In this document: positions 1 through 64,000 of the stretch, in pieces
Layout of the letters: every line of letters begins with the position of its first letter
Numbering within the stretch: the first letter of the stretch is position 1
Source: an uncultured bacterium
GTDB taxonomy: Bacteria > Patescibacteriota > Microgenomatia > Levybacterales > UBA12049
Direction: 5' to 3'
DNA length: 64,000 nucleotides
Assembly (NCBI GenBank): GCA_963826535.1
Contig: CAWGXL010000011.1
Coordinates: 256,809 to 320,808, forward strand
Notes under the pieces: model-generated
Databases searched by the model: none
What the model saw: the letters and a program-made list of their open reading frames with translations, nothing else
Told to the model about the DNA's origin: nothing
Translations under genes and position numbers: made by a program

Positions 1-336
1 CGCAATTCTCTGATTATCTTCAAAAGATCTACCACCTAATTTTGCAAGTTCACTTCTAAGTGTACGGTCCTGGGCTAATATTCCTCCGCTTGCTTCATTT
101 TCTGCTCGCGCAAAAGAATTTTCAATAGCTAAAGAATCTAATTCGCCTGCCTTTAAAAGTAAAGCAGTTTCGTCAAGCATGATTGTTTCTATTGCAGTGT
201 CTATAGCAATTTTTTTTAAATTGCGTGGTATTCCACTATGATATTCACTTCTTGCTGCAAATTCATTAATTTGCCTTCTTAATCGTGCTGCTATTAGTTG
301 ATCGGGGCTAACTGATGATGGTAATTCTCCTGCCAT
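1..336 (-). CDS. Partial CDS (N-terminal 112 codons; the gene continues past the window start), function unknown
   Basis: Open minus-strand frame with ATG at 336-334 (MAGELPSSVSPDQLIAARLRRQINEF...). No recognisable domain by eye. Confidence 0.45.
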   Translation of the reverse strand, partial: MAGELPSSVSPDQLIAARLRRQINEFAARSEYHSGIPRNLKKIAIDTAIETIMLDETALLLKAGELDSLAIENSFARAENEASGGILAQDRTLRSELAKLGGRSFEDNQRIA

Positions 337-445
337 ATTTATACTGAGGTGTATTTTATACTATTTTAGGGTAAGCATCAATAAATGGGTTATCTCATTT
401 ATGAAGGTTGGTAAGCAGCTTTGGGCAGGGAAATAAAAGAAAATA

Positions 446-769
446 TTATTTGGTAAGTTTTACCGCTTTTTCAGCAACCATTTTGGCTGCATTTATTTCA
501 GTAGCTTGGTAGCCTTCTTGAGCAAGACGCCCATATAATGCTCTCATCGCGTGAGGGTATGCAGCATCGAAGCGCTCACTAAATTTTTTTAAATCTTGTC
601 CATCTCCTATTAATCCTGCTGTTTTCATTATTTCTATTTTCCGGTGAAGTGCTCTTAAAGCTTGCCTTAATTTAAAGTTTGGGCTCTCCATTAGTGTTTT
701 TACTCTTTCCGGATCTATAGTTGGAAATATAACCTTAAGTTCCACACGGCGATTTTTTCTTTCTAGCAT
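446..769 (-). CDS. Hypothetical protein (107 aa)
   Basis: ORF-track frame; no recognisable motif. Confidence 0.35.
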   Translation of the reverse strand: MLERKNRRVELKVIFPTIDPERVKTLMESPNFKLRQALRALHRKIEIMKTAGLIGDGQDLKKFSERFDAAYPHAMRALYGRLAQEGYQATEINAAKMVAEKAVKLTK

Positions 770-878
770 AATTTATCACCTCACTATCTGAAAACTTTAA
801 TAGCCGTTTATTATAGTGTATTAATAGGAGGGACGCAATAAAAGCTGATAATCAAATACGGCTTTAAATTAATCTAAA

Positions 879-1673
879 TTATGCTCCCGTGTTTTGATTG
901 TTATTTATTATAAGTTCTGCAGAACACCACAGCTTATCAAAATATATTCGATATTGTATGCTTAGCGCTGAGCTGTTTATATGAACTACCAAAGGTTCCA
1001 TAGCCGGAGTTAGTATGTATACATGGTCACCGGCTAACCAGACTGTATGCGGAAGTTTGGGTTGAGCGGCACTGATTTTTAAAATATAAGGATTATTAAT
1101 TAAGGGGCCGATATATTTTAAAGCGCTCATTCTTTCGCTTTCAAAGAATAGAATGTTAATCGGGATGCCAAGTTTTTTTAAATTCTTTACTTCTTCAACA
1201 TGCTTATTAAATATTGGTTTAACAAATTCATACCAATCTTCCGGCTCGCCGCCTATAACTGTGTATTCGCCTGCAAATTCAGCCCGTTTTCTAAAGTCAA
1301 ATAGGCCTAATTCGAAGCTATCGGGACCAGAGTAAATTTCAACTTTTTCTCCGCCTTTGCTTATTTTTTTTTCAATTTTTTTAACAACAACTTCTGCTAT
1401 TAATTCCTGCTGCCTTACATTGGTAAGCAATTTTTCCGGGTCCCCGATGCAATAGAATCTTTTCCCGTGGCGGATGGAGAACGTAATTAAGTGACGACGG
1501 GAGAGTGTGTCGAGGGCGTTATATACAATTTGTCTGTGTTTTTTAGTTAGGGCAACAATTGGAGCGACGAAACAGGGGCCGCGTTCTAAAAGCGCGACAA
1601 AAACTAAGCTTTCGGTGTAAGTTAAGCCGAGTTTTATTAAATTGTCAATTAATGCGTGATTGGTAATTTGCAT
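879..1673 (-). CDS. TrmB-family transcriptional regulator
   Basis: N-terminal winged HTH (LTYTESLVFVALLERGP) plus long C-terminal domain typical of TrmB. Divergent from the first Cys-rich gene. Confidence 0.6.
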   Translation of the reverse strand: MQITNHALIDNLIKLGLTYTESLVFVALLERGPCFVAPIVALTKKHRQIVYNALDTLSRRHLITFSIRHGKRFYCIGDPEKLLTNVRQQELIAEVVVKKIEKKISKGGEKVEIYSGPDSFELGLFDFRKRAEFAGEYTVIGGEPEDWYEFVKPIFNKHVEEVKNLKKLGIPINILFFESERMSALKYIGPLINNPYILKISAAQPKLPHTVWLAGDHVYILTPAMEPLVVHINSSALSIQYRIYFDKLWCSAELIINNNQNTGA

Positions 1674-1715
1674 GAATCGAGCCTAAATAATGAGTTAAAT
1701 CAAGATATTACAGGA

Positions 1716-1752
1716 AAACTGTCATGGTGTCAATAACTTATATTGACAGTTT
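1716..1752. promoter_or_regulatory. Operator-like 9-bp inverted repeat AAACTGTCA-N19-TGACAGTTT in the divergent intergenic region
   Basis: Perfect inverted repeat read directly. TTGACAG (-35-like) and TACATATAAT (-10-like) lie downstream toward the 1803 gene. Confidence 0.5.
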
Positions 1753-1802
1753 AATTAGATTACATATAATATATAATGTTACGCGCATAAATAATAAGTA
1801 AA

Positions 1803-2711
1803 ATGACCTTTTTGGAAAAATACGAACTACTTAAAAAATCTATTCCTGTTCCAGCTGTGGAAAACGATACACAATCGGTTGGTTGTGAATACTCAGACGG
1901 AATGATTGCCAGTAAAAACTGTTTCTATTGCGAAGGACTGAAGCAGGAAGACTGCATTTATGCTATATTGTCAGGGTATTCAACTAATATTGCAGATTGT
2001 CTCCACACGCACCAATCGGAAAAGTGTTACGCATGTGTTGCTTGTTCAAAATGTCATAGCTCCACTTATCTATTTGACTGCAATAACTCAACAGACTGCC
2101 ATTACTCAGCTTTACTAAATTCCTGTTCGGACTGTACCGGCTGTGTTGGCTTGACTCACAAGAAATATTGTATTTTTAATAAACAATTCTCCGAAGGAGA
2201 ATACAAAAAGCGGGTCGAAGAATTAAAAATGGAAAAACCTGAAATACTACTCGCGCAAATGATAGATTTGAAGCAAAAGATACCGCATCAGGCAAGCACT
2301 CAATTTAACAGCGAAAATTGTCCATATGGGGACTATATATATGATTCAAAGAACTGTTATTGGGTTTTTAATAGTTTATCCAATGAGAACTCCGGTTACG
2401 CTTTTGATACGACAGGGCTTTTAAATTGCTGGGATATGTATCGTGGAGGAGGTGCGCCTGGCAATGGCCAGAAGAGTGAACGTTGCTATGAAATGTTTTT
2501 TTCAAGGTTTAATTATGAGTGCGCATATCTAAATCACAGTGATAAATGTACTAATTGCATCTATGGAGATTGGCTTACTAACTGTAATGATTGCTTTGGT
2601 TGTATAGGGCTAAAGAGCAAAAAATACTGCATTTTGAATAATCAGCTAACTAAAGAGCAATATGAAAAGACTGTAAAAGGTATTAAAAAAGAGCTAGGGT
2701 GGAAAATTTAG
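1803..2711 (+). CDS. Cys-rich repeat protein, paralog 1 of 6 (novel family, most divergent copy)
   Basis: 302 aa with ~11% Cys. Shares the N-terminus MTFLEKYxLLKKSIPVPAV and the C-terminus KKYCILNNQLTKEQYEK..ELGWKI with five other ORFs. Confidence 0.85.
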   Translation: MTFLEKYELLKKSIPVPAVENDTQSVGCEYSDGMIASKNCFYCEGLKQEDCIYAILSGYSTNIADCLHTHQSEKCYACVACSKCHSSTYLFDCNNSTDCHYSALLNSCSDCTGCVGLTHKKYCIFNKQFSEGEYKKRVEELKMEKPEILLAQMIDLKQKIPHQASTQFNSENCPYGDYIYDSKNCYWVFNSLSNENSGYAFDTTGLLNCWDMYRGGGAPGNGQKSERCYEMFFSRFNYECAYLNHSDKCTNCIYGDWLTNCNDCFGCIGLKSKKYCILNNQLTKEQYEKTVKGIKKELGWKI

Positions 2712-2747
2712 TTTTTGAACAAATCCTAATCGTGCTATAATATCCTC

Positions 2748-3170
2748 ATGTTTACCAGTCGCATGGCTTTGAATTTGCTGCGTTACTCGCTTGGGGTGGT
2801 TTTTATTTGGTTTGGGGTACTTAAATTATTTAATGCTTCGCCGGATTTGGAAATACTTAAAGCTTCAATGCCTGCAGTACTAGGGCAGTCGCAATTGTTT
2901 TTTTTGGTGGTTTCAATTCTGGAAATACTTATCGGGATCGGGTTATTTCTGAAGCGTACGATCCGGTTTACAGTAATTGTTATGATCCTGGTTTTAATTG
3001 TAGTAACTGTTGCGGTTTTGCTGACGCAGGGGTTTGATCCGCGATTTCCTATTCTTTCGTTAGCCGGAGAATTTGCGCTGAAGAATCTTGTCCTAATCGC
3101 GGCAGGACTTGTATTGCTTACAAAAGTAGAGAAGAATGAAGAAATACAAGAGGATAAACACAAGCAATGA
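2748..3170 (+). CDS. Small multi-pass membrane protein (DoxX-like?)
   Basis: Four hydrophobic helices with an acidic C-terminal tail. Confidence 0.5.
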   Translation: MFTSRMALNLLRYSLGVVFIWFGVLKLFNASPDLEILKASMPAVLGQSQLFFLVVSILEILIGIGLFLKRTIRFTVIVMILVLIVVTVAVLLTQGFDPRFPILSLAGEFALKNLVLIAAGLVLLTKVEKNEEIQEDKHKQ

Positions 3171-3249
3171 ATACCCAAACAATATATTCTGAACACGTAC
3201 AAACAAAATTGACTTTTTCCTGTGTGATTGATATTATTCAAGTATAATT

Positions 3250-3474
3250 ATGCGTAAACATATTGTGTCTGATCCAAATATATTGAGCGGTAAGCCTGTG
3301 ATTGCGGGAACACGTATTCCTATTGTCCAGATACTTTTTTTACTAAAGACAGGCTATACGCTACAAGGAATCCAAGAGGAGTATCCCAATGTCAAACTTT
3401 CCACTTTACAACGCGTGTTAAACGAGTTGGCATCCGATATCTCTATTGCAAGGCATGACTCACAAAATTTATAA
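3250..3474 (+). CDS. DUF433-family protein (antitoxin-like)
   Basis: SGKPVIAGTRIPIVQIL motif characteristic of DUF433. Confidence 0.6.
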   Translation: MRKHIVSDPNILSGKPVIAGTRIPIVQILFLLKTGYTLQGIQEEYPNVKLSTLQRVLNELASDISIARHDSQNL

Positions 3475-3811
3475 ATTCAAACTGCTGCTTGATGAAGGTT
3501 TCTTCCGAAGACATAGGCTTGCAAAACTAAACCAGCTATATAACGTAAAACATATAACCGGAGATTTCCATAAAGAAGGTTTATCTGATCCTGACGTGGT
3601 AGAGATAGCAAAAAAGGAAAATCGGCTTGTGGTTACTTATAATGAAAAAGATTTCCGCACACTAGCAAATAAAAGCAAGGAAACAGGCGTGATCGGTATC
3701 TCTGATAATCTATCCGCGAAGCAGATTGATACGAAACTTACTGCGCTTTTAAAGCAAAGCAATCCAAAAGATCTTTTCGGCAGATTTACGCCTCTGAGCG
3801 GAGAAACATAA
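3446..3811 (+). CDS. DUF5615 / Mut7-C-like PIN-fold protein (toxin-like partner of DUF433)
   Basis: Overlaps the DUF433 gene. Resembles the three other DUF5615 ORFs in this window (LLLDE..., RLVVTYNEKDF). Confidence 0.55.
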   Translation: MQGMTHKIYKFKLLLDEGFFRRHRLAKLNQLYNVKHITGDFHKEGLSDPDVVEIAKKENRLVVTYNEKDFRTLANKSKETGVIGISDNLSAKQIDTKLTALLKQSNPKDLFGRFTPLSGET

Positions 3812-3838
3812 GCGGCTCACTTTGGGCACAAAAGAACT

Positions 3839-4747
3839 ATGAACTTCCTTGAAAAATATGATCTTCTGAAAAAATCTATTCCTGTACCTGCAATCATAAC
3901 CTTCCAATCAACTGATTGTGAATATGGAGATATCGTTTATAACAGTAAAAATTGTTACTATTGTTTCGATCCATCATATCTTATCGATGGGATGTATACC
4001 ACGCTTGGATTATGGAGTAATAAACTCGTAGATTGTACATCAGTATCGGAATCGGAAAAATGTTATCAATGTATTGATTCCAATAAATGTCATGACTCTA
4101 CATATCTTATGGATTGCAACAGTTGTACGGATTGCCATTTCTCAGCTTTTTTAAACTCTTGTACTGATTGTTTCGGTTGTGTTGCTTTAACGCATAAGAA
4201 ATATTGTATTTTTAACGAACAATTCTCCAAAGGAGAATATTTTAAAAAAGTTGAAGAATTAAAAAGAGAAAAACCGGAAAAGATTTTGGAGCAGATGATT
4301 GAATTAAAAAAACAGATACCTCATCCGGCTAGTCAGCAAGCCAATAATGAGAACTGTCCTTATGGCAATTATATTTACGATTCAAAAAATAGTTATTGGT
4401 GTTTTAATAGTTACTATGCTGAAAATTCAGGCTATAACTTCATAAGCGCGAACGCAAAGAACTGTTGGGATTTATATTGGTCAGGTAGTGGAGATCGAAG
4501 TCTTATAGCCGAGAGATGTTATGAACTAGTGATTTCAGGACGCTCTTCCTACGATTGTGCTTATTTATTACATAGCGATTTTTGTACAAACTGTTACTAT
4601 GGAGCATATCTTTTACACTGCTCCGACTGCTTCGGTTGTGTTGGGTTAAAAAATAAAAAATATTGCATTTTAAATAATCAACTTACGAAAGAACAATACG
4701 AAAAAGCACTTAAAGAGATCAAAAGTGAGCTGGGGTGGAAAATTTAA
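3839..4747 (+). CDS. Cys-rich repeat protein, paralog 2
   Basis: Same family, with a C-x2-C-x2-C-x8 15-residue periodicity. Confidence 0.85.
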   Translation: MNFLEKYDLLKKSIPVPAIITFQSTDCEYGDIVYNSKNCYYCFDPSYLIDGMYTTLGLWSNKLVDCTSVSESEKCYQCIDSNKCHDSTYLMDCNSCTDCHFSAFLNSCTDCFGCVALTHKKYCIFNEQFSKGEYFKKVEELKREKPEKILEQMIELKKQIPHPASQQANNENCPYGNYIYDSKNSYWCFNSYYAENSGYNFISANAKNCWDLYWSGSGDRSLIAERCYELVISGRSSYDCAYLLHSDFCTNCYYGAYLLHCSDCFGCVGLKNKKYCILNNQLTKEQYEKALKEIKSELGWKI

Positions 4748-4769
4748 TTATTAATGCTACGCAACATTT

Positions 4770-4860
4770 GTCATTCCGAGCGAAGTCGAGGAATCTCATA
4801 CCACAAAGTTGCTCAGTGATGCTAGATCCCTCCACTGCGCTACGCTTCGGTCGGGATGAC
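4770..4860. repeat. 91-bp MITE-like element with imperfect 16-bp terminal inverted repeats (GTCATTCCGAGCGAAG / CTTCGGTCGGGATGAC)
   Basis: Read directly. Intergenic, immediately 3' of paralog 2. Belongs to the GTCATTCC...GGAAT(GAC) repeat family also seen near 37.7 kb and 57.2 kb. Confidence 0.5.
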
Positions 4861-4878
4861 ACTGTATAAGATGAGTCA

Positions 4879-5226
4879 TTAAGTAGAGAGGTCTTTTATA
4901 AATTTGTTTTCTTTGTCTACTAAAATGTTGAGGGGTTTTATTGGTTTGTCAGTTAGTTCAAATCCCATGATGATGATCTCCTCGCCTACTTTGATGATAT
5001 GGGCGGCGGCGCCATTCATGCAAATTGTGCCTGAACCTCTTTTCCCTGGAATTATGTAAGTTTCCAGCCGGGCGCCTGTGGTATTGCTCACTATTAAAAC
5101 TTTTTCGCCAATCCATAAGCCGACTCTGTCAACTAAGTCAACGTCAATTGTCATACTGCCAATGTAGTTTGGATTAGCCTCGGTAACTGTGGCTTTATGG
5201 ATTTTTGATCGTAGCATCCATCTCAT
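4879..5226 (-). CDS. panD: Aspartate 1-decarboxylase (pyruvoyl-dependent)
   Basis: [28 protein letters not shown]... with the Gly-Ser self-cleavage site and the LETYII and [12 protein letters not shown] motifs. Confidence 0.85.
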
Positions 5227-5237
5227 ACGCTTTAATT

Positions 5238-5711
5238 TTACTTTATGCCTAATAATTCAACTTCAAAGATGAGAGTGGAGTTGGGAGGAATATCGCCAGC
5301 TCCCTGTTGTCCGTATCCCAGGTCCGGGGGAATGGTGAGTTTTCGTTTGCCGCCGACTTTCATTCCGATTACTCCGAGATCCCAGCCTTTGATAACCGCA
5401 CCGGTGTCAATTTGGGTCTCCAGCGGTTGACCGCGATCGTAGGAGCTGTCAAATTTTGTGCCGTTTGTCAGGGTGCCGAGATAATGGATGACTATTGTGT
5501 CACCGCTTTTAACTGCAGCGCCTGTGCCGGCTTGGGTATCTTCTATTTTTAATCCTAATGCGCCCGTTGTAGTATCCATAATTTTTGTATTATTTGCCGG
5601 TTCCGGTTGTTTGGCCGGGAGAAAGATGTCGGTAATGTGGAATGTAAATAACGATACTATTATTATTGCTAAAATTCCAACTACCAAAACGACTTGTGTC
5701 GATTTAGGCAT
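5238..5711 (-). CDS. FKBP-type peptidyl-prolyl cis-trans isomerase, membrane-anchored
   Basis: N-terminal TM helix followed by an FKBP domain ([27 protein letters not shown]...FEVELL). Confidence 0.8.
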
Positions 5712-5859
5712 TTGAGTTATTCTACACGAAACGAAGGATTGTTTGCAAGAGCATATTAGACTTTACTATATGTTTTTCCCTCATGCAAAACAATTCCTAA
5801 GATCTAAATCTTAAAGCCATGCGCCGGGTTTGTCCAATAACTAAGGCCGGAGCGCATTA

Positions 5860-6090
5860 TTAACGGCAGTTTTGTATGCATGATTTATATTTCGATGAGC
5901 AATAACCCCTGTGTGTCTGGACACAGAAATAGTAATATCGCAAACAAGCGTTCACGCAGGTTTGGCTGGGAGCGGCATAAGCATTCTGGACTAATGCGGA
6001 GGAGTTCCCTACCTTACCCACTAACGCAACTAAGGATATCACTCCGATGAACAATGCTACTCCTAAAAATGTAAATAGTATTTTTTTCAT
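5860..6090 (-). CDS. Small secreted Cys-rich peptide (76 aa precursor)
   Basis: Signal-peptide-like N-terminus plus a ~40-aa region with 6 Cys (CVNACLRYYYFCVQTHRGYCSSKYKSCIQNC). Confidence 0.45.
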   Translation of the reverse strand: MKKILFTFLGVALFIGVISLVALVGKVGNSSALVQNAYAAPSQTCVNACLRYYYFCVQTHRGYCSSKYKSCIQNCR

Positions 6091-6298
6091 AATACCACCC
6101 CCATCAAAAAATTAATTTTACGAGTGCATAATAAAATATCAGCCAAAATTTGTCAATAACCTGTAATATTTTTTTACATAAAACTCACACTAGAAATTTG
6201 AAGCGAAATTAAATGGCGAAACACAAAAATTTTCTTTTGACAAATGATTTAGAAATGCCTAGACTAGAATTAAGTCGCGCTTGTCAATTTAGCGATTT

Positions 6299-6901
6299 TT
6301 GTTTATGGCTAAAACTATGCATAGTATTAATCTGATGCCTAACCGTGGGGATACGGTACTTATACAATTTCTTAATTGGGCACTCACAATCGGACGCCTG
6401 CTTATCATCCTGGTTGAAACATTGGCGCTTGGTACGTTTCTTTACAGATTTTCTCTGGATATGCAGATCGTGGATTTAAAGGATAAAATAAAAGTTCAGC
6501 GTGCTTTTGTTACCAGTTATAAGAGCCAGGAAGAAATATTCAGGAATCTTCAGGACAGGCTTAATCTAGTCAAGAAATATGATACAAAAGCTGAGAGCAG
6601 TCCAAAGGCTTTAAGCGATATTATAGACATGGGACGCGGGTATATTACTTTTCGAAGTATATATATTTCCAATACGGTTTTTCGGATAGAAGCGTCAGCG
6701 CCGACAGTTGCACCTCTGACAGTGTTTGTTAATTCTCTGAAAAAGTATCCACTTATTAAGTCAATAAGCATAGATAAAGTGGAGAACAAGACATCAAGCG
6801 CCGAAATTATTGTGGGTATTAGCGCATATTTGACCGCGGATACAAAAGCCGCGGATACAACGGCCGAACAATTACAAACTCAGGAACCTTTTAAAGAATA
6901 A
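6299..6901 (+). CDS. pilN: PilN-like type IV pilus assembly protein
   Basis: N-terminal INLMP motif (PilN hallmark INLLP), one TM helix, then a coiled-coil periplasmic region. Confidence 0.5.
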   Translation: MFMAKTMHSINLMPNRGDTVLIQFLNWALTIGRLLIILVETLALGTFLYRFSLDMQIVDLKDKIKVQRAFVTSYKSQEEIFRNLQDRLNLVKKYDTKAESSPKALSDIIDMGRGYITFRSIYISNTVFRIEASAPTVAPLTVFVNSLKKYPLIKSISIDKVENKTSSAEIIVGISAYLTADTKAADTTAEQLQTQEPFKE

Positions 6902-6907
6902 AAAATT

Positions 6908-7534
6908 ATGATCAGACTGCCTAAGAATTTTTTTACAAACCTAACTCCCGCACAATATAAGGAGTATCTAAAGCTGTTACCTGACCTCAAGGATGAAAAG
7001 TCACAACTTTATGCCATGCTTGGGTTCACATTAGTCGCGATGTCGTTTTTTGGGATCTTTGCTATTAATCCTACACTTTCAACTATTGCAGAGTTAAAAC
7101 GGCAGCTCTCAGATTTGCATTTTGTTTACGAAAAACTTGTAACGAAAACACAAAATCTTAGTACGCTGCAGCAGAAATATCAATATTTATCAGGTGATCT
7201 TCCTGTAATAATTGATGCAATGCCCATGAAACCCGAGGTGCCAAAGTTTGTGGCTCAGATTAATGCGCTAATTGCGGAATCTAATTTAGAGACAAGAACA
7301 TTGCAGACTTATGGGGTAGAAATTACTCCGAATAAAAAAGTTCCTGAAAAACAAGCTTTATCTTATGTCTTTTCACTGGAAGCCGAGGGCACGTACGAGG
7401 AAATGCTTATATTTGTGCAGAAAATAACGCGGTTTAACCGACTGGTCACTATTGATATGCTCACTATTGCCAAAGACGAAAAAAGAGATGTGCTTATACT
7501 TAATTTGCGCGGCAGAGAGTATTTTAAACCGTAG
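6908..7534 (+). CDS. pilO: PilO-like pilus assembly protein
   Basis: Short cytoplasmic N-terminus, TM helix and coiled coil. Immediately downstream of the pilN-like gene. Confidence 0.45.
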   Translation: MIRLPKNFFTNLTPAQYKEYLKLLPDLKDEKSQLYAMLGFTLVAMSFFGIFAINPTLSTIAELKRQLSDLHFVYEKLVTKTQNLSTLQQKYQYLSGDLPVIIDAMPMKPEVPKFVAQINALIAESNLETRTLQTYGVEITPNKKVPEKQALSYVFSLEAEGTYEEMLIFVQKITRFNRLVTIDMLTIAKDEKRDVLILNLRGREYFKP

Positions 7535-7587
7535 CTTAAACCATCCGGGTATTATACGCTATATGAAATTTAATAAAAGAGGAGTAT

Positions 7588-8049
7588 ATGTTTAAACGAA
7601 GAGGAGTATTACTAGTTTTGTGGTTGACCTTTATTACGGTGGTGGCCTGGATCGGCTTTCATATATATCACATTACCGTAACTTCGACTATCAGCGAAGA
7701 GTTGCAATTGCAAATCATACCGATTGATCCTAATTTTGATATGGATACTATTAATAGACTAAAGGGGCGAGTAAAAGTTGAGCCGCTTTATCAATTTAAT
7801 GAGAACACCGCGTCCGCCTCCCCGCTTAGCGGGGCTGATGCAGACGTAGCTGACCCCGTTTCAATCGGGGCTGAGGCAAATTCTCCACCCGCCGACACGG
7901 GACAGGGTCCAATTGATGCAAGTCCAACGACCGACTCCCCGCAAAGCCTTGGCTCCGAGGGGCAAGCAGAGCCGGGCGACGAAAGGGCGACGGACGAGGG
8001 TATCTCTCCAACTGAAAGTACATTGCCGCTAGTAACCGGAGCGCCATGA
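7588..8049 (+). CDS. Membrane-anchored acidic S/P/D-rich protein (PilP-like?)
   Basis: N-terminal TM helix. Its ATGA stop overlaps the start of the next gene. Confidence 0.4.
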   Translation: MFKRRGVLLVLWLTFITVVAWIGFHIYHITVTSTISEELQLQIIPIDPNFDMDTINRLKGRVKVEPLYQFNENTASASPLSGADADVADPVSIGAEANSPPADTGQGPIDASPTTDSPQSLGSEGQAEPGDERATDEGISPTESTLPLVTGAP

Positions 8050-9632
8050 AAAAAAAGTTTTGGGATAAACGCATACCTTCTCTTCTAGGGCTCTTATTTT
8101 TAGCCATTTCGGTGGGTATGGTTGCGTGGTTTGGGGGAGGTTATACAGAACTCAGAGGAAGAGCTTCTGTTGAAGAAACTCCTAAAAATGTACAAATTTC
8201 TAATATAACTGACACATCCTTTACTGTTTTTTACACTACCGATATAAAGACGGAAGGCGCTGTAGCTTATGCCCGAGACCCGAGTTTCGGACAGGTAGGG
8301 CTTGACGACCGGGACCGGGAGAGCGGTAAACCCAGTTTGCGTCAGGTACACTACGTAACTCTAACACAACTCGATGCGGGCACGAAATATTATTTCGCGA
8401 TTCAGTCAGGAGCAACAACGCATCTAAATAATTCTCAACCATACGAGGTAACGACAGCGACAGTTAAGCTGGGGACTCCACCTAATAAGACTCCAATTGC
8501 AGGTACGGTTAATTTGGAGGATGGGAGTATTCCGCTGGAAGGAATTGTTTTTGTAGATACGTCGGCGTCCCCGCTCAGCGGGGCTGGGGCAAGCCCTTCG
8601 GCAGGCTTAGCGCCTAGCGGATCTGCGCAGACTTCGCAAATTCTATCCGTACTTCTGCGGGAAGACGGGAGTTATATCCTTCCTATTAGTTCCATGCGGA
8701 CAAAAGATCTGGCCACTTATATTGAATTTACTTCCGAAACTAAAATAAACCTGACCATTCTTAATGCAACAAGTCAGTCACGAGTCTCACTGCTCGCAAA
8801 TCAGACAAGTCCGGTTCCTTTGATTACATTATCCAAGGATTATGATTTTGCCGCTAATTCCCAGTCAATAACAAACCCCACAGCTTCCGGGTCCGGCACC
8901 ACGCTTAGCGGGGCCGGGGCTGCTTCTACTTCAGGTGAGTTAACTCCAAATGATTCCAATTCAGGATTTCCATTATTTCCCGCCACTGTTGCCAGCGGGC
9001 CGGCTATATTGACACCAGAAAACGATGAAAATTTTATTGACCCACAGCCTATATTTGCCGGAACGGCGCTGCCTAACGCAACAGTCGAAATTATAATTCA
9101 GTCAGATGAAACACTACAGGCAAGTGTTCAGTCGGATAATTTTGGTAATTGGCAATACCGGCCGCCTCTACCACTTACACCAGGCGAGCATATTTTTACA
9201 ATTATTGCCCGAGATACTAATGGCATCCTGCAGACTATTAATCGAAATTTTACTGTGTATGCGTCAGGCAGCCAATTTAACGAACCATCGATTGAGCCGA
9301 CAATTGATCCTAATGCAACTCCGACCAGTGCGGCTTCAGCTACACCAACACAATCCCCAACGCCTACAATAAATGTAACTCCTATATCACTGCCCACACC
9401 TACTACGTCATCTATTTCAGCTACGCCCGACTTGACACTAACAATTAGCCCGACACCAAATTTGGCGCTTACAATGGCCGCATTATCTGCGACCCCTGAT
9501 CCCGCTTCCCTTACAGCAACAGCCATGGCAACAGGCGCCACTATTGCTCCAAGCGGAAATTTTACATTGCTTTTTGCCGGTTTTATTGCTGCTCTTTCAA
9601 TTACCGCAGGTTTTGTGCTATTCTTCTTGTAG
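8046..9632 (+). CDS. Large surface protein with an Fn3-like domain, a T/P/S-rich linker and a C-terminal hydrophobic anchor
   Basis: N-terminal TM helix, an Fn3-like block (ISNITDTSFTVFYTTD...YYFAIQSG), Thr/Pro/Ser-rich tracts and a terminal TM segment (FAGFIAALSITAGFVLFFL). Confidence 0.6.
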   Translation: MKKKFWDKRIPSLLGLLFLAISVGMVAWFGGGYTELRGRASVEETPKNVQISNITDTSFTVFYTTDIKTEGAVAYARDPSFGQVGLDDRDRESGKPSLRQVHYVTLTQLDAGTKYYFAIQSGATTHLNNSQPYEVTTATVKLGTPPNKTPIAGTVNLEDGSIPLEGIVFVDTSASPLSGAGASPSAGLAPSGSAQTSQILSVLLREDGSYILPISSMRTKDLATYIEFTSETKINLTILNATSQSRVSLLANQTSPVPLITLSKDYDFAANSQSITNPTASGSGTTLSGAGAASTSGELTPNDSNSGFPLFPATVASGPAILTPENDENFIDPQPIFAGTALPNATVEIIIQSDETLQASVQSDNFGNWQYRPPLPLTPGEHIFTIIARDTNGILQTINRNFTVYASGSQFNEPSIEPTIDPNATPTSAASATPTQSPTPTINVTPISLPTPTTSSISATPDLTLTISPTPNLALTMAALSATPDPASLTATAMATGATIAPSGNFTLLFAGFIAALSITAGFVLFFL

Positions 9633-9647
9633 AAAAATTCCAGCGCT

Positions 9648-10556
9648 ATGACCTTTCTTGAGAAATTTGAGCTTCTGAAAAAATCTATTCCTGTTCCGGC
9701 TATTACAATAGGCCCAAATACGGTTGAGTGCGAATATTCAGATGCAATCTATATCGGTAAAAATTGTTATCACTGTTTTGACGGATATAAGATCTTTGAC
9801 AGTATGTTTACAAACTTTGGATGGGGAAATAAGGTTGTAGATTGCGAATATGTGACTGAATCTGAGAAAGTTTATGAATGCGTTGAATGTACTAAATGCT
9901 ATAACTCGACATTTCTAATAGACTGTAATAACTCGACAGATTGCCATTTTTCTTCATTATTAAATTCCTGCAGCGATTGTTTTGGATGTGTTGGTTTAAC
10001 TCACAAAAAATATTGTATTTTTAACCGGCAATATAGCAAAGAAGAATATCTGAAAAAAGTTGAAGAGTTAAAAAAACAAGAAGCTCAAAAGAATCTTAAG
10101 CAAATGCTTGAAATAAAACAGACAATTCCTCACCCGGCAAGCCAACAAGCCAATAACGAAAATTGCGCATATGGCAATTATATATATGGATCCAAAAACT
10201 GCTATTGGTGTTTTAATACATACTATAGTGAAAATTCAGGATTTACCTACTTCAGTGGAGCAGCGAAGAACTGTTGGGATATGTTTCAAGCAGGAGGTCA
10301 ACCGGATATTAAAATATTTTCAGAGCTTTGCTATGAGAATGTATATACAGATACATGTTACAATAGCGCATATTTAACATTTAGTGACAATTGTACAAAT
10401 TGCTCATACAGCGATCATCTTTTAAACTGCACCGATTGCTTCGGCTGCGTGGGGCTCAAAAATAAAAAATGCTGCATTTTAAATAATCAACTAAATCAAG
10501 TACAATACGAAAAAGCTGTAAAGAGCATAAAAAATGAGTTGGGATGGAAAAATTAG
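9648..10556 (+). CDS. Cys-rich repeat protein, paralog 3
   Basis: Same family. Starts 16 nt after the surface-protein gene. Confidence 0.85.
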   Translation: MTFLEKFELLKKSIPVPAITIGPNTVECEYSDAIYIGKNCYHCFDGYKIFDSMFTNFGWGNKVVDCEYVTESEKVYECVECTKCYNSTFLIDCNNSTDCHFSSLLNSCSDCFGCVGLTHKKYCIFNRQYSKEEYLKKVEELKKQEAQKNLKQMLEIKQTIPHPASQQANNENCAYGNYIYGSKNCYWCFNTYYSENSGFTYFSGAAKNCWDMFQAGGQPDIKIFSELCYENVYTDTCYNSAYLTFSDNCTNCSYSDHLLNCTDCFGCVGLKNKKCCILNNQLNQVQYEKAVKSIKNELGWKN

Positions 10557-10583
10557 AATCGATGAAAAATAATAATTAATGTT

Positions 10584-11480
10584 ATGACATTTTTAGAAAA
10601 ATATACATTGTTGAAAAAATCAATCCCAGTACCGGCGGTGACATTTGTGGGGAATATGGATTCCTCATACTCGAATTTTATGTGGTTGTGTAAAAATTGC
10701 CAATATTGTTTTCATGGATATAAACTTTATGATAGTTTATATGCAATCCACGCATGGGGACAAACTCTAGTTGACTGCCTTTATGTCACTGAATCCGAAA
10801 ATTGCTACGAATGTGTTGAATGTACAAAATGTTATGGTTCTACATACCTTATCGAAGGCAATAATTCGACAAATTGCCATTTTTCTGCACTTTTGAGCTC
10901 CTGCACCGATTGTTTTGGCTGCGTGGGGTTAACCAACAAAAAATATTGTATTTTTAATAAACAATTCTCAAAAGGAGATTACTTTGAGAAGTTAGAAGAA
11001 TTGAAAAAAGAACCATCAGAAAAGATCCTAACGCACATGTTTGATTTAAAAAAACAAATCCCCCATCCGGCAAGCCAGCAAGCTAATACTGAAAATTGTC
11101 CTTATGGAAATTATATATATGATTCAAAAAACAGTTATTGGTGTTTTAATAGTTATTATATAGAGAATAGCGGTTATAATACTTTTAGCGGATGGGCAAA
11201 AAACTGTTGGGATGTCTTTTTATTCGGAGAGCCTAATGGGGTTAATGAGTTATGTTATGAACATTTTTATACGGCACGATGTTTTAACTCAGCCTTTCTT
11301 ACTCATTCTACTGACTGTACCAATTGCCATAATAGTACGTATCTCAGAAACTGCTCAGACTGCTTCGGGTGTGTCGGACTAGCCAATAAAAAGTATTGCA
11401 TTTTGAATAATCAACTAACAAAAGACCAATATGAAATAGCTGTGAAAGAAATTAAGAAAGAATTGGGATGGAAAAATTAG
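10584..11480 (+). CDS. Cys-rich repeat protein, paralog 4
   Basis: Same family. Near-identical to paralog 6 in the N-terminal variable block. Confidence 0.85.
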   Translation: MTFLEKYTLLKKSIPVPAVTFVGNMDSSYSNFMWLCKNCQYCFHGYKLYDSLYAIHAWGQTLVDCLYVTESENCYECVECTKCYGSTYLIEGNNSTNCHFSALLSSCTDCFGCVGLTNKKYCIFNKQFSKGDYFEKLEELKKEPSEKILTHMFDLKKQIPHPASQQANTENCPYGNYIYDSKNSYWCFNSYYIENSGYNTFSGWAKNCWDVFLFGEPNGVNELCYEHFYTARCFNSAFLTHSTDCTNCHNSTYLRNCSDCFGCVGLANKKYCILNNQLTKDQYEIAVKEIKKELGWKN

Positions 11481-11508
11481 AATCGATGAAAAATAAAATT
11501 AAAATAGT

Positions 11509-12408
11509 ATGACATTTATTGAAAATTATGAGGTCCTGAAAAAATCTATTCCTGTTCCGGCTGTCTGGATTGATACGGTTACTAAAGACGCTGACTATAT
11601 TGATTATACTTATAGAAGCAAAGGCAGCTATTATGCTTTTGGGGGGTATTATCTTGAAGACTGTTTGTATACGGAATTTTGCGGCTGGGGGAATAAGCTT
11701 GTAGATTCACATTCAGTTACGAAAGCAGAAAAATGTTACTTTTGTATTAATTGCGACCAATGTCATAACTGTAGTTATCTAATGGATTGCAATAGCTGTA
11801 CAGATTGCCACTTCTCTGCATTTTTAAGTTCCTGCAACGATTGTTTTGGCTGCGTTGCTTTAACTCATAAAAAATATTGTATTTTTAACAAACAGTATAC
11901 AAAGCAAGAATATTTTAAAAAAGTAAAAGAATTAAAAAAAGAGGAACCTGATAATATCTTTGCACTAATGTTTGAGTTAAAAGAAAAAATTCCGCATCCT
12001 GCAAGCCGGCAAGTCGATAACGTAAATTGTCCTTATGGAAATTACATATACAATTCAAAAAACTGTTATTGGTCTTTTGGTACTTTTGAAAGCACAAACA
12101 GCGGTTATACTTATTATTGTTCGAGATTAAAAAATTGTTGGGACGTGTTCAGTTCAGGCGGAGAGCAGGGTACTGCGAAATGTTATTCTATTGTGAGTAC
12201 ACAGAACAGCGTTGACTCTGCGTTTTTAGATTTCTGTGAAGGATGTAGTAATTGTTATTATAGTCTTAGTTTGATAAACTGCACCGATTGTTTCGGTTGT
12301 GTGGGACTTAAAAATAAAAAATATTGTATTTTGAATAATCAGTTAACTAAAGAGAAATACGAAAGAGCAATGAAGAGCATCATAAAAGAATTAGAGTGGA
12401 AATTTTAG
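11509..12408 (+). CDS. Cys-rich repeat protein, paralog 5
   Basis: Same family. Confidence 0.85.
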   Translation: MTFIENYEVLKKSIPVPAVWIDTVTKDADYIDYTYRSKGSYYAFGGYYLEDCLYTEFCGWGNKLVDSHSVTKAEKCYFCINCDQCHNCSYLMDCNSCTDCHFSAFLSSCNDCFGCVALTHKKYCIFNKQYTKQEYFKKVKELKKEEPDNIFALMFELKEKIPHPASRQVDNVNCPYGNYIYNSKNCYWSFGTFESTNSGYTYYCSRLKNCWDVFSSGGEQGTAKCYSIVSTQNSVDSAFLDFCEGCSNCYYSLSLINCTDCFGCVGLKNKKYCILNNQLTKEKYERAMKSIIKELEWKF

Positions 12409-12465
12409 TGGGTGAGACTCGTCATTTTTTTTGTAAAAATTGTTCACTATGGTATACTAAGCGTG

Positions 12466-12705
12466 ATGAAGACTACGCGGTACTTTAGAGAACAAGTATT
12501 GCGTAAAAGATCTTTTATAAAGCAGTCATGGATCAAGCTAGCGCTTGCAAGACCGGATAAAAAGGAGATTCAAACAGACGGAAGAATGCGTTACTGGATT
12601 TATATATCAACCCTTAGGAAATATTTACGGGTTGTTACTTTATCAGACGGCGAGACGGTACATAACGCATTCCCGGATAGAAATTATAAAAAGGAAAAGC
12701 TATGA
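12466..12705 (+). CDS. DUF4258-family protein (toxin-like)
   Basis: Probable ATG at 12466, preceded by TTGTAA-16-TATACT at 12431-12459. Paired by a 4-nt overlap with the DUF2283-like gene. Confidence 0.5.
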   Translation: MKTTRYFREQVLRKRSFIKQSWIKLALARPDKKEIQTDGRMRYWIYISTLRKYLRVVTLSDGETVHNAFPDRNYKKEKL

Positions 12706-12917
12706 AATTTAACTATTATAAAGACACAGATTCACTCTATATTGATCTTTCTGAAAAAAAAAGTGTGGATTCCAAAGAAGTGAGTCCGGGAATTGTGCTG
12801 GATTTTGATGCAAAAGGAAATCTGGTTGGCATTGATATAGATCACGCAAGTAAGCATGTTAATTTAAAACGCCTGGAAACAGAAGGCGTTTCCTTTTCTA
12901 CAATTGTCTCGACATAA
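12702..12917 (+). CDS. DUF2283-family protein (antitoxin-like)
   Basis: MKFNYYKDTDSLYIDLSEKK... typical of DUF2283 (YDxxxDxLYI). Confidence 0.55.
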   Translation: MKFNYYKDTDSLYIDLSEKKSVDSKEVSPGIVLDFDAKGNLVGIDIDHASKHVNLKRLETEGVSFSTIVST

Positions 12918-12938
12918 CCCTTTGTTGAGGTTTCAATC

Positions 12939-13835
12939 ATGACCTTTCTTGAAAAATACGGGCTACTGGAAAAATCCGTTCCTATACCGGCGGTGACATT
13001 TATGGGGAATATGGATTCTTCATTTTCGGATTTTATGTGGATGTGTAAAAATTGCCAATATTGTTTTTTTGGATATAAACTTTATGACAGTCTCTATGCA
13101 ATCCATTCATGGGGGCAAACTCTAGTTGACTGCCTTTATGTCACCGAATCCGAAAATTGTTATGAATGTGTTGAATGCACAAAATGCTTTGGCTCTACAT
13201 ATCTTATAGATTGCGATAATAGTACAGATTGTCATTTTTCCGCACTACTCAACTCCTGCAACGATTGCTTCGGGTGTGTGGGTTTGAAACATAAGAGAAA
13301 CTGCATTTTTAATAAACAATACACCAAGGAAGAATATTTTAAAAAGCACGAAGAATTGAAAAATGAAAATCCCCAAAAGATGCTTAAGCAAATGCTTGAG
13401 TTAAAACAACAAATACCGCATCCGGCAAGCCAACAAGCCAATACTGAAAATTGTCCATATGGCAACTATATTTATGATTCAAATAGCAGTTATTGGTGTT
13501 TTAATAGCTACTATATTGAGAATTGCGGATATAATACTAATAGCGCTTGGGCAAAAAACTGTTGGGACGTATTCAAGTTTGGAGATCCTAAGGGAACTAA
13601 TGAATTGTGCTATGAACATTTCTATACGACGCTGTGTTATAACTCTGCCTTTCTTACACATTCTACCAGCTGTACCGAATGCCATTATAGTTCTTATTTA
13701 AGTAACTGCTCCAATTGCTTCGGATGTTTCGGGTTAAAGAATAAAAAATATTGTATTTTGAATAATCAGTTAACTAAAGAACAATATGAAAGCGCTGTAA
13801 AAGAAATTAGGAAAGAGCTTGGGTGGAAAATTTAG
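12939..13835 (+). CDS. Cys-rich repeat protein, paralog 6
   Basis: Same family. Confidence 0.85.
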   Translation: MTFLEKYGLLEKSVPIPAVTFMGNMDSSFSDFMWMCKNCQYCFFGYKLYDSLYAIHSWGQTLVDCLYVTESENCYECVECTKCFGSTYLIDCDNSTDCHFSALLNSCNDCFGCVGLKHKRNCIFNKQYTKEEYFKKHEELKNENPQKMLKQMLELKQQIPHPASQQANTENCPYGNYIYDSNSSYWCFNSYYIENCGYNTNSAWAKNCWDVFKFGDPKGTNELCYEHFYTTLCYNSAFLTHSTSCTECHYSSYLSNCSNCFGCFGLKNKKYCILNNQLTKEQYESAVKEIRKELGWKI

Positions 13836-13836
13836 T

Positions 13837-15096
13837 ATGAAAATTGCAATTATTGGGGCGGGGTTTACTGGGCTAACGGCCGCATATAAGATGGCTAAAG
13901 GAGGGCATAAAGTTACAGTTTTTGAAAAAGACAGTCAGCCGGGCGGTCTGGCAATTGGGTATAAGGAAAAAGGGTGGGATTGGACATTGGAGGCGTTTTA
14001 TCATCATTGGTTCACTAACGACTTCGCAGTACTAACTCTGGCAAAAGAACTAAATTTCCCGGTAATTATCAAGCGGCCGAAAACTTCTCAGCTTGTTGAC
14101 GGACAAATTGTCCAACTTGACTCACCCTCTACGCTCCTCGCATTTAAAAAGCTCTCAATTCCTGAACGAATACAGATGGGGTTTGTGCTGGCATTTCTAC
14201 GTTATAATCCCGTTTGGAAACCACTTGAACGGGTAACTGCAACTGCGTTTTTAGCAAAAACTATTGGAAGGCGCGCATATAAAATTATGTGGGAACCATT
14301 ATTGGTGGGCAAGTTTGGGAAATATGCGGATCAAATTTCTCTGGCTTGGTTTTGGGCACGAATAGCAAAACGGACGACAAATCTTGCATATCCGGAGGGA
14401 GGCTTTCTTCGATTTGCGAAACACCTGGAAAACGCTATAAAACAAAAAGGCGGAGTTATTAATTATAACGCATCAATTGATACAATTGCAGAAAAAAACG
14501 GGAAAGTAAAGATAGGAAAGTTTGGCTTATTTGATAAAGCTATTGTCACTCTTCCTTCATTTGCATTTTTAAAGCTTGCTCCGCAACTGCCGCCGCAGTA
14601 TCAAGCGTCACTTATGCAGCTTAAAGGTCTTGGGGCAATTGTGGTTGTGATGCGACTTAAGAAACCATTTTTCCCTGATGATACTTATTGGCTAAGTGTG
14701 TGTGATAAAAAAGCACCGGTCCTGGCAATTGTTGAACACACAAATATTATGAACAGTAAACACTATAATAATGAGCATCTTGTATACCTCGGGAACTACC
14801 TGCCAAAGGAACATAAATACTACTCTTTGACAGCTGAAGAACTACTCAAGACATTTGACCCGTTTCTAAAAACAATTAATCCTGATTATAATAAGTCACT
14901 AATAGGAGTGAAAAAATTCGATGTCCCGTTTGCGCAACCTATTATCCCAATTAACTATTCTCATATGATTCCCCCATTTGAAACGCCTATAAAAAATGTT
15001 TATCTGGCAAATATGCAACAGGTGTATCCATGGGACCGGGGAACGAATTATGCTGTGGAATTGGGAGAAAAAGTTGCAAAGTTAATCGGCGGATAA
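13837..15096 (+). CDS. FAD/NAD(P)-binding oxidoreductase (amine oxidase / phytoene desaturase-like)
   Basis: MKIAIIGAGFTGLTAAYKMAKGGHKVTVFEKDSQPGGL Rossmann motif. ATG one nt after the paralog 6 stop. Confidence 0.7.
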   Translation: MKIAIIGAGFTGLTAAYKMAKGGHKVTVFEKDSQPGGLAIGYKEKGWDWTLEAFYHHWFTNDFAVLTLAKELNFPVIIKRPKTSQLVDGQIVQLDSPSTLLAFKKLSIPERIQMGFVLAFLRYNPVWKPLERVTATAFLAKTIGRRAYKIMWEPLLVGKFGKYADQISLAWFWARIAKRTTNLAYPEGGFLRFAKHLENAIKQKGGVINYNASIDTIAEKNGKVKIGKFGLFDKAIVTLPSFAFLKLAPQLPPQYQASLMQLKGLGAIVVVMRLKKPFFPDDTYWLSVCDKKAPVLAIVEHTNIMNSKHYNNEHLVYLGNYLPKEHKYYSLTAEELLKTFDPFLKTINPDYNKSLIGVKKFDVPFAQPIIPINYSHMIPPFETPIKNVYLANMQQVYPWDRGTNYAVELGEKVAKLIGG

Positions 15097-15122
15097 TACT
15101 CTATGCTATAATTCTAACCGGC

Positions 15123-16338
15123 ATGAAAAGACTCTCTATTTCCAAACGGGCAAAAGCTGCTCCTCCTTCACCTGTGAGAAAATTAGTTCCGCTTTCAGAG
15201 GAAACTAAAAAAAGAGGCATAAAGATATATCACATTAATATTGGCGATCCTGATTTCGACGCGCCTGATAAAATTTTACAAACGCTTAAAAAGTTTGCAC
15301 AGATAGCCAAACGTCTACCGTATTCAAGCTCTAAAGGACTCATGACTACAATTCTTGCTTGGCAAAAGTATTATAGCGACATCGGCATTAAACTAACTGA
15401 AGACGAAATTATCATTACCAGCGGGGGTGGCGAAGGACTGGTCATTGTTTCAGCCATTGTCGCGGATCCGGGAGACGAGCTAATTGTCTTTGAGCCGTTC
15501 TACGCCAATTATGCCGCTTTTGCTAATCAAGCAACAGCTAAGATAATTCCAGTCACGTTGAATAAAAAGAATAATTACCACCTACCAAAACGGGCGGAAA
15601 TCATTGCAAAGATAACACCGAAAACGCGCGCCATTTATTTCACCAATCCCAATAATCCAACCGGAACTGTATTTACAAAAGAAGAAGTAAAGATGGTTGT
15701 GCAAATCGCTTACGAATACGGAATATTTCTCGTAAGCGATGAGACGTATCACGGCATCGCGTTTGACGGGAAAAAAAGTTTCAGCGCGCTGCACGAAGCC
15801 AGCGATGCCCAAAAGCAAAATATTATCATTATTGACAGCGTATCGAAGAAACTAAATGTCCCGGGGGCACGAATCGGCGCTATTATTTCCAAAAACAAAC
15901 AGGTAATTGACTCAGCTTTTCGATTTGCGCAAGGCAGACTTTCGGTTGCATATTTGGAGCAAGAAATTGTTGCTCCAATGTTACTTGACAGCTTAGATTA
16001 TATCGCTTTGTTATCTAAAAAATATCAAAAAAGAAGAGATGTATTTATCGCGAGCTTAAGCCGCGAACTTGGAATACATATCCCAGCCACAGAAGGCGCA
16101 TTTTATACTATGGTAAAACTGCCGGTCGCAGATACTGAAAAATTTGCCAAATGGCTGCTTACAGATTTTCAAGATAATAATGAAACTGTCATGGTTGCAC
16201 CCGGCGCAGGATTTTACGCGAGCCCGGGTCAAGGCAGGGGACGAAATTCGCGTTGCGTATGTATTAAACGAAAAAGGTCTGGCACGCTCCGCACAACTCC
16301 TCAGTATTGCAGTAAAACGCTATAATTCCAGTTTATAA
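15123..16338 (+). CDS. Class I/II PLP-dependent aminotransferase with an apparent frameshift at the GGGG run 16237-16240
   Basis: N-terminal and central regions are aminotransferase-like. The C-terminal continuation (DEIRVAYVLNEKGLARSAQLL) is in another frame (ORF 16144..16338). Confidence 0.7.
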
Positions 16339-16383
16339 ATTTTATATTGTCAAAGTTGTTAATCTGCCAGTTTGCTTAAGTGG

Positions 16384-17343
16384 TTATTCTCCAATAATTT
16401 TGTAGGGAGTAGGATGAAGACTAGATTGGTTGGTGATTGAGTAAAAAATAGCAGCTCTTGTTTCATTTCTTGGGTATTCTTGAAATCCTATTTTGGGAGT
16501 TGGTTCAGGGAATACTTGAGGCATTAGCGATTGCGGTATTGCTTCATACCTATTGCACATTCTTAACGCCCGAATAGCTTGAGGGCCTAATACAAAATCT
16601 ATCTTATCTCCTGGTTTAAAAAGGTTTGAGTTGTTTATTAAATATTGCTTTAAAACCAATACTTGACCGATCGTATTGTCTATAGGTTTATCATCAAGTC
16701 TATCAATTATGTCTACCATAACCGGGGGTATAAATGAACTTTGTGAGTTAACCACTTTGCGTATAGCATCAGCTTCTTGCTGGTTGCCTAGATAGAGAAA
16801 GTGAATATTTGCGTCTTGAATACTGCTTCGCACACTAGGGCGAAGGTCATTTAATTCTGGGTCTAACCCGTCAAGTAGACGATTTTTGGTGAAGACTGAA
16901 TAATCATTATTTGTGGCGATGCCGGCAAGATGGATACCGAGTATGGCTGCTGTATCGGCCCGTTTTCTGTCCATTAGCTCAGCCCATGGCTTATCTTTAA
17001 AGCGATCTTCCTTGAATGGTAAAAGATAAGTTCCCCGGGCTGACAAATTGACAATAAGCCGTGTAAGGTGCGCCTCGCTCTTTGATATATTCCATTTCTC
17101 AGGATTTCGTGCAGCCAACTCTATTCTATTAATTTCACTTAGGCATTCAGTGGCTAATAGAACTAACTGCTTATTTGTTCTTCCCAAACTTCCTTTTTGA
17201 TGGCGGGCTCTTTTAATATCCGTTTTACTATCATTTAATACTTTTTCAGTTGTGGGTAGATCATCTTTTTGATATTCAGCATATTCAGGCATTAAACGTC
17301 TATACTGGATTATTCGGTCTGCATCAATTGAGCTTTCAGACAT
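16384..17343 (-). CDS. Hypothetical protein (319 aa)
   Basis: Long ORF with no recognisable motif. Confidence 0.5.
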   Translation of the reverse strand: MSESSIDADRIIQYRRLMPEYAEYQKDDLPTTEKVLNDSKTDIKRARHQKGSLGRTNKQLVLLATECLSEINRIELAARNPEKWNISKSEAHLTRLIVNLSARGTYLLPFKEDRFKDKPWAELMDRKRADTAAILGIHLAGIATNNDYSVFTKNRLLDGLDPELNDLRPSVRSSIQDANIHFLYLGNQQEADAIRKVVNSQSSFIPPVMVDIIDRLDDKPIDNTIGQVLVLKQYLINNSNLFKPGDKIDFVLGPQAIRALRMCNRYEAIPQSLMPQVFPEPTPKIGFQEYPRNETRAAIFYSITNQSSLHPTPYKIIGE

Positions 17344-17363
17344 AATTGTAATAAATCAAATTT

Positions 17364-18008
17364 CTATATTGCGTAGTATTCCATTTCAAAGGAGATGGGG
17401 AAGTCCGGTTTGGGTAGATTGGCTAACTCGGAAATAGATTTATTGTAATACTGCGGATAGTTTTTAGAAAAGTAGGTATCGACATTTTCCCAAATCGGGT
17501 TTTCGCCAAGTTGGCGTATTATCACATCAATAATATTTCTCGCCTCAACTTCAACATCGCTTAGTATTAATGCTTTCCGGGAAACTGATGCGGGTAAAGT
17601 GTCCGGAAATTGTTTGTGCAAAAGCGGATTACCGATTTTCTGATACCTGTGTATTGTAGCTTCGCGGCCAAGAAGTCGCAGCCAGTAGATATATTTTACG
17701 ATTATGTAAAATACATCGGGTATAAACATAATTAATTGATCTTTGTATTCAAGCTGAGACGCGCGGCTTGCGGCTTGATTGAGGTGACTTAGCGAGAGAC
17801 TAATCGCATCATCCCGGGTGGAATAGCCAAGTGAGAGGGTGTCATTGGAAAAATTAAATTTGGGCCAGGGATCAGCGGCAACATTTAAATATTTTTTGGC
17901 TTCTTCCGCACCTTTGGTCAGCGAGTCAAGTATAAGATTAAAATCGTTCTCAGGTAATTGTAATCCATTATGGGTTAAGGTTTTGTAGTCAAAGGGCTTA
18001 TTTTCCAT
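17364..18008 (-). CDS. Hypothetical protein (214 aa)
   Basis: ORF with no recognisable motif. Lies 40 nt downstream of znuB on the same strand. Confidence 0.5.
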   Translation of the reverse strand: MENKPFDYKTLTHNGLQLPENDFNLILDSLTKGAEEAKKYLNVAADPWPKFNFSNDTLSLGYSTRDDAISLSLSHLNQAASRASQLEYKDQLIMFIPDVFYIIVKYIYWLRLLGREATIHRYQKIGNPLLHKQFPDTLPASVSRKALILSDVEVEARNIIDVIIRQLGENPIWENVDTYFSKNYPQYYNKSISELANLPKPDFPISFEMEYYAI

Positions 18009-18048
18009 GATCTTATTTTATTATACACGAAACATGTTCAATGCGCGC

Positions 18049-18843
18049 TTAGCGCTTGAGTAGAAGGGTGGCGATAAATACGCACAGGGCTATGAGGACA
18101 ATTGTTCCTCCGGCGGCTAAGTCTAAATAGAATGAAGCAAAAATACCGGTAATTACAGAGAGCAACGAAACAAGCTCTGCTATTATTATAGTTTGTTTAA
18201 AGCCTTTCCTAAATTGTAAGGCTGTAACAATAGGAATCACAATGAGGGCCGAGATTAGAAGAATTCCAACAATACGCATTGAAATAGCAATTGTCGTGGC
18301 AGTTAAAACAATTAGAAGAGTATTAATAAGTTTGGTCGGAATTCCACTAACCCTGGCTGTTTCTTCATCAAAGGAGATATATACTAATTCTTTATAAAAA
18401 GCGAGTATAAGTCCTATGACAGCCAATCCGAGCACAAAAATAATACCAATATCACCAACTCGCACAGTTGTTATACTACCAAAAAGATAGCTGAATAAAT
18501 CTACGTTAAATCCGCGGGCTAAACTAATAAGAACAATAGCTACCGCTAAACTTCCTGAAAGAAAGATTGCTAAGGCCGATTCGCCATAAACTTTGTTCGA
18601 ATACCTAAGTCTTTCAATGACAATGGACGCAAAAATTGAAGTAATAAGCGCGGTCAGGACGGGATTTATTTTTGTGATAAGTCCAATTGCTACTCCTGCA
18701 AGGGACACATGAGCCAGAGTATCAGCCATAAGTGAGTAGCGGCGGAGCACAAGAAAAATTCCGATTAAAGGGCAAATAAGCCCGACTATTACTCCGGCTT
18801 GTAAAGCCCTGATCATAAAGTTATATTGAAAAATTTCTAACAT
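18049..18843 (-). CDS. znuB: Zinc/manganese ABC transporter permease
   Basis: Multi-TM permease of the ZnuB/MntB family, in a znuA-znuC-znuB arrangement. Confidence 0.8.
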   Translation of the reverse strand: MLEIFQYNFMIRALQAGVIVGLICPLIGIFLVLRRYSLMADTLAHVSLAGVAIGLITKINPVLTALITSIFASIVIERLRYSNKVYGESALAIFLSGSLAVAIVLISLARGFNVDLFSYLFGSITTVRVGDIGIIFVLGLAVIGLILAFYKELVYISFDEETARVSGIPTKLINTLLIVLTATTIAISMRIVGILLISALIVIPIVTALQFRKGFKQTIIIAELVSLLSVITGIFASFYLDLAAGGTIVLIALCVFIATLLLKR

Positions 18844-18846
18844 ATA

Positions 18847-19590
18847 TTAAAAATGTTTTTTATAATGTTCATCTATGTATTTAGTCTTCAGGAAATCGCG
18901 AGGTGTGCCATAAAACAAAACCTCTTTATTTATAAACGCAACTTCCAAAACTCCATGGTGCAGGATAATATCCATATCATGAGTAATAAGTACTAATGTT
19001 AACTCCAGTTTTTTATTCAACGTTTCAAGAAGCTCAAAAAACTGGTTTCTTGTTTCTATATCAACTCCTACAGTCGGCTCATCCAAAAAGATTACAGTCG
19101 GCTCAGAAACGAGCGCCCTGGCAATAAAAATTCGCTGTTGCTGCCCACCGGAAAGATCACCTATTCGCCTGTTACCAAACTTTAGCATGCCAACCTGCTC
19201 AAGTGCCTTATCTACTGCCTGCCAATCATACTTTTTCAGCGAATTAAATAATCCCAATTTTGCGTATATGCCCATTGCGACTACTTCTCTTGCTGTTGAG
19301 GGAAAGTTTTGGTCGAAGTTTACTTTTTGAGGAACATACCCGATGCTCGGCCAATCTTTAAAAGTTGCTAAATCTTGATTAAAAAGTTTTATCTTTCCGT
19401 GTGTTGGTTTATATAGCCCAAGGATGCACTTAAGAAGAGTGGTTTTGCCTCCGCCATTGGGGCCAACAATACCCAGATAATCACCTTTGTGGATTTGGAG
19501 GTTTATTTCCTTTAAGACTTCTTCTGTGTTATAGGCAAATGAGACGTTCTTTATCTCAATGATGTTTTTTGTGTGGTCTACTTGCTGCAT
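18847..19590 (-). CDS. znuC: Zinc ABC transporter ATP-binding protein
   Basis: Walker A (GPNGGGKTT), ABC signature (LSGGQQQR) and Walker B (IFLDEPT). Confidence 0.85.
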   Translation of the reverse strand: MQQVDHTKNIIEIKNVSFAYNTEEVLKEINLQIHKGDYLGIVGPNGGGKTTLLKCILGLYKPTHGKIKLFNQDLATFKDWPSIGYVPQKVNFDQNFPSTAREVVAMGIYAKLGLFNSLKKYDWQAVDKALEQVGMLKFGNRRIGDLSGGQQQRIFIARALVSEPTVIFLDEPTVGVDIETRNQFFELLETLNKKLELTLVLITHDMDIILHHGVLEVAFINKEVLFYGTPRDFLKTKYIDEHYKKHF

Positions 19591-20552
19591 TCTAAGGCTA
19601 TTTGCAGGTTTTTCAAATTATCTTCCATGACTGTGAAGTAATTTTTTCCTGTTCTTATATCATCATCTGATAATCCTTCAATCGGGTCAAGTACCAGAGT
19701 TTTTGCTCCTGTCTCATTGGCTATTGTCTCTGATAATTTAGGACTGACCAGAGTTTCAAAAAAGATATACTTTATATTATTTTCTTTTACAAACTCTGAA
19801 ACCTGCGCAAGTTGTGCCGGGGAAGGTTCTTCATCAGGGGTTATGCCGGAAATTGGAACTTGAGTCAAATTATATTCTGCTGCTAAATAACTAAATGCTG
19901 TATGAGAGGTGACAAAGCTCTTTTGACTGCAAGCGCTTAGTCCTTGTGCAAATTTTCTATCTAATTCATCAAGTTTTTGTTTTAAGTCTTCTGTGTTTGC
20001 AACGTAGGAAGCTCTATTGTTTGGATCAATCTTTATAAAACCTTGATAGATTTTATCTACTTGTGATTTGGCTAAGACGGGACTTAACCAGGTGTGCGGG
20101 TCAATATTCGATTCTTCCTCATGCTTTTCATCTTCTTCTTCCTCATGTTCTTCTTCATGCCTTTGAGTACTTTCTTGGAGGCTTAATCCTTCTGTCGTAT
20201 TGACGATGGTTACATTTTTAAGTTCGTCTTTTAGCTTGTCAAGCCAGGGCTCAAAACTACCTCCATTGACAATAAGAAGTTTAGTGTTTTGAATACGCGC
20301 AATATCTTGAGGGGTAGGGTCATAATCATGAGGCTCAACACCGGCTGGGGTAATATTAAACACATCTGTTTTGTCTTTTCCAATAACTGAAGCAAAAAAA
20401 TAGAGAGGGTAAAAAGAAGCGGTTATTTGATGTTTGTTAGTTTTGGCATTATCAATCTTTGTAGTATTTTGTTTCGATGTTTCACTATTAAAATAAATGA
20501 AGCCTGCGATTAATATAACTGCGATGATAATATACAACCAAATGTTTTTCAT
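19578..20552 (-). CDS. znuA: Metal (zinc) ABC substrate-binding protein with a His/acidic-rich loop
   Basis: TroA/ZnuA-like fold. HEEEHEEEEDEKHEEES loop typical of ZnuA. Confidence 0.8.
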   Translation of the reverse strand: MKNIWLYIIIAVILIAGFIYFNSETSKQNTTKIDNAKTNKHQITASFYPLYFFASVIGKDKTDVFNITPAGVEPHDYDPTPQDIARIQNTKLLIVNGGSFEPWLDKLKDELKNVTIVNTTEGLSLQESTQRHEEEHEEEEDEKHEEESNIDPHTWLSPVLAKSQVDKIYQGFIKIDPNNRASYVANTEDLKQKLDELDRKFAQGLSACSQKSFVTSHTAFSYLAAEYNLTQVPISGITPDEEPSPAQLAQVSEFVKENNIKYIFFETLVSPKLSETIANETGAKTLVLDPIEGLSDDDIRTGKNYFTVMEDNLKNLQIALECSK

Positions 20553-20558
20553 AATTTA

Positions 20559-21038
20559 TTAGTTTTGACTCTTCTGACAACTTTTACAGAGGCCATAAAA
20601 TTCTAAAGCATGGCTAGTGACTTTAAAATGCTTTTTCTTTTCAATATCTTTTTGTAAACTGACAATGTTGCAATCTGATATATCTTCAATTTTTCCACAG
20701 TTTTCGCAAATGAGATGGTGATGGTCTTCGCGATTTGCTAGTTCGTATCGAAATTTTCCTTCGTTAAATGATATTTGCCTTGTGATGCCTTTGTCGGTGA
20801 ACATATTCATAATGCGAAAGACTGTCGCGGGATCTGCTTTAATATTTTTGTCGTCGAGATAGTCTTTTATCATCTGGATATCAACCGGAGTTGCGGCGCT
20901 TTCAAGTAATTTCATCACCGCGATTCGAGCAGGGGTTGCCCGAAGGTCTGCTTCGTTTAATTCGGCTTTGCAGTCATGTTTTATTTTGGCAATTGTCATA
21001 ATTAATCGGATGATAGCATAAATGCAATAAGGTTGCAA
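20559..21038 (-). CDS. zur: Fur-family metalloregulator, likely Zur
   Basis: Fur-like winged helix with HHHLICENCG...CKSC metal sites. Heads the znuACB genes. Confidence 0.75.
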   Translation of the reverse strand: MQPYCIYAIIRLIMTIAKIKHDCKAELNEADLRATPARIAVMKLLESAATPVDIQMIKDYLDDKNIKADPATVFRIMNMFTDKGITRQISFNEGKFRYELANREDHHHLICENCGKIEDISDCNIVSLQKDIEKKKHFKVTSHALEFYGLCKSCQKSQN

Positions 21039-21044
21039 GAAAAA

Positions 21045-21674
21045 TCAGGCCGCTTCCTCATATGCAGTACATGATCCACATGCGCCATTGTCTCCCAAAT
21101 CTTTACCGCAGTTTTTACAATGTTCGTGTTTATCTGTTTTATGTTCACTTCCTCCATAAGCACCACCTACTGTGTTAGATGTTGCCGGTTGTGCACTGCC
21201 ACTACTATGTTGTGTTGGCGGGCAACAATTTATAGCGGCTGAGGCTACTGCAACAACCCTCGAGGAATTGTCGATAGCTCTTTTTGCTAGATTATATTTT
21301 TCAAAAATTACTGCTCTATTTTCCCTTGGTCTTGAAAAATTTACAACGATCACGTTATTTTTTGGTAGATCTTTGGAAGACTGGCTTCCAATTGTTTCAT
21401 TTGCAATTTCATTTATTGGAGGGGTGTCAAAAAAATCTTCCATTACCATATCATCAATTTCTCCATCTGCTGCAAAGCCTGTCATCTCAGGATTTATTAA
21501 TTCGGGAGTGAAATCTTTAGCTATTGGCTTTGAATCAATCGGCTGTAAATAGAATGCAGCTGAGGGGTGCTCTTTTGAAATTCTATTTTTTGAAAAATTA
21601 TTGAGTTGAGGAATTTGTGATACAAACTCTTGCTTTGGAATACTGAAGCTTGGTATCATTTCTGCATTTAACAT
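21045..21674 (-). CDS. Hypothetical protein with a Cys/His-rich C-terminus
   Basis: C-terminal HEHCKNCGKDLGDNGACGSC. Only 6 nt upstream of zur on the same strand. Confidence 0.5.
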   Translation of the reverse strand: MLNAEMIPSFSIPKQEFVSQIPQLNNFSKNRISKEHPSAAFYLQPIDSKPIAKDFTPELINPEMTGFAADGEIDDMVMEDFFDTPPINEIANETIGSQSSKDLPKNNVIVVNFSRPRENRAVIFEKYNLAKRAIDNSSRVVAVASAAINCCPPTQHSSGSAQPATSNTVGGAYGGSEHKTDKHEHCKNCGKDLGDNGACGSCTAYEEAA

Positions 21675-21682
21675 ATTACCCG

Positions 21683-22711
21683 TTATCTTACTCCCAAATT
21701 ACTTTTAAAAACCTGGACTACATCCCTTACTCTAGCATCTGCATATTCATGCATTCCTGATGCCGTTTTCAATAAAGCGTCAACGACTGCTCCTTTTTGA
21801 GTACCTCCTCCAAATCCTTGAGGATTTGTTTCAGCAATCCTTTGAGCTGCTGCATCTATTCCCCCAACGAAGAGAGGTGATTCATCTGCTTCGAGGAAAC
21901 CTGAGGTGCGATGTAATGGTACAACATGCCCTGTTTGGTCAATTTTCACTTCTGCTACCCATTGATTTTTTGATGGTCTACCTCCCAAATAAATAGCATC
22001 TGGGCGAATGTGAATGTTTCTTGGAATAAAATGTGCGGTTAAGAAACTTCTTGGAATAGTAAGACGGGGATTTTTGTGGCTATTACACCCTTCGGCAGCA
22101 ATAGAGTTATCAAGTTCGGTCGGATCTCCTGTAGTGGAGGCAAATACTCTGGACATAACATTAGTTGCTTCATTCCCTTTTCTTGGGTGAAAAAGACGGG
22201 CAAGAAGCTCGATAGCATCTTGTTCTTCAGTACGAACTGTCCCTTGTGAATCAATTAGATATTCTCCCCAAACTCCTTGAGTTCTGCCTCCTTGCAGATC
22301 TTCTTGTCGAGGTTTCCTTATATAGCCGAACAATTCAAGAGAATGATTTTCGTTTCCAATTACAGTCGCAATTGTCCTAATTCCTCCAAACCCTTGAGCA
22401 AATTTTTCAAACTTAGTTCTATTTAAATCTGTAAAATTAGGCTCACGTACTGCGGTTAAGGCAATAATATCTCCAGGAGATAATCTAGACATTTCCCCTA
22501 TTCCTGCTATATCCAGATTAATAAGAGATGTCCCCCTGCCGGTCTCTCGTGATCTCAGCTGGGGTGAGGCTGCAACAACTTCAATTGCGCTTTCTCTACC
22601 AATTCCAAAAACTTGGCCTGCTGTTGTGTGTCCATTATTACCTAGAGCGCTATCTAATTTCACAGCGTCTCGCTGAACTTCTCTTGCGCCTTCCACTTCA
22701 ATTTTTATCAT
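21683..22711 (-). CDS. Hypothetical protein (342 aa)
   Basis: Long ORF with a strong promoter immediately upstream. No recognisable domain. Confidence 0.55.
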   Translation of the reverse strand: MIKIEVEGAREVQRDAVKLDSALGNNGHTTAGQVFGIGRESAIEVVAASPQLRSRETGRGTSLINLDIAGIGEMSRLSPGDIIALTAVREPNFTDLNRTKFEKFAQGFGGIRTIATVIGNENHSLELFGYIRKPRQEDLQGGRTQGVWGEYLIDSQGTVRTEEQDAIELLARLFHPRKGNEATNVMSRVFASTTGDPTELDNSIAAEGCNSHKNPRLTIPRSFLTAHFIPRNIHIRPDAIYLGGRPSKNQWVAEVKIDQTGHVVPLHRTSGFLEADESPLFVGGIDAAAQRIAETNPQGFGGGTQKGAVVDALLKTASGMHEYADARVRDVVQVFKSNLGVR

Positions 22712-22758
22712 ATCTTTTGTGGTTATGCAGTGATTATTAACTGCAATTTAGTTGCATT

Positions 22759-22787
22759 AGTATATGCGATATGGTCGCGTTTGTCAA
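22759..22787 (-). promoter_or_regulatory. Sigma70-type promoter TTGACA-17-TATACT driving the 22711 gene
   Basis: Read on the minus strand. Its 16-bp core is identical to the promoter at 23389-23417. Confidence 0.6.
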
Positions 22788-22821
22788 GTATTGCTTTTAT
22801 TGATTGGTATATTCTTAAAGC

Positions 22822-22850
22822 AGAAAATCCCAACAAGGTGGGATTTTCTG
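22822..22850. terminator. Rho-independent terminator hairpin AAAATCCCA-acaaggt-GGGATTTT
   Basis: Perfect 9-bp stem flanked by A/T runs on both sides, so it is bidirectional. Confidence 0.6.
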
Positions 22851-22898
22851 TATGTATTGTGTAAATTCTGACAAAAAACTAGTCAATGAGATTTTTTA

Positions 22899-23060
22899 TT
22901 TTGCGAGTCTGGCGGCATCTTCTTTGCTTAGTATTTTAAAAAGTTTCATACCATTGACTTCTGCTTTTGCCGCCTTTCTATTATTCTTCATTGTTACAAC
23001 AGTTACTTGCTTATCCGGTACATCTACGGGTTGACGTGTTTTTACGTTATAAAATTTCAA
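22899..23060 (-). CDS. Unannotated small basic protein (53 aa)
   Basis: Minus-strand TTG start 7 nt after GGAGGTG. It overlaps the upstream gene's stop (TTGA) and is followed by the terminator above. Missed by the ORF track because it is under 60 aa. Confidence 0.45.
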
Positions 23061-23368
23061 GATTTATTCACCTCCTTCCACATCAGTATAAGTTCTGTTT
23101 CGCGATTTACTTGGCCTTCTGTCCATGTCGGATATTTCACATGCAGCAACTCATGAATAATGTCATCCATATGCAGTTTTCTTGTGTGGTACAGATAAGC
23201 GGTACAGTTTATATGATCTGCAAGAATTCCGACAAATTCATGGCCTCTTTTGCAGCTGTCATCACATACCTGATGGATGGAAATTCTTTCGCAAGTTATT
23301 TTGTAGTCGTGCAGTTGTAATTCTTTTTGCCACCGGGAAAGTTCAAAGGTTAATCTCGAGTCACTCAT
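23057..23368 (-). CDS. Small protein with an HExxH motif (putative zinc metallopeptidase-like)
   Basis: DDIIHELLHVKYPTW plus several Cys/His upstream. Confidence 0.45.
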   Translation of the reverse strand: MSDSRLTFELSRWQKELQLHDYKITCERISIHQVCDDSCKRGHEFVGILADHINCTAYLYHTRKLHMDDIIHELLHVKYPTWTEGQVNRETELILMWKEVNKS

Positions 23369-23388
23369 AAATGCAAATTATTTGCATT

Positions 23389-23417
23389 AGTATATGCAGC
23401 TCAGTTACATTTGTCAA
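23389..23417 (-). promoter_or_regulatory. Sigma70-type promoter TTGACA-17-TATACT with the same 16-bp core
   Basis: TTGCATTAGTATATGC is identical to the 22751-22766 copy. Confidence 0.6.
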
Positions 23418-23449
23418 GGGGAGTTTATAAATTTACTCTGGCAGGTAAA

Positions 23450-24133
23450 TTATTTTTTGTCTTTATCTGACGAGATCTGTAAGAGCGGACTTTCTAAAGA
23501 AGCGTCCTCAGGTCCTTTTTCCTGCTTATGCTTAAGTATTTCATCCGCCATTCGTTGCGCTTTTTGAATATCTTCATCAGTTGCGCCCATTTGTTTCTGA
23601 GCAAAAATTATTTGATCGCGATTCCATTGCGGAAAATCAGGCCTGACAAATAACCATGTCATTTGTCGCACATCAAGTCTCCGCAATTTTCCTACATAAT
23701 TGGCTACTTTATGATTTGGGTGAGAGACGGCAGCATCAACTAAATTAGGACTTAAAAGTATCTTCTGTGCCCATGCTTGATGAAAATTCTCCATTATGTT
23801 TTGCCAGATGACCCAACGTTTTGGCACCTTACCGCTAAAACGCTGTTTCCAAATAAGATCGTAATGGGCATCTTTTAAATCATCTGCAAAACTTTCAGCA
23901 GCCCTTCTTTCATCCCAACCACCCTGTCCATACCATTCTCTCCTTCTAGCTAATGATTCATTTCCTTCTGCAACATATCTTTCTAAATTGAAATCTAGTG
24001 TGCCTTTACTGAATAGTTGCCGTTCAAAATTATTGAGTGGGGTTTCAGATGTAGGTGGCTTTACAGCATTACGTGCTTCAAGAGGTTGAGGAAGGCCGCC
24101 TTTTGGAAGTTCTTTCTGTCCGCTTTCTGGCAT
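23450..24133 (-). CDS. Hypothetical protein (227 aa)
   Basis: ORF only. Confidence 0.45.
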   Translation of the reverse strand: MPESGQKELPKGGLPQPLEARNAVKPPTSETPLNNFERQLFSKGTLDFNLERYVAEGNESLARRREWYGQGGWDERRAAESFADDLKDAHYDLIWKQRFSGKVPKRWVIWQNIMENFHQAWAQKILLSPNLVDAAVSHPNHKVANYVGKLRRLDVRQMTWLFVRPDFPQWNRDQIIFAQKQMGATDEDIQKAQRMADEILKHKQEKGPEDASLESPLLQISSDKDKK

Positions 24134-24145
24134 AAGAGTAATATA

Positions 24146-24592
24146 TCATACTGGATTATATCGTTCAACAAAAAACTTTTTTAATAAAACTACGTCAATA
24201 TCTCTGAATTTTTGTAGTCTTGCATCGTTGGTTATAAGAACATCTGCTTTGGCCATAATAGCTGTTGCGAGCTGGATAGAGTCAGGCAAGCGGAAACCAT
24301 TGTTTCTGCGAATTCTTGCTGCCTCGAGTCCTATATCTTCTGTGACTTCATATTGAGTAAAATTGGGTAGAGTCTTAAATTTTTCTTCTATTTTACTGAG
24401 GACACTTGGAGGAGATGGGTAGGATAAGGCCTCGATAGCGCTAATAATACTTGTAATTCCGCGGTAGTCCCCATTTATAATTACCTTAAAGAGTCGGTTT
24501 GTGTATTCAATATATGAAGGATTCTCTTCAAAATGGTAGATGAAAATATTGCTGTCAAGAGCAAGTATTTTATTTTTCATGCCATTCATCAC
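24146..24592 (-). CDS. vapC: PIN-domain toxin (VapC-like)
   Basis: LDSNIFIY at the N-terminus and ITNDARL at the C-terminus, typical of PIN acidic residues. Overlaps the upstream antitoxin. Confidence 0.7.
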   Translation of the reverse strand: MMNGMKNKILALDSNIFIYHFEENPSYIEYTNRLFKVIINGDYRGITSIISAIEALSYPSPPSVLSKIEEKFKTLPNFTQYEVTEDIGLEAARIRRNNGFRLPDSIQLATAIMAKADVLITNDARLQKFRDIDVVLLKKFFVERYNPV

Positions 24593-24815
24593 GAAGTTTA
24601 TCTAAATAGGCTGTAGTATCAATATTTTTCCAAGCCTCCTTAGCAATACCACGAGAACTCTCGACCCAGCTTTTTGGATTAGTATGAATTGCAACGCTAT
24701 TTTTTCCCATGACACCAATACTCACTTTGCTTCCGGGTTTAAAATCCTTTATCTTTTTACGAATTTCTTTTGGAATAACAATCTGATATTTAGTTCCAAC
24801 GGTTACTTGCTGCAT
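24570..24815 (-). CDS. vapB: AbrB/MazE-type (SpoVT-AbrB fold) antitoxin (VapB-like)
   Basis: MQQVTVGTKYQIVIPKEIRKKI... swapped-hairpin motif. Confidence 0.65.
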   Translation of the reverse strand: MQQVTVGTKYQIVIPKEIRKKIKDFKPGSKVSIGVMGKNSVAIHTNPKSWVESSRGIAKEAWKNIDTTAYLDKLRDEWHEK

Positions 24816-24824
24816 AGTATGTCA

Positions 24825-24853
24825 AATATACTGAAAACTGTCATACGTGTCAA
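24825..24853 (-). promoter_or_regulatory. Sigma70-type promoter TTGACA-17-TATATT for vapBC (near-leaderless transcript)
   Basis: The -10 ends about 10 nt before the ATG at 24815. Confidence 0.5.
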
Positions 24854-24874
24854 GGGGCAAAATATCGGCTGTGG

Positions 24875-26050
24875 CTATTTTGGTCTTCTTTTTTGGCTGG
24901 TGGTCATGTCCAGGTCTTTCGAAATAGTGTGGAGAAAGTCGGAGAAATTGGTTCCGCGGAGGGCGACGAAGGCAGCTAAAAGCGTGGTGAAGGGGACGGC
25001 GAGGATGAGGGCGCTGCTGCCGACAATTGTTGTTATAATTTCTTCAATTGTTGTTTCATTATTGAGAATTACCCACCACGGTAAGTTGGAAGGATTGAGG
25101 GTAAAAAAGATAAATATACCAAGTGAGGAGCCGGTGTATGCTAGAACCAGTGTATTGATAAGGGAGGCGATGTGTTCTTTGCCAATTTCCATACCTTTCT
25201 TAAATAATTCATTAAATTTTTGTTTGGGATTTTCTTTTACTAGGGTGAATATGGTTATTGATTGAGTTGTAGTAATATCGTTGAGCGCTCCTAATGTTCC
25301 GATAAGTATAGCTCCAAGAAGTAACCCTTGTGTGTTTATCGACTGAGTTGCTCCGATTTGTAATTGATAGACTTCTTCACTTCCTAATCCAAACAGGTTC
25401 AATGCGTCTACGAGGACGGTGGATATCCAACCTGTAAATACCAGAGCCGCGGCTGTGCCGATGACTGCAACTGTTGTCTTGAGTGAGAAACCGTGCGCGA
25501 TATAAGTTGTTACGAGCAGCATGATACAGGCTGCAATAATTACAACTTGCACAGGGTCCTGACCTTTCACTATCTGCGGAATCATCCATTGACTTATCAG
25601 CAATAAACTTATGATAAGACCGATAAACGCGCCAATGCCTTTTTTACCGCCAATAAATACAATCAAAACAATAAAGCCGAAAAGCACGAACCAAAATGTA
25701 TCCAGGCGGTAGGGTTCGTAGATTGAATATGACTTTTTACCTGTTGGGTCGAGTCTGCTACTTATGACAACTTTGGCGCCGGCATTTAATTGATTTGATT
25801 TCATGTTCGGGTTGCCGGAACGGCTGATAACTATTATTTTTCCAATTTCTGGTCCTTCCAGTAATTTTACCTGCACGGTCTCTTCATTTATGGTTGAGTC
25901 GGCGATGTGAATAGTTTTATGGTTTAAGATTTTTACTACTTCTGCGCGGACAAATGTCTCTTGATTATCTAATTGGCCGTTGGGGGCGGCAGAAGCTGCA
26001 GGCGGAAAGAGTAAGAAAAGGGCAACTGCAAAAAGAAAAAGCTTTTTCAT
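24875..26050 (-). CDS. YibE/F-like integral membrane protein
   Basis: Signal peptide, an extracytoplasmic domain, then about 8 TM helices. Likely start at MKKLFLF. Confidence 0.55.
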   Translation of the reverse strand: MKKLFLFAVALFLLFPPAASAAPNGQLDNQETFVRAEVVKILNHKTIHIADSTINEETVQVKLLEGPEIGKIIVISRSGNPNMKSNQLNAGAKVVISSRLDPTGKKSYSIYEPYRLDTFWFVLFGFIVLIVFIGGKKGIGAFIGLIISLLLISQWMIPQIVKGQDPVQVVIIAACIMLLVTTYIAHGFSLKTTVAVIGTAAALVFTGWISTVLVDALNLFGLGSEEVYQLQIGATQSINTQGLLLGAILIGTLGALNDITTTQSITIFTLVKENPKQKFNELFKKGMEIGKEHIASLINTLVLAYTGSSLGIFIFFTLNPSNLPWWVILNNETTIEEIITTIVGSSALILAVPFTTLLAAFVALRGTNFSDFLHTISKDLDMTTSQKRRPK

Positions 26051-26276
26051 GAAATTAATTATAGCAAATAAGAGGTTGTCTGAGAGGAACAACTGGGGCT
26101 AAAAGACAATCCCCGCCGATCTATGCTCCTTTTTTTAGGAAGAACACGCGGGCGGGTTTGTCTTTTTTGCTTTTCGTACTAGAACTTATCTTAAATAAGA
26201 TTAAGGCTTGAATGTAAGGGTGGGAGTTTAGAATATGTAAGAAGTGTGTAAAAAAATGATGGTATAATTTCCCTAT

Positions 26277-27341
26277 ATGGACATTCCCGGCCTGCGGCTT
26301 TGGAATCAACATCTAACGGGCGAAAAATTTGATGATGCACGCGATGTTGTGGACTGGCTCGGCGCAGTACAGGCGCAGGATTATGCGGCGGCAAAGTGGG
26401 CGCTTGGAATGCGTATGCAAAACGCAAATGATGCCGATATAGAAAAAGCTTTTAATAATGGCGCAATACTCCGGACACATGTGATGCGGCCGACTTGGCA
26501 TTTTGTCATGCCATCTGACATTGACTGGATGCTCGAGTTAACCAGTGCGCGGGTGAAGTCTATAATGGGTCATTATAATCGCAAACTAGAACTGACTGAT
26601 GAATTATTTAAAAAATGTAATTTGGTGATTGCAAATGCACTGCAAGGCAGAAAACATTTGACCAGGCAAGAAATAGCACATCAGCTGGAAAATAATAAAA
26701 TCCAGGCTCACGGCCAGAGACTGGGACACATTGTAATGAACGCTGAACTGGACAGCGTGATCTGCAGCGGTCCAAGACGAGGCAAACAGTTTACTTATGC
26801 GCTATTGGAGGAACGCGTGCCAAAGGTAAAAAAAATAGATCGAAACGAGGCTCTTGCTAGGCTAGCTTTTAAATATTTTAATAGCCACGGGCCGGCACAA
26901 TTGAAAGATTTTGCCTGGTGGTCCGGATTAACAATGAAAGAGGCACTTGCGGGGTTAGACGGGGTTAAATCAAAATTGGTTCAGGAAACACAAGACGCGA
27001 AGACTTATTGGTTATCGCCGAATACGAGAATTACAAAACAAAAAAAGCTCGCTGCTTTTTTGTTATCGATTTATGATGAGTACACAATCGCGTATAAAGA
27101 CAGAAGCGCTTTAGGTGACGGGCGATATTTCGAGAAGCTGATTTTAATGGGGAACGCACTTACGTCTGTAATTATAATTGAGGGCAAAATAGTTGGAACT
27201 TGGAAAAGAGTTTTAAAGAAAAACCAGGTTGAAATAAAATTAAGTCCGTTCAGGAAGTTAAATAATTCTGAACAAAAAGCTCTCGCGCTTGCATCCAATA
27301 GCTATAGTAAATTTATTGGCTTACCTTCTGTTTTGTCCTAA
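26277..27341 (+). CDS. Winged-helix DNA-binding protein, YcaQ/AlkZ-like (DNA glycosylase family)
   Basis: N-terminal RLWNQHL...AVQAQDY..ALGMR motif pattern of the YcaQ family. Confidence 0.5.
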   Translation: MDIPGLRLWNQHLTGEKFDDARDVVDWLGAVQAQDYAAAKWALGMRMQNANDADIEKAFNNGAILRTHVMRPTWHFVMPSDIDWMLELTSARVKSIMGHYNRKLELTDELFKKCNLVIANALQGRKHLTRQEIAHQLENNKIQAHGQRLGHIVMNAELDSVICSGPRRGKQFTYALLEERVPKVKKIDRNEALARLAFKYFNSHGPAQLKDFAWWSGLTMKEALAGLDGVKSKLVQETQDAKTYWLSPNTRITKQKKLAAFLLSIYDEYTIAYKDRSALGDGRYFEKLILMGNALTSVIIIEGKIVGTWKRVLKKNQVEIKLSPFRKLNNSEQKALALASNSYSKFIGLPSVLS

Positions 27342-27393
27342 TTGAACAGTAAAAATAATATAAAATTTTGCTATAATAGAAAAGGAGAATTTA

Positions 27394-27672
27394 ATGTGTA
27401 GAAACATCAAAACACTTTTTAATTTTGATCCGCCGGCAAATGACAAAGAGATCAGAGAAGCTTCGCTTCAATTCGTAAGAAAAATCTCAGGGTTTCACAA
27501 TCCCTCAAAAGTAAACGAAGCGGCGATTAATCGGGCGGTTGATAAAGTGGCGGAAGCCTCTCAAAATTTAATTGACTCTCTTGTAACCAACGCGCCTCCG
27601 CGGGACCGTGAAGTTGAAGCAAAGCGTGCGCATGAAAGAGCTGTGGCGAGATTTGGAATTCATAAGCATTAG
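27394..27672 (+). CDS. DUF2277-family protein
   Basis: MCRNIKTLFNFDPPA...PPRDREVEA conserved pattern. Confidence 0.55.
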   Translation: MCRNIKTLFNFDPPANDKEIREASLQFVRKISGFHNPSKVNEAAINRAVDKVAEASQNLIDSLVTNAPPRDREVEAKRAHERAVARFGIHKH

Positions 27673-27695
27673 GGTTTAAAAATGTAGAAAATAGA

Positions 27696-27989
27696 TTGAG
27701 CGAGATGAAAGGAAAAACATATTCCGTAACTGCAAAGCTTCAGATATTTGAGGAATATACAGCGCCTTGGACATACTTGCCTATCCCATTTGATAAAGTC
27801 CCTGACGTTGACCCGGGCGGATGGGGAAGTATTCCTGTAAATGCAACAATTGGAAAAACTACCTGGAAAACCTCCCTCTTCCCTCTTCCAAAAAAAGAAG
27901 GCTATTTTCTTCCTGTCAAAAAACAAATCCTGAAAAAAGAGAATCTCCATGTTGGAGACAAGGTTACGGTGACCTATTCAGCAGTTTAA
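27696..27989 (+). CDS. DUF1905-family protein
   Basis: Roughly 95 aa with a GxxPV..IG..TW.TSL pattern. Confidence 0.5.
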   Translation: MSEMKGKTYSVTAKLQIFEEYTAPWTYLPIPFDKVPDVDPGGWGSIPVNATIGKTTWKTSLFPLPKKEGYFLPVKKQILKKENLHVGDKVTVTYSAV

Positions 27990-28102
27990 AAAAACTAAAT
28001 GATCGAGTAAAATCTATGGATAAGTCCTGAAGTTAGAAGCCATTTAACAACGGAGTTGGAGTTTTTCTGCACGAATATTAAAACTTAAAGAGATTTTAGA
28101 TT

Positions 28103-29257
28103 ATGTCCTATTTAATAAAGGGAAAATACAGAAATGTTACAAGTTATTTGAGGGAACGCTTAAGCCCTAGAAATATCATAGGATTATCTTCGTCCGGAAA
28201 TATAGATGATGAGCTTTGGATTTTGTTGGAATACTATTCAGAAGTTGATGATGTTGGATTAAAGTTCTTAAAAACATTAGGTATTTCAAATAATCTAATA
28301 AGGAAACGGACTTTTAAAACATTTCAAGGATTTGTTAGGCAGGCAAAAAATTATTATTACTCTGCAAAAACATTGCATCCTCGTTCATCTGGATTGCTCT
28401 ATTATTACTGCTTCTTAAACTTAGCGAAAGCGGCATTAGTTATTAAGGATCCTACCATTCGGGGAAAATTTATTCCTCATGGATTAAAATATAAGATCTC
28501 CAATAATTCGAGATTTGCTGAGCAAACGGTCTCTTTAGGGTCTAGTGGAGTTTTCGATAGATTTTACGAATGGTATTTTGATACGCCAATTACTCATCGA
28601 TCATTTAATATTCAAACATTGCTTAATTATTGTACTGATATTGGGTATCAGTGTCAGATATCGGGAATAAAGCAACCAAAAATAGTTTACGGATATGCCG
28701 TTAGCGCAATGGATGAAAAAAATATAACAAATTGGTCAATAGTGGGCTTTTATGAATTAAACGAAGTTTTAAAATACAAAAAGGCCATGAGGCCTTTCTT
28801 CGGTGTATTTGAAAAAATCGATTTACCAGAGCCTGATGCGCGTGAGATGTTTGATATAAGTCAGCCAGCATTATCACGGGTCAGTTTTTTTCAAAGCATA
28901 AATGTGAAAAAATGGTTATCAAATGACACACCGGATTATCTAACTGTACGATCTGAGGCTATACAATCACTACGTAACATTTTACAAATAAATTATTTTA
29001 AATCAAATTTTGATTTTATACTGAGTTTACCATACAAGTTTAATAAACAAATAAGGATAGATGAAACGATTGCGATATATTTAGTTATGTATTACATTTC
29101 TAACTTAGTTAGATATAAACCAGAATACTTAGAAAATTTGCTTGATACCAAAGAATCATGGTTAATAGAAAGTTTTATAAAATCATGCCCGGTGACTTTC
29201 TTAAGAAGTATTATTTCAAGAATTATAAGAACAGATTATGTATTTGAAAATAGATAA
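28103..29257 (+). CDS. YaaC-like family protein (putative); the local sequence is AT-richer than its surroundings
   Basis: SSGLLYYYCFLNLAKAAL and YLVMYYISNLVRYKPE resemble YaaC family motifs. Confidence 0.4.
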   Translation: MSYLIKGKYRNVTSYLRERLSPRNIIGLSSSGNIDDELWILLEYYSEVDDVGLKFLKTLGISNNLIRKRTFKTFQGFVRQAKNYYYSAKTLHPRSSGLLYYYCFLNLAKAALVIKDPTIRGKFIPHGLKYKISNNSRFAEQTVSLGSSGVFDRFYEWYFDTPITHRSFNIQTLLNYCTDIGYQCQISGIKQPKIVYGYAVSAMDEKNITNWSIVGFYELNEVLKYKKAMRPFFGVFEKIDLPEPDAREMFDISQPALSRVSFFQSINVKKWLSNDTPDYLTVRSEAIQSLRNILQINYFKSNFDFILSLPYKFNKQIRIDETIAIYLVMYYISNLVRYKPEYLENLLDTKESWLIESFIKSCPVTFLRSIISRIIRTDYVFENR

Positions 29258-29375
29258 TATGAAGATCAAATCTTGAGATTAGAGCTACTAATTTATTATA
29301 GGTCTACAGAATTCTTACAAAATTATTACTTTATATGCCTTGACAGGAATATTTCTTTTGTAGTATATTCATATC

Positions 29376-29699
29376 ATGAATCCTACAACTTTTAGCGCAC
29401 TCGCTGAGCCGCATAGACTCGAAATAGTTGAACTGCTTCGTGACGGGCCGCGGCCTGTTAATGAACTGGTAGATAGACTGCGCCTCAATCAACCGCAAGT
29501 TTCTAAACATCTACGTGTACTAGCTGACGCAGGGCTGGTGGAAGTAAAACCACTTGCGCAAAAGCGTATTTATGCGCTGCAACCAAAGCCCTTCCTGGAA
29601 CTTGAAGTTTGGTTGAAAAAAATGAAGCATTTATGGAGCGGGAGATTCGACAAACTTGATGAGGTATTGAGGGGTGGTGAAAAAAATGACAGAAGATAA
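29376..29699 (+). CDS. ArsR/SmtB-family transcriptional regulator
   Basis: HRLEIVELLRDGPRPVNELVDRLRLNQPQVSKHLRVLADAGLV HTH. A TTGACA-17-TAGTAT promoter lies upstream. Confidence 0.8.
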   Translation: MNPTTFSALAEPHRLEIVELLRDGPRPVNELVDRLRLNQPQVSKHLRVLADAGLVEVKPLAQKRIYALQPKPFLELEVWLKKMKHLWSGRFDKLDEVLRGGEKNDRR

Positions 29700-30189
29700 A
29701 AATGTATTAGTTATAACACGTGTATTTGATGCACCGGTTGAGAAAGTTTGGAAGTATTGGACGGATGAGCAGTTGATGAAGAAATGGTGGGGACCGAAAG
29801 ACTTTACAGCGCCACATGCCAGTATTGATTTTCGCGTTGGAGGCAAGTATTTAAATTGTATGCGAGGAGCAGCGGAACCCGGCGGAGCTGTAAAAGATTT
29901 CTGGAGTACAGGAATTTATAAAGAAATCGTACCGATGAAAAAAATCGTCGTTACAGACAGTTTCGCGGATGAGAAAGGTAATGTCGTTCCGGCAACAGAG
30001 TATGGTATGAAAGGATTCCCATTGGAGTTAGAAGTAACAATTGAGTTTGAAGACATGGGGGATAAAACTAAAATGACCTTGAGACATGCCGGTATCGCAA
30101 ATATTGATGATGCGATGCGAACAGGCATGACACAAGGATGGAACCAGTCGTTTGATAAGATGGCTGAAGCGTTGAATGGGAAAAAGTAA
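29674..30189 (+). CDS. SRPBCC / AHSA1-like domain protein
   Basis: Commonly co-occurs with ArsR. VFDAPVEKVWKYWTDEQLMKKWWGP motif. Confidence 0.7.
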   Translation: MVKKMTEDKNVLVITRVFDAPVEKVWKYWTDEQLMKKWWGPKDFTAPHASIDFRVGGKYLNCMRGAAEPGGAVKDFWSTGIYKEIVPMKKIVVTDSFADEKGNVVPATEYGMKGFPLELEVTIEFEDMGDKTKMTLRHAGIANIDDAMRTGMTQGWNQSFDKMAEALNGKK

Positions 30190-30194
30190 TGGGT

Positions 30195-30216
30195 GGCGGT
30201 GTTGTCCGCCTTTTTC
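30195..30216 (+). terminator. Rho-independent terminator GGCGG-tgttgt-CCGCC-TTTTT
   Basis: Read directly after the 30189 stop. Confidence 0.6.
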
Positions 30217-30312
30217 TTACCTCAAGCCTTTTCAGTACTATTCCCGCCAAAGGCGGGCAGGCGTACACGGCTTGAGGAGCGAAAAGCAAGAGAGTCTAAA
30301 GGGGGTGGAAAT

Positions 30313-30837
30313 ATGGCAGTGAATACAAAACAAAAAATTACGGCTTTTTTATGGTTTGATAAGAATGCGGAAGAGGCGATGAAGTATTATGTTTCCGTAT
30401 TCAGCAATAATCCAGCCGCAAAAAGCAAGTCAAAAATCCTAAGTATTACCCGTTATCCTGAAGGAAAGCAGGTAGGTCCGATGAAAGATATGCAAGGGAA
30501 AGTTTTGACAGGTGTTTTTGAGCTCGAAGGACAGCGATTTATGGCACTTGACGGAGGGCCAATTTTTAAATTCACAGAGGCTACCTCATTCTATGTGGAA
30601 TGCGATAGTCAAAAAGAAGTGGATTACTTTTGGAAAAAAATCTCTCACGCTCCCGCGTCAGAACAGTGCGGGTGGTTGAAAGATAAGTATGGATTATCCT
30701 GGCAAATTATCCCTAAACAATTAGGCAAGTTGCTAACTGACAAAGATAAAGAAAAAGCCGGGAGAGTCATGAATGTGATGCTTAAGATGAAGAAGATTGT
30801 GATTGCTGATTTGGAGAAAGCATATAGGGGTAAGTAG
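30313..30837 (+). CDS. VOC-superfamily (PhnB-like / 3-demethylubiquinone methyltransferase-like) protein
   Basis: MAVNTKQKITAFLWFDKNAEEAMKYY... preceded by an AAAGGGGGTGG ribosome-binding site. Confidence 0.6.
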   Translation: MAVNTKQKITAFLWFDKNAEEAMKYYVSVFSNNPAAKSKSKILSITRYPEGKQVGPMKDMQGKVLTGVFELEGQRFMALDGGPIFKFTEATSFYVECDSQKEVDYFWKKISHAPASEQCGWLKDKYGLSWQIIPKQLGKLLTDKDKEKAGRVMNVMLKMKKIVIADLEKAYRGK

Positions 30838-30848
30838 AGGAGAAAAAT

Positions 30849-31505
30849 ATGGCGGCTAACAAATCACGCATAAACGCAAAGTTTTTTATTGCAGGTATTA
30901 TCGCAGGACCCCTTTTTGTGGTAGGGTCGGTTCTTCATGGTCTCATGCGCGAGGGGTTTGATATGGTACGGCATCCTGCGAGCCTCCTTTCTTTAGGCGA
31001 CTGGGGATGGGTTCAGATAGCAGTTTTTATTTTGAGCGGTCTTTTATACATTTCTTTCGCAATAGGCTTAGGACGAGTATTGACATCCGGTATCGGCAGG
31101 CAATGGTTATCCCCTCTCTTTATTATTCTTGGAGTTGCACTCATTGCGGGTGGAATCTTTACTGCTGATCCCAGTCTTGGTTTTCCGCCGGGCGCAGCAG
31201 TTGGCGTTCCAAAAGAAATGAGTTGGCACTCAATGGTCCATGGTTTTGCTCCGATTGTTGGTTCTCTGGCATTATTAGCAGCACAGTTAATTCTCGCAAG
31301 ACGATTTGGGTCAAAAAAACTGCGGGGATGGATGTGGACTACTATTATTGTGGCCATCGCTAGCTTTGTCCTGAGTTCAATTCCCAGCATTACAGCTGAT
31401 TGGGAAACAGGGAGATTTAATTTTATACCGCTGTGGGTTGGAGTAGCAATTAGCTATGGGTATACTTCCGTCGTTATAGCAAAACTGAAAAAGGAGTTGT
31501 TATGA
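30849..31505 (+). CDS. DUF998-like membrane protein
   Basis: Six hydrophobic helices. Confidence 0.45.
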   Translation: MAANKSRINAKFFIAGIIAGPLFVVGSVLHGLMREGFDMVRHPASLLSLGDWGWVQIAVFILSGLLYISFAIGLGRVLTSGIGRQWLSPLFIILGVALIAGGIFTADPSLGFPPGAAVGVPKEMSWHSMVHGFAPIVGSLALLAAQLILARRFGSKKLRGWMWTTIIVAIASFVLSSIPSITADWETGRFNFIPLWVGVAISYGYTSVVIAKLKKELL

Positions 31506-31575
31506 ATAAAGCAAACTAGAGGAGAATAAATATGGCGAAGATAAAATGCCGTAGAGCATTTGCTATAATCGCCTT

Positions 31576-31977
31576 ATGGATCTCATCGATAAGATAGCGT
31601 GGATCTATATAAAAGAGCGGAAAATTCTTTCTACTCGATCTAAAGGAAAAGACGCATGGTATATTCCGGGCGGGAAACGGGAAGGAAAAGAAACAGACGA
31701 ACAAGCATTAGTACGAGAGATTAAAGAGGAACTTACGGTAGATTTAGTTCTTGAAACAATTCAATACTTGGATACATTTAAAGCTCAAGCGCACGGAAAA
31801 CCGGAGGGAGTTTTCGTGCAAATGACCTGTTATACAGCAGATTATGAAGGACAATTAGCTCCTTCAGCCGAGATTACAGAGTTGGCTTGGCTCATGTCAG
31901 ACACCAATTCTGCTCTTCTTTCTCCTGTTGATAGAATTATATTTGCATATTTAAATGAGAACAATCTAATTGATTGA
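31576..31977 (+). CDS. NUDIX hydrolase
   Basis: Nudix box GGKREGKETDEQALVREIKEELTV. Confidence 0.8.
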   Translation: MDLIDKIAWIYIKERKILSTRSKGKDAWYIPGGKREGKETDEQALVREIKEELTVDLVLETIQYLDTFKAQAHGKPEGVFVQMTCYTADYEGQLAPSAEITELAWLMSDTNSALLSPVDRIIFAYLNENNLID

Positions 31978-32008
31978 GGATCAGATTTTTTGGAAAGGAG
32001 GTGAAATA

Positions 32009-32425
32009 ATGACACAAATTAATGCTTATTTGAAATTCAACGGCAATACACGCGAAGCTTTTGAATTTTATAAAGCATGTTTGGGAGGAGAACTTACGTT
32101 ACAAGCTGTAAGTGATTCGCCAATGGCAGATCAAATGCCAAAGGACGCGAAAGATAAAATAATACATGCAAAGCTTGTAAAAGACGGATTGGTGATTATG
32201 GGTTCTGACATGATGGGAGACGAGGGACAATTTATAAAGGGTAATAATATTTATCTCTGTATTAATGGAGGCACAGTCGAAGAGTTAAAAACCTATTTTG
32301 CAAAGCTTTCCGCAGGGGGAAACATTACACAGGAATTGAAAGAGGCATTCTTCGGGACATTTGGTGAGCTGACCGATAAATTTGGAATGCAATGGATGTT
32401 TCAGGCTGACAAGCCGAAAGAATAA
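32009..32425 (+). CDS. VOC-family (glyoxalase / PhnB-like) protein
   Basis: MTQINAYLKFNGNTREAFEFYKACLGG. Confidence 0.65.
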   Translation: MTQINAYLKFNGNTREAFEFYKACLGGELTLQAVSDSPMADQMPKDAKDKIIHAKLVKDGLVIMGSDMMGDEGQFIKGNNIYLCINGGTVEELKTYFAKLSAGGNITQELKEAFFGTFGELTDKFGMQWMFQADKPKE

Positions 32426-32582
32426 TCCGATTACGGGAAGAAATATTAACATGCTTATTGATACCGTTGACGAGAGCAATATTGTGGTAATGCTGTGGGA
32501 TTTGAGGATAATAAATAAATAAAAATTGCAAAACACATAAAGTTGTGTATACTAAAGTAAGGATATTTAAATAAATATTTCT

Positions 32583-32891
32583 ATGACAAAAAACCCTTTT
32601 ATTAATGCTATTGCAGCACTCATATATATAACTTTAATCGCTTCATTTATGTTTTATGGAACAAAGCATGCTTCCGGCACACCGGAATCAATAATTATCC
32701 CAATAGCTATGCTCTCACTCTTTACACTTTCTGCGGCTGTGATGGGTTACGTATTTCTCTCTAAACCTCTTCTGCTTTATCTGGATGGCAAAAAGAAAGA
32801 GGCAGTAAAACTTTTTCTACATACAGTAGCTGTTTTTGCGGTAATCACTGCTATTGCTATGGCTTTACTCTTCTCAGGGATCTCGTTTTAA
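32583..32891 (+). CDS. Small membrane protein
   Basis: Three hydrophobic helices. Confidence 0.4.
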   Translation: MTKNPFINAIAALIYITLIASFMFYGTKHASGTPESIIIPIAMLSLFTLSAAVMGYVFLSKPLLLYLDGKKKEAVKLFLHTVAVFAVITAIAMALLFSGISF

Positions 32892-32965
32892 AGTGGCAAA
32901 TACAACTAGACTGAGCAACTCCATGGAACTTCTATAGATTTTTCATATTCTGTTATAATCGCATC

Positions 32966-33544
32966 ATGAAAGAAAAACTTTTTGAAATACCAATCATAGA
33001 TTCTAATATGACATTAGAAGAGGCATTAAAAATTGACCAAAAATTATCAGCTCCCCAAGAAATCTTGGAGAAGCAAAGGATTGTAGAAGTCCAATATTTC
33101 TCGTTTGATAGAACACTACACAAGGGACAAATCGTGGTACATGTAGATCTTGTTGAGGACGTTGGGGAAGCGTTTGATATTATTAGAAAATCACGATTCC
33201 CAGTCTTTTCAGTTATACCTGTAGCGCATAAAAAGTTTATGTGGGACGACAAAAAATCCATGCTCCAAAATAACTCTTCCGGATTTAATTATCGCACAAT
33301 TGCCAAAACTAATCGACTTTCAAACCATGCCTTTGGAAAAGCAATAGATATTAACCCAGCCATAAACCCTTATATGCTAACTGGCTATAGATTTCCTGAA
33401 GATGTAGATTATGATCCCACAGTACCAGGAACAATAATTGCCAACAGTCCACTGGTCGCATATTTTAAAAAAAATGGTTGGGTTTGGGGAGGTGAATGGA
33501 CAGATATTAAGGATTACCAGCATTTTGAAAAACCTATTGTTTAA
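32966..33544 (+). CDS. M15-family D-Ala-D-Ala carboxypeptidase (VanY-like)
   Basis: HAFGKAIDINP ... WVWGGEW...DYQHFE metal-binding motifs. Confidence 0.7.
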   Translation: MKEKLFEIPIIDSNMTLEEALKIDQKLSAPQEILEKQRIVEVQYFSFDRTLHKGQIVVHVDLVEDVGEAFDIIRKSRFPVFSVIPVAHKKFMWDDKKSMLQNNSSGFNYRTIAKTNRLSNHAFGKAIDINPAINPYMLTGYRFPEDVDYDPTVPGTIIANSPLVAYFKKNGWVWGGEWTDIKDYQHFEKPIV

Positions 33545-33557
33545 AACTTATTTTAAG

Positions 33558-34061
33558 TTAAGCTTTAGATTTAGATTTGAGGAAGAAGGAAATTATGGCG
33601 GCGTAGATGGTGCCGAAGATGAGGGATGCAAAGAATTGTACTAACATATCCACTCCGATTACCATTGCATCACTTGCGCCAGGCATGTTGTATGCAGTTC
33701 GGACAAAATTTAATATTCCAGGATTGATGAGTGTGTAATAAGCCAAAAATATAAAAGGGGAAACAATAGCAAAAACAAGTGATATTTTAAATCCTTCAAC
33801 CAAACCTTGTTTGAAGGTCAATTTATTTTTATGCATTTTTTTCTTAGCTTTTATTCCCAAATACCAAACTACTGCCGGTGCTATGAACTGGTAAATTACA
33901 AAAAGAGGAGATTTTTCATCAAATGACTCTTTCTGACCTGTAACTTCCATCAGCAGAAGACAGACTACAAGTACGCAAACCAAGATCAAGCCATATTTTA
34001 CATAATTGAGCTGCAACAGTTTCATATAAGTTAGGATAACATATTCTTTTGTAAAGCTCAA
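33558..34061 (-). CDS. Membrane protein
   Basis: Multiple TM helices. Confidence 0.45.
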   Translation of the reverse strand: MSFTKEYVILTYMKLLQLNYVKYGLILVCVLVVCLLLMEVTGQKESFDEKSPLFVIYQFIAPAVVWYLGIKAKKKMHKNKLTFKQGLVEGFKISLVFAIVSPFIFLAYYTLINPGILNFVRTAYNMPGASDAMVIGVDMLVQFFASLIFGTIYAAIISFFLKSKSKA

Positions 34062-34063
34062 CT

Positions 34064-34435
34064 TTAAATGAGTATTATTTTTTTATCTCTGATTTGTCCC
34101 AGGTGGGTATCTTTAAAGCTAGTAGTTTTTTTTAGTCCGAACCCACAAGCCCGGTCAAGTCCCACATGAGCGATAAATACAAGGCCCACTAATATAGTTA
34201 ACTGATTGCTTAAGAGATGTCCTAAAAAAACAATAAGAATTCCGACAACATAGTTGTGCATGAAGTTATAAATATAAGCTCCGATCTTATTATTTTTCAA
34301 ATACCCAAGCATTGAAATGTCGGGAAGGAGAAGCAAGATGACAAAAAGCAGCCAATCCCCTCCTAGTTTAAAATATATAAAGAGAGCGCACAGGAAAATG
34401 AATATGCTCTCTGTTTTTAAAATTGTTTTAATCAT
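34064..34435 (-). CDS. DUF4260-like small membrane protein
   Basis: Start trimmed to the internal Met MIKTILK to avoid overlap with the 34521 gene. HVGLDRACGFGLK at the C-terminus. Confidence 0.5.
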   Translation of the reverse strand: MIKTILKTESIFIFLCALFIYFKLGGDWLLFVILLLLPDISMLGYLKNNKIGAYIYNFMHNYVVGILIVFLGHLLSNQLTILVGLVFIAHVGLDRACGFGLKKTTSFKDTHLGQIRDKKIILI

Positions 34436-34520
34436 TAATCCAAATATATCATATTCAGCGGTTTGGATGATTGGAAAACTATAGGAATAAATTAGTTTTT
34501 TTGTTATACTTAGAAATAAA

Positions 34521-35093
34521 ATGAGAAAAATAATTGTATTTAATTTGTTATCAGTTGATGGATTCTTTGCCGGGACGGATGGGAATATTGACTGGCATGT
34601 TGTTGACGCAGAATTCAATAAAGCGGCAGTTGAGATGATCAAGCCTTTTGACACTATATTATTTGGACGAGTCACCTATCAACTGTTTGAAAGTTATTGG
34701 CCAGGTGCGGCACGCGATCCGGCAACTTCAAAAGAAGACCGAATTATTGCCAATAAGATAAATAGAATGACCAAAGTTGTTTTTTCAAAAACTCTAGACA
34801 CAGTTACATGGAATAATTCGAAATTGATTAAAGGTGATATTGGGAAAGAAGTCAAAAAATTAAAGCATACGACCGGACTCGATATCGTGATATACGGAAG
34901 CGGGACTATTGTGCAGCAATTAGCGAATCTTGGCTTAATTGATGAATACAGACTTTTAGTTAATCCCGTTATCTTAGGCCGAGGTAAACCAATGTTTAAA
35001 GAGGTAAAAGATAAACTTAACCTAAAACTTTTAAAAACAAAAACGTTTAAATCAGGGAACGTTTTACTTTGTTACCGGCCGAAAAGGGCTTAA
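34521..35093 (+). CDS. Dihydrofolate reductase-like (RibD C-terminal domain) protein
   Basis: MRKIIVFNLLSVDGFFAG...ILFGRVTYQLFESYWP. Confidence 0.7.
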   Translation: MRKIIVFNLLSVDGFFAGTDGNIDWHVVDAEFNKAAVEMIKPFDTILFGRVTYQLFESYWPGAARDPATSKEDRIIANKINRMTKVVFSKTLDTVTWNNSKLIKGDIGKEVKKLKHTTGLDIVIYGSGTIVQQLANLGLIDEYRLLVNPVILGRGKPMFKEVKDKLNLKLLKTKTFKSGNVLLCYRPKRA

Positions 35094-35189
35094 GTACTAT
35101 TAATGGTCTGATCTTTACGATAAGACTAACACTCCTCTTTCCAAATTCTCACAGAATTCATATTCCACTTTATTAAAAACAGTATATAC

Positions 35190-35774
35190 ATGAATGCTAA
35201 ACATATAAAAGGTATAAAAATAATGAGTTTAAAACTCAGTCGGGAGATTGCAAAGGCTGATAAAATCCTTTACGACGCTGCTACACACAGGATAAAAGCG
35301 ATAACTGTTGCCGGAGGTGATAACGAAATCAGGTTAATTCTTTTTGGTGATATCAAAAAAATAGGACAGGACGCTGTGATGGTAGAGTCGGACACAGCAA
35401 TTAAGAACCTTTCAGAAGTCGGTCGCCCGATGGAACGCATGGTAAAGGATAAATTGTATCTGATCAATACATCTGTAATTACAGAAGACGGTGTACAGCT
35501 TGGAAAAATAGCTGACTTCTCCTTTATTCCGGCAACAGGGATTGTCGAAGAAATCGAAATTACAAAAGGGCCAATCGAAGATCTAAAGACAGGCCGGAAT
35601 AAAATTCAAGGAAAGAATATTGTAAAGATAGGACAAAATACCACGATTGTAAGCCATTACATTGATGAGCAATTAGCCGGTCAACCAAAAAGAGGCTTGC
35701 ATGGCATGCTTGGAGGCATGCAGAAAAAGGTAGCAGACGCACAAAAAAAGGTTTCCCCAAAAAGCCACAAGTAA
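35190..35774 (+). CDS. Hypothetical protein (possible tandem PRC-barrel)
   Basis: Two similar ~80-aa halves. Confidence 0.35.
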   Translation: MNAKHIKGIKIMSLKLSREIAKADKILYDAATHRIKAITVAGGDNEIRLILFGDIKKIGQDAVMVESDTAIKNLSEVGRPMERMVKDKLYLINTSVITEDGVQLGKIADFSFIPATGIVEEIEITKGPIEDLKTGRNKIQGKNIVKIGQNTTIVSHYIDEQLAGQPKRGLHGMLGGMQKKVADAQKKVSPKSHK

Positions 35775-35837
35775 AAGGGTAATATAAATTTAACGAAATT
35801 TTTACCCATCTGTATTTGCTATAATTGTCACATACAA

Positions 35838-37091
35838 ATGCACAGAAAGCCGCAAAGTATTCAGAATATATATCTTTACTTAGTACTGGGTAATACCTTA
35901 GCCGCTTCGTTTATTTGGGGAATTAATACTATTTTTCTGCTTGATGCGGGGCTTAGTAATTTTGAGGCGTTTTTGGCAAATGCATTTTTTACTGCGGGTA
36001 TGGTTATATTTGAGGTTCCTACAGGCATAATTGCCGACACATATGGACGAAGAATATCATATCTTGCAGGAACTGTTACACTGGCGGCTTCAACTGCAAT
36101 GTATCTTTTTATGTGGCAGATAAATGGTCCTTTTTGGGGATGGGCGGTTTCTTCAATTTTTTTAGGTCTGGGGTTCACGTTCTTTTCAGGGGCACTGGAG
36201 GCTTGGTTAGTTGATGCGCTGCATGCAACAAATTTTAAAGGGAGTCTGGACAGCGTGTTTGCAAGAGGACAAATTGTCGGAGGTGGAGCAATGCTTATCG
36301 GCTCTGTACTGGGCGGAGTTATTGCTCAGTTTACTAACCTTGGCGTCCCTTATATTTTAAGAGCACTCATTTTGCTTATAAGCTTTGGCACTGCTTTTTT
36401 CCTAATGAAAGACTTAGGATTCAAACCAAAAAAGGCAAAGCACCCTATAAAAGAAATGGAGAAAATTTTAACCAGTTCTATTGATCATGGTTTAAAAAAT
36501 CCTCCGGTCAGATGGATTATGCTTTCAGCTCCTTTTACGGCAGGAGTCAGTATTTATATTTTTTATTCGCTGCAGCCTTTTTTACTGCAACTATATGGCG
36601 ATGAAAAAGCTTACGGCATTGCAGGACTCGTTGCCGCAATCGCAGCAGCTGCACAAATTGCCGGAGGTTTCTTGGCACCATATATTAGGAAATTATTTAA
36701 CAGAAGAACAACTGCAATTCTATTAGGAACATTTATTACTACAATTATTTTAATATTCGTTTCCATTGTGAATAATTTTTGGGTTGTTCTTGCTCTTGTC
36801 TTCATTTGGGGATTACTTTATGCAACTCTCATGCCAATTCGTCAAGCTTATCTCAATGGAATAATTCAATCAGAACAAAGAGCAACAGTACTATCTTTTG
36901 ATGCGCTACTAGGATCAAGTGGCGGAATTTTCATTCAACCGGTACTGGGAAAAGCCGCAGATGTCTGGAGCTACTCAACATCATATATGATTGCAGCCCT
37001 TGTCCAAACCGCAGCACTTCCTTTTATTTATCTAGCTAAAAAAGAAAAAGCGAAATCAGATATTATTCAAGATGAAAAAAAAGTTGGGTAA
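35838..37091 (+). CDS. MFS transporter
   Basis: Twelve TM helices and a GRR-type motif (DTYGRRISYL). Confidence 0.8.
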   Translation: MHRKPQSIQNIYLYLVLGNTLAASFIWGINTIFLLDAGLSNFEAFLANAFFTAGMVIFEVPTGIIADTYGRRISYLAGTVTLAASTAMYLFMWQINGPFWGWAVSSIFLGLGFTFFSGALEAWLVDALHATNFKGSLDSVFARGQIVGGGAMLIGSVLGGVIAQFTNLGVPYILRALILLISFGTAFFLMKDLGFKPKKAKHPIKEMEKILTSSIDHGLKNPPVRWIMLSAPFTAGVSIYIFYSLQPFLLQLYGDEKAYGIAGLVAAIAAAAQIAGGFLAPYIRKLFNRRTTAILLGTFITTIILIFVSIVNNFWVVLALVFIWGLLYATLMPIRQAYLNGIIQSEQRATVLSFDALLGSSGGIFIQPVLGKAADVWSYSTSYMIAALVQTAALPFIYLAKKEKAKSDIIQDEKKVG

Positions 37092-37167
37092 TCTATTGCA
37101 AATTTATTACTTGTTTCTTGAAGTATATGTGATTGACAAAACAAATTTTCAGTAGCATAATACTTTC

Positions 37168-37551
37168 ATGATTACAGATGCGCCCATATCCCCAACTATT
37201 CCAGTTACAGATCTACAAAGAGCTCGTGAGTTTTACGAAAAAAAGTTGGGATTTGCAGTTGTGAAAGAACTCCCAAAGGGAATAACTTTTAAAGCCGGAA
37301 AAAATACAACTTTTTATATTTACAAGCGCGGCCCGTCCAAAGCAGATCACACCTTAGCATCATTCACAGTAGAAGATGTGGAAGCAACTGTTGACGAACT
37401 TACGCAAAAAGGGATTGTTTTTGAGCACTACGATTTCCCCGGACTCAAAACTAACGCAAAAGGGATTGCTGTGTCTGAAGAAGAAGGAGAAAAAGGGGCT
37501 TGGTTTAAAGATCCGGATGGAAATATCCTGGCGGTTAGCCAAGAATTATAA
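37168..37551 (+). CDS. VOC-family / glyoxalase-like protein
   Basis: PVTDLQRAREFYEKKLGF...FKDPDGNIL. Confidence 0.7.
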   Translation: MITDAPISPTIPVTDLQRAREFYEKKLGFAVVKELPKGITFKAGKNTTFYIYKRGPSKADHTLASFTVEDVEATVDELTQKGIVFEHYDFPGLKTNAKGIAVSEEEGEKGAWFKDPDGNILAVSQEL

Positions 37552-37699
37552 GGCTTAACGCTTCTTTACCTCAAATTTACTACAATAGGTCTTCCCGGAT
37601 TGAGGAATTTTGAAGCATTCCTATAGAAAATATCTTTCAAATGGAGTAAAATCTTTTAAATACGACTTACGCATTTGTGAGGAAAAAATATTACATGCT

Positions 37700-37731
37700 C
37701 TGGATTCCCGCCTTCGCGGGAATGACAACTG
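37700..37731. repeat. 32-bp palindromic repeat CTGGATTCCCGCCTTCGCGGGAATGACAACTG
   Basis: 31/32 identical to 57296-57327. Confidence 0.6.
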
Positions 37732-37748
37732 CGTGAGTCGTATAAATA

Positions 37749-38330
37749 ATGAATAAAACTCGGCTTGAAGCATTTAGCGATGGGGTCTTTGCAATCGTAA
37801 TTACCTTGCTCATACTTGATGTGCGAATACACGACGTCGAGTATGCTCAACTTCCTGATGCGCTCAGCAAAATTGTGCCGAGTATTATATCCTATGTCAT
37901 CAGCTTCGCAGTTATAGGTGTATACTGGTTCGCACACCACTATTATTTCAAGTTTGTAAAAAAGGTCAACAGCGTTTTTGTCTGGCTGAACACTTTATTA
38001 TTGCTACTCGTTAGCTTTATTCCTTTCCCAACATCCCTGCTTGGAGCATATCCATTTCAAAGCATTCCCGTTTTTATATACGGTATCAATTTACTCGCCC
38101 TTAATTCAGTCACTCTAGTTATGCTATTTTACCTTTACCGCCACCGCGAACTAGCGGCAGAAAGTTTGACCAAAGAGGCATTTAAAGATTTCTTGTGGAT
38201 CTATATATTCGTAAACGTTGCCTACCTTGTAGCAATTATACTTTCCTTTTTTCTTCCAACAGTAAGCTACCTGATTTATATTGCCGTATTAGTAATCTTG
38301 ATAATCCTCTTCGTAACTCGGGAACGATAA
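37749..38330 (+). CDS. TMEM175 / DUF1211-family potassium channel
   Basis: RLEAFSDGVFAIVITLLILD signature. Confidence 0.75.
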   Translation: MNKTRLEAFSDGVFAIVITLLILDVRIHDVEYAQLPDALSKIVPSIISYVISFAVIGVYWFAHHYYFKFVKKVNSVFVWLNTLLLLLVSFIPFPTSLLGAYPFQSIPVFIYGINLLALNSVTLVMLFYLYRHRELAAESLTKEAFKDFLWIYIFVNVAYLVAIILSFFLPTVSYLIYIAVLVILIILFVTRER

Positions 38331-38366
38331 GCAAATGAAAACAATTGGAATTGAGATATAGAGGTT

Positions 38367-38978
38367 CTAATAATCACCACTTAATTCTCCGCAAGAAGTA
38401 TAATTTTTTATATTAGCTGTTGATTCATGTACATTGATGGCAAGAGGAGGTTGTTGTTCCAGCTCTTCTAAAGTAACGTCCAACGTTGTAACTGATTGCC
38501 CATTAACTACATTTGTTAAGGGATATTTTACTTCTCCAACTCCTGGACAATTGCCTGCGTGAATGTGTGCCGGCTGCGGATTATTTTGAAAGCCGGTTAA
38601 ATTAAGCGTTACTACTACTTTTCCATCCGTTTCTAAAAGTCGTGCTGTGCCTGATTCGCTAGAGTTATTTACCGCTTCAAGAGTTACGGTCATATCATGA
38701 GTCGTTTGTTGGGTAATTGATGGGATAGTTTGCTGCTGCGAAGTAGGTTGTGTATTTTGTTGCTCCGCTGTAGGTTGAACAGACGATGGAGTCGGATTAT
38801 ATGCATCTTTGTTCGCAAAAGCGAAATAGTAAATAACTCCATAGACTATTGCGGCAATAATGACATAAATTAAGATCCACTGCCAAAGAGGTCTTTTATT
38901 ATAAGCGTTGCTTTTCGGTTCTACTGTAGTTTCTTCCGCCATTAACGCTATAATGCCAAAAATATATTGAGATGTCAA
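38367..38978 (-). CDS. Membrane-anchored CHRD-domain protein
   Basis: N-terminal TM helix. PAHIHAGNCPGVG resembles the CHRD AHIHxG motif. Confidence 0.45.
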   Translation of the reverse strand: MTSQYIFGIIALMAEETTVEPKSNAYNKRPLWQWILIYVIIAAIVYGVIYYFAFANKDAYNPTPSSVQPTAEQQNTQPTSQQQTIPSITQQTTHDMTVTLEAVNNSSESGTARLLETDGKVVVTLNLTGFQNNPQPAHIHAGNCPGVGEVKYPLTNVVNGQSVTTLDVTLEELEQQPPLAINVHESTANIKNYTSCGELSGDY

Positions 38979-39053
38979 GAGGTTAATCTTGACGATAAAG
39001 CGCTTAAATAATTTTAGGTGGTTTTAAAGGAGGGGTTTTGATGTGATACAATC

Positions 39054-39548
39054 TTGGATAAATCCACTATGAGCCATATTTATCAAATACTTGAAGATCT
39101 TAAAATTACATTTAAGAAACACGAGCATACGGCAGTTTTTACTGTTGCAGAGGGGCAAAAGTATGATAGAGGGATTGAGGAGGGCAAAAGCAAAAATATT
39201 TTTCTCAGAAATAAGAAGGGGGACAAACATTATTTAGTTATTGTGGAAAGCTCAAAAAGAGTTGATTTGAAAGCGCTTGCATCTAATCTCGATGAAAAGA
39301 GGATGAGCTTTGCAGCACCTGAACGCTTAATGGAGCTTCTGGGACTCACGCCGGGATCTGTTTCTCCTTTTGGACTTATCAATGACAAAAATAAATTGGT
39401 AAGTGTTGTGGTTGATGAAGGGCTGTTGAAATATAAACAAGTAGCGTTTCATCCAAATATTAATACTGCCACACTAATTATAAGTACAGTTGATTTTAAA
39501 AAATTTCTAGAGTGGACTAAAAACCGGGTAACTTATCTAAAATTATAA
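39054..39548 (+). CDS. YbaK/ProX-like aminoacyl-tRNA deacylase domain protein
   Basis: KSKNIFLRNKKGDKHYLVIV...TPGSVSPFGL. Confidence 0.65.
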   Translation: MDKSTMSHIYQILEDLKITFKKHEHTAVFTVAEGQKYDRGIEEGKSKNIFLRNKKGDKHYLVIVESSKRVDLKALASNLDEKRMSFAAPERLMELLGLTPGSVSPFGLINDKNKLVSVVVDEGLLKYKQVAFHPNINTATLIISTVDFKKFLEWTKNRVTYLKL

Positions 39549-39550
39549 AG

Positions 39551-40258
39551 ATGAATGAAATGCTTATAAATCTTAAATCGGATGTGAGGAAGTTTGCTGA
39601 TCCTAAAAAAAAGCAAGTGCTTCAGAGATTTTTCAAAACGGGGCCCGGGCAATATGGTGAAGGAGACGAGTTTTTGGGTGTCACGGTGCCGCAGTCTAGG
39701 TCTGTCGCGATTGCGTATAAAGATTTGTCTTTTTCAGATATTAAAAAGCTATTGGCATCTCCGGTGCACGAAGAGCGGCTTATCGGGCTTCTGATACTGG
39801 TTCATAATTTCCAAAAAGGAGATTCTGATGTACGGCAAAAAATATATGGGTTTTACAAAACACATATGAAACACATAAATAATTGGGACCTGGTTGACTT
39901 GACTGCGGATAAAATTGTCGGACAGTATCTTCTGGATAATCCGAAGAATATGCCGATTCTGCAAAAGTTAGCTCGATCTAATAATATGTGGGAACGCCGG
40001 ATTGCGATGATCGCAACTTTTCAATTCATAAAAAATAATCAATTCGAGCCTGTCCTCCGAATAGCGACAATTTTGGTAAATGACAAACATGATTTGATTC
40101 AAAAGGCAGTTGGGTGGATGCTTCGCGAATTGGGCAAGCGGGATAAAAAAAAGCTAATTAACTTTCTCGAAAAATATAAACATACTATGCCGCGGGTAAT
40201 GTTCAGGTATGCGATAGAACATTTTTCGCCGGAAGAGAATGCGAGAATTAATAAATGA
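39551..40258 (+). CDS. DNA alkylation repair protein (AlkD/AlkC-like HEAT repeat)
   Basis: KKQVLQRFFKTGPGQYGEGDEFLGVTVP typical N-terminus. Confidence 0.7.
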   Translation: MNEMLINLKSDVRKFADPKKKQVLQRFFKTGPGQYGEGDEFLGVTVPQSRSVAIAYKDLSFSDIKKLLASPVHEERLIGLLILVHNFQKGDSDVRQKIYGFYKTHMKHINNWDLVDLTADKIVGQYLLDNPKNMPILQKLARSNNMWERRIAMIATFQFIKNNQFEPVLRIATILVNDKHDLIQKAVGWMLRELGKRDKKKLINFLEKYKHTMPRVMFRYAIEHFSPEENARINK

Positions 40259-40335
40259 GGTGTTTGGATAAAGGGAAGATTAACACGAACAGAAAGCCTT
40301 ATAAAAAAGACTTTCTGTCGAATTCCGGAGTACGT

Positions 40336-40974
40336 TTAGAGACCAAGATGGACTGAAAGAATACCATCTGATCCTCCAATTTCCGCTGAAACTGCCGGAA
40401 GAGATACTTTTATATCAGTCTGCGAATCTATTTTAGTTTCAGTAGATGCTTGCTGATTGATTTCTTCTGGCATTGGGCTAGTGCTCGGTTGTGTTGTTGG
40501 CGAAGGCGCAACTGTCGGAGTAGGCCCCGATTGAATCGGGGTAGACTGTGCTCCTATATTCGCCTGCGCCTGGGTGTTTGCGCCGGCATTAGTTTTGGAA
40601 CCTGTCTGAGCAGCAGGTTGAATTTCTGTTTGCCCCGATTCAGCCCCGATTTTATCGGGGGAACTCGGGGTTGGCGTTGGGCTAGAGCTTGGTTGTCCCG
40701 ACTGAGTCGGGATCGGGGTTGGCGTAACAGTAGGAATGGTTGAATCGTCCTCTGTTGTGCTACTAACCGCTGCTCCTAAACCGAAATTCGCATCCGCACT
40801 CACTGCTCCGAAAAGATTACTATCCAGCTGTGCGTTTGTTTGCGTTTGTGTGTTTGCGCGTACTGGAACATCGATTTTGTTATCGGATTTCAAAGCCGGA
40901 AAGTCAGTTTCTGCAGCTAATGCCATACCGGTGGTAAGGCCAAGAGTAAGTATGCCAATTACAAATTTTTGCAT
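40336..40974 (-). CDS. Secreted low-complexity T/P/S/Q-rich protein
   Basis: Signal peptide. Shares an operon with the ECF sigma / anti-sigma genes. Confidence 0.55.
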   Translation of the reverse strand: MQKFVIGILTLGLTTGMALAAETDFPALKSDNKIDVPVRANTQTQTNAQLDSNLFGAVSADANFGLGAAVSSTTEDDSTIPTVTPTPIPTQSGQPSSSPTPTPSSPDKIGAESGQTEIQPAAQTGSKTNAGANTQAQANIGAQSTPIQSGPTPTVAPSPTTQPSTSPMPEEINQQASTETKIDSQTDIKVSLPAVSAEIGGSDGILSVHLGL

Positions 40975-40990
40975 GATTAATCACCTCCTT

Positions 40991-41695
40991 TCATAATCCA
41001 AGATGTACGGGCGGCAAAGCCGGGTGCAAGACTGTACCCGGCAAAGGTATATTCACCTGAATATTCGGCAGCAAGGACGCGTTACCTGCGCCATTATTCA
41101 GTTCCTTGCTGCCTTCTAATGCGAGTGTGGGAGTTGGGGCGGGTGGAGATCCAATTGAGATGCCGACGTTAACCGGAAGTATAGGAGTAGCCACGGCTGC
41201 GTTGACTTGTGGTATTTGCACTTCTTGTTGCGTAGGTGATTGGGTGGGAGTAGGTGTTGATAAGGGAACTTGAGTGGGAGCTGCCGATATACCAGTATTT
41301 ATCGATTGGCTTGAAGCAGGAAGTGAGGGTGAGGGTTGTATTTGTTGGTCCTGTAAAGACTTTGAATCCACGTTCATGTTTATCGTTTTGGACTTTGGGT
41401 TAATTTCGGGCTCAGGCGGTTGAGAAATAAAATGAGTCTTTGCTTGTTCAACGATTTCTTTGATTGGATAGAGAAGATCGCCCGGATTACTTTGAGTTGA
41501 GGCGACGACGACACCCGCGCCTCCAAGAAGCAGGAGAGCTATGAGGACAATTGCCAAACGAATAACTGAAAAGAAAAAAACAGGAGAGTGATCAGATAGG
41601 GCAAGATCTCTCATACTAGCGCGGAACTCAGCACTTGGCTGAACCGAATGTAATGCTTTTATTCCCTGAATGATGTCTTGGTATTCGTTATTCAT
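40991..41695 (-). CDS. Anti-sigma factor-like membrane protein
   Basis: Cytoplasmic N-terminus, one TM helix and a P/S-rich exterior. Start overlaps the ECF sigma stop. Confidence 0.55.
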   Translation of the reverse strand: MNNEYQDIIQGIKALHSVQPSAEFRASMRDLALSDHSPVFFFSVIRLAIVLIALLLLGGAGVVVASTQSNPGDLLYPIKEIVEQAKTHFISQPPEPEINPKSKTINMNVDSKSLQDQQIQPSPSLPASSQSINTGISAAPTQVPLSTPTPTQSPTQQEVQIPQVNAAVATPILPVNVGISIGSPPAPTPTLALEGSKELNNGAGNASLLPNIQVNIPLPGTVLHPALPPVHLGL

Positions 41696-42267
41696 TATTT
41701 TTTTAAAATTTTCCGGAGGCTTTGTAATCCCCGGTATTGCATTGCCCTGATTGCGTCAACGTGCTTATCCATGATATTTGCGATTTCCTGATTGGAAAAA
41801 CCCTCAATAAATTTCAAAGTAATGACTGTTTTTTGCTCATCGGTTAACGTCTCAAGCGCAATAACCACTTCTTGCATACTCCACTTGTGATCGATATGTT
41901 CTTCAACATCTGTTAAAGGTTCATCTATTAACTTTTCTTCTACAACGCGCATATGTATTTTTTGTGTTTTGTAATAATCAACAACTGTATTATGTGCGAT
42001 TCGGTAAAGCCAGGCGCGAAAATTACCTTTTTCAGTTGTGAAATTATCGATACTTTGCCAAGCTTTAAAGAAAACCGTTTGGGTCAAGTCTTCAGCTATT
42101 TCTCTCTTTTGGCTTACATGAAAGAAAATATAGCGATAGATCTTATCAAGATAGCTCAGGTATAACTTGCCAAATGCTTCTTTATCCCCCTTTTGTATTT
42201 TCTGTATCAACCGATGCTCGGAAAACTGCTCAAGTACTTGAATTTGTTTTTTTAAAAAACTGATCAT
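41695..42267 (-). CDS. ECF-type RNA polymerase sigma factor
   Basis: Region 2 (RAWLYRIAHNTVVDYYK) and region 4 (FSNQEIANIMDKHVDAIRAMQYRGLQSL). Confidence 0.85.
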   Translation of the reverse strand: MISFLKKQIQVLEQFSEHRLIQKIQKGDKEAFGKLYLSYLDKIYRYIFFHVSQKREIAEDLTQTVFFKAWQSIDNFTTEKGNFRAWLYRIAHNTVVDYYKTQKIHMRVVEEKLIDEPLTDVEEHIDHKWSMQEVVIALETLTDEQKTVITLKFIEGFSNQEIANIMDKHVDAIRAMQYRGLQSLRKILKK

Positions 42268-42374
42268 CGTGCATGCCTTTCTATAACGAATGAGTTACTG
42301 TTTTGTGACGCAAATAAAAAAACCTGCCACATGTGGACAGGTTTGAAATTATCAATTATGAAGAAATACGCTCT

Positions 42375-43193
42375 TTATTTTTTACCTTGGCGTTCAAAAA
42401 GCCAGGTTGCGAAGGGCATTGAGACAATAATAATTCCGATACACCAGATAAATGCCAGCCACCCGGAATCACCGAGAGGCGTACCGACTAACCAAGCGCG
42501 GATGGCATTAATAACGTGAGTAAGGGGCTGATTTTCCGCGAAAAGTCGCAATACATACGGCATAGTATGGGTTGGCACAAATGCACTTGAAATAAAAGTC
42601 AAGGGAAAGATCACGACAAAGCCTACCCACTGTGCTGCCTCAAGACTTTTAACAAAGAGGCCCATGATGGCTGATAACCAGGAAATGGCAAGGGTAAAAA
42701 GCAGCGAGAGAATTAAGACCAATAGCCATTCTATGGGCTCTGCATTTGGCCGGAAACCGACGAGAAAGCTAACGGCAAATACAATAATCGCTGACATTAT
42801 ATTACGTACTAAATCCGCCGTAACATGGCCTACCAAAAGTGCACTGCTTGACATGGGGAGCGAACGAAACCGGTCTACAATACCCTCTTTGAGATCAACT
42901 GCTAAATTTATAGTTGTGTAATTCGCGCCAAAAGCCAGAAGCTGCACCAAAATACCAGCGACTAAATAGTTAGTGTAACTTATATCACCTGTGTCTATAG
43001 CACCGCCAAAGACAAAGTTATTCAAAATGAGAAACATTATCGGAAAGAGGACGACATTCATGAGCTGATCAAGACTCCTAGTGATGTGTAAGATACTACG
43101 TTTTGTCATCACCCACGAATCACTTATTGTCCAAAAAAAACTGGAATGTTGCTCGGGTTGTGCAAGTGAAAAATTTGAATTATTTTTTTTCAT
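42375..43193 (-). CDS. ABC-2 type exporter permease
   Basis: Six TM helices. Likely start MKKNNSNF. Confidence 0.7.
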   Translation of the reverse strand: MKKNNSNFSLAQPEQHSSFFWTISDSWVMTKRSILHITRSLDQLMNVVLFPIMFLILNNFVFGGAIDTGDISYTNYLVAGILVQLLAFGANYTTINLAVDLKEGIVDRFRSLPMSSSALLVGHVTADLVRNIMSAIIVFAVSFLVGFRPNAEPIEWLLVLILSLLFTLAISWLSAIMGLFVKSLEAAQWVGFVVIFPLTFISSAFVPTHTMPYVLRLFAENQPLTHVINAIRAWLVGTPLGDSGWLAFIWCIGIIIVSMPFATWLFERQGKK

Positions 43194-44175
43194 TATTTTT
43201 TTCCTTCCCCGCATGATCTTCATCATTTTCGCGGCTAGCTGCATGACCTGTTAGTTTAAGAAAGACGTCATCAAGTGTCGGACGATGCAGAGATACACTA
43301 TCAACTTGAATACGCGCATCCTCTAGACGCTGCAGCACAAGTTTGAGTTCCGATACTCCCCTTTTTATGGCAATGATTATTGTCCTGCGTTGCCCATCTT
43401 CATGCAAAACCTCACCGGTAATTGCTTTTTTTGCCTTTTCAAAATCGCTACTTTTTGCAATGGTCACTTCTAAACGATCAGCTCCGACACGAGCTTTAAG
43501 GGTATCAGCAGTTCCTTCAGCAATAACCTTGCCATTATCAATAACGACTATCCTATCAGCGAGGTGGTCAGCTTCATCCATATACTGAGTAGTCAAAAGA
43601 ATAGTTGTTCCGCTTGCCACAAGCTGCTTAATCATTTCCCACATCGTTAACCGGCTTCTCGGATCTAGCCCTGTTGTTGGCTCATCCAAAAAAATAATTG
43701 GCGGGGAAGCAATTAAACTCATGGCGAGATCAATTCTGCGTTTCATTCCGCCAGAGTATGTTTTCACCGGACGGCGGGAAGAATCAGTCAGATCAAATTG
43801 CTGCAAAAGTTCACGCGTCCGGCGCTTGGTATCCTCGAAGCTGTAACGATAAAGCCGCCCCATCATATGGAGATTCTCTTCACCTGTTAAATATTCATCA
43901 ACAGCAGCAAACTGACCGGTTAATCCAATACTACTTCGTACATGTTTAGATTCTTTTACTACATCATATCCGTTTATTAAAGCTTGACCGCTATCAGGAA
44001 TAAGGAGAGTACTCAAGATCCTAATTGTAGTAGTCTTACCGGCGCCATTTGGACCAAGGAGTGCTAAAATCGTACCGCGTTTGACAGTTAAGTCAATTCC
44101 ACGAAGCACTTTAAGGTTTTTAAAGGATTTCCGTAGGCCCTTAACTACAATGGCATTATCAGTAAATTTTTTCAT
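43180..44175 (-). CDS. ABC transporter ATP-binding protein (DrrA-like)
   Basis: GPNGAGKTT, YSGGMKRR, IFLDEPTTGLD. Confidence 0.85.
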   Translation of the reverse strand: MKKFTDNAIVVKGLRKSFKNLKVLRGIDLTVKRGTILALLGPNGAGKTTTIRILSTLLIPDSGQALINGYDVVKESKHVRSSIGLTGQFAAVDEYLTGEENLHMMGRLYRYSFEDTKRRTRELLQQFDLTDSSRRPVKTYSGGMKRRIDLAMSLIASPPIIFLDEPTTGLDPRSRLTMWEMIKQLVASGTTILLTTQYMDEADHLADRIVVIDNGKVIAEGTADTLKARVGADRLEVTIAKSSDFEKAKKAITGEVLHEDGQRRTIIIAIKRGVSELKLVLQRLEDARIQVDSVSLHRPTLDDVFLKLTGHAASRENDEDHAGKEKNNEKK

Positions 44176-44214
44176 AGACCCTATTATAGCAAATCAATTA
44201 ATTTAGTTCATCTC

Positions 44215-45307
44215 TGTATAAGTTACGAAACATTTTAGACATTTCGTAACTATGGATCATTACGCAAAAGCATACCCAATCTTTAGTAGAATCAAAGGCA
44301 TTGAGGAGGTGAAAGAGATGCTCAAAAGCCTTAAACGGTTCTCTAGGGATGAAGTCGCACAAGAACGATTACGCATCATTGAGTTTTATGACGAGTATGG
44401 AGAGCGTGCAACGAAAAAAGCTTTTCGAGTTGGAAGGAATACCCTTTGGGTTTGGAAGCAACGATTAAAAAACAATAAAAACAAACTATCGTCACTTATT
44501 CCTGATTCCACAACGCCTAAATCCAAAAGACAAATGCAAACTCATCCAAAAGTACTTTCATATATCCGTTACTTGCGGGAGAAACATCCCCGTCTGGGAA
44601 AGGAAAAGATAAAACCACTTTTAGATCAATATTGCAAGAAAGAAGAGCTAGTAGCAATAGGAGAATCAACTATCGGAAAGGTCATTAAAAGAAATAATTT
44701 CTATTTCCAAAAGAGTGGCAAGATCTATCATAATCCTTCACATAAATTTGCTAAGGCAAAAAGAAAGAAGCGGGACAGGATCAAGAAGCCGCCAAGACCG
44801 CAGTCTTTTGGCTATATTGAAATGGATACAGTCATTAAATTTGTTGATGGAATAAAAGTATATTTTTTAACAGCCATAGATGTGAAGCTTAAATTTGCAT
44901 TCAGCCTGCCCTATGGCAAACTCAATAGCCGTAATACTGTTGATTTCTTCAAGAAGCTCCATTCAGTATATCCAATAACAATTATCACTGTGCAAACAGA
45001 CAATGGCTTAGAGTTTCTTGGAGAATTTGAAGAATACCTTGAAAAACAAAATATACCACATGTTTTTATATATCCCAGATGCTGCAAAATCAACGGCACT
45101 ATTGAACGGTTCAATAGAACCATCCAAGAAGACTTTATTGATGAAAACTTACATATTATTGCAGACCGAAAACTATTCTCTTCCAAATTAATCGAATATT
45201 TGTTATTCTACAATACAGAGCGACCACATAAATCCTTGGGATTACAATCCCCATTGGGATATTTATTAAAACATGGAGGTATGTCTAAAAACTCCGTAAC
45301 TTATACA
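44215..45307 (+). mobile_element. IS481-like insertion sequence (1093 bp) with 13-bp perfect inverted repeats TGTATAAGTTACG and a 5-bp target-site duplication ATCTC
   Basis: Left inverted repeat 44215-44227, right inverted repeat 45295-45307. ATCTC at 44210-44214 and 45308-45312. Confidence 0.8.
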
Positions 45308-45331
45308 ATCTCTTGCATTTTAAAAAAATAA
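44252..45331 (+). CDS. DDE transposase (rve integrase core, single ORF, IS481-family-like)
   Basis: N-terminal HTH and DDE core (TDNGLEF ... ERFNRT). The ORF reads through the right inverted repeat for 24 nt. Confidence 0.8.
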   Translation: MDHYAKAYPIFSRIKGIEEVKEMLKSLKRFSRDEVAQERLRIIEFYDEYGERATKKAFRVGRNTLWVWKQRLKNNKNKLSSLIPDSTTPKSKRQMQTHPKVLSYIRYLREKHPRLGKEKIKPLLDQYCKKEELVAIGESTIGKVIKRNNFYFQKSGKIYHNPSHKFAKAKRKKRDRIKKPPRPQSFGYIEMDTVIKFVDGIKVYFLTAIDVKLKFAFSLPYGKLNSRNTVDFFKKLHSVYPITIITVQTDNGLEFLGEFEEYLEKQNIPHVFIYPRCCKINGTIERFNRTIQEDFIDENLHIIADRKLFSSKLIEYLLFYNTERPHKSLGLQSPLGYLLKHGGMSKNSVTYTISCILKK

Positions 45332-45358
45332 TGCTAGAATAAATATAATAATATCTTT

Positions 45359-46018
45359 ATGTCTGCCGTGAAGATTTTAATAATACTCGTAGCACTACTT
45401 TTTTCTTTCCTCGTTTTGCCAGGAGATGCGCAAGCTATAACGCACAATCTGTTCAGATACAACTCCAGCAATAATGTAAACACTTCTTTTTTCCGCAGTT
45501 GTCCAAATCCGGGAGGTACACAGGTTGCTTATTATGCGCAAGGCTGGCATTGGATAGTTGGCGAGGCAAATCTCAAATGGGGATCTGACAGTGTCAATCA
45601 TATAGGCACCGGTAATTATGTGCAATGCTTTTGTCCTCTGAAACAAGATAGTATTTCCCTTTCCAGCTCTCAAGGCATACAAACCAACTGGCTAAAAGTG
45701 AGTAATATTACGCATGAACAAAAAAGCCTGCTTTTATCTCAAGGTTGGATTCTTGTGCAAAACGGCGCTGATTTTGGTCTCGCTTCCGAGCCGTATCTAG
45801 CAAAAAATTCTCAATTTTTCTGCAGCGGACCAAGTTGCCTGAAACAAATAACTCAGACTAATTCAGCAACAATAACAAATATTATTAAAGTTTCAGCTAA
45901 TACAGGAAATAATAATGCAAGTCAAAATACCGGCGGTTCTACTACTATAGTAACAGGAAGCGCTGCTGCGCAGGTAACTGTCGTCAACAAAGTCAACTTC
46001 AACTCTGTATCTAATTAA
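45359..46018 (+). CDS. Secreted hypothetical protein
   Basis: Signal peptide followed by a cleavage site (PGDAQA|IT). Confidence 0.5.
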   Translation: MSAVKILIILVALLFSFLVLPGDAQAITHNLFRYNSSNNVNTSFFRSCPNPGGTQVAYYAQGWHWIVGEANLKWGSDSVNHIGTGNYVQCFCPLKQDSISLSSSQGIQTNWLKVSNITHEQKSLLLSQGWILVQNGADFGLASEPYLAKNSQFFCSGPSCLKQITQTNSATITNIIKVSANTGNNNASQNTGGSTTIVTGSAAAQVTVVNKVNFNSVSN

Positions 46019-46203
46019 AACTCCGGTAAAAATAAACTCACAGTCTACTCATCTATCTAGAAATGGATTGGTTCTTATTTAATCCTAAGGAAGAGTTTGG
46101 ATAGAGAGCCTTCTATTGTTTCACGAAACAAAATGCTCGGGAAAGATAGGGGAAAGGATGCACTTTTTATTTTACCTTACCGCTTAAAGATGAGTAGGTG
46201 CGA

Positions 46204-48633
46204 TTAACATTCAGAATAACCGCAGCCGTAGCATTTTTTGCATCCTTCTTCGTAGGCTAATGTTCCGGAGCCGCATTCGGGGCAGATATCAAAAAGGCTG
46301 GTATTGGAAGAACTAAGGCTCATGTTTGCTGTTGCATTAGGCAGGGGTAGTTGATTGCCATTTGTTGGGCGGCCATTGGCTTGTCCGTTGGCTTGTCCGT
46401 TTGAAATATTGTTGACTTTTTCCACGGCTGCAATATTCTTATCTTCGACTTTGCCGTTAACGCGAAAATTGAAGTGTTTGGCAAGAACTTTTGAAATCGC
46501 ATCAGGGAGGGAGCGGACCCTGTTCTCGCCAAAGCCAATGCTTCTTGATCCACCAATACCTGCCAGTTCGGATACAATTTCCCTGACCCGTTCGCGTGGG
46601 GGAACTGGACTATAAATGCGGAGAACAAAGGAGATCATGCGGCCAATTGCGTCTGCCAGGGCCATGAGGTCAGAGCCGCTTTTGCCGTTATTGATAAACA
46701 CTTCAAACGGCTCATCTTTTTCGTTTTGATTTATGGTGATATACGTTTTGCCGCTTGGGCTGTCACTTTTGTAAGTCACGCCTGTAAGTACAAGCGGTCG
46801 AGGCATGCGTGAGGTGAGAGGAATGACCGGTTTCCCTGCCTGTCCGGCAGACAGATCTTCCTTTTTCGTTTCTTTCTTATCTTCTATCCTCTCCAAAACG
46901 CCTTGACGGGAACCATCACGCATATAGGTCACACCCTTAAGCCCCATATCATAAGCTGCCATATATAATGTTTTTACATCTTCAACTGTATGAGAATTTG
47001 GCGCATTCACTGTCTTGGAAATTGATGCATCGATGTATTCCTGGGCAACTGCCTGTACCCTCGCATGTTCTAAAGGCAGCAGGTCATTGGCGCTGACAAA
47101 ATATCCCGGTTTTTCATCCTTGGGATGTTCCTTAAGCCACTCTTCATAAAGCGGATGGTACATAATATCTTCTCCCCCTCTCCATCTGCGTTTAAAGGTA
47201 AATTCGTAGACCGGCTCAATGCCTGAGGTAACGCCGGCAACAAGTGAAGTAGTGCCTGTTGGCGCAATTGTCAGAAGTACTGCATTGCGGATACCTTGCT
47301 TTTCTATTTTTTCCCGGGTTTTTTTAGGTAATGCTTTTACGTGATATGCCTGCATATATTTCACTTTATCAAATTTAGGAAACGCGCCTTTTTCTTTGGC
47401 CAAATCAGCAGATGCCTCATAGGTATTATCACGAAGTGTTTTGAAGATTTTCTCAATAACAGGCATAGCTTCTTCACCCCCGTAACGGACATTCATTTTT
47501 ATTAATGCATCTCCAAGCCCCATAATGCCAAGCCCGGTTCTTCGTATTTCTTTAGCGTTTTTCTCGTTTTCAGGGAAGAAATAATAGGTTTGATCGATGA
47601 CATTATCAAGGAGTCTTAGGGCTACTTGCACGTCATTCCCAAAACTCTCGAAGTCAAATTTTCCGGCTTTCTCCGGCGAATAATCTTTGACATAAGCAGA
47701 CAAGTTCATTGCACCAAGATTACATACAGCCCAAGCCCCAAGCGGTTGTTCACCACAGGGGTTGGTCGCAATCAGACGCTCAAAATAAAAAGTGTTCGAG
47801 CGTTTATTGCTTCGCTCCAGGAAATGGAGTCCGGGTTCGGCGGAGCGCCAGGCGGCTGTGCAAATAAGATCCCAAAGATAGCGGGCTTTCACAGTTTTAT
47901 AAACGTTGACTTTGCCGCCTTTTTCCTTCCACTTATCCAGTTCGCCGTCCCAGTCTTTATCATACTTTTGATCATCAAGGTCAGGATAAACTAAATCCCA
48001 ATCTTTATCTAGTTTGACGGCTTCCATAAATGCATCGGAGATGCAGACCGATAAATTCGCGCCGTTAATTTTGGTGAGGTCTTGTTTTACGGTAATAAAT
48101 TCTTCTATATCAGGATGCCAATCCCAGAGCATCAACATTGTTGCCCCGCGCCGGGAACCGCCTTGCTGGACAATATCATGAGTAGCGACTGAAAATAACG
48201 TTGCCCAATTCACCGGACCTGAGGACGTACCGTTGACTTTTTTTACCCTAGCGCCTTTGGGCCGAAGAGAGGAAAGATTAAGTCCCACGCCACCAGAACG
48301 AGCCTGGATCTCAACAAGTTGGCCGAGAGCTTCTAAAATGCCGTGGCGGGAATCTTTGGGTGAGGGGATAACAAAACAGTTAAAGTAAGTCACCTGATAG
48401 CCGGTACCGGCGCCTGACAGAATACGTCCAGCAGGCACAAATTTGAAGTCTTCCATGGCTGCGTAGAATTTATCTTCCCATTTTTTGCGAAGTGCAGGTT
48501 TTTCGACTTGGGCAATGCCATGCGCAACTCTTCTCCACATTTCTTCTGGAGTTTGCTCTGTAGGCTTCCCTTTCTCGTCTTTAAACGAGTAGCGATCTAA
48601 AAACACTTGTTGTCTTATTCCTTCAAGCTTCAT
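46204..48633 (-). CDS. nrdJ: Adenosylcobalamin-dependent ribonucleotide reductase (class II)
   Basis: 809 aa with RNR catalytic motifs (NPCGEQPL) and a C-terminal Zn-ribbon (CPECGSG...CKKCYGCG). Confidence 0.85.
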   Translation of the reverse strand: MKLEGIRQQVFLDRYSFKDEKGKPTEQTPEEMWRRVAHGIAQVEKPALRKKWEDKFYAAMEDFKFVPAGRILSGAGTGYQVTYFNCFVIPSPKDSRHGILEALGQLVEIQARSGGVGLNLSSLRPKGARVKKVNGTSSGPVNWATLFSVATHDIVQQGGSRRGATMLMLWDWHPDIEEFITVKQDLTKINGANLSVCISDAFMEAVKLDKDWDLVYPDLDDQKYDKDWDGELDKWKEKGGKVNVYKTVKARYLWDLICTAAWRSAEPGLHFLERSNKRSNTFYFERLIATNPCGEQPLGAWAVCNLGAMNLSAYVKDYSPEKAGKFDFESFGNDVQVALRLLDNVIDQTYYFFPENEKNAKEIRRTGLGIMGLGDALIKMNVRYGGEEAMPVIEKIFKTLRDNTYEASADLAKEKGAFPKFDKVKYMQAYHVKALPKKTREKIEKQGIRNAVLLTIAPTGTTSLVAGVTSGIEPVYEFTFKRRWRGGEDIMYHPLYEEWLKEHPKDEKPGYFVSANDLLPLEHARVQAVAQEYIDASISKTVNAPNSHTVEDVKTLYMAAYDMGLKGVTYMRDGSRQGVLERIEDKKETKKEDLSAGQAGKPVIPLTSRMPRPLVLTGVTYKSDSPSGKTYITINQNEKDEPFEVFINNGKSGSDLMALADAIGRMISFVLRIYSPVPPRERVREIVSELAGIGGSRSIGFGENRVRSLPDAISKVLAKHFNFRVNGKVEDKNIAAVEKVNNISNGQANGQANGRPTNGNQLPLPNATANMSLSSSNTSLFDICPECGSGTLAYEEGCKKCYGCGYSEC

Positions 48634-49093
48634 AGGCGTGTTTGGTTGTTATAAGTTTTTTTACTTCTTTTTCGAAATCTTCTACATCTACAAAACGTCT
48701 GAAAACACTTGCAAACCGGATATAGGCTACTTTGTCAATCTGTTTTAATTTTGTCGCCACCATTTCTCCAATGTGTCTACTTTCTATTTCAATTGAATCC
48801 AATCCTCTTAATTCACGTGTAATGTCAATGACTATTTTTTCTATTAAAGATGCGGGAATTACTGTCTTCTCGCATGCTTTAAAGAGTCCTGTTTTTAATT
48901 TATCGCGGCTGAATTGCTCGCGTCTTCTGTCTCTCTTGATGACAGTTAAAGGAATATTTTCTACTCTCTCATAAGTTGTAAACCGCTTATTACAATCCAG
49001 ACAGGACCTTCTCCGCCTGATGGTGTCCATATCGTCGCTGTCTCTGGTTTCAACTACTTCTGATCCTTTGTTTCCGCAAAATGGACAATGCAT
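48623..49093 (-). CDS. nrdR: Transcriptional repressor NrdR
   Basis: MHCPFCG..CLDCNKRFTTYE zinc ribbon plus an ATP-cone. Confidence 0.85.
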   Translation of the reverse strand: MHCPFCGNKGSEVVETRDSDDMDTIRRRRSCLDCNKRFTTYERVENIPLTVIKRDRRREQFSRDKLKTGLFKACEKTVIPASLIEKIVIDITRELRGLDSIEIESRHIGEMVATKLKQIDKVAYIRFASVFRRFVDVEDFEKEVKKLITTKHAYEA

Positions 49094-49984
49094 ATAATAG
49101 CTATCAGCTTTCGGCTATTAGCTTTTAGACTTTTGATTTTTTGTCTGACAGCAGAATGCTAACAGCTAAAAGCAAATATTCCCGCCTGTTATCTAGTGCC
49201 TTAACTAGGATAGATCACCATATACGTAGTGTCAACTGTGAAAATCTATATCAAATCTTGTCAGCAATTTTTTTTAATCTCAAATTTTATTTTTTGTTAT
49301 ATTTTTCTTACAATATCTGTGAAGCAGTAATAAAAACTCGATGCAGATTAGAATTTTGGTTTAAACAATAAGACATTTTAGCATGCCTACTCTATATTTA
49401 GCAAATATTTCGTTGACTTGTACATAGCCAACGCTCGCTCACTTAACGGGAAAGATCGTAGGATTTTGTTACCGGGAAGAAGGAGGTGGGGTATTTCTCG
49501 TATTTTTTTACTAAATCATCCACGGTACCATTATCTAATAGTTCTCCTATGGCAACATTTATCATTGATTCGAAACCGCTTTGATTATTTGGTTTTTGCT
49601 GACGATGAATAATGGTTTAAGTTAGACCGCGATTATTTTCAAGATTTTATTGAAAGACGAGCTAAATTAAATATTCATATTCGCTCCATACTGCAAGACA
49701 CTCCTCAGGGGCAAAGACATAAAAAGTTTGAGCGAAATTATAATGAAAATATTAAGATTCTGCCAAAAGATACGACACTTACGACAAATCTGGTTATTAT
49801 TCCCAGACGCGTTGTGATACAACAGTTGACTCCCCCGGTAAACGCGATTGTAATTGAGACCAAAAGTGTTATAAAAATGCACCGAGAGTTATTTGAAATT
49901 GTTTGGAGATCAATTTAGTTTTTTTTAAACTCAAATTTTATTATTTGTTATAATTTTCTTACACTTTATTAATCTCAGCTTTGG

Positions 49985-50908
49985 TTAAGAAATGGTTGAG
50001 GTGTGATTAGAAAGCATCTTTTTGATCTCCTGATACCTTTTTTTTCTATCTTCTGGTGCGTCTGCGAAATTTTCATGAAAATCGGCCACATCTATAGGCT
50101 GCATGCCTTCATAGTCTTTAACTTGTATATTTGCTTTGCGCTCAAGTAATAGGTTGACAATCTCTGGCTCGCAAAGTGCAACTGCATTATGTAAATAAGG
50201 CATTGGATCATTAAAATATTCAGGGACGAAATTATTAGGATCAAATCTCGGGTCAGCTATGATCATGCGCGCAATTTTCCTATAATCATCTATCGAGGGT
50301 AGTTTTTGTTGTATGTCTGGTGGAAAGACTTGTACATAACCAATTTTATCTAAGACAAGATCTAATGCCGAGTATTTCTTATTTGGGTGTCGCTTGTTCG
50401 GATCCTGTTTTGGATGACGGAGAATTAAATCTACCCGATCGGGATATCCCTCTTCGGCTGCGCCCATTAGAGCGTTTCGATTCCGAATTTCTAGCGGATC
50501 TAGATCGTGACTGAATATTAAATTTGGATCATTCTGCAAATCCAGAAATATTTTCAAGATTTCGAGAGCAGATTGTTGATTTTTTGCCTTTGACGTAGCT
50601 GCCATACTGTATAGCCTATTCCAAATTTTCTCACCTTTTTCACTTTGTTGATGAAAGTTCACAAGAAGGTTTACGGATGCGACATTACCGGCCATTATTG
50701 CCAAGTCTATTGGTAGATGTCCATGAACATCAAAACCCATTCGACTAACTCCGTGATTGAGCAGAAGCTGGACTTTTTCTGATGCGTCACTACCCTCTAG
50801 ACATGCAGCTTCATGCATAAAAGTCCTAAACGGCGCTGGGTTAGTGCCGCCATGCTTCATTAGTTGTTCACGCCCGCCAGTAGGAACATTTGCCAAAATA
50901 AGAGCCAT
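49985..50908 (-). CDS. Ankyrin-repeat protein
   Basis: Several ANK-like helix pairs (HGHLPIDLAIMAGNVASVNLLV; NALMGAAEEGYPDRVDLIL; LHNAVALCEPEIVNLLLERKANIQVKD). Confidence 0.6.
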   Translation of the reverse strand: MALILANVPTGGREQLMKHGGTNPAPFRTFMHEAACLEGSDASEKVQLLLNHGVSRMGFDVHGHLPIDLAIMAGNVASVNLLVNFHQQSEKGEKIWNRLYSMAATSKAKNQQSALEILKIFLDLQNDPNLIFSHDLDPLEIRNRNALMGAAEEGYPDRVDLILRHPKQDPNKRHPNKKYSALDLVLDKIGYVQVFPPDIQQKLPSIDDYRKIARMIIADPRFDPNNFVPEYFNDPMPYLHNAVALCEPEIVNLLLERKANIQVKDYEGMQPIDVADFHENFADAPEDRKKRYQEIKKMLSNHTSTIS

Positions 50909-50915
50909 ATCCCTA

Positions 50916-51209
50916 TTAGAAGGATTTAAGGGGTCGAAGTCGTCTGGGTAGATTAATTATGGTTGCCGGATCGGAAATATTAACCCTTATTTTATTCACC
51001 CGAATAGTGTCTAGCAGAGACGATACTTCTTCAGCACGGCCATCTTTAAGCGCTGTTATAAGAGAGTTGTTAAGCAATTTTGATTTCCCGAAATCACTAA
51101 GACCTTCGTTTAATCGTTTTGCTACACTCTGCAGCAAAGGACTAGGTTTTTCTTTAGATTTTGCCGACTCCCATGTATTGACAGTATAATTTACCTTTTG
51201 TTCATTCAT
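50916..51209 (-). CDS. Small ORF containing one ankyrin-like repeat; possibly the frameshifted N-terminus of the ankyrin gene
   Basis: NSLITALKDGRAEEVSSLLD. It ends 8 nt before the ankyrin ATG, in another frame. Confidence 0.4.
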   Translation of the reverse strand: MNEQKVNYTVNTWESAKSKEKPSPLLQSVAKRLNEGLSDFGKSKLLNNSLITALKDGRAEEVSSLLDTIRVNKIRVNISDPATIINLPRRLRPLKSF

Positions 51210-51322
51210 GATTCTCTATAGTATAGGTGTACTATAGGGTAAAAGCTTGGGCTTGTCAAGTTTAATTAGTCTTAAATAGATAGGGAAAATTTTCTTTATT
51301 TTTTATCCCCCAAGGAGACTAA

Positions 51323-51916
51323 CTACTTCGTAGGGGCGTACCCGATGGCTTTCAGGACTGCCTGGGTGCTTTCGCTGGCATTCAGAGAGTAGGTGTTGAT
51401 TGTCAGGTCATAATATTTTTTATCCCAATAGACCCAATTGACATCATTGTTGGCATAAAGGCGGCGCCATTTCTCAAGATTTTGCCGCTCACGTTCTAAA
51501 ACTTCTTCTTTGGCGTTTTCGACTTTTTTTCCGTCGCGATTTACTAATCTGTCTATTCGGATATCTACTTTATCAACTCCCTCAACGTCTTCGCAAACAA
51601 CTAAGATTTTAAAAATTCCTTTAATTCCTTGCGCGTCAAAGCCCGCGAGGTGACTTTGGATAATTTGATGGGATTTATTTTTCAGGATTTTTTTTATTTT
51701 TTCTTCATATTCAAGATCAAAGTGGTCAGGGCGAGTATTTGTTTGGACAATATCTAAACCCCTTTCAGTTGAAAATTGCCTGAAAAGTTTTCCGCCGTTG
51801 AGGAATTCCCAACCAAGGGCCCCGCTTAGGTGGCTGGCCAGTGTTGAGGTGCCGGAGGCAATTCTGCCGGAGATGGTGATATTTTGAATACCGGGTAGAT
51901 CAATAGGTTTATCCAT
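51323..51916 (-). CDS. Cytidylate kinase-like P-loop kinase
   Basis: ISGRIASGTSTLASHL P-loop, with a CMP-kinase-like architecture. Confidence 0.5.
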   Translation of the reverse strand: MDKPIDLPGIQNITISGRIASGTSTLASHLSGALGWEFLNGGKLFRQFSTERGLDIVQTNTRPDHFDLEYEEKIKKILKNKSHQIIQSHLAGFDAQGIKGIFKILVVCEDVEGVDKVDIRIDRLVNRDGKKVENAKEEVLERERQNLEKWRRLYANNDVNWVYWDKKYYDLTINTYSLNASESTQAVLKAIGYAPTK

Positions 51917-51929
51917 AAAAATTCAAAAG

Positions 51930-53003
51930 TCAAGAGGGGTTGGTATTAACATTTGTTCCGGAAACTTTCTGCCCTACCATAATTGCACTTTCAACCAGGC
52001 GGTTGGCATATCCGTATTCATTGTCATACCAGGCAATGACTTTGGCCATGTTGCCGCCGACAACTTGGGTCAAGGAAAGGTCAACGATGCTTGAATGCGA
52101 ATTGCCAATTATATCACTTGAGACGAGGGGGTCTTCGGTGACGGAGAGTATGCCTTTAAAAGTAGGATTAACTGAGGCATTTTTTAATACATCATTTATT
52201 TCTTCTTTGGTTGTGTTGCGCTTGAGTAAAAAGGTGAAGTCTGAAAGGGACCCAACGGGGACGGGGACGCGGATTGCAAGACCGACAAAAATCCCTGAAA
52301 GAGCAGGAAGAGCTTCTGCGGCGGCAATTGTTGCTCCTGTTGAGGTTGGAATAATATTGAGGGAGGCGGCTCTGGCACGGCGGTAGTCTTTGTGTCCCCC
52401 ATCCTGTATGCGTTGGTCAGAGGTAAAGCCATGAATTGTAGTCATCATGGCTTTTTCAATACCAAAATTTTCCTGCATAATTTTGGCAACCGGGGCTATG
52501 CAATTTGTTGTGCAGGAGGCATTGTTTAGTATTTTTTCGCCGGAGTATTTTTCATCATTTACTGAAATAACATAGGTGGGTACTCCCCCACCTTTACCAG
52601 GCGCTGAAAGAATAACTGATTTTGCGCCGGCATTTATATGGAGTTGTAGTTTGTCGGCACTAGTGAAGGCGCCTGTTGATTCAATGATGACATCTACATT
52701 GAGGTCTTTCCAGGGAAGTTTAGTAGGATCTTTTTGGGAGTAGACAGGTATTTCTTTGCCTGAAACTAATAGATAACCAATAAGATCCGGTTTGTTTGGA
52801 TCAGTATTGGGCTTGACTGAGACCTCATGGGGAAGCAGGCCATAGACGCTGTCATATTTTAGGAGATACATCCAGCCTTTGATATCAGTTGAGGAGCCGG
52901 CGTTTATTGCTACTACATCTATTTCATCGGTGTGCCATTGGATAATTACCCGATGAGCGACTCTTCCGATTCTTCCATAGCCGTTGATGGCAGCGCGTAT
53001 CAT
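51930..53003 (-). CDS. gap: Glyceraldehyde-3-phosphate dehydrogenase (type I)
   Basis: INGYGRIGR NAD site and ASCTTNC catalytic signature. Confidence 0.9.
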   Translation of the reverse strand: MIRAAINGYGRIGRVAHRVIIQWHTDEIDVVAINAGSSTDIKGWMYLLKYDSVYGLLPHEVSVKPNTDPNKPDLIGYLLVSGKEIPVYSQKDPTKLPWKDLNVDVIIESTGAFTSADKLQLHINAGAKSVILSAPGKGGGVPTYVISVNDEKYSGEKILNNASCTTNCIAPVAKIMQENFGIEKAMMTTIHGFTSDQRIQDGGHKDYRRARAASLNIIPTSTGATIAAAEALPALSGIFVGLAIRVPVPVGSLSDFTFLLKRNTTKEEINDVLKNASVNPTFKGILSVTEDPLVSSDIIGNSHSSIVDLSLTQVVGGNMAKVIAWYDNEYGYANRLVESAIMVGQKVSGTNVNTNPS

Positions 53004-53259
53004 AATTATATTAGTATATACTTGATTTTTGGCGATGACAAGAGGAATTAATGGAAATCTCCAACAACGAGAATGAAATAGTTTTGCTCATCAAGTTTTA
53101 CTAGTCGCGCTCGGTATTGGTCGTTAATCCTGAAAGCGTAAAAACCTTTGTTTGTACCTTTGAGTTGTTTAAAATCTAATGAGGGGATGGAAGGGGTTGG
53201 AAAGAAATAATTTTTTTTGTTTTTCAAATTGTTTGGCGAGTCCCAGTTTTTTAAGCTGT

Positions 53260-53568
53260 TTACTTGCTTTTTTGGATATCTGTACCAGCATATTGCGGAA
53301 GTTCGGTCATTGCTTCTATCATATCTTTAACCTCTGCTTCAGTATATCCAGCTTCTAAAAATGAAGCTTTGACTTCATCGAGTGGTTTAAAATCAAATTG
53401 GTCAATGGTCTTGTGTCGTTGTGAAGCTGACCCCATCGGCAGAATCATAGCTACCGGCTCACTATCTTGTTTTAGGATACGTGGCTTTTTGGTGTGCTTC
53501 ATTTCTTCCACAATACGTACAAGGTCGGGAAAATTGCTAATATCAATTGGCGTCAAGTGTCTGCTCAT
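53260..53568 (-). CDS. Hypothetical protein (102 aa)
   Basis: ORF only. Confidence 0.4.
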   Translation of the reverse strand: MSRHLTPIDISNFPDLVRIVEEMKHTKKPRILKQDSEPVAMILPMGSASQRHKTIDQFDFKPLDEVKASFLEAGYTEAEVKDMIEAMTELPQYAGTDIQKSK

Positions 53569-53594
53569 AGTAGGAGGATTATATTATACAATGT

Positions 53595-54632
53595 TCAATA
53601 TTTTCTGATATTCATATTTAAGTCAGCAATATGATTTACATATTTTATAAATCCAATTGCATTATCGGCGGGGGAGCGATCTAACGATTGAGATACGCAG
53701 GTTATATCATCTCCACACTTAGATAGTGCTTCAACTAATTGTTTTAGATGGGTGTATGCGAGAGCTGCGCCATAGGGAGATGACACATTGTATTTTTTTA
53801 GTTTATTTTGAAAATCCGGCGATATATCTTTGAATCCAAATGTCCACGCGCCTTCTAACTCTGATTTATAGTTTTTAAGAACATTATTTGTAATAGAATC
53901 ATCGACAGTACCGTAACGGAGATCGTATTTTAAATTCTTTATCACCTTGAGCGTATTGGCGGTATCGCCTTCAAATCCAACGTTAATGACTGCCTGAGCT
54001 CCTTGCGAATTTAACTTAAGAAGTTGAGTGCGAAAATCGGTATCACCTAAATTATAACCTTCTGAGATCATGTTATTGCCGTAAACTTCAACGACTCCAT
54101 TTTGGCAGATTTCACCAAATTCAAGATTTACCTTAAGTACACCAATTTTTACGGCTCCTTCATCTTTAAATTTTTGAGCAATACTTCTACATCCTTCTCT
54201 GTAATTTAGGTAGGTTTTGTAGAATAATAAATTATCTTTAAGAGGCGATACAGCTGCTGCTTCATAGATAAACGGAATGTGTTTATCTTTTAAGTACGAC
54301 CCAACAGCAATCGCGCCCGGGTTAAACTCTGCATAAATAGCATCTACTTTATCGGAATTAATAAGCTTTTGAGCTGCATTTGCCGCTAATGCGGCATTTA
54401 GACCATAATCTTCAAAAATGAATTCTACAGTTTTATCTTGTGAAGCTAATTCATTTTTAAGTATAAGAGCGCCAGCACGGGTTGATTCCCCCCAATAGGC
54501 TGCGGGGCCGGTAAGATCAGTAATAATACCTATCTTAATTGCGCCATTGTCGCTTGTATGTTGTAAATTAACTATTGCTACTATAACCAGGGCGATAATA
54601 ACAATGGCTACCCAAATAAATTTTTTATTCAT
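53595..54632 (-). CDS. ABC substrate-binding protein (branched-chain amino acid / Peripla_BP_6-type)
   Basis: Lipoprotein-like N-terminus. Paralogous to the binding proteins at 58276, 60240, 61357 and 63797. Confidence 0.7.
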   Translation of the reverse strand: MNKKFIWVAIVIIALVIVAIVNLQHTSDNGAIKIGIITDLTGPAAYWGESTRAGALILKNELASQDKTVEFIFEDYGLNAALAANAAQKLINSDKVDAIYAEFNPGAIAVGSYLKDKHIPFIYEAAAVSPLKDNLLFYKTYLNYREGCRSIAQKFKDEGAVKIGVLKVNLEFGEICQNGVVEVYGNNMISEGYNLGDTDFRTQLLKLNSQGAQAVINVGFEGDTANTLKVIKNLKYDLRYGTVDDSITNNVLKNYKSELEGAWTFGFKDISPDFQNKLKKYNVSSPYGAALAYTHLKQLVEALSKCGDDITCVSQSLDRSPADNAIGFIKYVNHIADLNMNIRKY

Positions 54633-54713
54633 AGTTGTTTGATATTTAAATACTTATAGGTTATACTACAAATATTGCGAGTGGCAAATACTACCACAGA
54701 GCAATAAAGATAT

Positions 54714-55463
54714 ATGTTTACTCATCAGTTAATGAGCTTGGGGATGGCAAAGAATGAAGCGCAGATATATGAGACTTTAATTGAACATGGGGAACTCTCT
54801 GTGGCTGAAATTTCAAAAAGATCCAAAATTCACAGAAGAAATGTTTATGATTGCTTGAACCGATTACTTGAGAAAGGCTTTGTTTTGGTAATACTTGCTC
54901 AAAAAGAAAATCACTACAAAGCAGTGAATCCCCAAAAACTTACCGAAGTTCTTGAAGAAAAAAGGACAATTCTTAAAAAACTTATGCCTGATTTACAAGA
55001 ATTATGGGAAAGCAAGCCTCATCGAGAAGAGGTATTCATACTAAAGGGGGTCGAGGGTTATAAAAATTATATGAAGGAGATTATAAAGACAAATGAAGAT
55101 TTATTTACAATTGGCGGCGGCGGGCAATGGGCAGATCCGAAGATTAGAATCTTTTTTGACAATTTCTTACAAGAAGCGTTAAAAAAAGGTATAAAAATGC
55201 ATATGCTTTATGAATATTATGTTAAAAAAGAAAAAAGGGAAATCTTGGGTCTGCTTGGTGAGAATTATAAATTTCTGGATGAGAAATATAGTACAGGGGC
55301 TGCTATTGATATATTTGGTGAATATGTGGTGGTTTTGACAAAAGGGGAAAAGGCCGCTATAGAGGATAGCACTATTACAGTTATTAGAAATAGAAAGATT
55401 GCTGATTCTTATAGAATTTGGTTTCAATTGATCTGGGATTCAACTGAATTTCCATCAAAGTAA
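54714..55463 (+). CDS. TrmB-family transcriptional regulator
   Basis: N-terminal HTH (EAQIYETLIEHGELSVAEISKRSKIHRRNVYDCL). Confidence 0.6.
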   Translation: MFTHQLMSLGMAKNEAQIYETLIEHGELSVAEISKRSKIHRRNVYDCLNRLLEKGFVLVILAQKENHYKAVNPQKLTEVLEEKRTILKKLMPDLQELWESKPHREEVFILKGVEGYKNYMKEIIKTNEDLFTIGGGGQWADPKIRIFFDNFLQEALKKGIKMHMLYEYYVKKEKREILGLLGENYKFLDEKYSTGAAIDIFGEYVVVLTKGEKAAIEDSTITVIRNRKIADSYRIWFQLIWDSTEFPSK

Positions 55464-55493
55464 TCTTCTGGGTTGTGGCGAGTTCTGGCCGAT

Positions 55494-55865
55494 CTATGCA
55501 GTTTGCTTCTTCGCTACTATCGCGCCAAGAGAACGAAAGCGTCCTCGGAAGTAATTAGAACCTTGCTTTATGAGTAGCGCGGTAAGCTTTGTATCGAGCA
55601 GCGTGCGCGGCCAAGTTTCGGGAATACCAATAATCCCAGGCGTATTTTTTCGCAATAAAGGACGAAAGTGTTTGACGTTGCGAGTAAGAATAATGCGTCC
55701 CTGTTTTATTGCCAACTCATGTATTGGCGGGTCATCCATTCCTCCATGATGCAGGTCGTGATTGATGTGTTTTACGTCAAAGCGTTGATTAAGGCGAGGT
55801 AGAAACTGACGGGGTGGTAAGTGCTCATCGAGTAACAATTTGTGTTTATAAAACGGTTTCGGCAT
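55494..55865 (-). CDS. DUF5615-like PIN-fold protein
   Basis: KHKLLLDEHLPP...RIILTRNVKHF. Start trimmed to MPKPFYK. Confidence 0.5.
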   Translation of the reverse strand: MPKPFYKHKLLLDEHLPPRQFLPRLNQRFDVKHINHDLHHGGMDDPPIHELAIKQGRIILTRNVKHFRPLLRKNTPGIIGIPETWPRTLLDTKLTALLIKQGSNYFRGRFRSLGAIVAKKQTA

Positions 55866-56073
55866 GTGTGGGTTCTGCGCTGAGGTACTGTGTTGCTTCC
55901 TCGACTGCACCCCGAAGCGTGCTTGTAGACACATGCGGGAACCACTCGTTGTGTAATTCTTCAATAGTAAATCCATTAGCAAGCATATTAATTACCTGCG
56001 CAACTGTGATACGAGTGCCCTTAATCGTCAACTCCCCACCTACCCGCTCTTTGCGTGACTCAAGGTATTTCAT
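55846..56073 (-). CDS. DUF433-family protein
   Basis: GELTIKGTRITVAQVINML. Confidence 0.55.
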   Translation of the reverse strand: MKYLESRKERVGGELTIKGTRITVAQVINMLANGFTIEELHNEWFPHVSTSTLRGAVEEATQYLSAEPTHAETVL

Positions 56074-56274
56074 AGTATGAGTATACTAACAAGCAGACCA
56101 TAAAAAGTCAATTCAGGGAGCTATGTTATAATTCTGTTAAAGATATGAATCAATTGACAAAACGGATAATTTACTAAGTTTGATTCCAAATAATCTCCAC
56201 GAGTTTCCGCTTAATTGTTTAATAAATTTAAATTAATTTTCTTATAGTAGATAGGGAAATGGAAGTGGTACAAT

Positions 56275-57171
56275 ATGTTGGGATTACTCTGCTATATAAT
56301 AATCATGGATATTTTACCTCAATTAATAGTAAATAGCATTATTGCCGGGGCGATCTATTCGATGATTGCTTTGGGGTTTAATTTGATCTACGGTACGGCT
56401 AAATTTTTTGATCTGGGATATGGAGCATTGACGGCTGTGGGTGGATATGCTGTTTTCTATTTTTATAAAACACTTGGGTTAGATTTATATATTTCGGTGG
56501 TTTTGGGGCTTCTTATTGCCGGGTGTATTGGGTATTTGATTTACCGTTTCGTATATACTCCACTTCGCGCGCGAAAATCTTCAAGCATGGTCCTATTGGT
56601 CGCATCACTTGGAGCATTTACTATGCTTCAGGCTATTATTGCAATTCTATTCACAAGTCAGTTTCAGACGTTGTCGCGTAATGCCGGAACTGAGCAGGTC
56701 TTTAATGTGTTTGGCGGGGTGATTACGCAAACACAATTGATTATTCTTATTCTTGGCGTGCTAATTATGATGGGGCTGGGAATAGTTCTTAAATATACTA
56801 TGATGGGCAAGGCGGTAAAGGCGGTGGCTGATGATGAGGAGGTGTCGCAAATCGTTGGTATAAATACATCCAAGATTATTGGTTTGGTGTTTTTTATTGG
56901 TTCGGCAATTGCGGGTCTGGCAGGTATATTAATTGGATTTGATACAGGTATTGAGCCGACCATGGGATTTTCTTTGCTTTTGAAGGGTGTGATCGCTTGT
57001 ATTATCGGCGGCATAGGTAATGTATATGGAGGCTTTTTGGGCGCGTTTCTGCTGGGATTTATTGAAAACTTCGGTATATGGAAAATTTCAGGGGAATGGA
57101 AGGATGCAATTGCGTTTGTGGTTTTGATTATTTTCCTGCTGTTTAGGCCAAAAGGAATATTAAGGAAATAG
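56275..57171 (+). CDS. livH: Branched-chain amino acid ABC transporter permease (LivH-like)
   Basis: Eight TM helices; family resemblance. Confidence 0.7.
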   Translation: MLGLLCYIIIMDILPQLIVNSIIAGAIYSMIALGFNLIYGTAKFFDLGYGALTAVGGYAVFYFYKTLGLDLYISVVLGLLIAGCIGYLIYRFVYTPLRARKSSSMVLLVASLGAFTMLQAIIAILFTSQFQTLSRNAGTEQVFNVFGGVITQTQLIILILGVLIMMGLGIVLKYTMMGKAVKAVADDEEVSQIVGINTSKIIGLVFFIGSAIAGLAGILIGFDTGIEPTMGFSLLLKGVIACIIGGIGNVYGGFLGAFLLGFIENFGIWKISGEWKDAIAFVVLIIFLLFRPKGILRK

Positions 57172-57194
57172 CTTATGTTACACAAAAATAATTT

Positions 57195-57237
57195 GTCATT
57201 CCCCTGGACCCTCCAGAGGCGGGCGGGCAGGGGAATC
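57195..57237. repeat. Palindromic element GTCATTCCCCTG-N20-CAGGGGAATC
   Basis: Read directly. Sits in the livH-livM spacer. Confidence 0.5.
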
Positions 57238-57295
57238 TAGAAGATATAAATAACTCTTCTTTATAAGGGGGAAATGAAAAAACTTATTTTACCTC

Positions 57296-57327
57296 CTGGA
57301 TTCCCGCGTTCGCGGGAATGACAACTG
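57296..57327. repeat. 32-bp palindromic repeat CTGGATTCCCGCGTTCGCGGGAATGACAACTG
   Basis: 31/32 identical to 37700-37731. Confidence 0.6.
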
Positions 57328-57348
57328 ATTAAGTCCTAAAATAAACTT

Positions 57349-58215
57349 ATGGAATATCTTATTCACATTCTCATACTCATTAGCATATACGCAATTTTGG
57401 GGCTTTCTTTGAATCTGGTTGTTGGATATACAGGACTCCTATCTGTCACTCAGGCGGCATTCTACGGTATTGGGGCTTATGTTACGGCAATTCTTTTAAC
57501 TACAACGGGGATGAATTTTTTTCCAGCTTTGTTAATTGGAATAGTGATAACCGGAGTCTTGAGTCTATTAATTGGTTTTGTGCTTTCGAAATTTAAGGAT
57601 GATTACTTTGCCCTTGGGTCATTTGGATTTAATGTAATAATCTATAGTATTTTTTTGAATTGGCAGGAATTGACACGCGGGCCTTTGGGAATTCCCGGTA
57701 TTCCCAGGCCTGAATTATTTGGTTTTACCTTTTCCGATAATCTTTCGTTTTTAATTCTAACTGTTGCTTGTGCGCTGGTTATATATGGGTTGTGCGTTTT
57801 TATAACCTGTTCGTCATTTGGGCGGGTGCTCAAAGCTATACGGGAAGATGAAGAAGCGTTAAGCGTTTTTGGCTACCGAACTTTGTGGTTCAAACTAACT
57901 ATATTTGTGATTAGCGCAATGATGGCCTCTGTGGCCGGATCGCTTTTTGCGAGTTATATTACATTTATTGATCCTTCAACTTTTACTCTGACTGAGTCTA
58001 TATTTATTTTGGCAATAATCATCCTCGGCGGTTTGGCGAATAATAAGGGAGCAGTTATTGGAGCAGTATGCCTGATACTACTTCCTGAAATTCTAAGGTT
58101 TGTGGGTTTTCCTTCAGATATTGCCGCGCAGATGAGACAGGTGACTTATGGGCTGCTGTTAATATTGCTTATGCTCTACAGGCCGCAGGGGTTATTGGGA
58201 GAGTATAGATTATAA
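57349..58215 (+). CDS. livM: Branched-chain amino acid ABC transporter permease (LivM-like)
   Basis: Multi-TM permease. Confidence 0.7.
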   Translation: MEYLIHILILISIYAILGLSLNLVVGYTGLLSVTQAAFYGIGAYVTAILLTTTGMNFFPALLIGIVITGVLSLLIGFVLSKFKDDYFALGSFGFNVIIYSIFLNWQELTRGPLGIPGIPRPELFGFTFSDNLSFLILTVACALVIYGLCVFITCSSFGRVLKAIREDEEALSVFGYRTLWFKLTIFVISAMMASVAGSLFASYITFIDPSTFTLTESIFILAIIILGGLANNKGAVIGAVCLILLPEILRFVGFPSDIAAQMRQVTYGLLLILLMLYRPQGLLGEYRL

Positions 58216-58275
58216 TTGTGTGAGCTTGGAATTTGTTTATAGTATGCTTGAGTTATGGTAAAATTGTGATCAATT

Positions 58276-59418
58276 TTGATACTTATGAATAAAAAAATTA
58301 TTTGGGGTATAGCAATGATAGTTATCCTCTTGGGCATAGGTCTGATTTGGGGTGTTAATAAAAACCCGACTACTTCAAAAGGCAATCCTATTCGTATAGC
58401 ATTTATTGGACCGCTTACCGGCAGTGCGGCAGTGTTTGGAGAAATTGAAAAAAATACGATTCAACTCGCGGTTGAGGAAATAAACTCAAAAGGAGGGGTG
58501 AATGGACGATTAATCGAGGTAAAATATGAAGATGCAAAATGTGAGGGAAAGCTGGCAGTTTCCGCAGCCCAAAAACTGATCAATCTTGATAAAATTAGAT
58601 TACTCATAGTTTCTTGCTCTCAGGAAATTTTACCGATTGCTCCAATTACTGAAAAGTCGAAAGTTCTCGTGTTTGCTCCTTATGCTAATGCATCAGGTAT
58701 AACAAATGCAGGAGATTACATTTTCCGTAACGCTCAGTCAAATCGTGTTGTATCCGGTACTATGGCTAAAGTTGCTCTTGAAAAAGGAAAACGAGCAGTA
58801 GTTCTAAGCGAGCAGAGTGCTTTTTCAACTGATTTAAAGAATCTTTTTATTGAAGAATATAAGAAAAGAGGGGGAACGGTAGTTAATAACCAAGAATATC
58901 CACAAGGCGCAAAAGATTATCGATCCCAAATTTCAAAAATGTTAGCAGAAAAGCCTGAAGTAGTGGTTCTGATTCCAAATGGACCTGCAACAGGAATACC
59001 TGCTCTTAAACAATTTCGGGAGCTTGGCTATAAAAACGTGTTTGTAGGCAACCTTTTCGGAGGAAGTATAGAGGTACAGTCAATTCCTGAGGCACAGGGA
59101 ATGATCTATGTTTCTGATCCAATTATTGCAGAAGGTTCAGCTAAAAAAGAACTTTTTGATAAATACAAGGCGAATTTCGGTGAGTACCCGGATCTTGAGT
59201 GGGCAACCGGCGCCAGCTATGATGCGGTTTATATTTTAAAGCAAGCTTTTGAGGCTGTAGGCGATGATCCCACAAAAGTTAAAGATTATTTGTACAAGAT
59301 GCCTGAGTTTACGGGGATTTTAGGGGCATACAGATTCGATAGTAACGGTGATATGACAAAGTCGAAGCCGGCAGTCGCTGAAATAAAAAATAATACATCT
59401 GTATTAATTTCGCAATAA
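58276..59418 (+). CDS. ABC substrate-binding protein (Leu/Ile/Val-binding family)
   Basis: N-terminal anchor and a Peripla_BP_6-like sequence. Confidence 0.7.
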   Translation: MILMNKKIIWGIAMIVILLGIGLIWGVNKNPTTSKGNPIRIAFIGPLTGSAAVFGEIEKNTIQLAVEEINSKGGVNGRLIEVKYEDAKCEGKLAVSAAQKLINLDKIRLLIVSCSQEILPIAPITEKSKVLVFAPYANASGITNAGDYIFRNAQSNRVVSGTMAKVALEKGKRAVVLSEQSAFSTDLKNLFIEEYKKRGGTVVNNQEYPQGAKDYRSQISKMLAEKPEVVVLIPNGPATGIPALKQFRELGYKNVFVGNLFGGSIEVQSIPEAQGMIYVSDPIIAEGSAKKELFDKYKANFGEYPDLEWATGASYDAVYILKQAFEAVGDDPTKVKDYLYKMPEFTGILGAYRFDSNGDMTKSKPAVAEIKNNTSVLISQ

Positions 59419-59428
59419 TACTCAAATT

Positions 59429-59761
59429 ATGAAGCACATAATAAGTCTAAAACTTACAGAACCAAGCGAGATATGCTATAATGCATTTACTATGAAAACC
59501 ACACAGAGAAACAAACAGGATCGTATTGTACGTATTCCCGGACTCGTGGGAGGTAAGCCGGTTATTAAAGGGACACGTATTCCTGTTGATATGGTTTTGG
59601 AACGACTTACGTATGACTTGGATCTCAAAACGCTCTTTGAAGATTATCCGGAATTGAAAGAGGAAGATATTAAAGCGTGTATTGCATATGCCAAAGAGCT
59701 TGTTGAAGACGAGGAAGCGTTCCCCGCTGCGGAAGCAGACACCAAACAAGCACAGGTATGA
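59429..59761 (+). CDS. DUF433-family protein
   Basis: GGKPVIKGTRIPVDMVLERL. The true start may be the internal MKTTQRN. Confidence 0.55.
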   Translation: MKHIISLKLTEPSEICYNAFTMKTTQRNKQDRIVRIPGLVGGKPVIKGTRIPVDMVLERLTYDLDLKTLFEDYPELKEEDIKACIAYAKELVEDEEAFPAAEADTKQAQV

Positions 59762-60132
59762 AATTTCTCCTCGATCAGAGCGTTGAACGCCGATTAGCTC
59801 CTTTTCTCAGAAACTTAGGCCATGATGTCAAAGTTGTGAGCATTGACTACGAGGCCGGAATATTAGATCAAGAAGTTCTTCTCTTGGCCAACAAAGAGAG
59901 CCGTATTTTACTCACTAATGATAAAGGCGATTTTGGGGAGCTAATATTTCGCTACCATCACTCGCACTCTGGCGTTATTCTCTTTAGGCGGATGATATCA
60001 GGAGATATGCTTACAAAACAAGAAAGGCTCTCGTATGTTCTCCAAGAATATGCAAATCAGCTGCATCATTTTATAGTTGTGAGTCCAAAGAGTGTGCGTG
60101 TCAGAAAAAAACAGGGACGAAAAGCCATTTGA
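59758..60132 (+). CDS. DUF5615-like PIN-fold protein
   Basis: MKFLLDQSV...ILLTNDKGDFGEL. Overlaps the DUF433 gene by 4 nt. Confidence 0.55.
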   Translation: MKFLLDQSVERRLAPFLRNLGHDVKVVSIDYEAGILDQEVLLLANKESRILLTNDKGDFGELIFRYHHSHSGVILFRRMISGDMLTKQERLSYVLQEYANQLHHFIVVSPKSVRVRKKQGRKAI

Positions 60133-60239
60133 TCCTCTACTTTAAGATTGTTTGTTTCTGCTACTCACGAAGGACTAAATAAAATTTACGTTTACAATAT
60201 GGCTGAATTATGGTTAAATACTGATAAATTTTAGTACTT

Positions 60240-61352
60240 ATGAATAAAAAGTTTATTTGGATCATTGTCGGGATTGTAGTTGTATTGGTTTTTGTTTTTG
60301 GATTTTATAGACAACAAAGCGTAAACAAAGACTCAATTAAAATTGGCATGGCACTTGCGCTTACGGGAGATGCTGCTCCGTGGGGAGAGGTGTCACGTAA
60401 TGCAGCGCAACTTGCAGTTGATGAAATAAATAAAAATGGTGGAATAAACGGCAAAAGAATAGAAATTGTGATTGAGGATAGCAAGAGTTCTTCGAAAGAT
60501 TCAACCCTCGCAGTTTCAAAATTAGTCAATGTAGATAAGGTAAAAGCCGTAATGATCACTTGGCTTGATTCGTATCCCGGAGCGGAAAGTGTCATTCCCA
60601 AAAATATGCTTCTAATTTCCCAGGACGCGGCAATTGAGTCTGTAAACGTGCCTGTAAATCATCCTAACGTATTCTCATTATGGTATCGGACATCTGCGAA
60701 GGCGGAAGTGACTTTATCCGAAATGACCCGAACGGGCATTAAAACTTTATATGTAGTGACTCAAAATGATCCGTATTATAGAAAGCTTGTAGAATTTCTA
60801 AAAAATGAGGCGCTAGAACAAGGTATATCAATAATCGCAGAAGAATCACTAAGCCCCAAAAGTGATGTGAGAACTGTTGTTGCCAAGATCGGAGCAGCTA
60901 AACCGGATGCTGTTTTCTTTGGTTCATATGATGATCAGATTAGTGTTAGTTTTATAAAAAGTTTCCATGAGATAATAGGCGGCAAGACACCGCTCTATGG
61001 TGATGAATTTATTGAGCAGGATTTTACCAGCAAGAACTTTAGTACAACTTGGCTTGAAGGAATGAAATATTATGTTCCGGCAGAGCCTAACACTCAATTT
61101 GGAGAAAAATATAAAGCGCGATTCGGAATAGAGCCTAAGTTTAGTGCAGGGACTACTTACGACACGGTAATGGTTATGGCTAAATTCCTAACTGATGCAC
61201 CATCTGACTTGACTAAATATATGAGAGACACGGAGTTTGATACTGTCACATATGGTAAAATTGCGTTTGATGAAATAGGGGGCGTGGTTGCGGATAAAAC
61301 AGCTATTACCATGAAGCAGATTGTTGGGCAAAAAGTTGTCCCGGTAAAATAA
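60240..61352 (+). CDS. ABC substrate-binding protein (Leu/Ile/Val-binding family)
   Basis: Paralog. Confidence 0.7.
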   Translation: MNKKFIWIIVGIVVVLVFVFGFYRQQSVNKDSIKIGMALALTGDAAPWGEVSRNAAQLAVDEINKNGGINGKRIEIVIEDSKSSSKDSTLAVSKLVNVDKVKAVMITWLDSYPGAESVIPKNMLLISQDAAIESVNVPVNHPNVFSLWYRTSAKAEVTLSEMTRTGIKTLYVVTQNDPYYRKLVEFLKNEALEQGISIIAEESLSPKSDVRTVVAKIGAAKPDAVFFGSYDDQISVSFIKSFHEIIGGKTPLYGDEFIEQDFTSKNFSTTWLEGMKYYVPAEPNTQFGEKYKARFGIEPKFSAGTTYDTVMVMAKFLTDAPSDLTKYMRDTEFDTVTYGKIAFDEIGGVVADKTAITMKQIVGQKVVPVK

Positions 61353-61356
61353 AAGT

Positions 61357-62478
61357 ATGAATAAAAAAATTATTTGGGTGCTTGTTGGAGTTATAGCCAT
61401 TATTATTGTTTTTGGGGTTTATAGACAAAATGGTGTTGATGAAGACAAAATTAAAATTGGGGTGGTGCTGCCTATGACGGGTATTGGTGCGGTTTTTGGA
61501 GAGCATCAATTGAATGCCGTTCGGCTTGCTGCAGATGAGATAAACGCGAAGGGTGGAATCAAGGGTCGAAAAATTGAAATAGTTTTAGAAGATGATAGTA
61601 CAGAACCCAAAAAGGCAGTTTCTGCTTTTAAAAAGGTAACTGAGGTTGACCATGTGCCGGTTGTAATTGGCGCGGCTTGGGACATTCTAGCAAACGCTGT
61701 TATGCCTCTTGTAGATAGCAAGAAAATACCGACTATTACTGCGTCAGCTCCTCCAGACTCATTGGAGAAGACAAGTGATGTATTCTTTACAACTTACCAA
61801 CCGATATTTGTGCATCAAGGCATAATCGAGAAATATCTACGGAATGAATCCGGTGAAAGGGTAGCTATAGTTTATGTTAATAACCCATGGGGAAAAGCCT
61901 ATCTTAATACATATAAAAAGGCGGCAGTGGCGGCTGGTAAAAAGTTAGTTGCGGAGGTAAAGCTTCCTAAATTTGATAACAACGATATACAAAGAGAGAT
62001 TACACTTCTCAAAAGCTCTAGCCCTGATATTTTGTTGACTGCGATTAATTTGTTTGATCCAAAATTGCTTATAGAAAAGAATAAGGAACTGGGTTTGAAT
62101 GCGCGAATCTTTGGGACAGACAATATTATGGCAAGTTATCTAAATCAGGAGATTAGCAAAGACGCTACAACCGGTGTTGTTATATTTCACTTTGCGTCCC
62201 CTAGCGCTGAGTTTGTGACAAATTATAGAAGTAAGTATGCAAAAGAACCGGTAACTGAAGCGGACAGGGCATACGATGCTGTGTACGTCATTGCTCAAGC
62301 GATTGAGAATTCAGGTGATTTTTCATCTGCAGGAATTGTTAAGGGCATAAAGCAGATTAAAAATTATAAAGGAGCGTCCGGATTAATCGATTATACAAAA
62401 GCAAACTGGCCGACAGCTGAGACTGCTCTGCTTGAGATTTTTGATGGGGAAAGTTTTGTGCCGTACCTGAATAATTGA
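61357..62478 (+). CDS. ABC substrate-binding protein (Leu/Ile/Val-binding family)
   Basis: Paralog. Confidence 0.7.
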   Translation: MNKKIIWVLVGVIAIIIVFGVYRQNGVDEDKIKIGVVLPMTGIGAVFGEHQLNAVRLAADEINAKGGIKGRKIEIVLEDDSTEPKKAVSAFKKVTEVDHVPVVIGAAWDILANAVMPLVDSKKIPTITASAPPDSLEKTSDVFFTTYQPIFVHQGIIEKYLRNESGERVAIVYVNNPWGKAYLNTYKKAAVAAGKKLVAEVKLPKFDNNDIQREITLLKSSSPDILLTAINLFDPKLLIEKNKELGLNARIFGTDNIMASYLNQEISKDATTGVVIFHFASPSAEFVTNYRSKYAKEPVTEADRAYDAVYVIAQAIENSGDFSSAGIVKGIKQIKNYKGASGLIDYTKANWPTAETALLEIFDGESFVPYLNN

Positions 62479-62762
62479 CTTCATTTGCTTTCCAATTTGC
62501 ATGTGTTAAAATAAGCACAATGAAACGATTGATAACGCAAGACCCAAATATATTAAATGGTAAACCTATTATAGCTGGCACGAGAATGTCTGTTGAGTCG
62601 TTATTGGAGATGCTTTCATCCGGTGTAGAGACCAAAGATATAATTAAAGAATTTCCTTTCCTGAAAAAAGAGCATATTGCTGCATCGATTGAGTATGCAA
62701 AGAATCTTGTTCAGAAGGAAGAAAGTTACTTTTTTGACAAAACCCATTCAAAAGATGCATGA
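62475..62762 (+). CDS. DUF433-family protein
   Basis: NGKPIIAGTRMSVESLLEML. Confidence 0.55.
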   Translation: MTSFAFQFACVKISTMKRLITQDPNILNGKPIIAGTRMSVESLLEMLSSGVETKDIIKEFPFLKKEHIAASIEYAKNLVQKEESYFFDKTHSKDA

Positions 62763-63109
62763 AATTTCTTGCAGATATTAATATTCCTCAATCAGTCATC
62801 GTAGAATTAAAAAAACGCAAACATGATGTTGTTGACGCCAAAAAAAATCTTCTTCATGCTCCAGATACAAAATTAATTTCAATAGCAAAACAGGAGACAA
62901 GAATTATCCTCACCCGCGATAAGGATTTTATTACTCTGGCACAATACCCAAAATACCAAGTTCCAACAATCGTAATCCGTTTGAAAAATCAAACGCCAAG
63001 GCATATATCAAAAAGAATTATTGAATTACTGGAGAATCAGAATGTTGATACACTGGAAAATTCACTTACGCTTGTAAAAGAAGACGCTGCCCGTTCATAT
63101 CCTTATTAA
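62759..63109 (+). CDS. DUF5615-like PIN-fold protein
   Basis: MKFLADINIP...RIILTRDKDF. Overlaps the DUF433 gene by 4 nt. Confidence 0.55.
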   Translation: MKFLADINIPQSVIVELKKRKHDVVDAKKNLLHAPDTKLISIAKQETRIILTRDKDFITLAQYPKYQVPTIVIRLKNQTPRHISKRIIELLENQNVDTLENSLTLVKEDAARSYPY

Positions 63110-63117
63110 ACTAACTT

Positions 63118-63459
63118 ATGCGAATTACCAAATCTACTCCATTTACAAAAAAAGAAATTGAGAAGTTGTCTGAGGTTTTTGAAACTTATATTAAGACTGT
63201 TATTGATATTAAAAGGAAAATTTGTTCTGCGGGGTGTGATATGCATTTTGAATCGGAAGCGATTCTTCTCAAAGAAGGATCAAAACAGGCGGATTTATGG
63301 GGCGGGGGTATTGATTTAGAAGCTAAAATGGTTGATTTTAATTCGTTTATTAATATCCGGCCAGCTGATAATAATACAAGCAATGAGATACAGGATAAAA
63401 TAATAAGAGAGGAATACGAAAAACTTACAAGGTATTTTTTCAAAAAGGTGTATGAATAA
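63118..63459 (+). CDS. Hypothetical protein
   Basis: ORF only. Confidence 0.35.
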   Translation: MRITKSTPFTKKEIEKLSEVFETYIKTVIDIKRKICSAGCDMHFESEAILLKEGSKQADLWGGGIDLEAKMVDFNSFINIRPADNNTSNEIQDKIIREEYEKLTRYFFKKVYE

Positions 63460-63730
63460 TAAAATCAGCTTGGGATCGCTTTCAATGGATTTACTTCGTG
63501 TGGCTCTTGGGATTCATAGAGGTTCTTATAAAATGGCAGAGCGATTTTCTCAAGAAGCTATGAAAAGAAGGCATGAGATAGATGAGCGCGAGGTTAAGCC
63601 ATATCTAAGAAAGGTGCTGGCTAATATGGAGAATTCACTGAAAATTTCAGACCCTAAAAAAAAGGCTGAAGACTCACTTATGTACAGCACAATTATTAGA
63701 AATTACTGTCTTTCATTTCTTAAAAACTAA
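63452..63730 (+). CDS. Hypothetical protein
   Basis: ORF only. Confidence 0.35.
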   Translation: MNNKISLGSLSMDLLRVALGIHRGSYKMAERFSQEAMKRRHEIDEREVKPYLRKVLANMENSLKISDPKKKAEDSLMYSTIIRNYCLSFLKN

Positions 63731-63796
63731 AATGCGCATCAATAATAATGAGTCGCCCCTGCCGATAAAAAATTTCAAAATGCAAGAAATTAATTT

Positions 63797-64000
63797 ATGA
63801 AAAAAGTAATGATTTTGGTAGGAATAGTAATAATAGTAATTGGTATAGGTTGGGTGATGGATGGAAATAATAGTTCATCTACTAAAGTTGACTTGATACG
63901 GGTGGGAGTGATTGAGTCGCTTTCAGGGCCTGCTGCGTATTATGGGGAACAAAATAAGAAGGGCATTGATCTTGCGATTGTTAAACTCAAAGAAAAATAT
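63797..64000 (+). CDS. ABC substrate-binding protein paralog, partial at the window end
   Basis: MKKVMILVGIVIIVIGIGWVMDGNNSSSTKVDLIRVGVIESLSGPAAYYGEQNKKG matches the other binding-protein N-termini. Confidence 0.6.
   Translation, partial: MKKVMILVGIVIIVIGIGWVMDGNNSSSTKVDLIRVGVIESLSGPAAYYGEQNKKGIDLAIVKLKEKY

Follow-up and report, generated by a model that had tools for sequence, protein, structure and literature searches.

A rare two-gene module shares a palindromic promoter box with the genes for a Fur-family regulator and a zinc importer in a Patescibacteria-type bacterium

INTRODUCTION

Why do two uncharacterized genes sit directly upstream of the genes for a Fur-family regulator and a ZnuACB zinc importer? 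The original prediction, made on a 64-kb stretch of DNA that we call the window, was that both genes are cotranscribed with zur-znuACB from one strong promoter and are candidate components of zinc homeostasis. To our knowledge, the zinc economy of ultra-small, host-dependent Patescibacteria is almost unstudied, and a literature search found nothing on Zur in these bacteria. Here, we argue that the two genes, which encode a 342-aa protein and a 209-aa partner, very probably serve a new zinc starvation function in a small-genome Patescibacteria-type bacterium, because the pair is conserved and bears the palindrome that also marks zur and the zinc importer genes.

RESULTS

The genes of the locus follow one another on the minus strand (Table 1). 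The 342- and 209-aa open reading frames lie where they had been predicted, and the naming of the next four genes as zur, znuA, znuC, and znuB agrees with their Pfam domains (PF01475, PF01297, ABC_tran, and ABC-3, respectively). The best solved relatives of ZnuA are YcdH (2e-73) and AdcA (2e-64), which are of the zinc-specific type. The promoter predicted ahead of the 342-aa gene, P2, is present, and its hexamers recur identically at a twin site, P1. A further upstream unit that had been overlooked runs from P1 through a 103-aa open reading frame and a 54-aa open reading frame to a terminator, and it carries the same operator. A hairpin with a U-run stands in the matching place in L001, the closest related locus (dG of -20.7, z = -8.5). 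A search against Rfam returned no RNA family for the window.

Table 1. Positions of genes, promoter-like sites, and boxes in the window
Feature	Position	Strand	Remarks
P1 promoter-like site, TTGACA-17-TATACT	23389..23417	-	11/12 consensus matches; hexamers identical to P2
P1 spacer box, TGTAA-N5-CTGCA	23395..23409		Degenerate; between -35 and -10; PWM 13.3
P1 operator, AATGCAAAT-A-ATTTGCATT	23370..23388		Perfect 9-1-9 palindrome directly 3' of -10; exact TGCAA-N5-TTGCA; PWM 18.1
P1 operator, 15-bp core	23372-23386
103-aa open reading frame	23057..23368	-	HELLH motif; first gene of P1 unit
54-aa small protein gene	22896..23060	-	TTG start; GGAGGTG 8 nt upstream
Terminator-like hairpin	22820..22851	-	Splits P1 unit from P2 unit; dG -17.4 kcal/mol, z = -6.0
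P2 promoter-like site, TTGACA-17-TATACT	22759..22787	-	11/12 consensus matches
P2 spacer box, CGCGA-N5-TCGCA	22765..22779		Degenerate; PWM 11.8; position conserved
P2 operator, TGCAA-CTAAA-TTGCA	22742..22756		2 nt 3' of -10; exact match
342-aa protein gene	21683..22711	-	Founder of a small uncharacterized family
209-aa partner gene	21045..21674	-	Start 8 nt past 342-aa stop
Pzur promoter-like site, TTGCAA-17-TATCAT	21010..21038	-	TG before -10; conserved in L001 and L009
Pzur operator, TGCAA-CCTTA-TTGCA	21023..21037		Over -35; exact match; PWM 16.7
Fur-family regulator, putative Zur	20559..20999	-	146 aa from ATG 20999; PF01475
ZnuA/AdcA-type zinc-binding protein	19578..20552	-	His/Glu-rich loop; PF01297, E=4e-87
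ZnuC, ABC ATPase (ABC_tran)	18847..19590	-	PF00005
ZnuB, ABC-3 permease	18049..18843	-	PF00950, E=1e-69

What P1 and P2 share is more than hexamers. The shared-motif promoter of the original prediction is real and box bearing, and it is predicted to be a regulated promoter. The proposed operator, TGCAT-N6-ATGCA, did not hold up, however, as it is perfect only at P1 (TGCAT-ATACTA-ATGCA), reads CGCAT...ATGCA at P2, and is not conserved in related loci. Instead, it marks the point where two 7-1-7 boxes flanking the -10 element meet, and what is conserved is a 7-1-7 palindrome, TGCAA-N5-TTGCA, with the consensus TGCAACTwAGTTGCA. Four exact copies occur in the 64 kb versus 0.18 expected, four being reached in 0 of 100 shuffles, and three of the four are at the adjacent promoters P1, P2, and Pzur, where boxes occupy the spacer, lie just 3' of the -10, or cover the -35. 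The remaining exact copy, at 28363, and a one-mismatch box at 60051 are inside open reading frames and look like chance. Boxes with at most one mismatch number 22 in 1.49 kb of regulatory zones versus 8 in 130 kb elsewhere. The P2 operator has the highest PWM score in the window (21.3), and in its placement the P1 spacer box agrees with the spacer boxes of related loci. Moreover, the layout of promoter plus box is found upstream of all genes of the 342-aa family for which upstream sequence is available (L001, L007, L008, L009, L012, L013, and L015), and in L011 it lies upstream of a small open reading frame that heads the cluster. Zur and Fur of Bacillus subtilis use boxes of 7-1-7/9-1-9 architecture, and the Zur box overlaps sigma-A promoter elements (PMC4324032, PMC5007448). 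The same architecture, palindromic 7-1-7/9-1-9 over promoter elements, is present here, with a perfect 9-1-9 palindrome at P1.

Whether the locus is a single operon depends in part on where zur begins. The original prediction had one transcript run from P2 through the two uncharacterized genes, zur, and znuACB to a 214-aa and a 319-aa gene, with TGCAT-N6-ATGCA over the -10 as the operator. A zur start 6 nt past the 209-aa gene would need the TTG at 21038, which falls inside a promoter-like site. The most likely start is the ATG at 20999, and the resulting 146-aa form is the sequence on record and agrees in length with homologs of 146, 136, and 135 aa. The gap between the 209-aa gene and zur is then 45 nt and contains TTGCAA-17-TATCAT and an exact copy of the palindrome. 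Thus, between 21683 and 21038, where a terminator or an independent zur promoter would have counted against the original prediction, a promoter-like site with an operator was found and a terminator was not, with no terminator-like hairpin between the 209-aa stop codon and zur (fold z = -0.2). With no terminator between the pair and zur, read-through from P2 into zur is possible, and to that extent cotranscription survives. Dependence of zur on P2 alone does not, as zur has its own promoter-like site and exact box directly upstream of its ATG, here and likewise in L001 and L009. A fur-family gene stands directly behind the module in the window, L001, L009, and L011, and in L011 it does so after 14 nt and with no promoter, as a single operon would have it. 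The 214- and 319-aa genes do follow znuB by merely 40 nt, but they are missing from L001, where a convergent gene follows znuB, and a TATAAT lies 14 nt upstream of the 214-aa start. By these comparisons, we consider the two genes lineage specific and without link to the zinc unit, and a single operon reaching from P2 to the 319-aa gene is unlikely.

How far the box extends beyond this locus was addressed with a metagenome scan for the promoter-plus-box pattern TTGACAAATGCRANNNNNTYGCRTATA, which returned at least 120 loci and at least 116 box sites with a downstream open reading frame. Among the matches listed, the first gene was of the Fur family at 80 of 116 box sites, and the 83 Fur-family open reading frames found downstream had a median identity of 52% to the window regulator. 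A zinc importer was found at 73 of the 116 sites listed (ZIP at 47, ZnuABC at 26), a CobW/COG0523 GTPase that carries a His-rich run at one (L082), and a member of the 54-aa family behind a box-bearing promoter at 11. A second box was present at 59 of 123 sites among the matches listed, in 53 of the 59 at 22 to 24 bp from the first. The classified open reading frames downstream of the box included no catalase, AhpC, or iron uptake gene and no ribosomal protein paralogs. Since fur-family and zinc importer genes stand at most of the box sites listed, we infer that TGCAA-N5-TTGCA is a lineage-wide Zur box. Finally, 0 of the 120 box-found loci listed had a gene of the 342-aa family, and thus the module is not a core member of the regulon.

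Which metal or stress the regulator senses bears on all that follows. The protein belongs to the Fur family (PF01475, E=3e-28, 98 bits versus a cutoff of 23) and is 44 to 64% identical to its counterparts in L001, L009, and L011. Its NCBIfam equivalog matches are all below cutoff, the best is PerR, and the PerR and Fur models outscore the Zur model. Among solved structures it lies closest to PerR of B. subtilis (3e-20) and to Fur proteins (PerR/Fur at ~1e-20), ahead of Zur/FurB (3e-14), so that by sequence the regulator is no nearer to Zur than to PerR and Fur, and a scan of genome contigs with a Zur alignment found only distant Fur genes of Clostridia and Fusobacteria. These scores would suit a PerR- or Fur-like sensor, in which case the pair would act in an oxidative stress or iron response and its Cys/His motifs would be redox active, and indeed, genes for thiol-redox proteins (DsbA/Thioredoxin_4, DsbD, Redoxin, and MsrA) turn up repeatedly around the module, namely in L001, L009, L011, and L013. 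The zinc importer genes, however, lie within a few nucleotides of the regulator gene or overlap it in the window, L001, and L009. Moreover, the importers and the one CobW GTPase at the listed box sites, the classified genes there with none for catalase, AhpC, or iron uptake, and the zinc-specific type of ZnuA all speak against a PerR- or Fur-like sensor, which we consider highly improbable. We take the regulator to be Zur, a protein that would bind the box in a zinc-responsive manner.

The 342-aa protein founds a family of 23 members among 1.84 billion representatives in a profile search. In a word-indexed homolog search, the 342-aa protein had a single relative and the 209-aa protein had none, and scans of genome contigs and metagenome contigs with the family alignment found nothing. 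Looking up the exact 342-aa sequence of the window likewise turned up no recorded contig. Nothing points to a mobile origin for the gene, as tblastn gave no match to plasmids and phages. Pfam, NCBIfam, PHROGs, and PADLOC gave nothing usable for the 342-, 209-, 214-, 319-, 103-, and 227-aa proteins, and the sole match, to Attacin_N (E=0.005), was below cutoff and treated as noise. Thus, Pfam and NCBIfam supplied none of the clear unrelated domain assignments that might have counted against the 342-, 209-, 214-, and 319-aa proteins. Nothing significant came from searching PDB sequences with profiles of the 342-aa family and of the partner or with the 214- and 319-aa proteins, and the confident structure model of the 342-aa protein had no recognizable PDB match. 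The conserved motifs are W148, G179-x-E181, G-[C/H]209-x-S-H212-x-x-P215, N222, and N296-P-x-G-x-G-x-G-T304. His212 is invariant, Glu181 is nearly so, and 18 members have Cys at position 209 where 5 have His, and we note that these three residues look like a metal site. Two other leads were discarded. 'EGCNS' and 'GxEATQ', which we took to resemble peptide deformylase motifs, came with no Pfam match, and the fold matches included no deformylase. A 1486-aa protein from the profile search (P0029) that matched residues 221 to 281 is an fn3-repeat protein whose match we regard as spurious.

The partner is tightly tied to the 342-aa family. A partner gene begins -4 to +35 nt past the family gene in 9 of 9 loci with sequence there, and the order of pair and then fur-family gene holds in four of the six loci with enough downstream sequence, at 26 to 54% protein identity. 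L013 and L015 have module and box with no adjacent fur-family gene. In the 209-aa protein, an N-terminal part that is acidic, poorly conserved, and contains MEDFFD is followed by a CCPP motif, a His-rich run, and a C-terminal CxxC-x9-CxxC (C-terminal stretch, ...HEHCKNCGKDLGDNGACGSC...). The His-rich/Cys4 C terminus is readable in the eight loci with a complete partner, the partner of L010 being cut. Partners have 148 to 321 aa, 5 to 9 Cys, a pI of 4.2 to 5.1, no predicted transmembrane segment, and exactly 4 Cys and 2 to 7 His in the last 45 residues. Their best match to DZR (PF12773) has E=0.002 and 18.8 bits versus a cutoff of 27.3 (L009); DZR matches are weak and occur in two homologs, and the 209-aa protein itself had none in the Pfam search. 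The CxxC...CxxC spacing is conserved despite these subthreshold scores. Given the conserved order with fur and an operator common to pair and zur, the 342- and 209-aa genes are, as originally suspected, legitimate candidates for zinc homeostasis components.

What such a pair might do admits several readings. The 209-aa protein could be the long-leader precursor of a ribosomally made zincophore and the 342-aa protein its modifying enzyme. The two genes are tightly coupled, the partner's Cys/His motifs are conserved near the C terminus behind a variable acidic part with an aromatic-acidic motif (MEDFFD, DFFSFSVYDFE, or DVFDFDDFD), and the 342-aa family, of uncharacterized fold, could be an enzyme. 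No protease, exporter, RiPP recognition, or known maturase domain was found in the pair or among the neighbors at nine loci, however, and no signal peptide or membrane segment in either protein. Moreover, the partners are long for such precursors, and their four C-terminal Cys, spaced as in a pair of zinc knuckles, suit a folded metal site better than a core peptide. We regard a zincophore as very unlikely.

Replacement paralogs are standard members of Zur regulons (PMC5007448), and the 342-aa protein might replace an essential zinc enzyme in a zinc-independent or low-zinc form, as modeled by FolE2 in B. subtilis, with the partner as a maturation or assembly factor. The protein is globular, its conserved Glu/Cys-or-His/His set and its Gly-rich loop (NPxGxGxGT) would be in keeping with a catalytic site, and P2 is a very strong promoter-like site. 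The protein has no recognizable sequence or fold similarity to known enzymes, however, the family is far too rare for a general replacement (23 representatives, absent from the 120 box-bearing loci listed), and a His/Cys-rich partner is not expected to be needed. Thus, a replacement enzyme seems rather unlikely. The biochemical role of the pair is probably cytoplasmic zinc handling, to judge from its motifs and regulation. A zinc-requiring protein would be odd to induce under zinc shortage unless it were a chaperone or buffer.

The products of the P1 unit differ in their reach. The 103-aa open reading frame is found only in this genome and is absent from L001, where P1 leads directly to the small open reading frame. 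In contrast, the 54-aa family has at least 450 Cys-free proteins, some of which their sources name as Patescibacteria or Levybacteria, and of the best 120 homologs of the 54-aa protein, 119 lack Cys and 1 has a single Cys. That the protein is a Cys-free paralog of a zinc ribbon protein, an idea prompted by DUF5679, was dropped, as there was no Pfam match at E<=10, the best homologs were almost all Cys free, and fold matches to LysW and Sac7d were not significant (E>=0.1).

DISCUSSION

How the locus works can be outlined, and we think it probable that it is a compact zinc starvation locus of three Zur-repressed minus-strand units in which the pair is a rare accessory module for zinc handling. 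One unit would run from P1 through the 103-aa open reading frame and the 54-aa protein to the terminator, a second from P2 through the 342- and 209-aa proteins, and a third from Pzur through zur-znuACB. The Fur-family protein of the locus, as the putative Zur, would repress all three by way of TGCAA-N5-TTGCA. At P1 and P2, a degenerate box fills the 17-bp spacer and a strong box begins 2 nt past the -10, and at Pzur a single box overlaps the -35. When zinc is sufficient, Zur would occlude the promoters, and when zinc falls, all three units would fire, with zur-znuACB transcripts arising from Pzur and from P2 read-through. The His-rich run and the C-terminal Cys4 knuckle of the acidic partner, and perhaps also a central CxCP motif, may then capture Zn(II), with the partner acting in complex with the globular 342-aa protein, and the pair may buffer, deliver, or use scarce zinc. 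Regulation of the pair is well supported, and the box shared with zur would place it under zinc control. Only tentatively do we suggest that the pair is a two-component zinc chaperone or buffer of unsolved fold, which Zur would switch on and which would be restricted to a handful of Patescibacteria lineages.

Why the locus matters does not hang on that suggestion. If the pair handles zinc, a new protein type joins the short list of cytoplasmic zinc-trafficking devices, and if it does not, it still offers a clean handle on an unexplained starvation function. Moreover, the metagenome scan offers an initial outline of a Zur regulon across the lineage, to which zur, ZnuABC, ZIP, and a CobW GTPase would belong together with a very widespread 54/58-aa protein and several gene sets that still lack an explanation. 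The putative operator TGCAACTwAGTTGCA, often paired around the -10 at a distance of about 23 bp, is testable and ready for regulon annotation across thousands of uncultured genomes.

The nearest known system is the Zur regulon of B. subtilis, in which a Fur-family repressor gene likewise adjoins znuACB, a 7-1-7/9-1-9 palindrome overlies sigma-70-type promoter elements, and several adjacent units share the box (PMC4324032, PMC5007448). Both wider regulons also include a COG0523 GTPase and an ABC importer for zinc. Here, however, the usual layout is a box on each side of the -10, the two spaced by 22 to 24 bp, ZIP transporters are frequent, ribosomal protein paralogs were not seen among the classified open reading frames, and neither the 342-aa/partner pair nor the 54-aa protein has a counterpart in B. 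subtilis. The half-site differs as well, being TGCAA here and TCGTAAT for B. subtilis Zur.

The partner resembles DZR proteins (PF12773) in its C-terminal CxxC-x7-10-CxxC, but the (HxH)n run ahead of its Cys motif is foreign to zinc ribbon families, and all matches are below cutoff. Bacterial metallothioneins (SmtA/BmtA) are small, acidic, cytoplasmic proteins that bind zinc via Cys and His. The partner, in contrast, is 148 to 321 aa long with merely 5 to 9 Cys and a long, poorly conserved acidic region, has no metallothionein family match, and is always beside a globular protein of 300 to 340 aa. In the role we propose for it, the pair would most resemble the COG0523 metallochaperones (YciC/ZagA, ZigA, and YeiR), which are Zur repressed, cytoplasmic, abundant when induced, and equipped with CxCC and a His-rich stretch. 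PF02492 (cobW, P-loop GTPase) is absent from the 342-aa protein, its 22 relatives, and the partner, however, even though the same search finds the genuine CobW elsewhere in the regulon (L082). Moreover, the function would be split over two proteins, and the 342-aa model has no recognizable similarity to solved structures. Were the two-component zinc chaperone to prove true, it would be a functional analog of the COG0523 GTPases that works without nucleotide hydrolysis.

Proposed transcription units of the zinc cluster

The locus is a predicted zinc-starvation cluster of the Zur type whose box has a new consensus, and its module, a 342-aa gene and a 209-aa partner gene directly upstream of zur-znuACB, is a rare, conserved gene pair with no recognized family, solved structural relative or known function. 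Products of the cluster matched Pfam FUR (E=3e-28), ZnuA (4e-87), ABC_tran and ABC-3, and the 342-, 209-, 214-, 319-, 103- and 227-aa products matched no Pfam family. An ORF and sequence check bore out the coordinates of the original prediction and the C-terminal HEHCKNCGK...CGSC of the 209-aa product. Two promoter-like sites, P1 and P2, likely drive separate units because a terminator-like hairpin (dG -17.4, z = -6.0) lies between them, as it also does in the related locus L001, where a U-run follows directly 3' (dG -20.7, z = -8.5). The 11-of-12 promoter suggests that output of the P2 unit would be high after derepression.

Features of the window and of related (L001 to L015) and box-scan (L034 onward) loci
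Feature	Location	Strand	Remarks
P1	23417..23389	(-)	TTGACA-17-TATACT
103-aa ORF	23368..23057	(-)	between P1 and 54-aa ORF
54-aa ORF	23060..22896	(-)	TTG start; GGAGGTG 8 nt upstream
Stable hairpin	22851..22820	(-)	3' of 54-aa ORF
P2	22787..22759	(-)	second TTGACA-17-TATACT; originally predicted promoter
342-aa ORF	22711..21683	(-)	after P2
209-aa ORF	21674..21045	(-)	begins 8 nt past 342-aa ORF
209-aa C-terminal motif	21045-21200	(-)	H-x-H-C-x-x-C-G-K
Pzur	21038..21010	(-)	TTGCAA-17-TATCAT; TG before -10
Fur-family gene	20559-20999	(-)	then znuA, znuC, znuB, 214-aa and 319-aa ORFs
PIN-domain gene and 81-aa ORF	24146-24815	(-)
YibE/F gene, window	24875-26092	(-)
Box-like site	28363-28377		exact; YaaC-like gene
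Box-like site	60051-60065		1 mismatch
L001			small ORF, terminator, 350 aa, 221 aa, FUR (146 aa), ZnuA, ZnuC, ZnuB
L009			325 aa, 173 aa, FUR (136 aa), ZIP transporter
L011			YibE/F, small ORF, 301 aa, 321 aa, FUR (135 aa, 14-nt gap), GSDH
L007, L010, L012			family gene, partner, contig end
L013/L014, L015			family gene, partner; no adjacent fur-family gene; L015 also YibE/F and divergent small ORF
YibE/F, L009	1-213
YibE/F, L011	6590-7546
YibE/F, L015	5451-6578
P0021 start region, L012	1630-1700
L039	4126-5097, 5103-5717 (reversed locus)	(-)	fur, 323-aa protein, partner-type protein
L034 four-gene set	6617-11379
L082 CobW/COG0523 gene	3395-4839		box-led
L040	1149-3110		box-led
L054	4947-6113		box-led
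L132	1418-3010		box-led

The ORF list puts the Fur-family start at TTG 21038, 6 nt past the 209-aa stop, as originally claimed, but the promoter-like Pzur starts at this TTG. The public-collection form of the protein has 146 aa from ATG 20999, in agreement with the 146-, 136- and 135-aa homologs of related loci; therefore, the intergenic gap is 45 nt and holds a candidate promoter. No terminator-like site was called in the gap and its RNA structure is ordinary (z = -0.2), so P2 transcripts could read through into zur. Thus, the proposed co-transcription stands in part: the 45-nt gap has a separate zur promoter-like site and no called terminator. The 214- and 319-aa genes, also proposed as members of the zinc unit, gained no supporting evidence: they are missing from L001, where a convergent gene comes after znuB, TATAAT lies 14 nt upstream of the 214-aa start, and neither gene had a family, PDB or defense-system match.

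A shared box and its candidate regulator

P1 and P2 share a motif, as was predicted, with both hexamers and a box in common. The box, TGCAA-N5-TTGCA, starts 2 nt past the -10 at each site, and the 15-mer also overlaps the -35 of Pzur. Four exact copies occur in 64 kb (0.18 expected; 0 of 100 shuffles reached four), three at P1, P2 and Pzur and the fourth inside a YaaC-like ORF. The P1 box is longer, with perfect 9-1-9 symmetry (AATGCAAAT-A-ATTTGCATT), and a degenerate copy fills the 17-bp spacer of both P1 and P2. The palindrome first proposed as the operator, TGCAT-ATACTA-ATGCA, straddles two boxes, its left arm being the right half-site of the one in the spacer and its right arm the left half-site of the one downstream; at P2 it is imperfect, and related loci have no palindrome there. 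Weighing this and Pzur with a gap free of terminator-like sites, we consider a single operon under that palindrome unlikely. Two box-like sites outside the cluster lie within ORFs and are probably chance matches, although B. subtilis does have Zur boxes inside genes (PMC4324032).

All loci with upstream sequence have the layout TTGACA-aa-[TGCAA N5 TTGCA]-ta-TAnnnT-(2-3 nt)-[TGCAA N5 T(T/C)GCA]. With at most 1 mismatch allowed, the upstream zones (1.49 kb) contained 22 boxes and the other 130 kb of the loci and window 8; this ratio is descriptive only, as the zones were drawn once the sites were known. We note that the called start of P0021, the L012 family member, falls within its own promoter and box region; its true start is probably a downstream Met (MSSPELD...) and the deposited N-terminal extension false.

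The window regulator sequence alone does not single out Zur, Fur or PerR, and the four module-linked regulators have 44-64% mutual identity. A metagenome scan for the promoter-plus-box pattern TTGACAAATGCRANNNNNTYGCRTATA returned at least 120 loci (123 sites), and 116 sites had a downstream ORF. Among the matches listed, the first gene was Fur-family at 80 of the 116, a zinc importer lay within the next ORFs at 73 (ZIP 47, ZnuABC 26), the small 54/58-aa protein was present at 11, and at least one of these accompanied 95. The 83 downstream Fur-family ORFs listed had a median identity to the window regulator of 52% (range 26% to 71%). A second box was found in 59 of the 123 listed sites, 22-24 bp from the first in 53 of the 59, and one listed site led a CobW/COG0523 GTPase (PF02492, 5e-12) with a His-rich stretch, HEDHDHHHHDDHGHHDHH. 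Moreover, the window ZnuA has a His/Glu-rich loop and is nearest to zinc-specific YcdH and AdcA, far above manganese/iron binding proteins. The regulon of a PerR- or Fur-type regulator, which the regulator sequence by itself would allow, is highly improbable beside these importers. We conclude, on purely comparative evidence, that the box is the putative operator of a lineage-wide Zur, because the regulator, importers and COG0523 protein match the published description of B. subtilis Zur, an autoregulated Fur-family repressor of zinc importers and a COG0523 protein (PMC4324032, PMC5007448).

The two-gene module

A word-indexed search with the 342-aa protein found one relative (P0002, 54% identity), and a HMMER scan of 1.84 billion representatives with a two-sequence profile found 23 proteins, including the window's own P0001. 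The alignment (n=23) comprised P0002 and 22 HMMER matches, the fn3-repeat protein P0029 being left out, and no member had a Pfam family. An AlphaFold2 model from that alignment reached pLDDT 90.4 and pTM 0.89; Foldseek retrieved nothing for it from PDB (best E 1.3, TM<0.16) or BFVD, and the family profile matched no PDB sequence. G179, H212 and P215 are invariant, and W148, E181, G208, N222, N296, G301, G303 and T304 nearly so. At position 209, 18 members have Cys and 5 have His, and we infer that this residue may be a metal ligand, as such a swap beside invariant H212 is the pattern expected of one.

Wherever the sequence extends past the family gene, the next gene codes for an acidic protein that lacks predicted transmembrane segments, and the gaps of -4 to +35 nt between the two genes suggest that their products are made together. 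The C-terminus of complete partners consists of a His-rich run followed by CxxC-x7-10-CxxC (e.g., DHGHCATCGAEIEKGGVCAKC, EHVHCESCGADMKNGVCPKC and SHSDHEHCSCGGHIENGTCEKC). Conservation is limited to short motifs, namely, an aromatic-acidic stretch, CxCP[PH] or a His/Cys variant, the His-rich run and the four C-terminal cysteines, and zinc-ribbon models scored below threshold. The C-terminal motif of the window partner resembles the regulator's metal-site motif, DHHHLICENCGK; the partner profile gave weak, nonsignificant matches to Fur proteins in PDB (E=0.45). Among rival readings, the pair might be a low-zinc replacement enzyme with its assembly factor, which we think doubtful, or a ribosomally made zincophore, which is very unlikely.

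Within the box regulon, the pair counts as a rare accessory: among the matches listed from the at least 120 box-bearing metagenome loci, none had a 342-family gene and only L039 had a partner-type gene. The L039 partner-type protein ends ...KHDHCGNCGGDLNDGKCSKC. Its 323-aa neighbor is not recognizable as 342-family, the common part being an N-terminal "PGSxI" stretch, and hhalign aligned 32 N-terminal columns only, at 24% probability. Partner-type proteins may not be restricted to a single kind of globular protein.

In the mechanism that we favor, zinc-loaded Zur would sit on boxes flanking or overlapping the -10 and -35 of P1, P2 and Pzur and would leave when zinc drops, whereupon the three units would fire, with zur-znuACB transcripts coming from Pzur and probably from P2 read-through too. 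This regulatory half is well supported. In the biochemical half, which we infer from motifs and context, the pair would be made in quantity and act on zinc in the cytoplasm, with the partner's His-rich/Cys4 tail as capture element and the 342-aa protein as docking or receiving partner.

Neighboring and other box-bearing genes

The 54-aa ORF was previously unrecorded and belongs to a very widespread family of at least 450 Cys-free proteins (54-aa and 58-aa subtypes) with no Pfam family. Some members bear the source names Patescibacteria or Levybacteria, and such names point to Patescibacteria as the lineage of the locus. The 54-aa model (pLDDT 88; five strands and a C-terminal helix) has nonsignificant likeness to Sac7d/Sso7d and LysW. 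A putative Zur-box promoter precedes the small-protein gene in the window, in L001 and in L011, as it does in divergent orientation in L007 and L015; in L016-L023 its promoter has no box. The 103-aa ORF, whose stop overlaps the small-ORF start, has a HELLH (HExxH-like) motif and several Cys; it matched nothing in any family library, has no counterpart in the closest related locus and may be a lineage-specific insertion in the P1 unit.

A YibE/F-family membrane protein gene (PF07907; window E=3e-62) adjoins or neighbors the module in four loci, which suggests a functional link to this zinc cluster. Between the window copy and a 227-aa ORF, upstream of P1, a PIN-domain (VapC-like) 148-aa gene overlaps an upstream 81-aa ORF, and we read the two, from arrangement only, as a toxin-antitoxin module.

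In L034, a promoter with a putative Zur box precedes a four-gene set with Pfam matches to a ParA/CbiA-like P-loop NTPase, an Orn/DAP-decarboxylase-like PLP enzyme and a PALP-rhodanese enzyme; from sequence alone, we call the remaining ORF putatively aminotransferase-like. ORF lengths in L043 and L108 match those of this set, which we take to be reminiscent of small-molecule zincophore pathways. Among the other box-led genes are some for ClpB-like AAA+ proteins (L042 and L105 also have these) and some for membrane proteins that lack a Pfam family and carry long His-rich stretches.

Overall, the original prediction was largely right in what it observed and right only in part in how it interpreted the locus. 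As with B. subtilis Zur, a 7-1-7/9-1-9 box lies over promoter elements (PMC4324032, PMC5007448).
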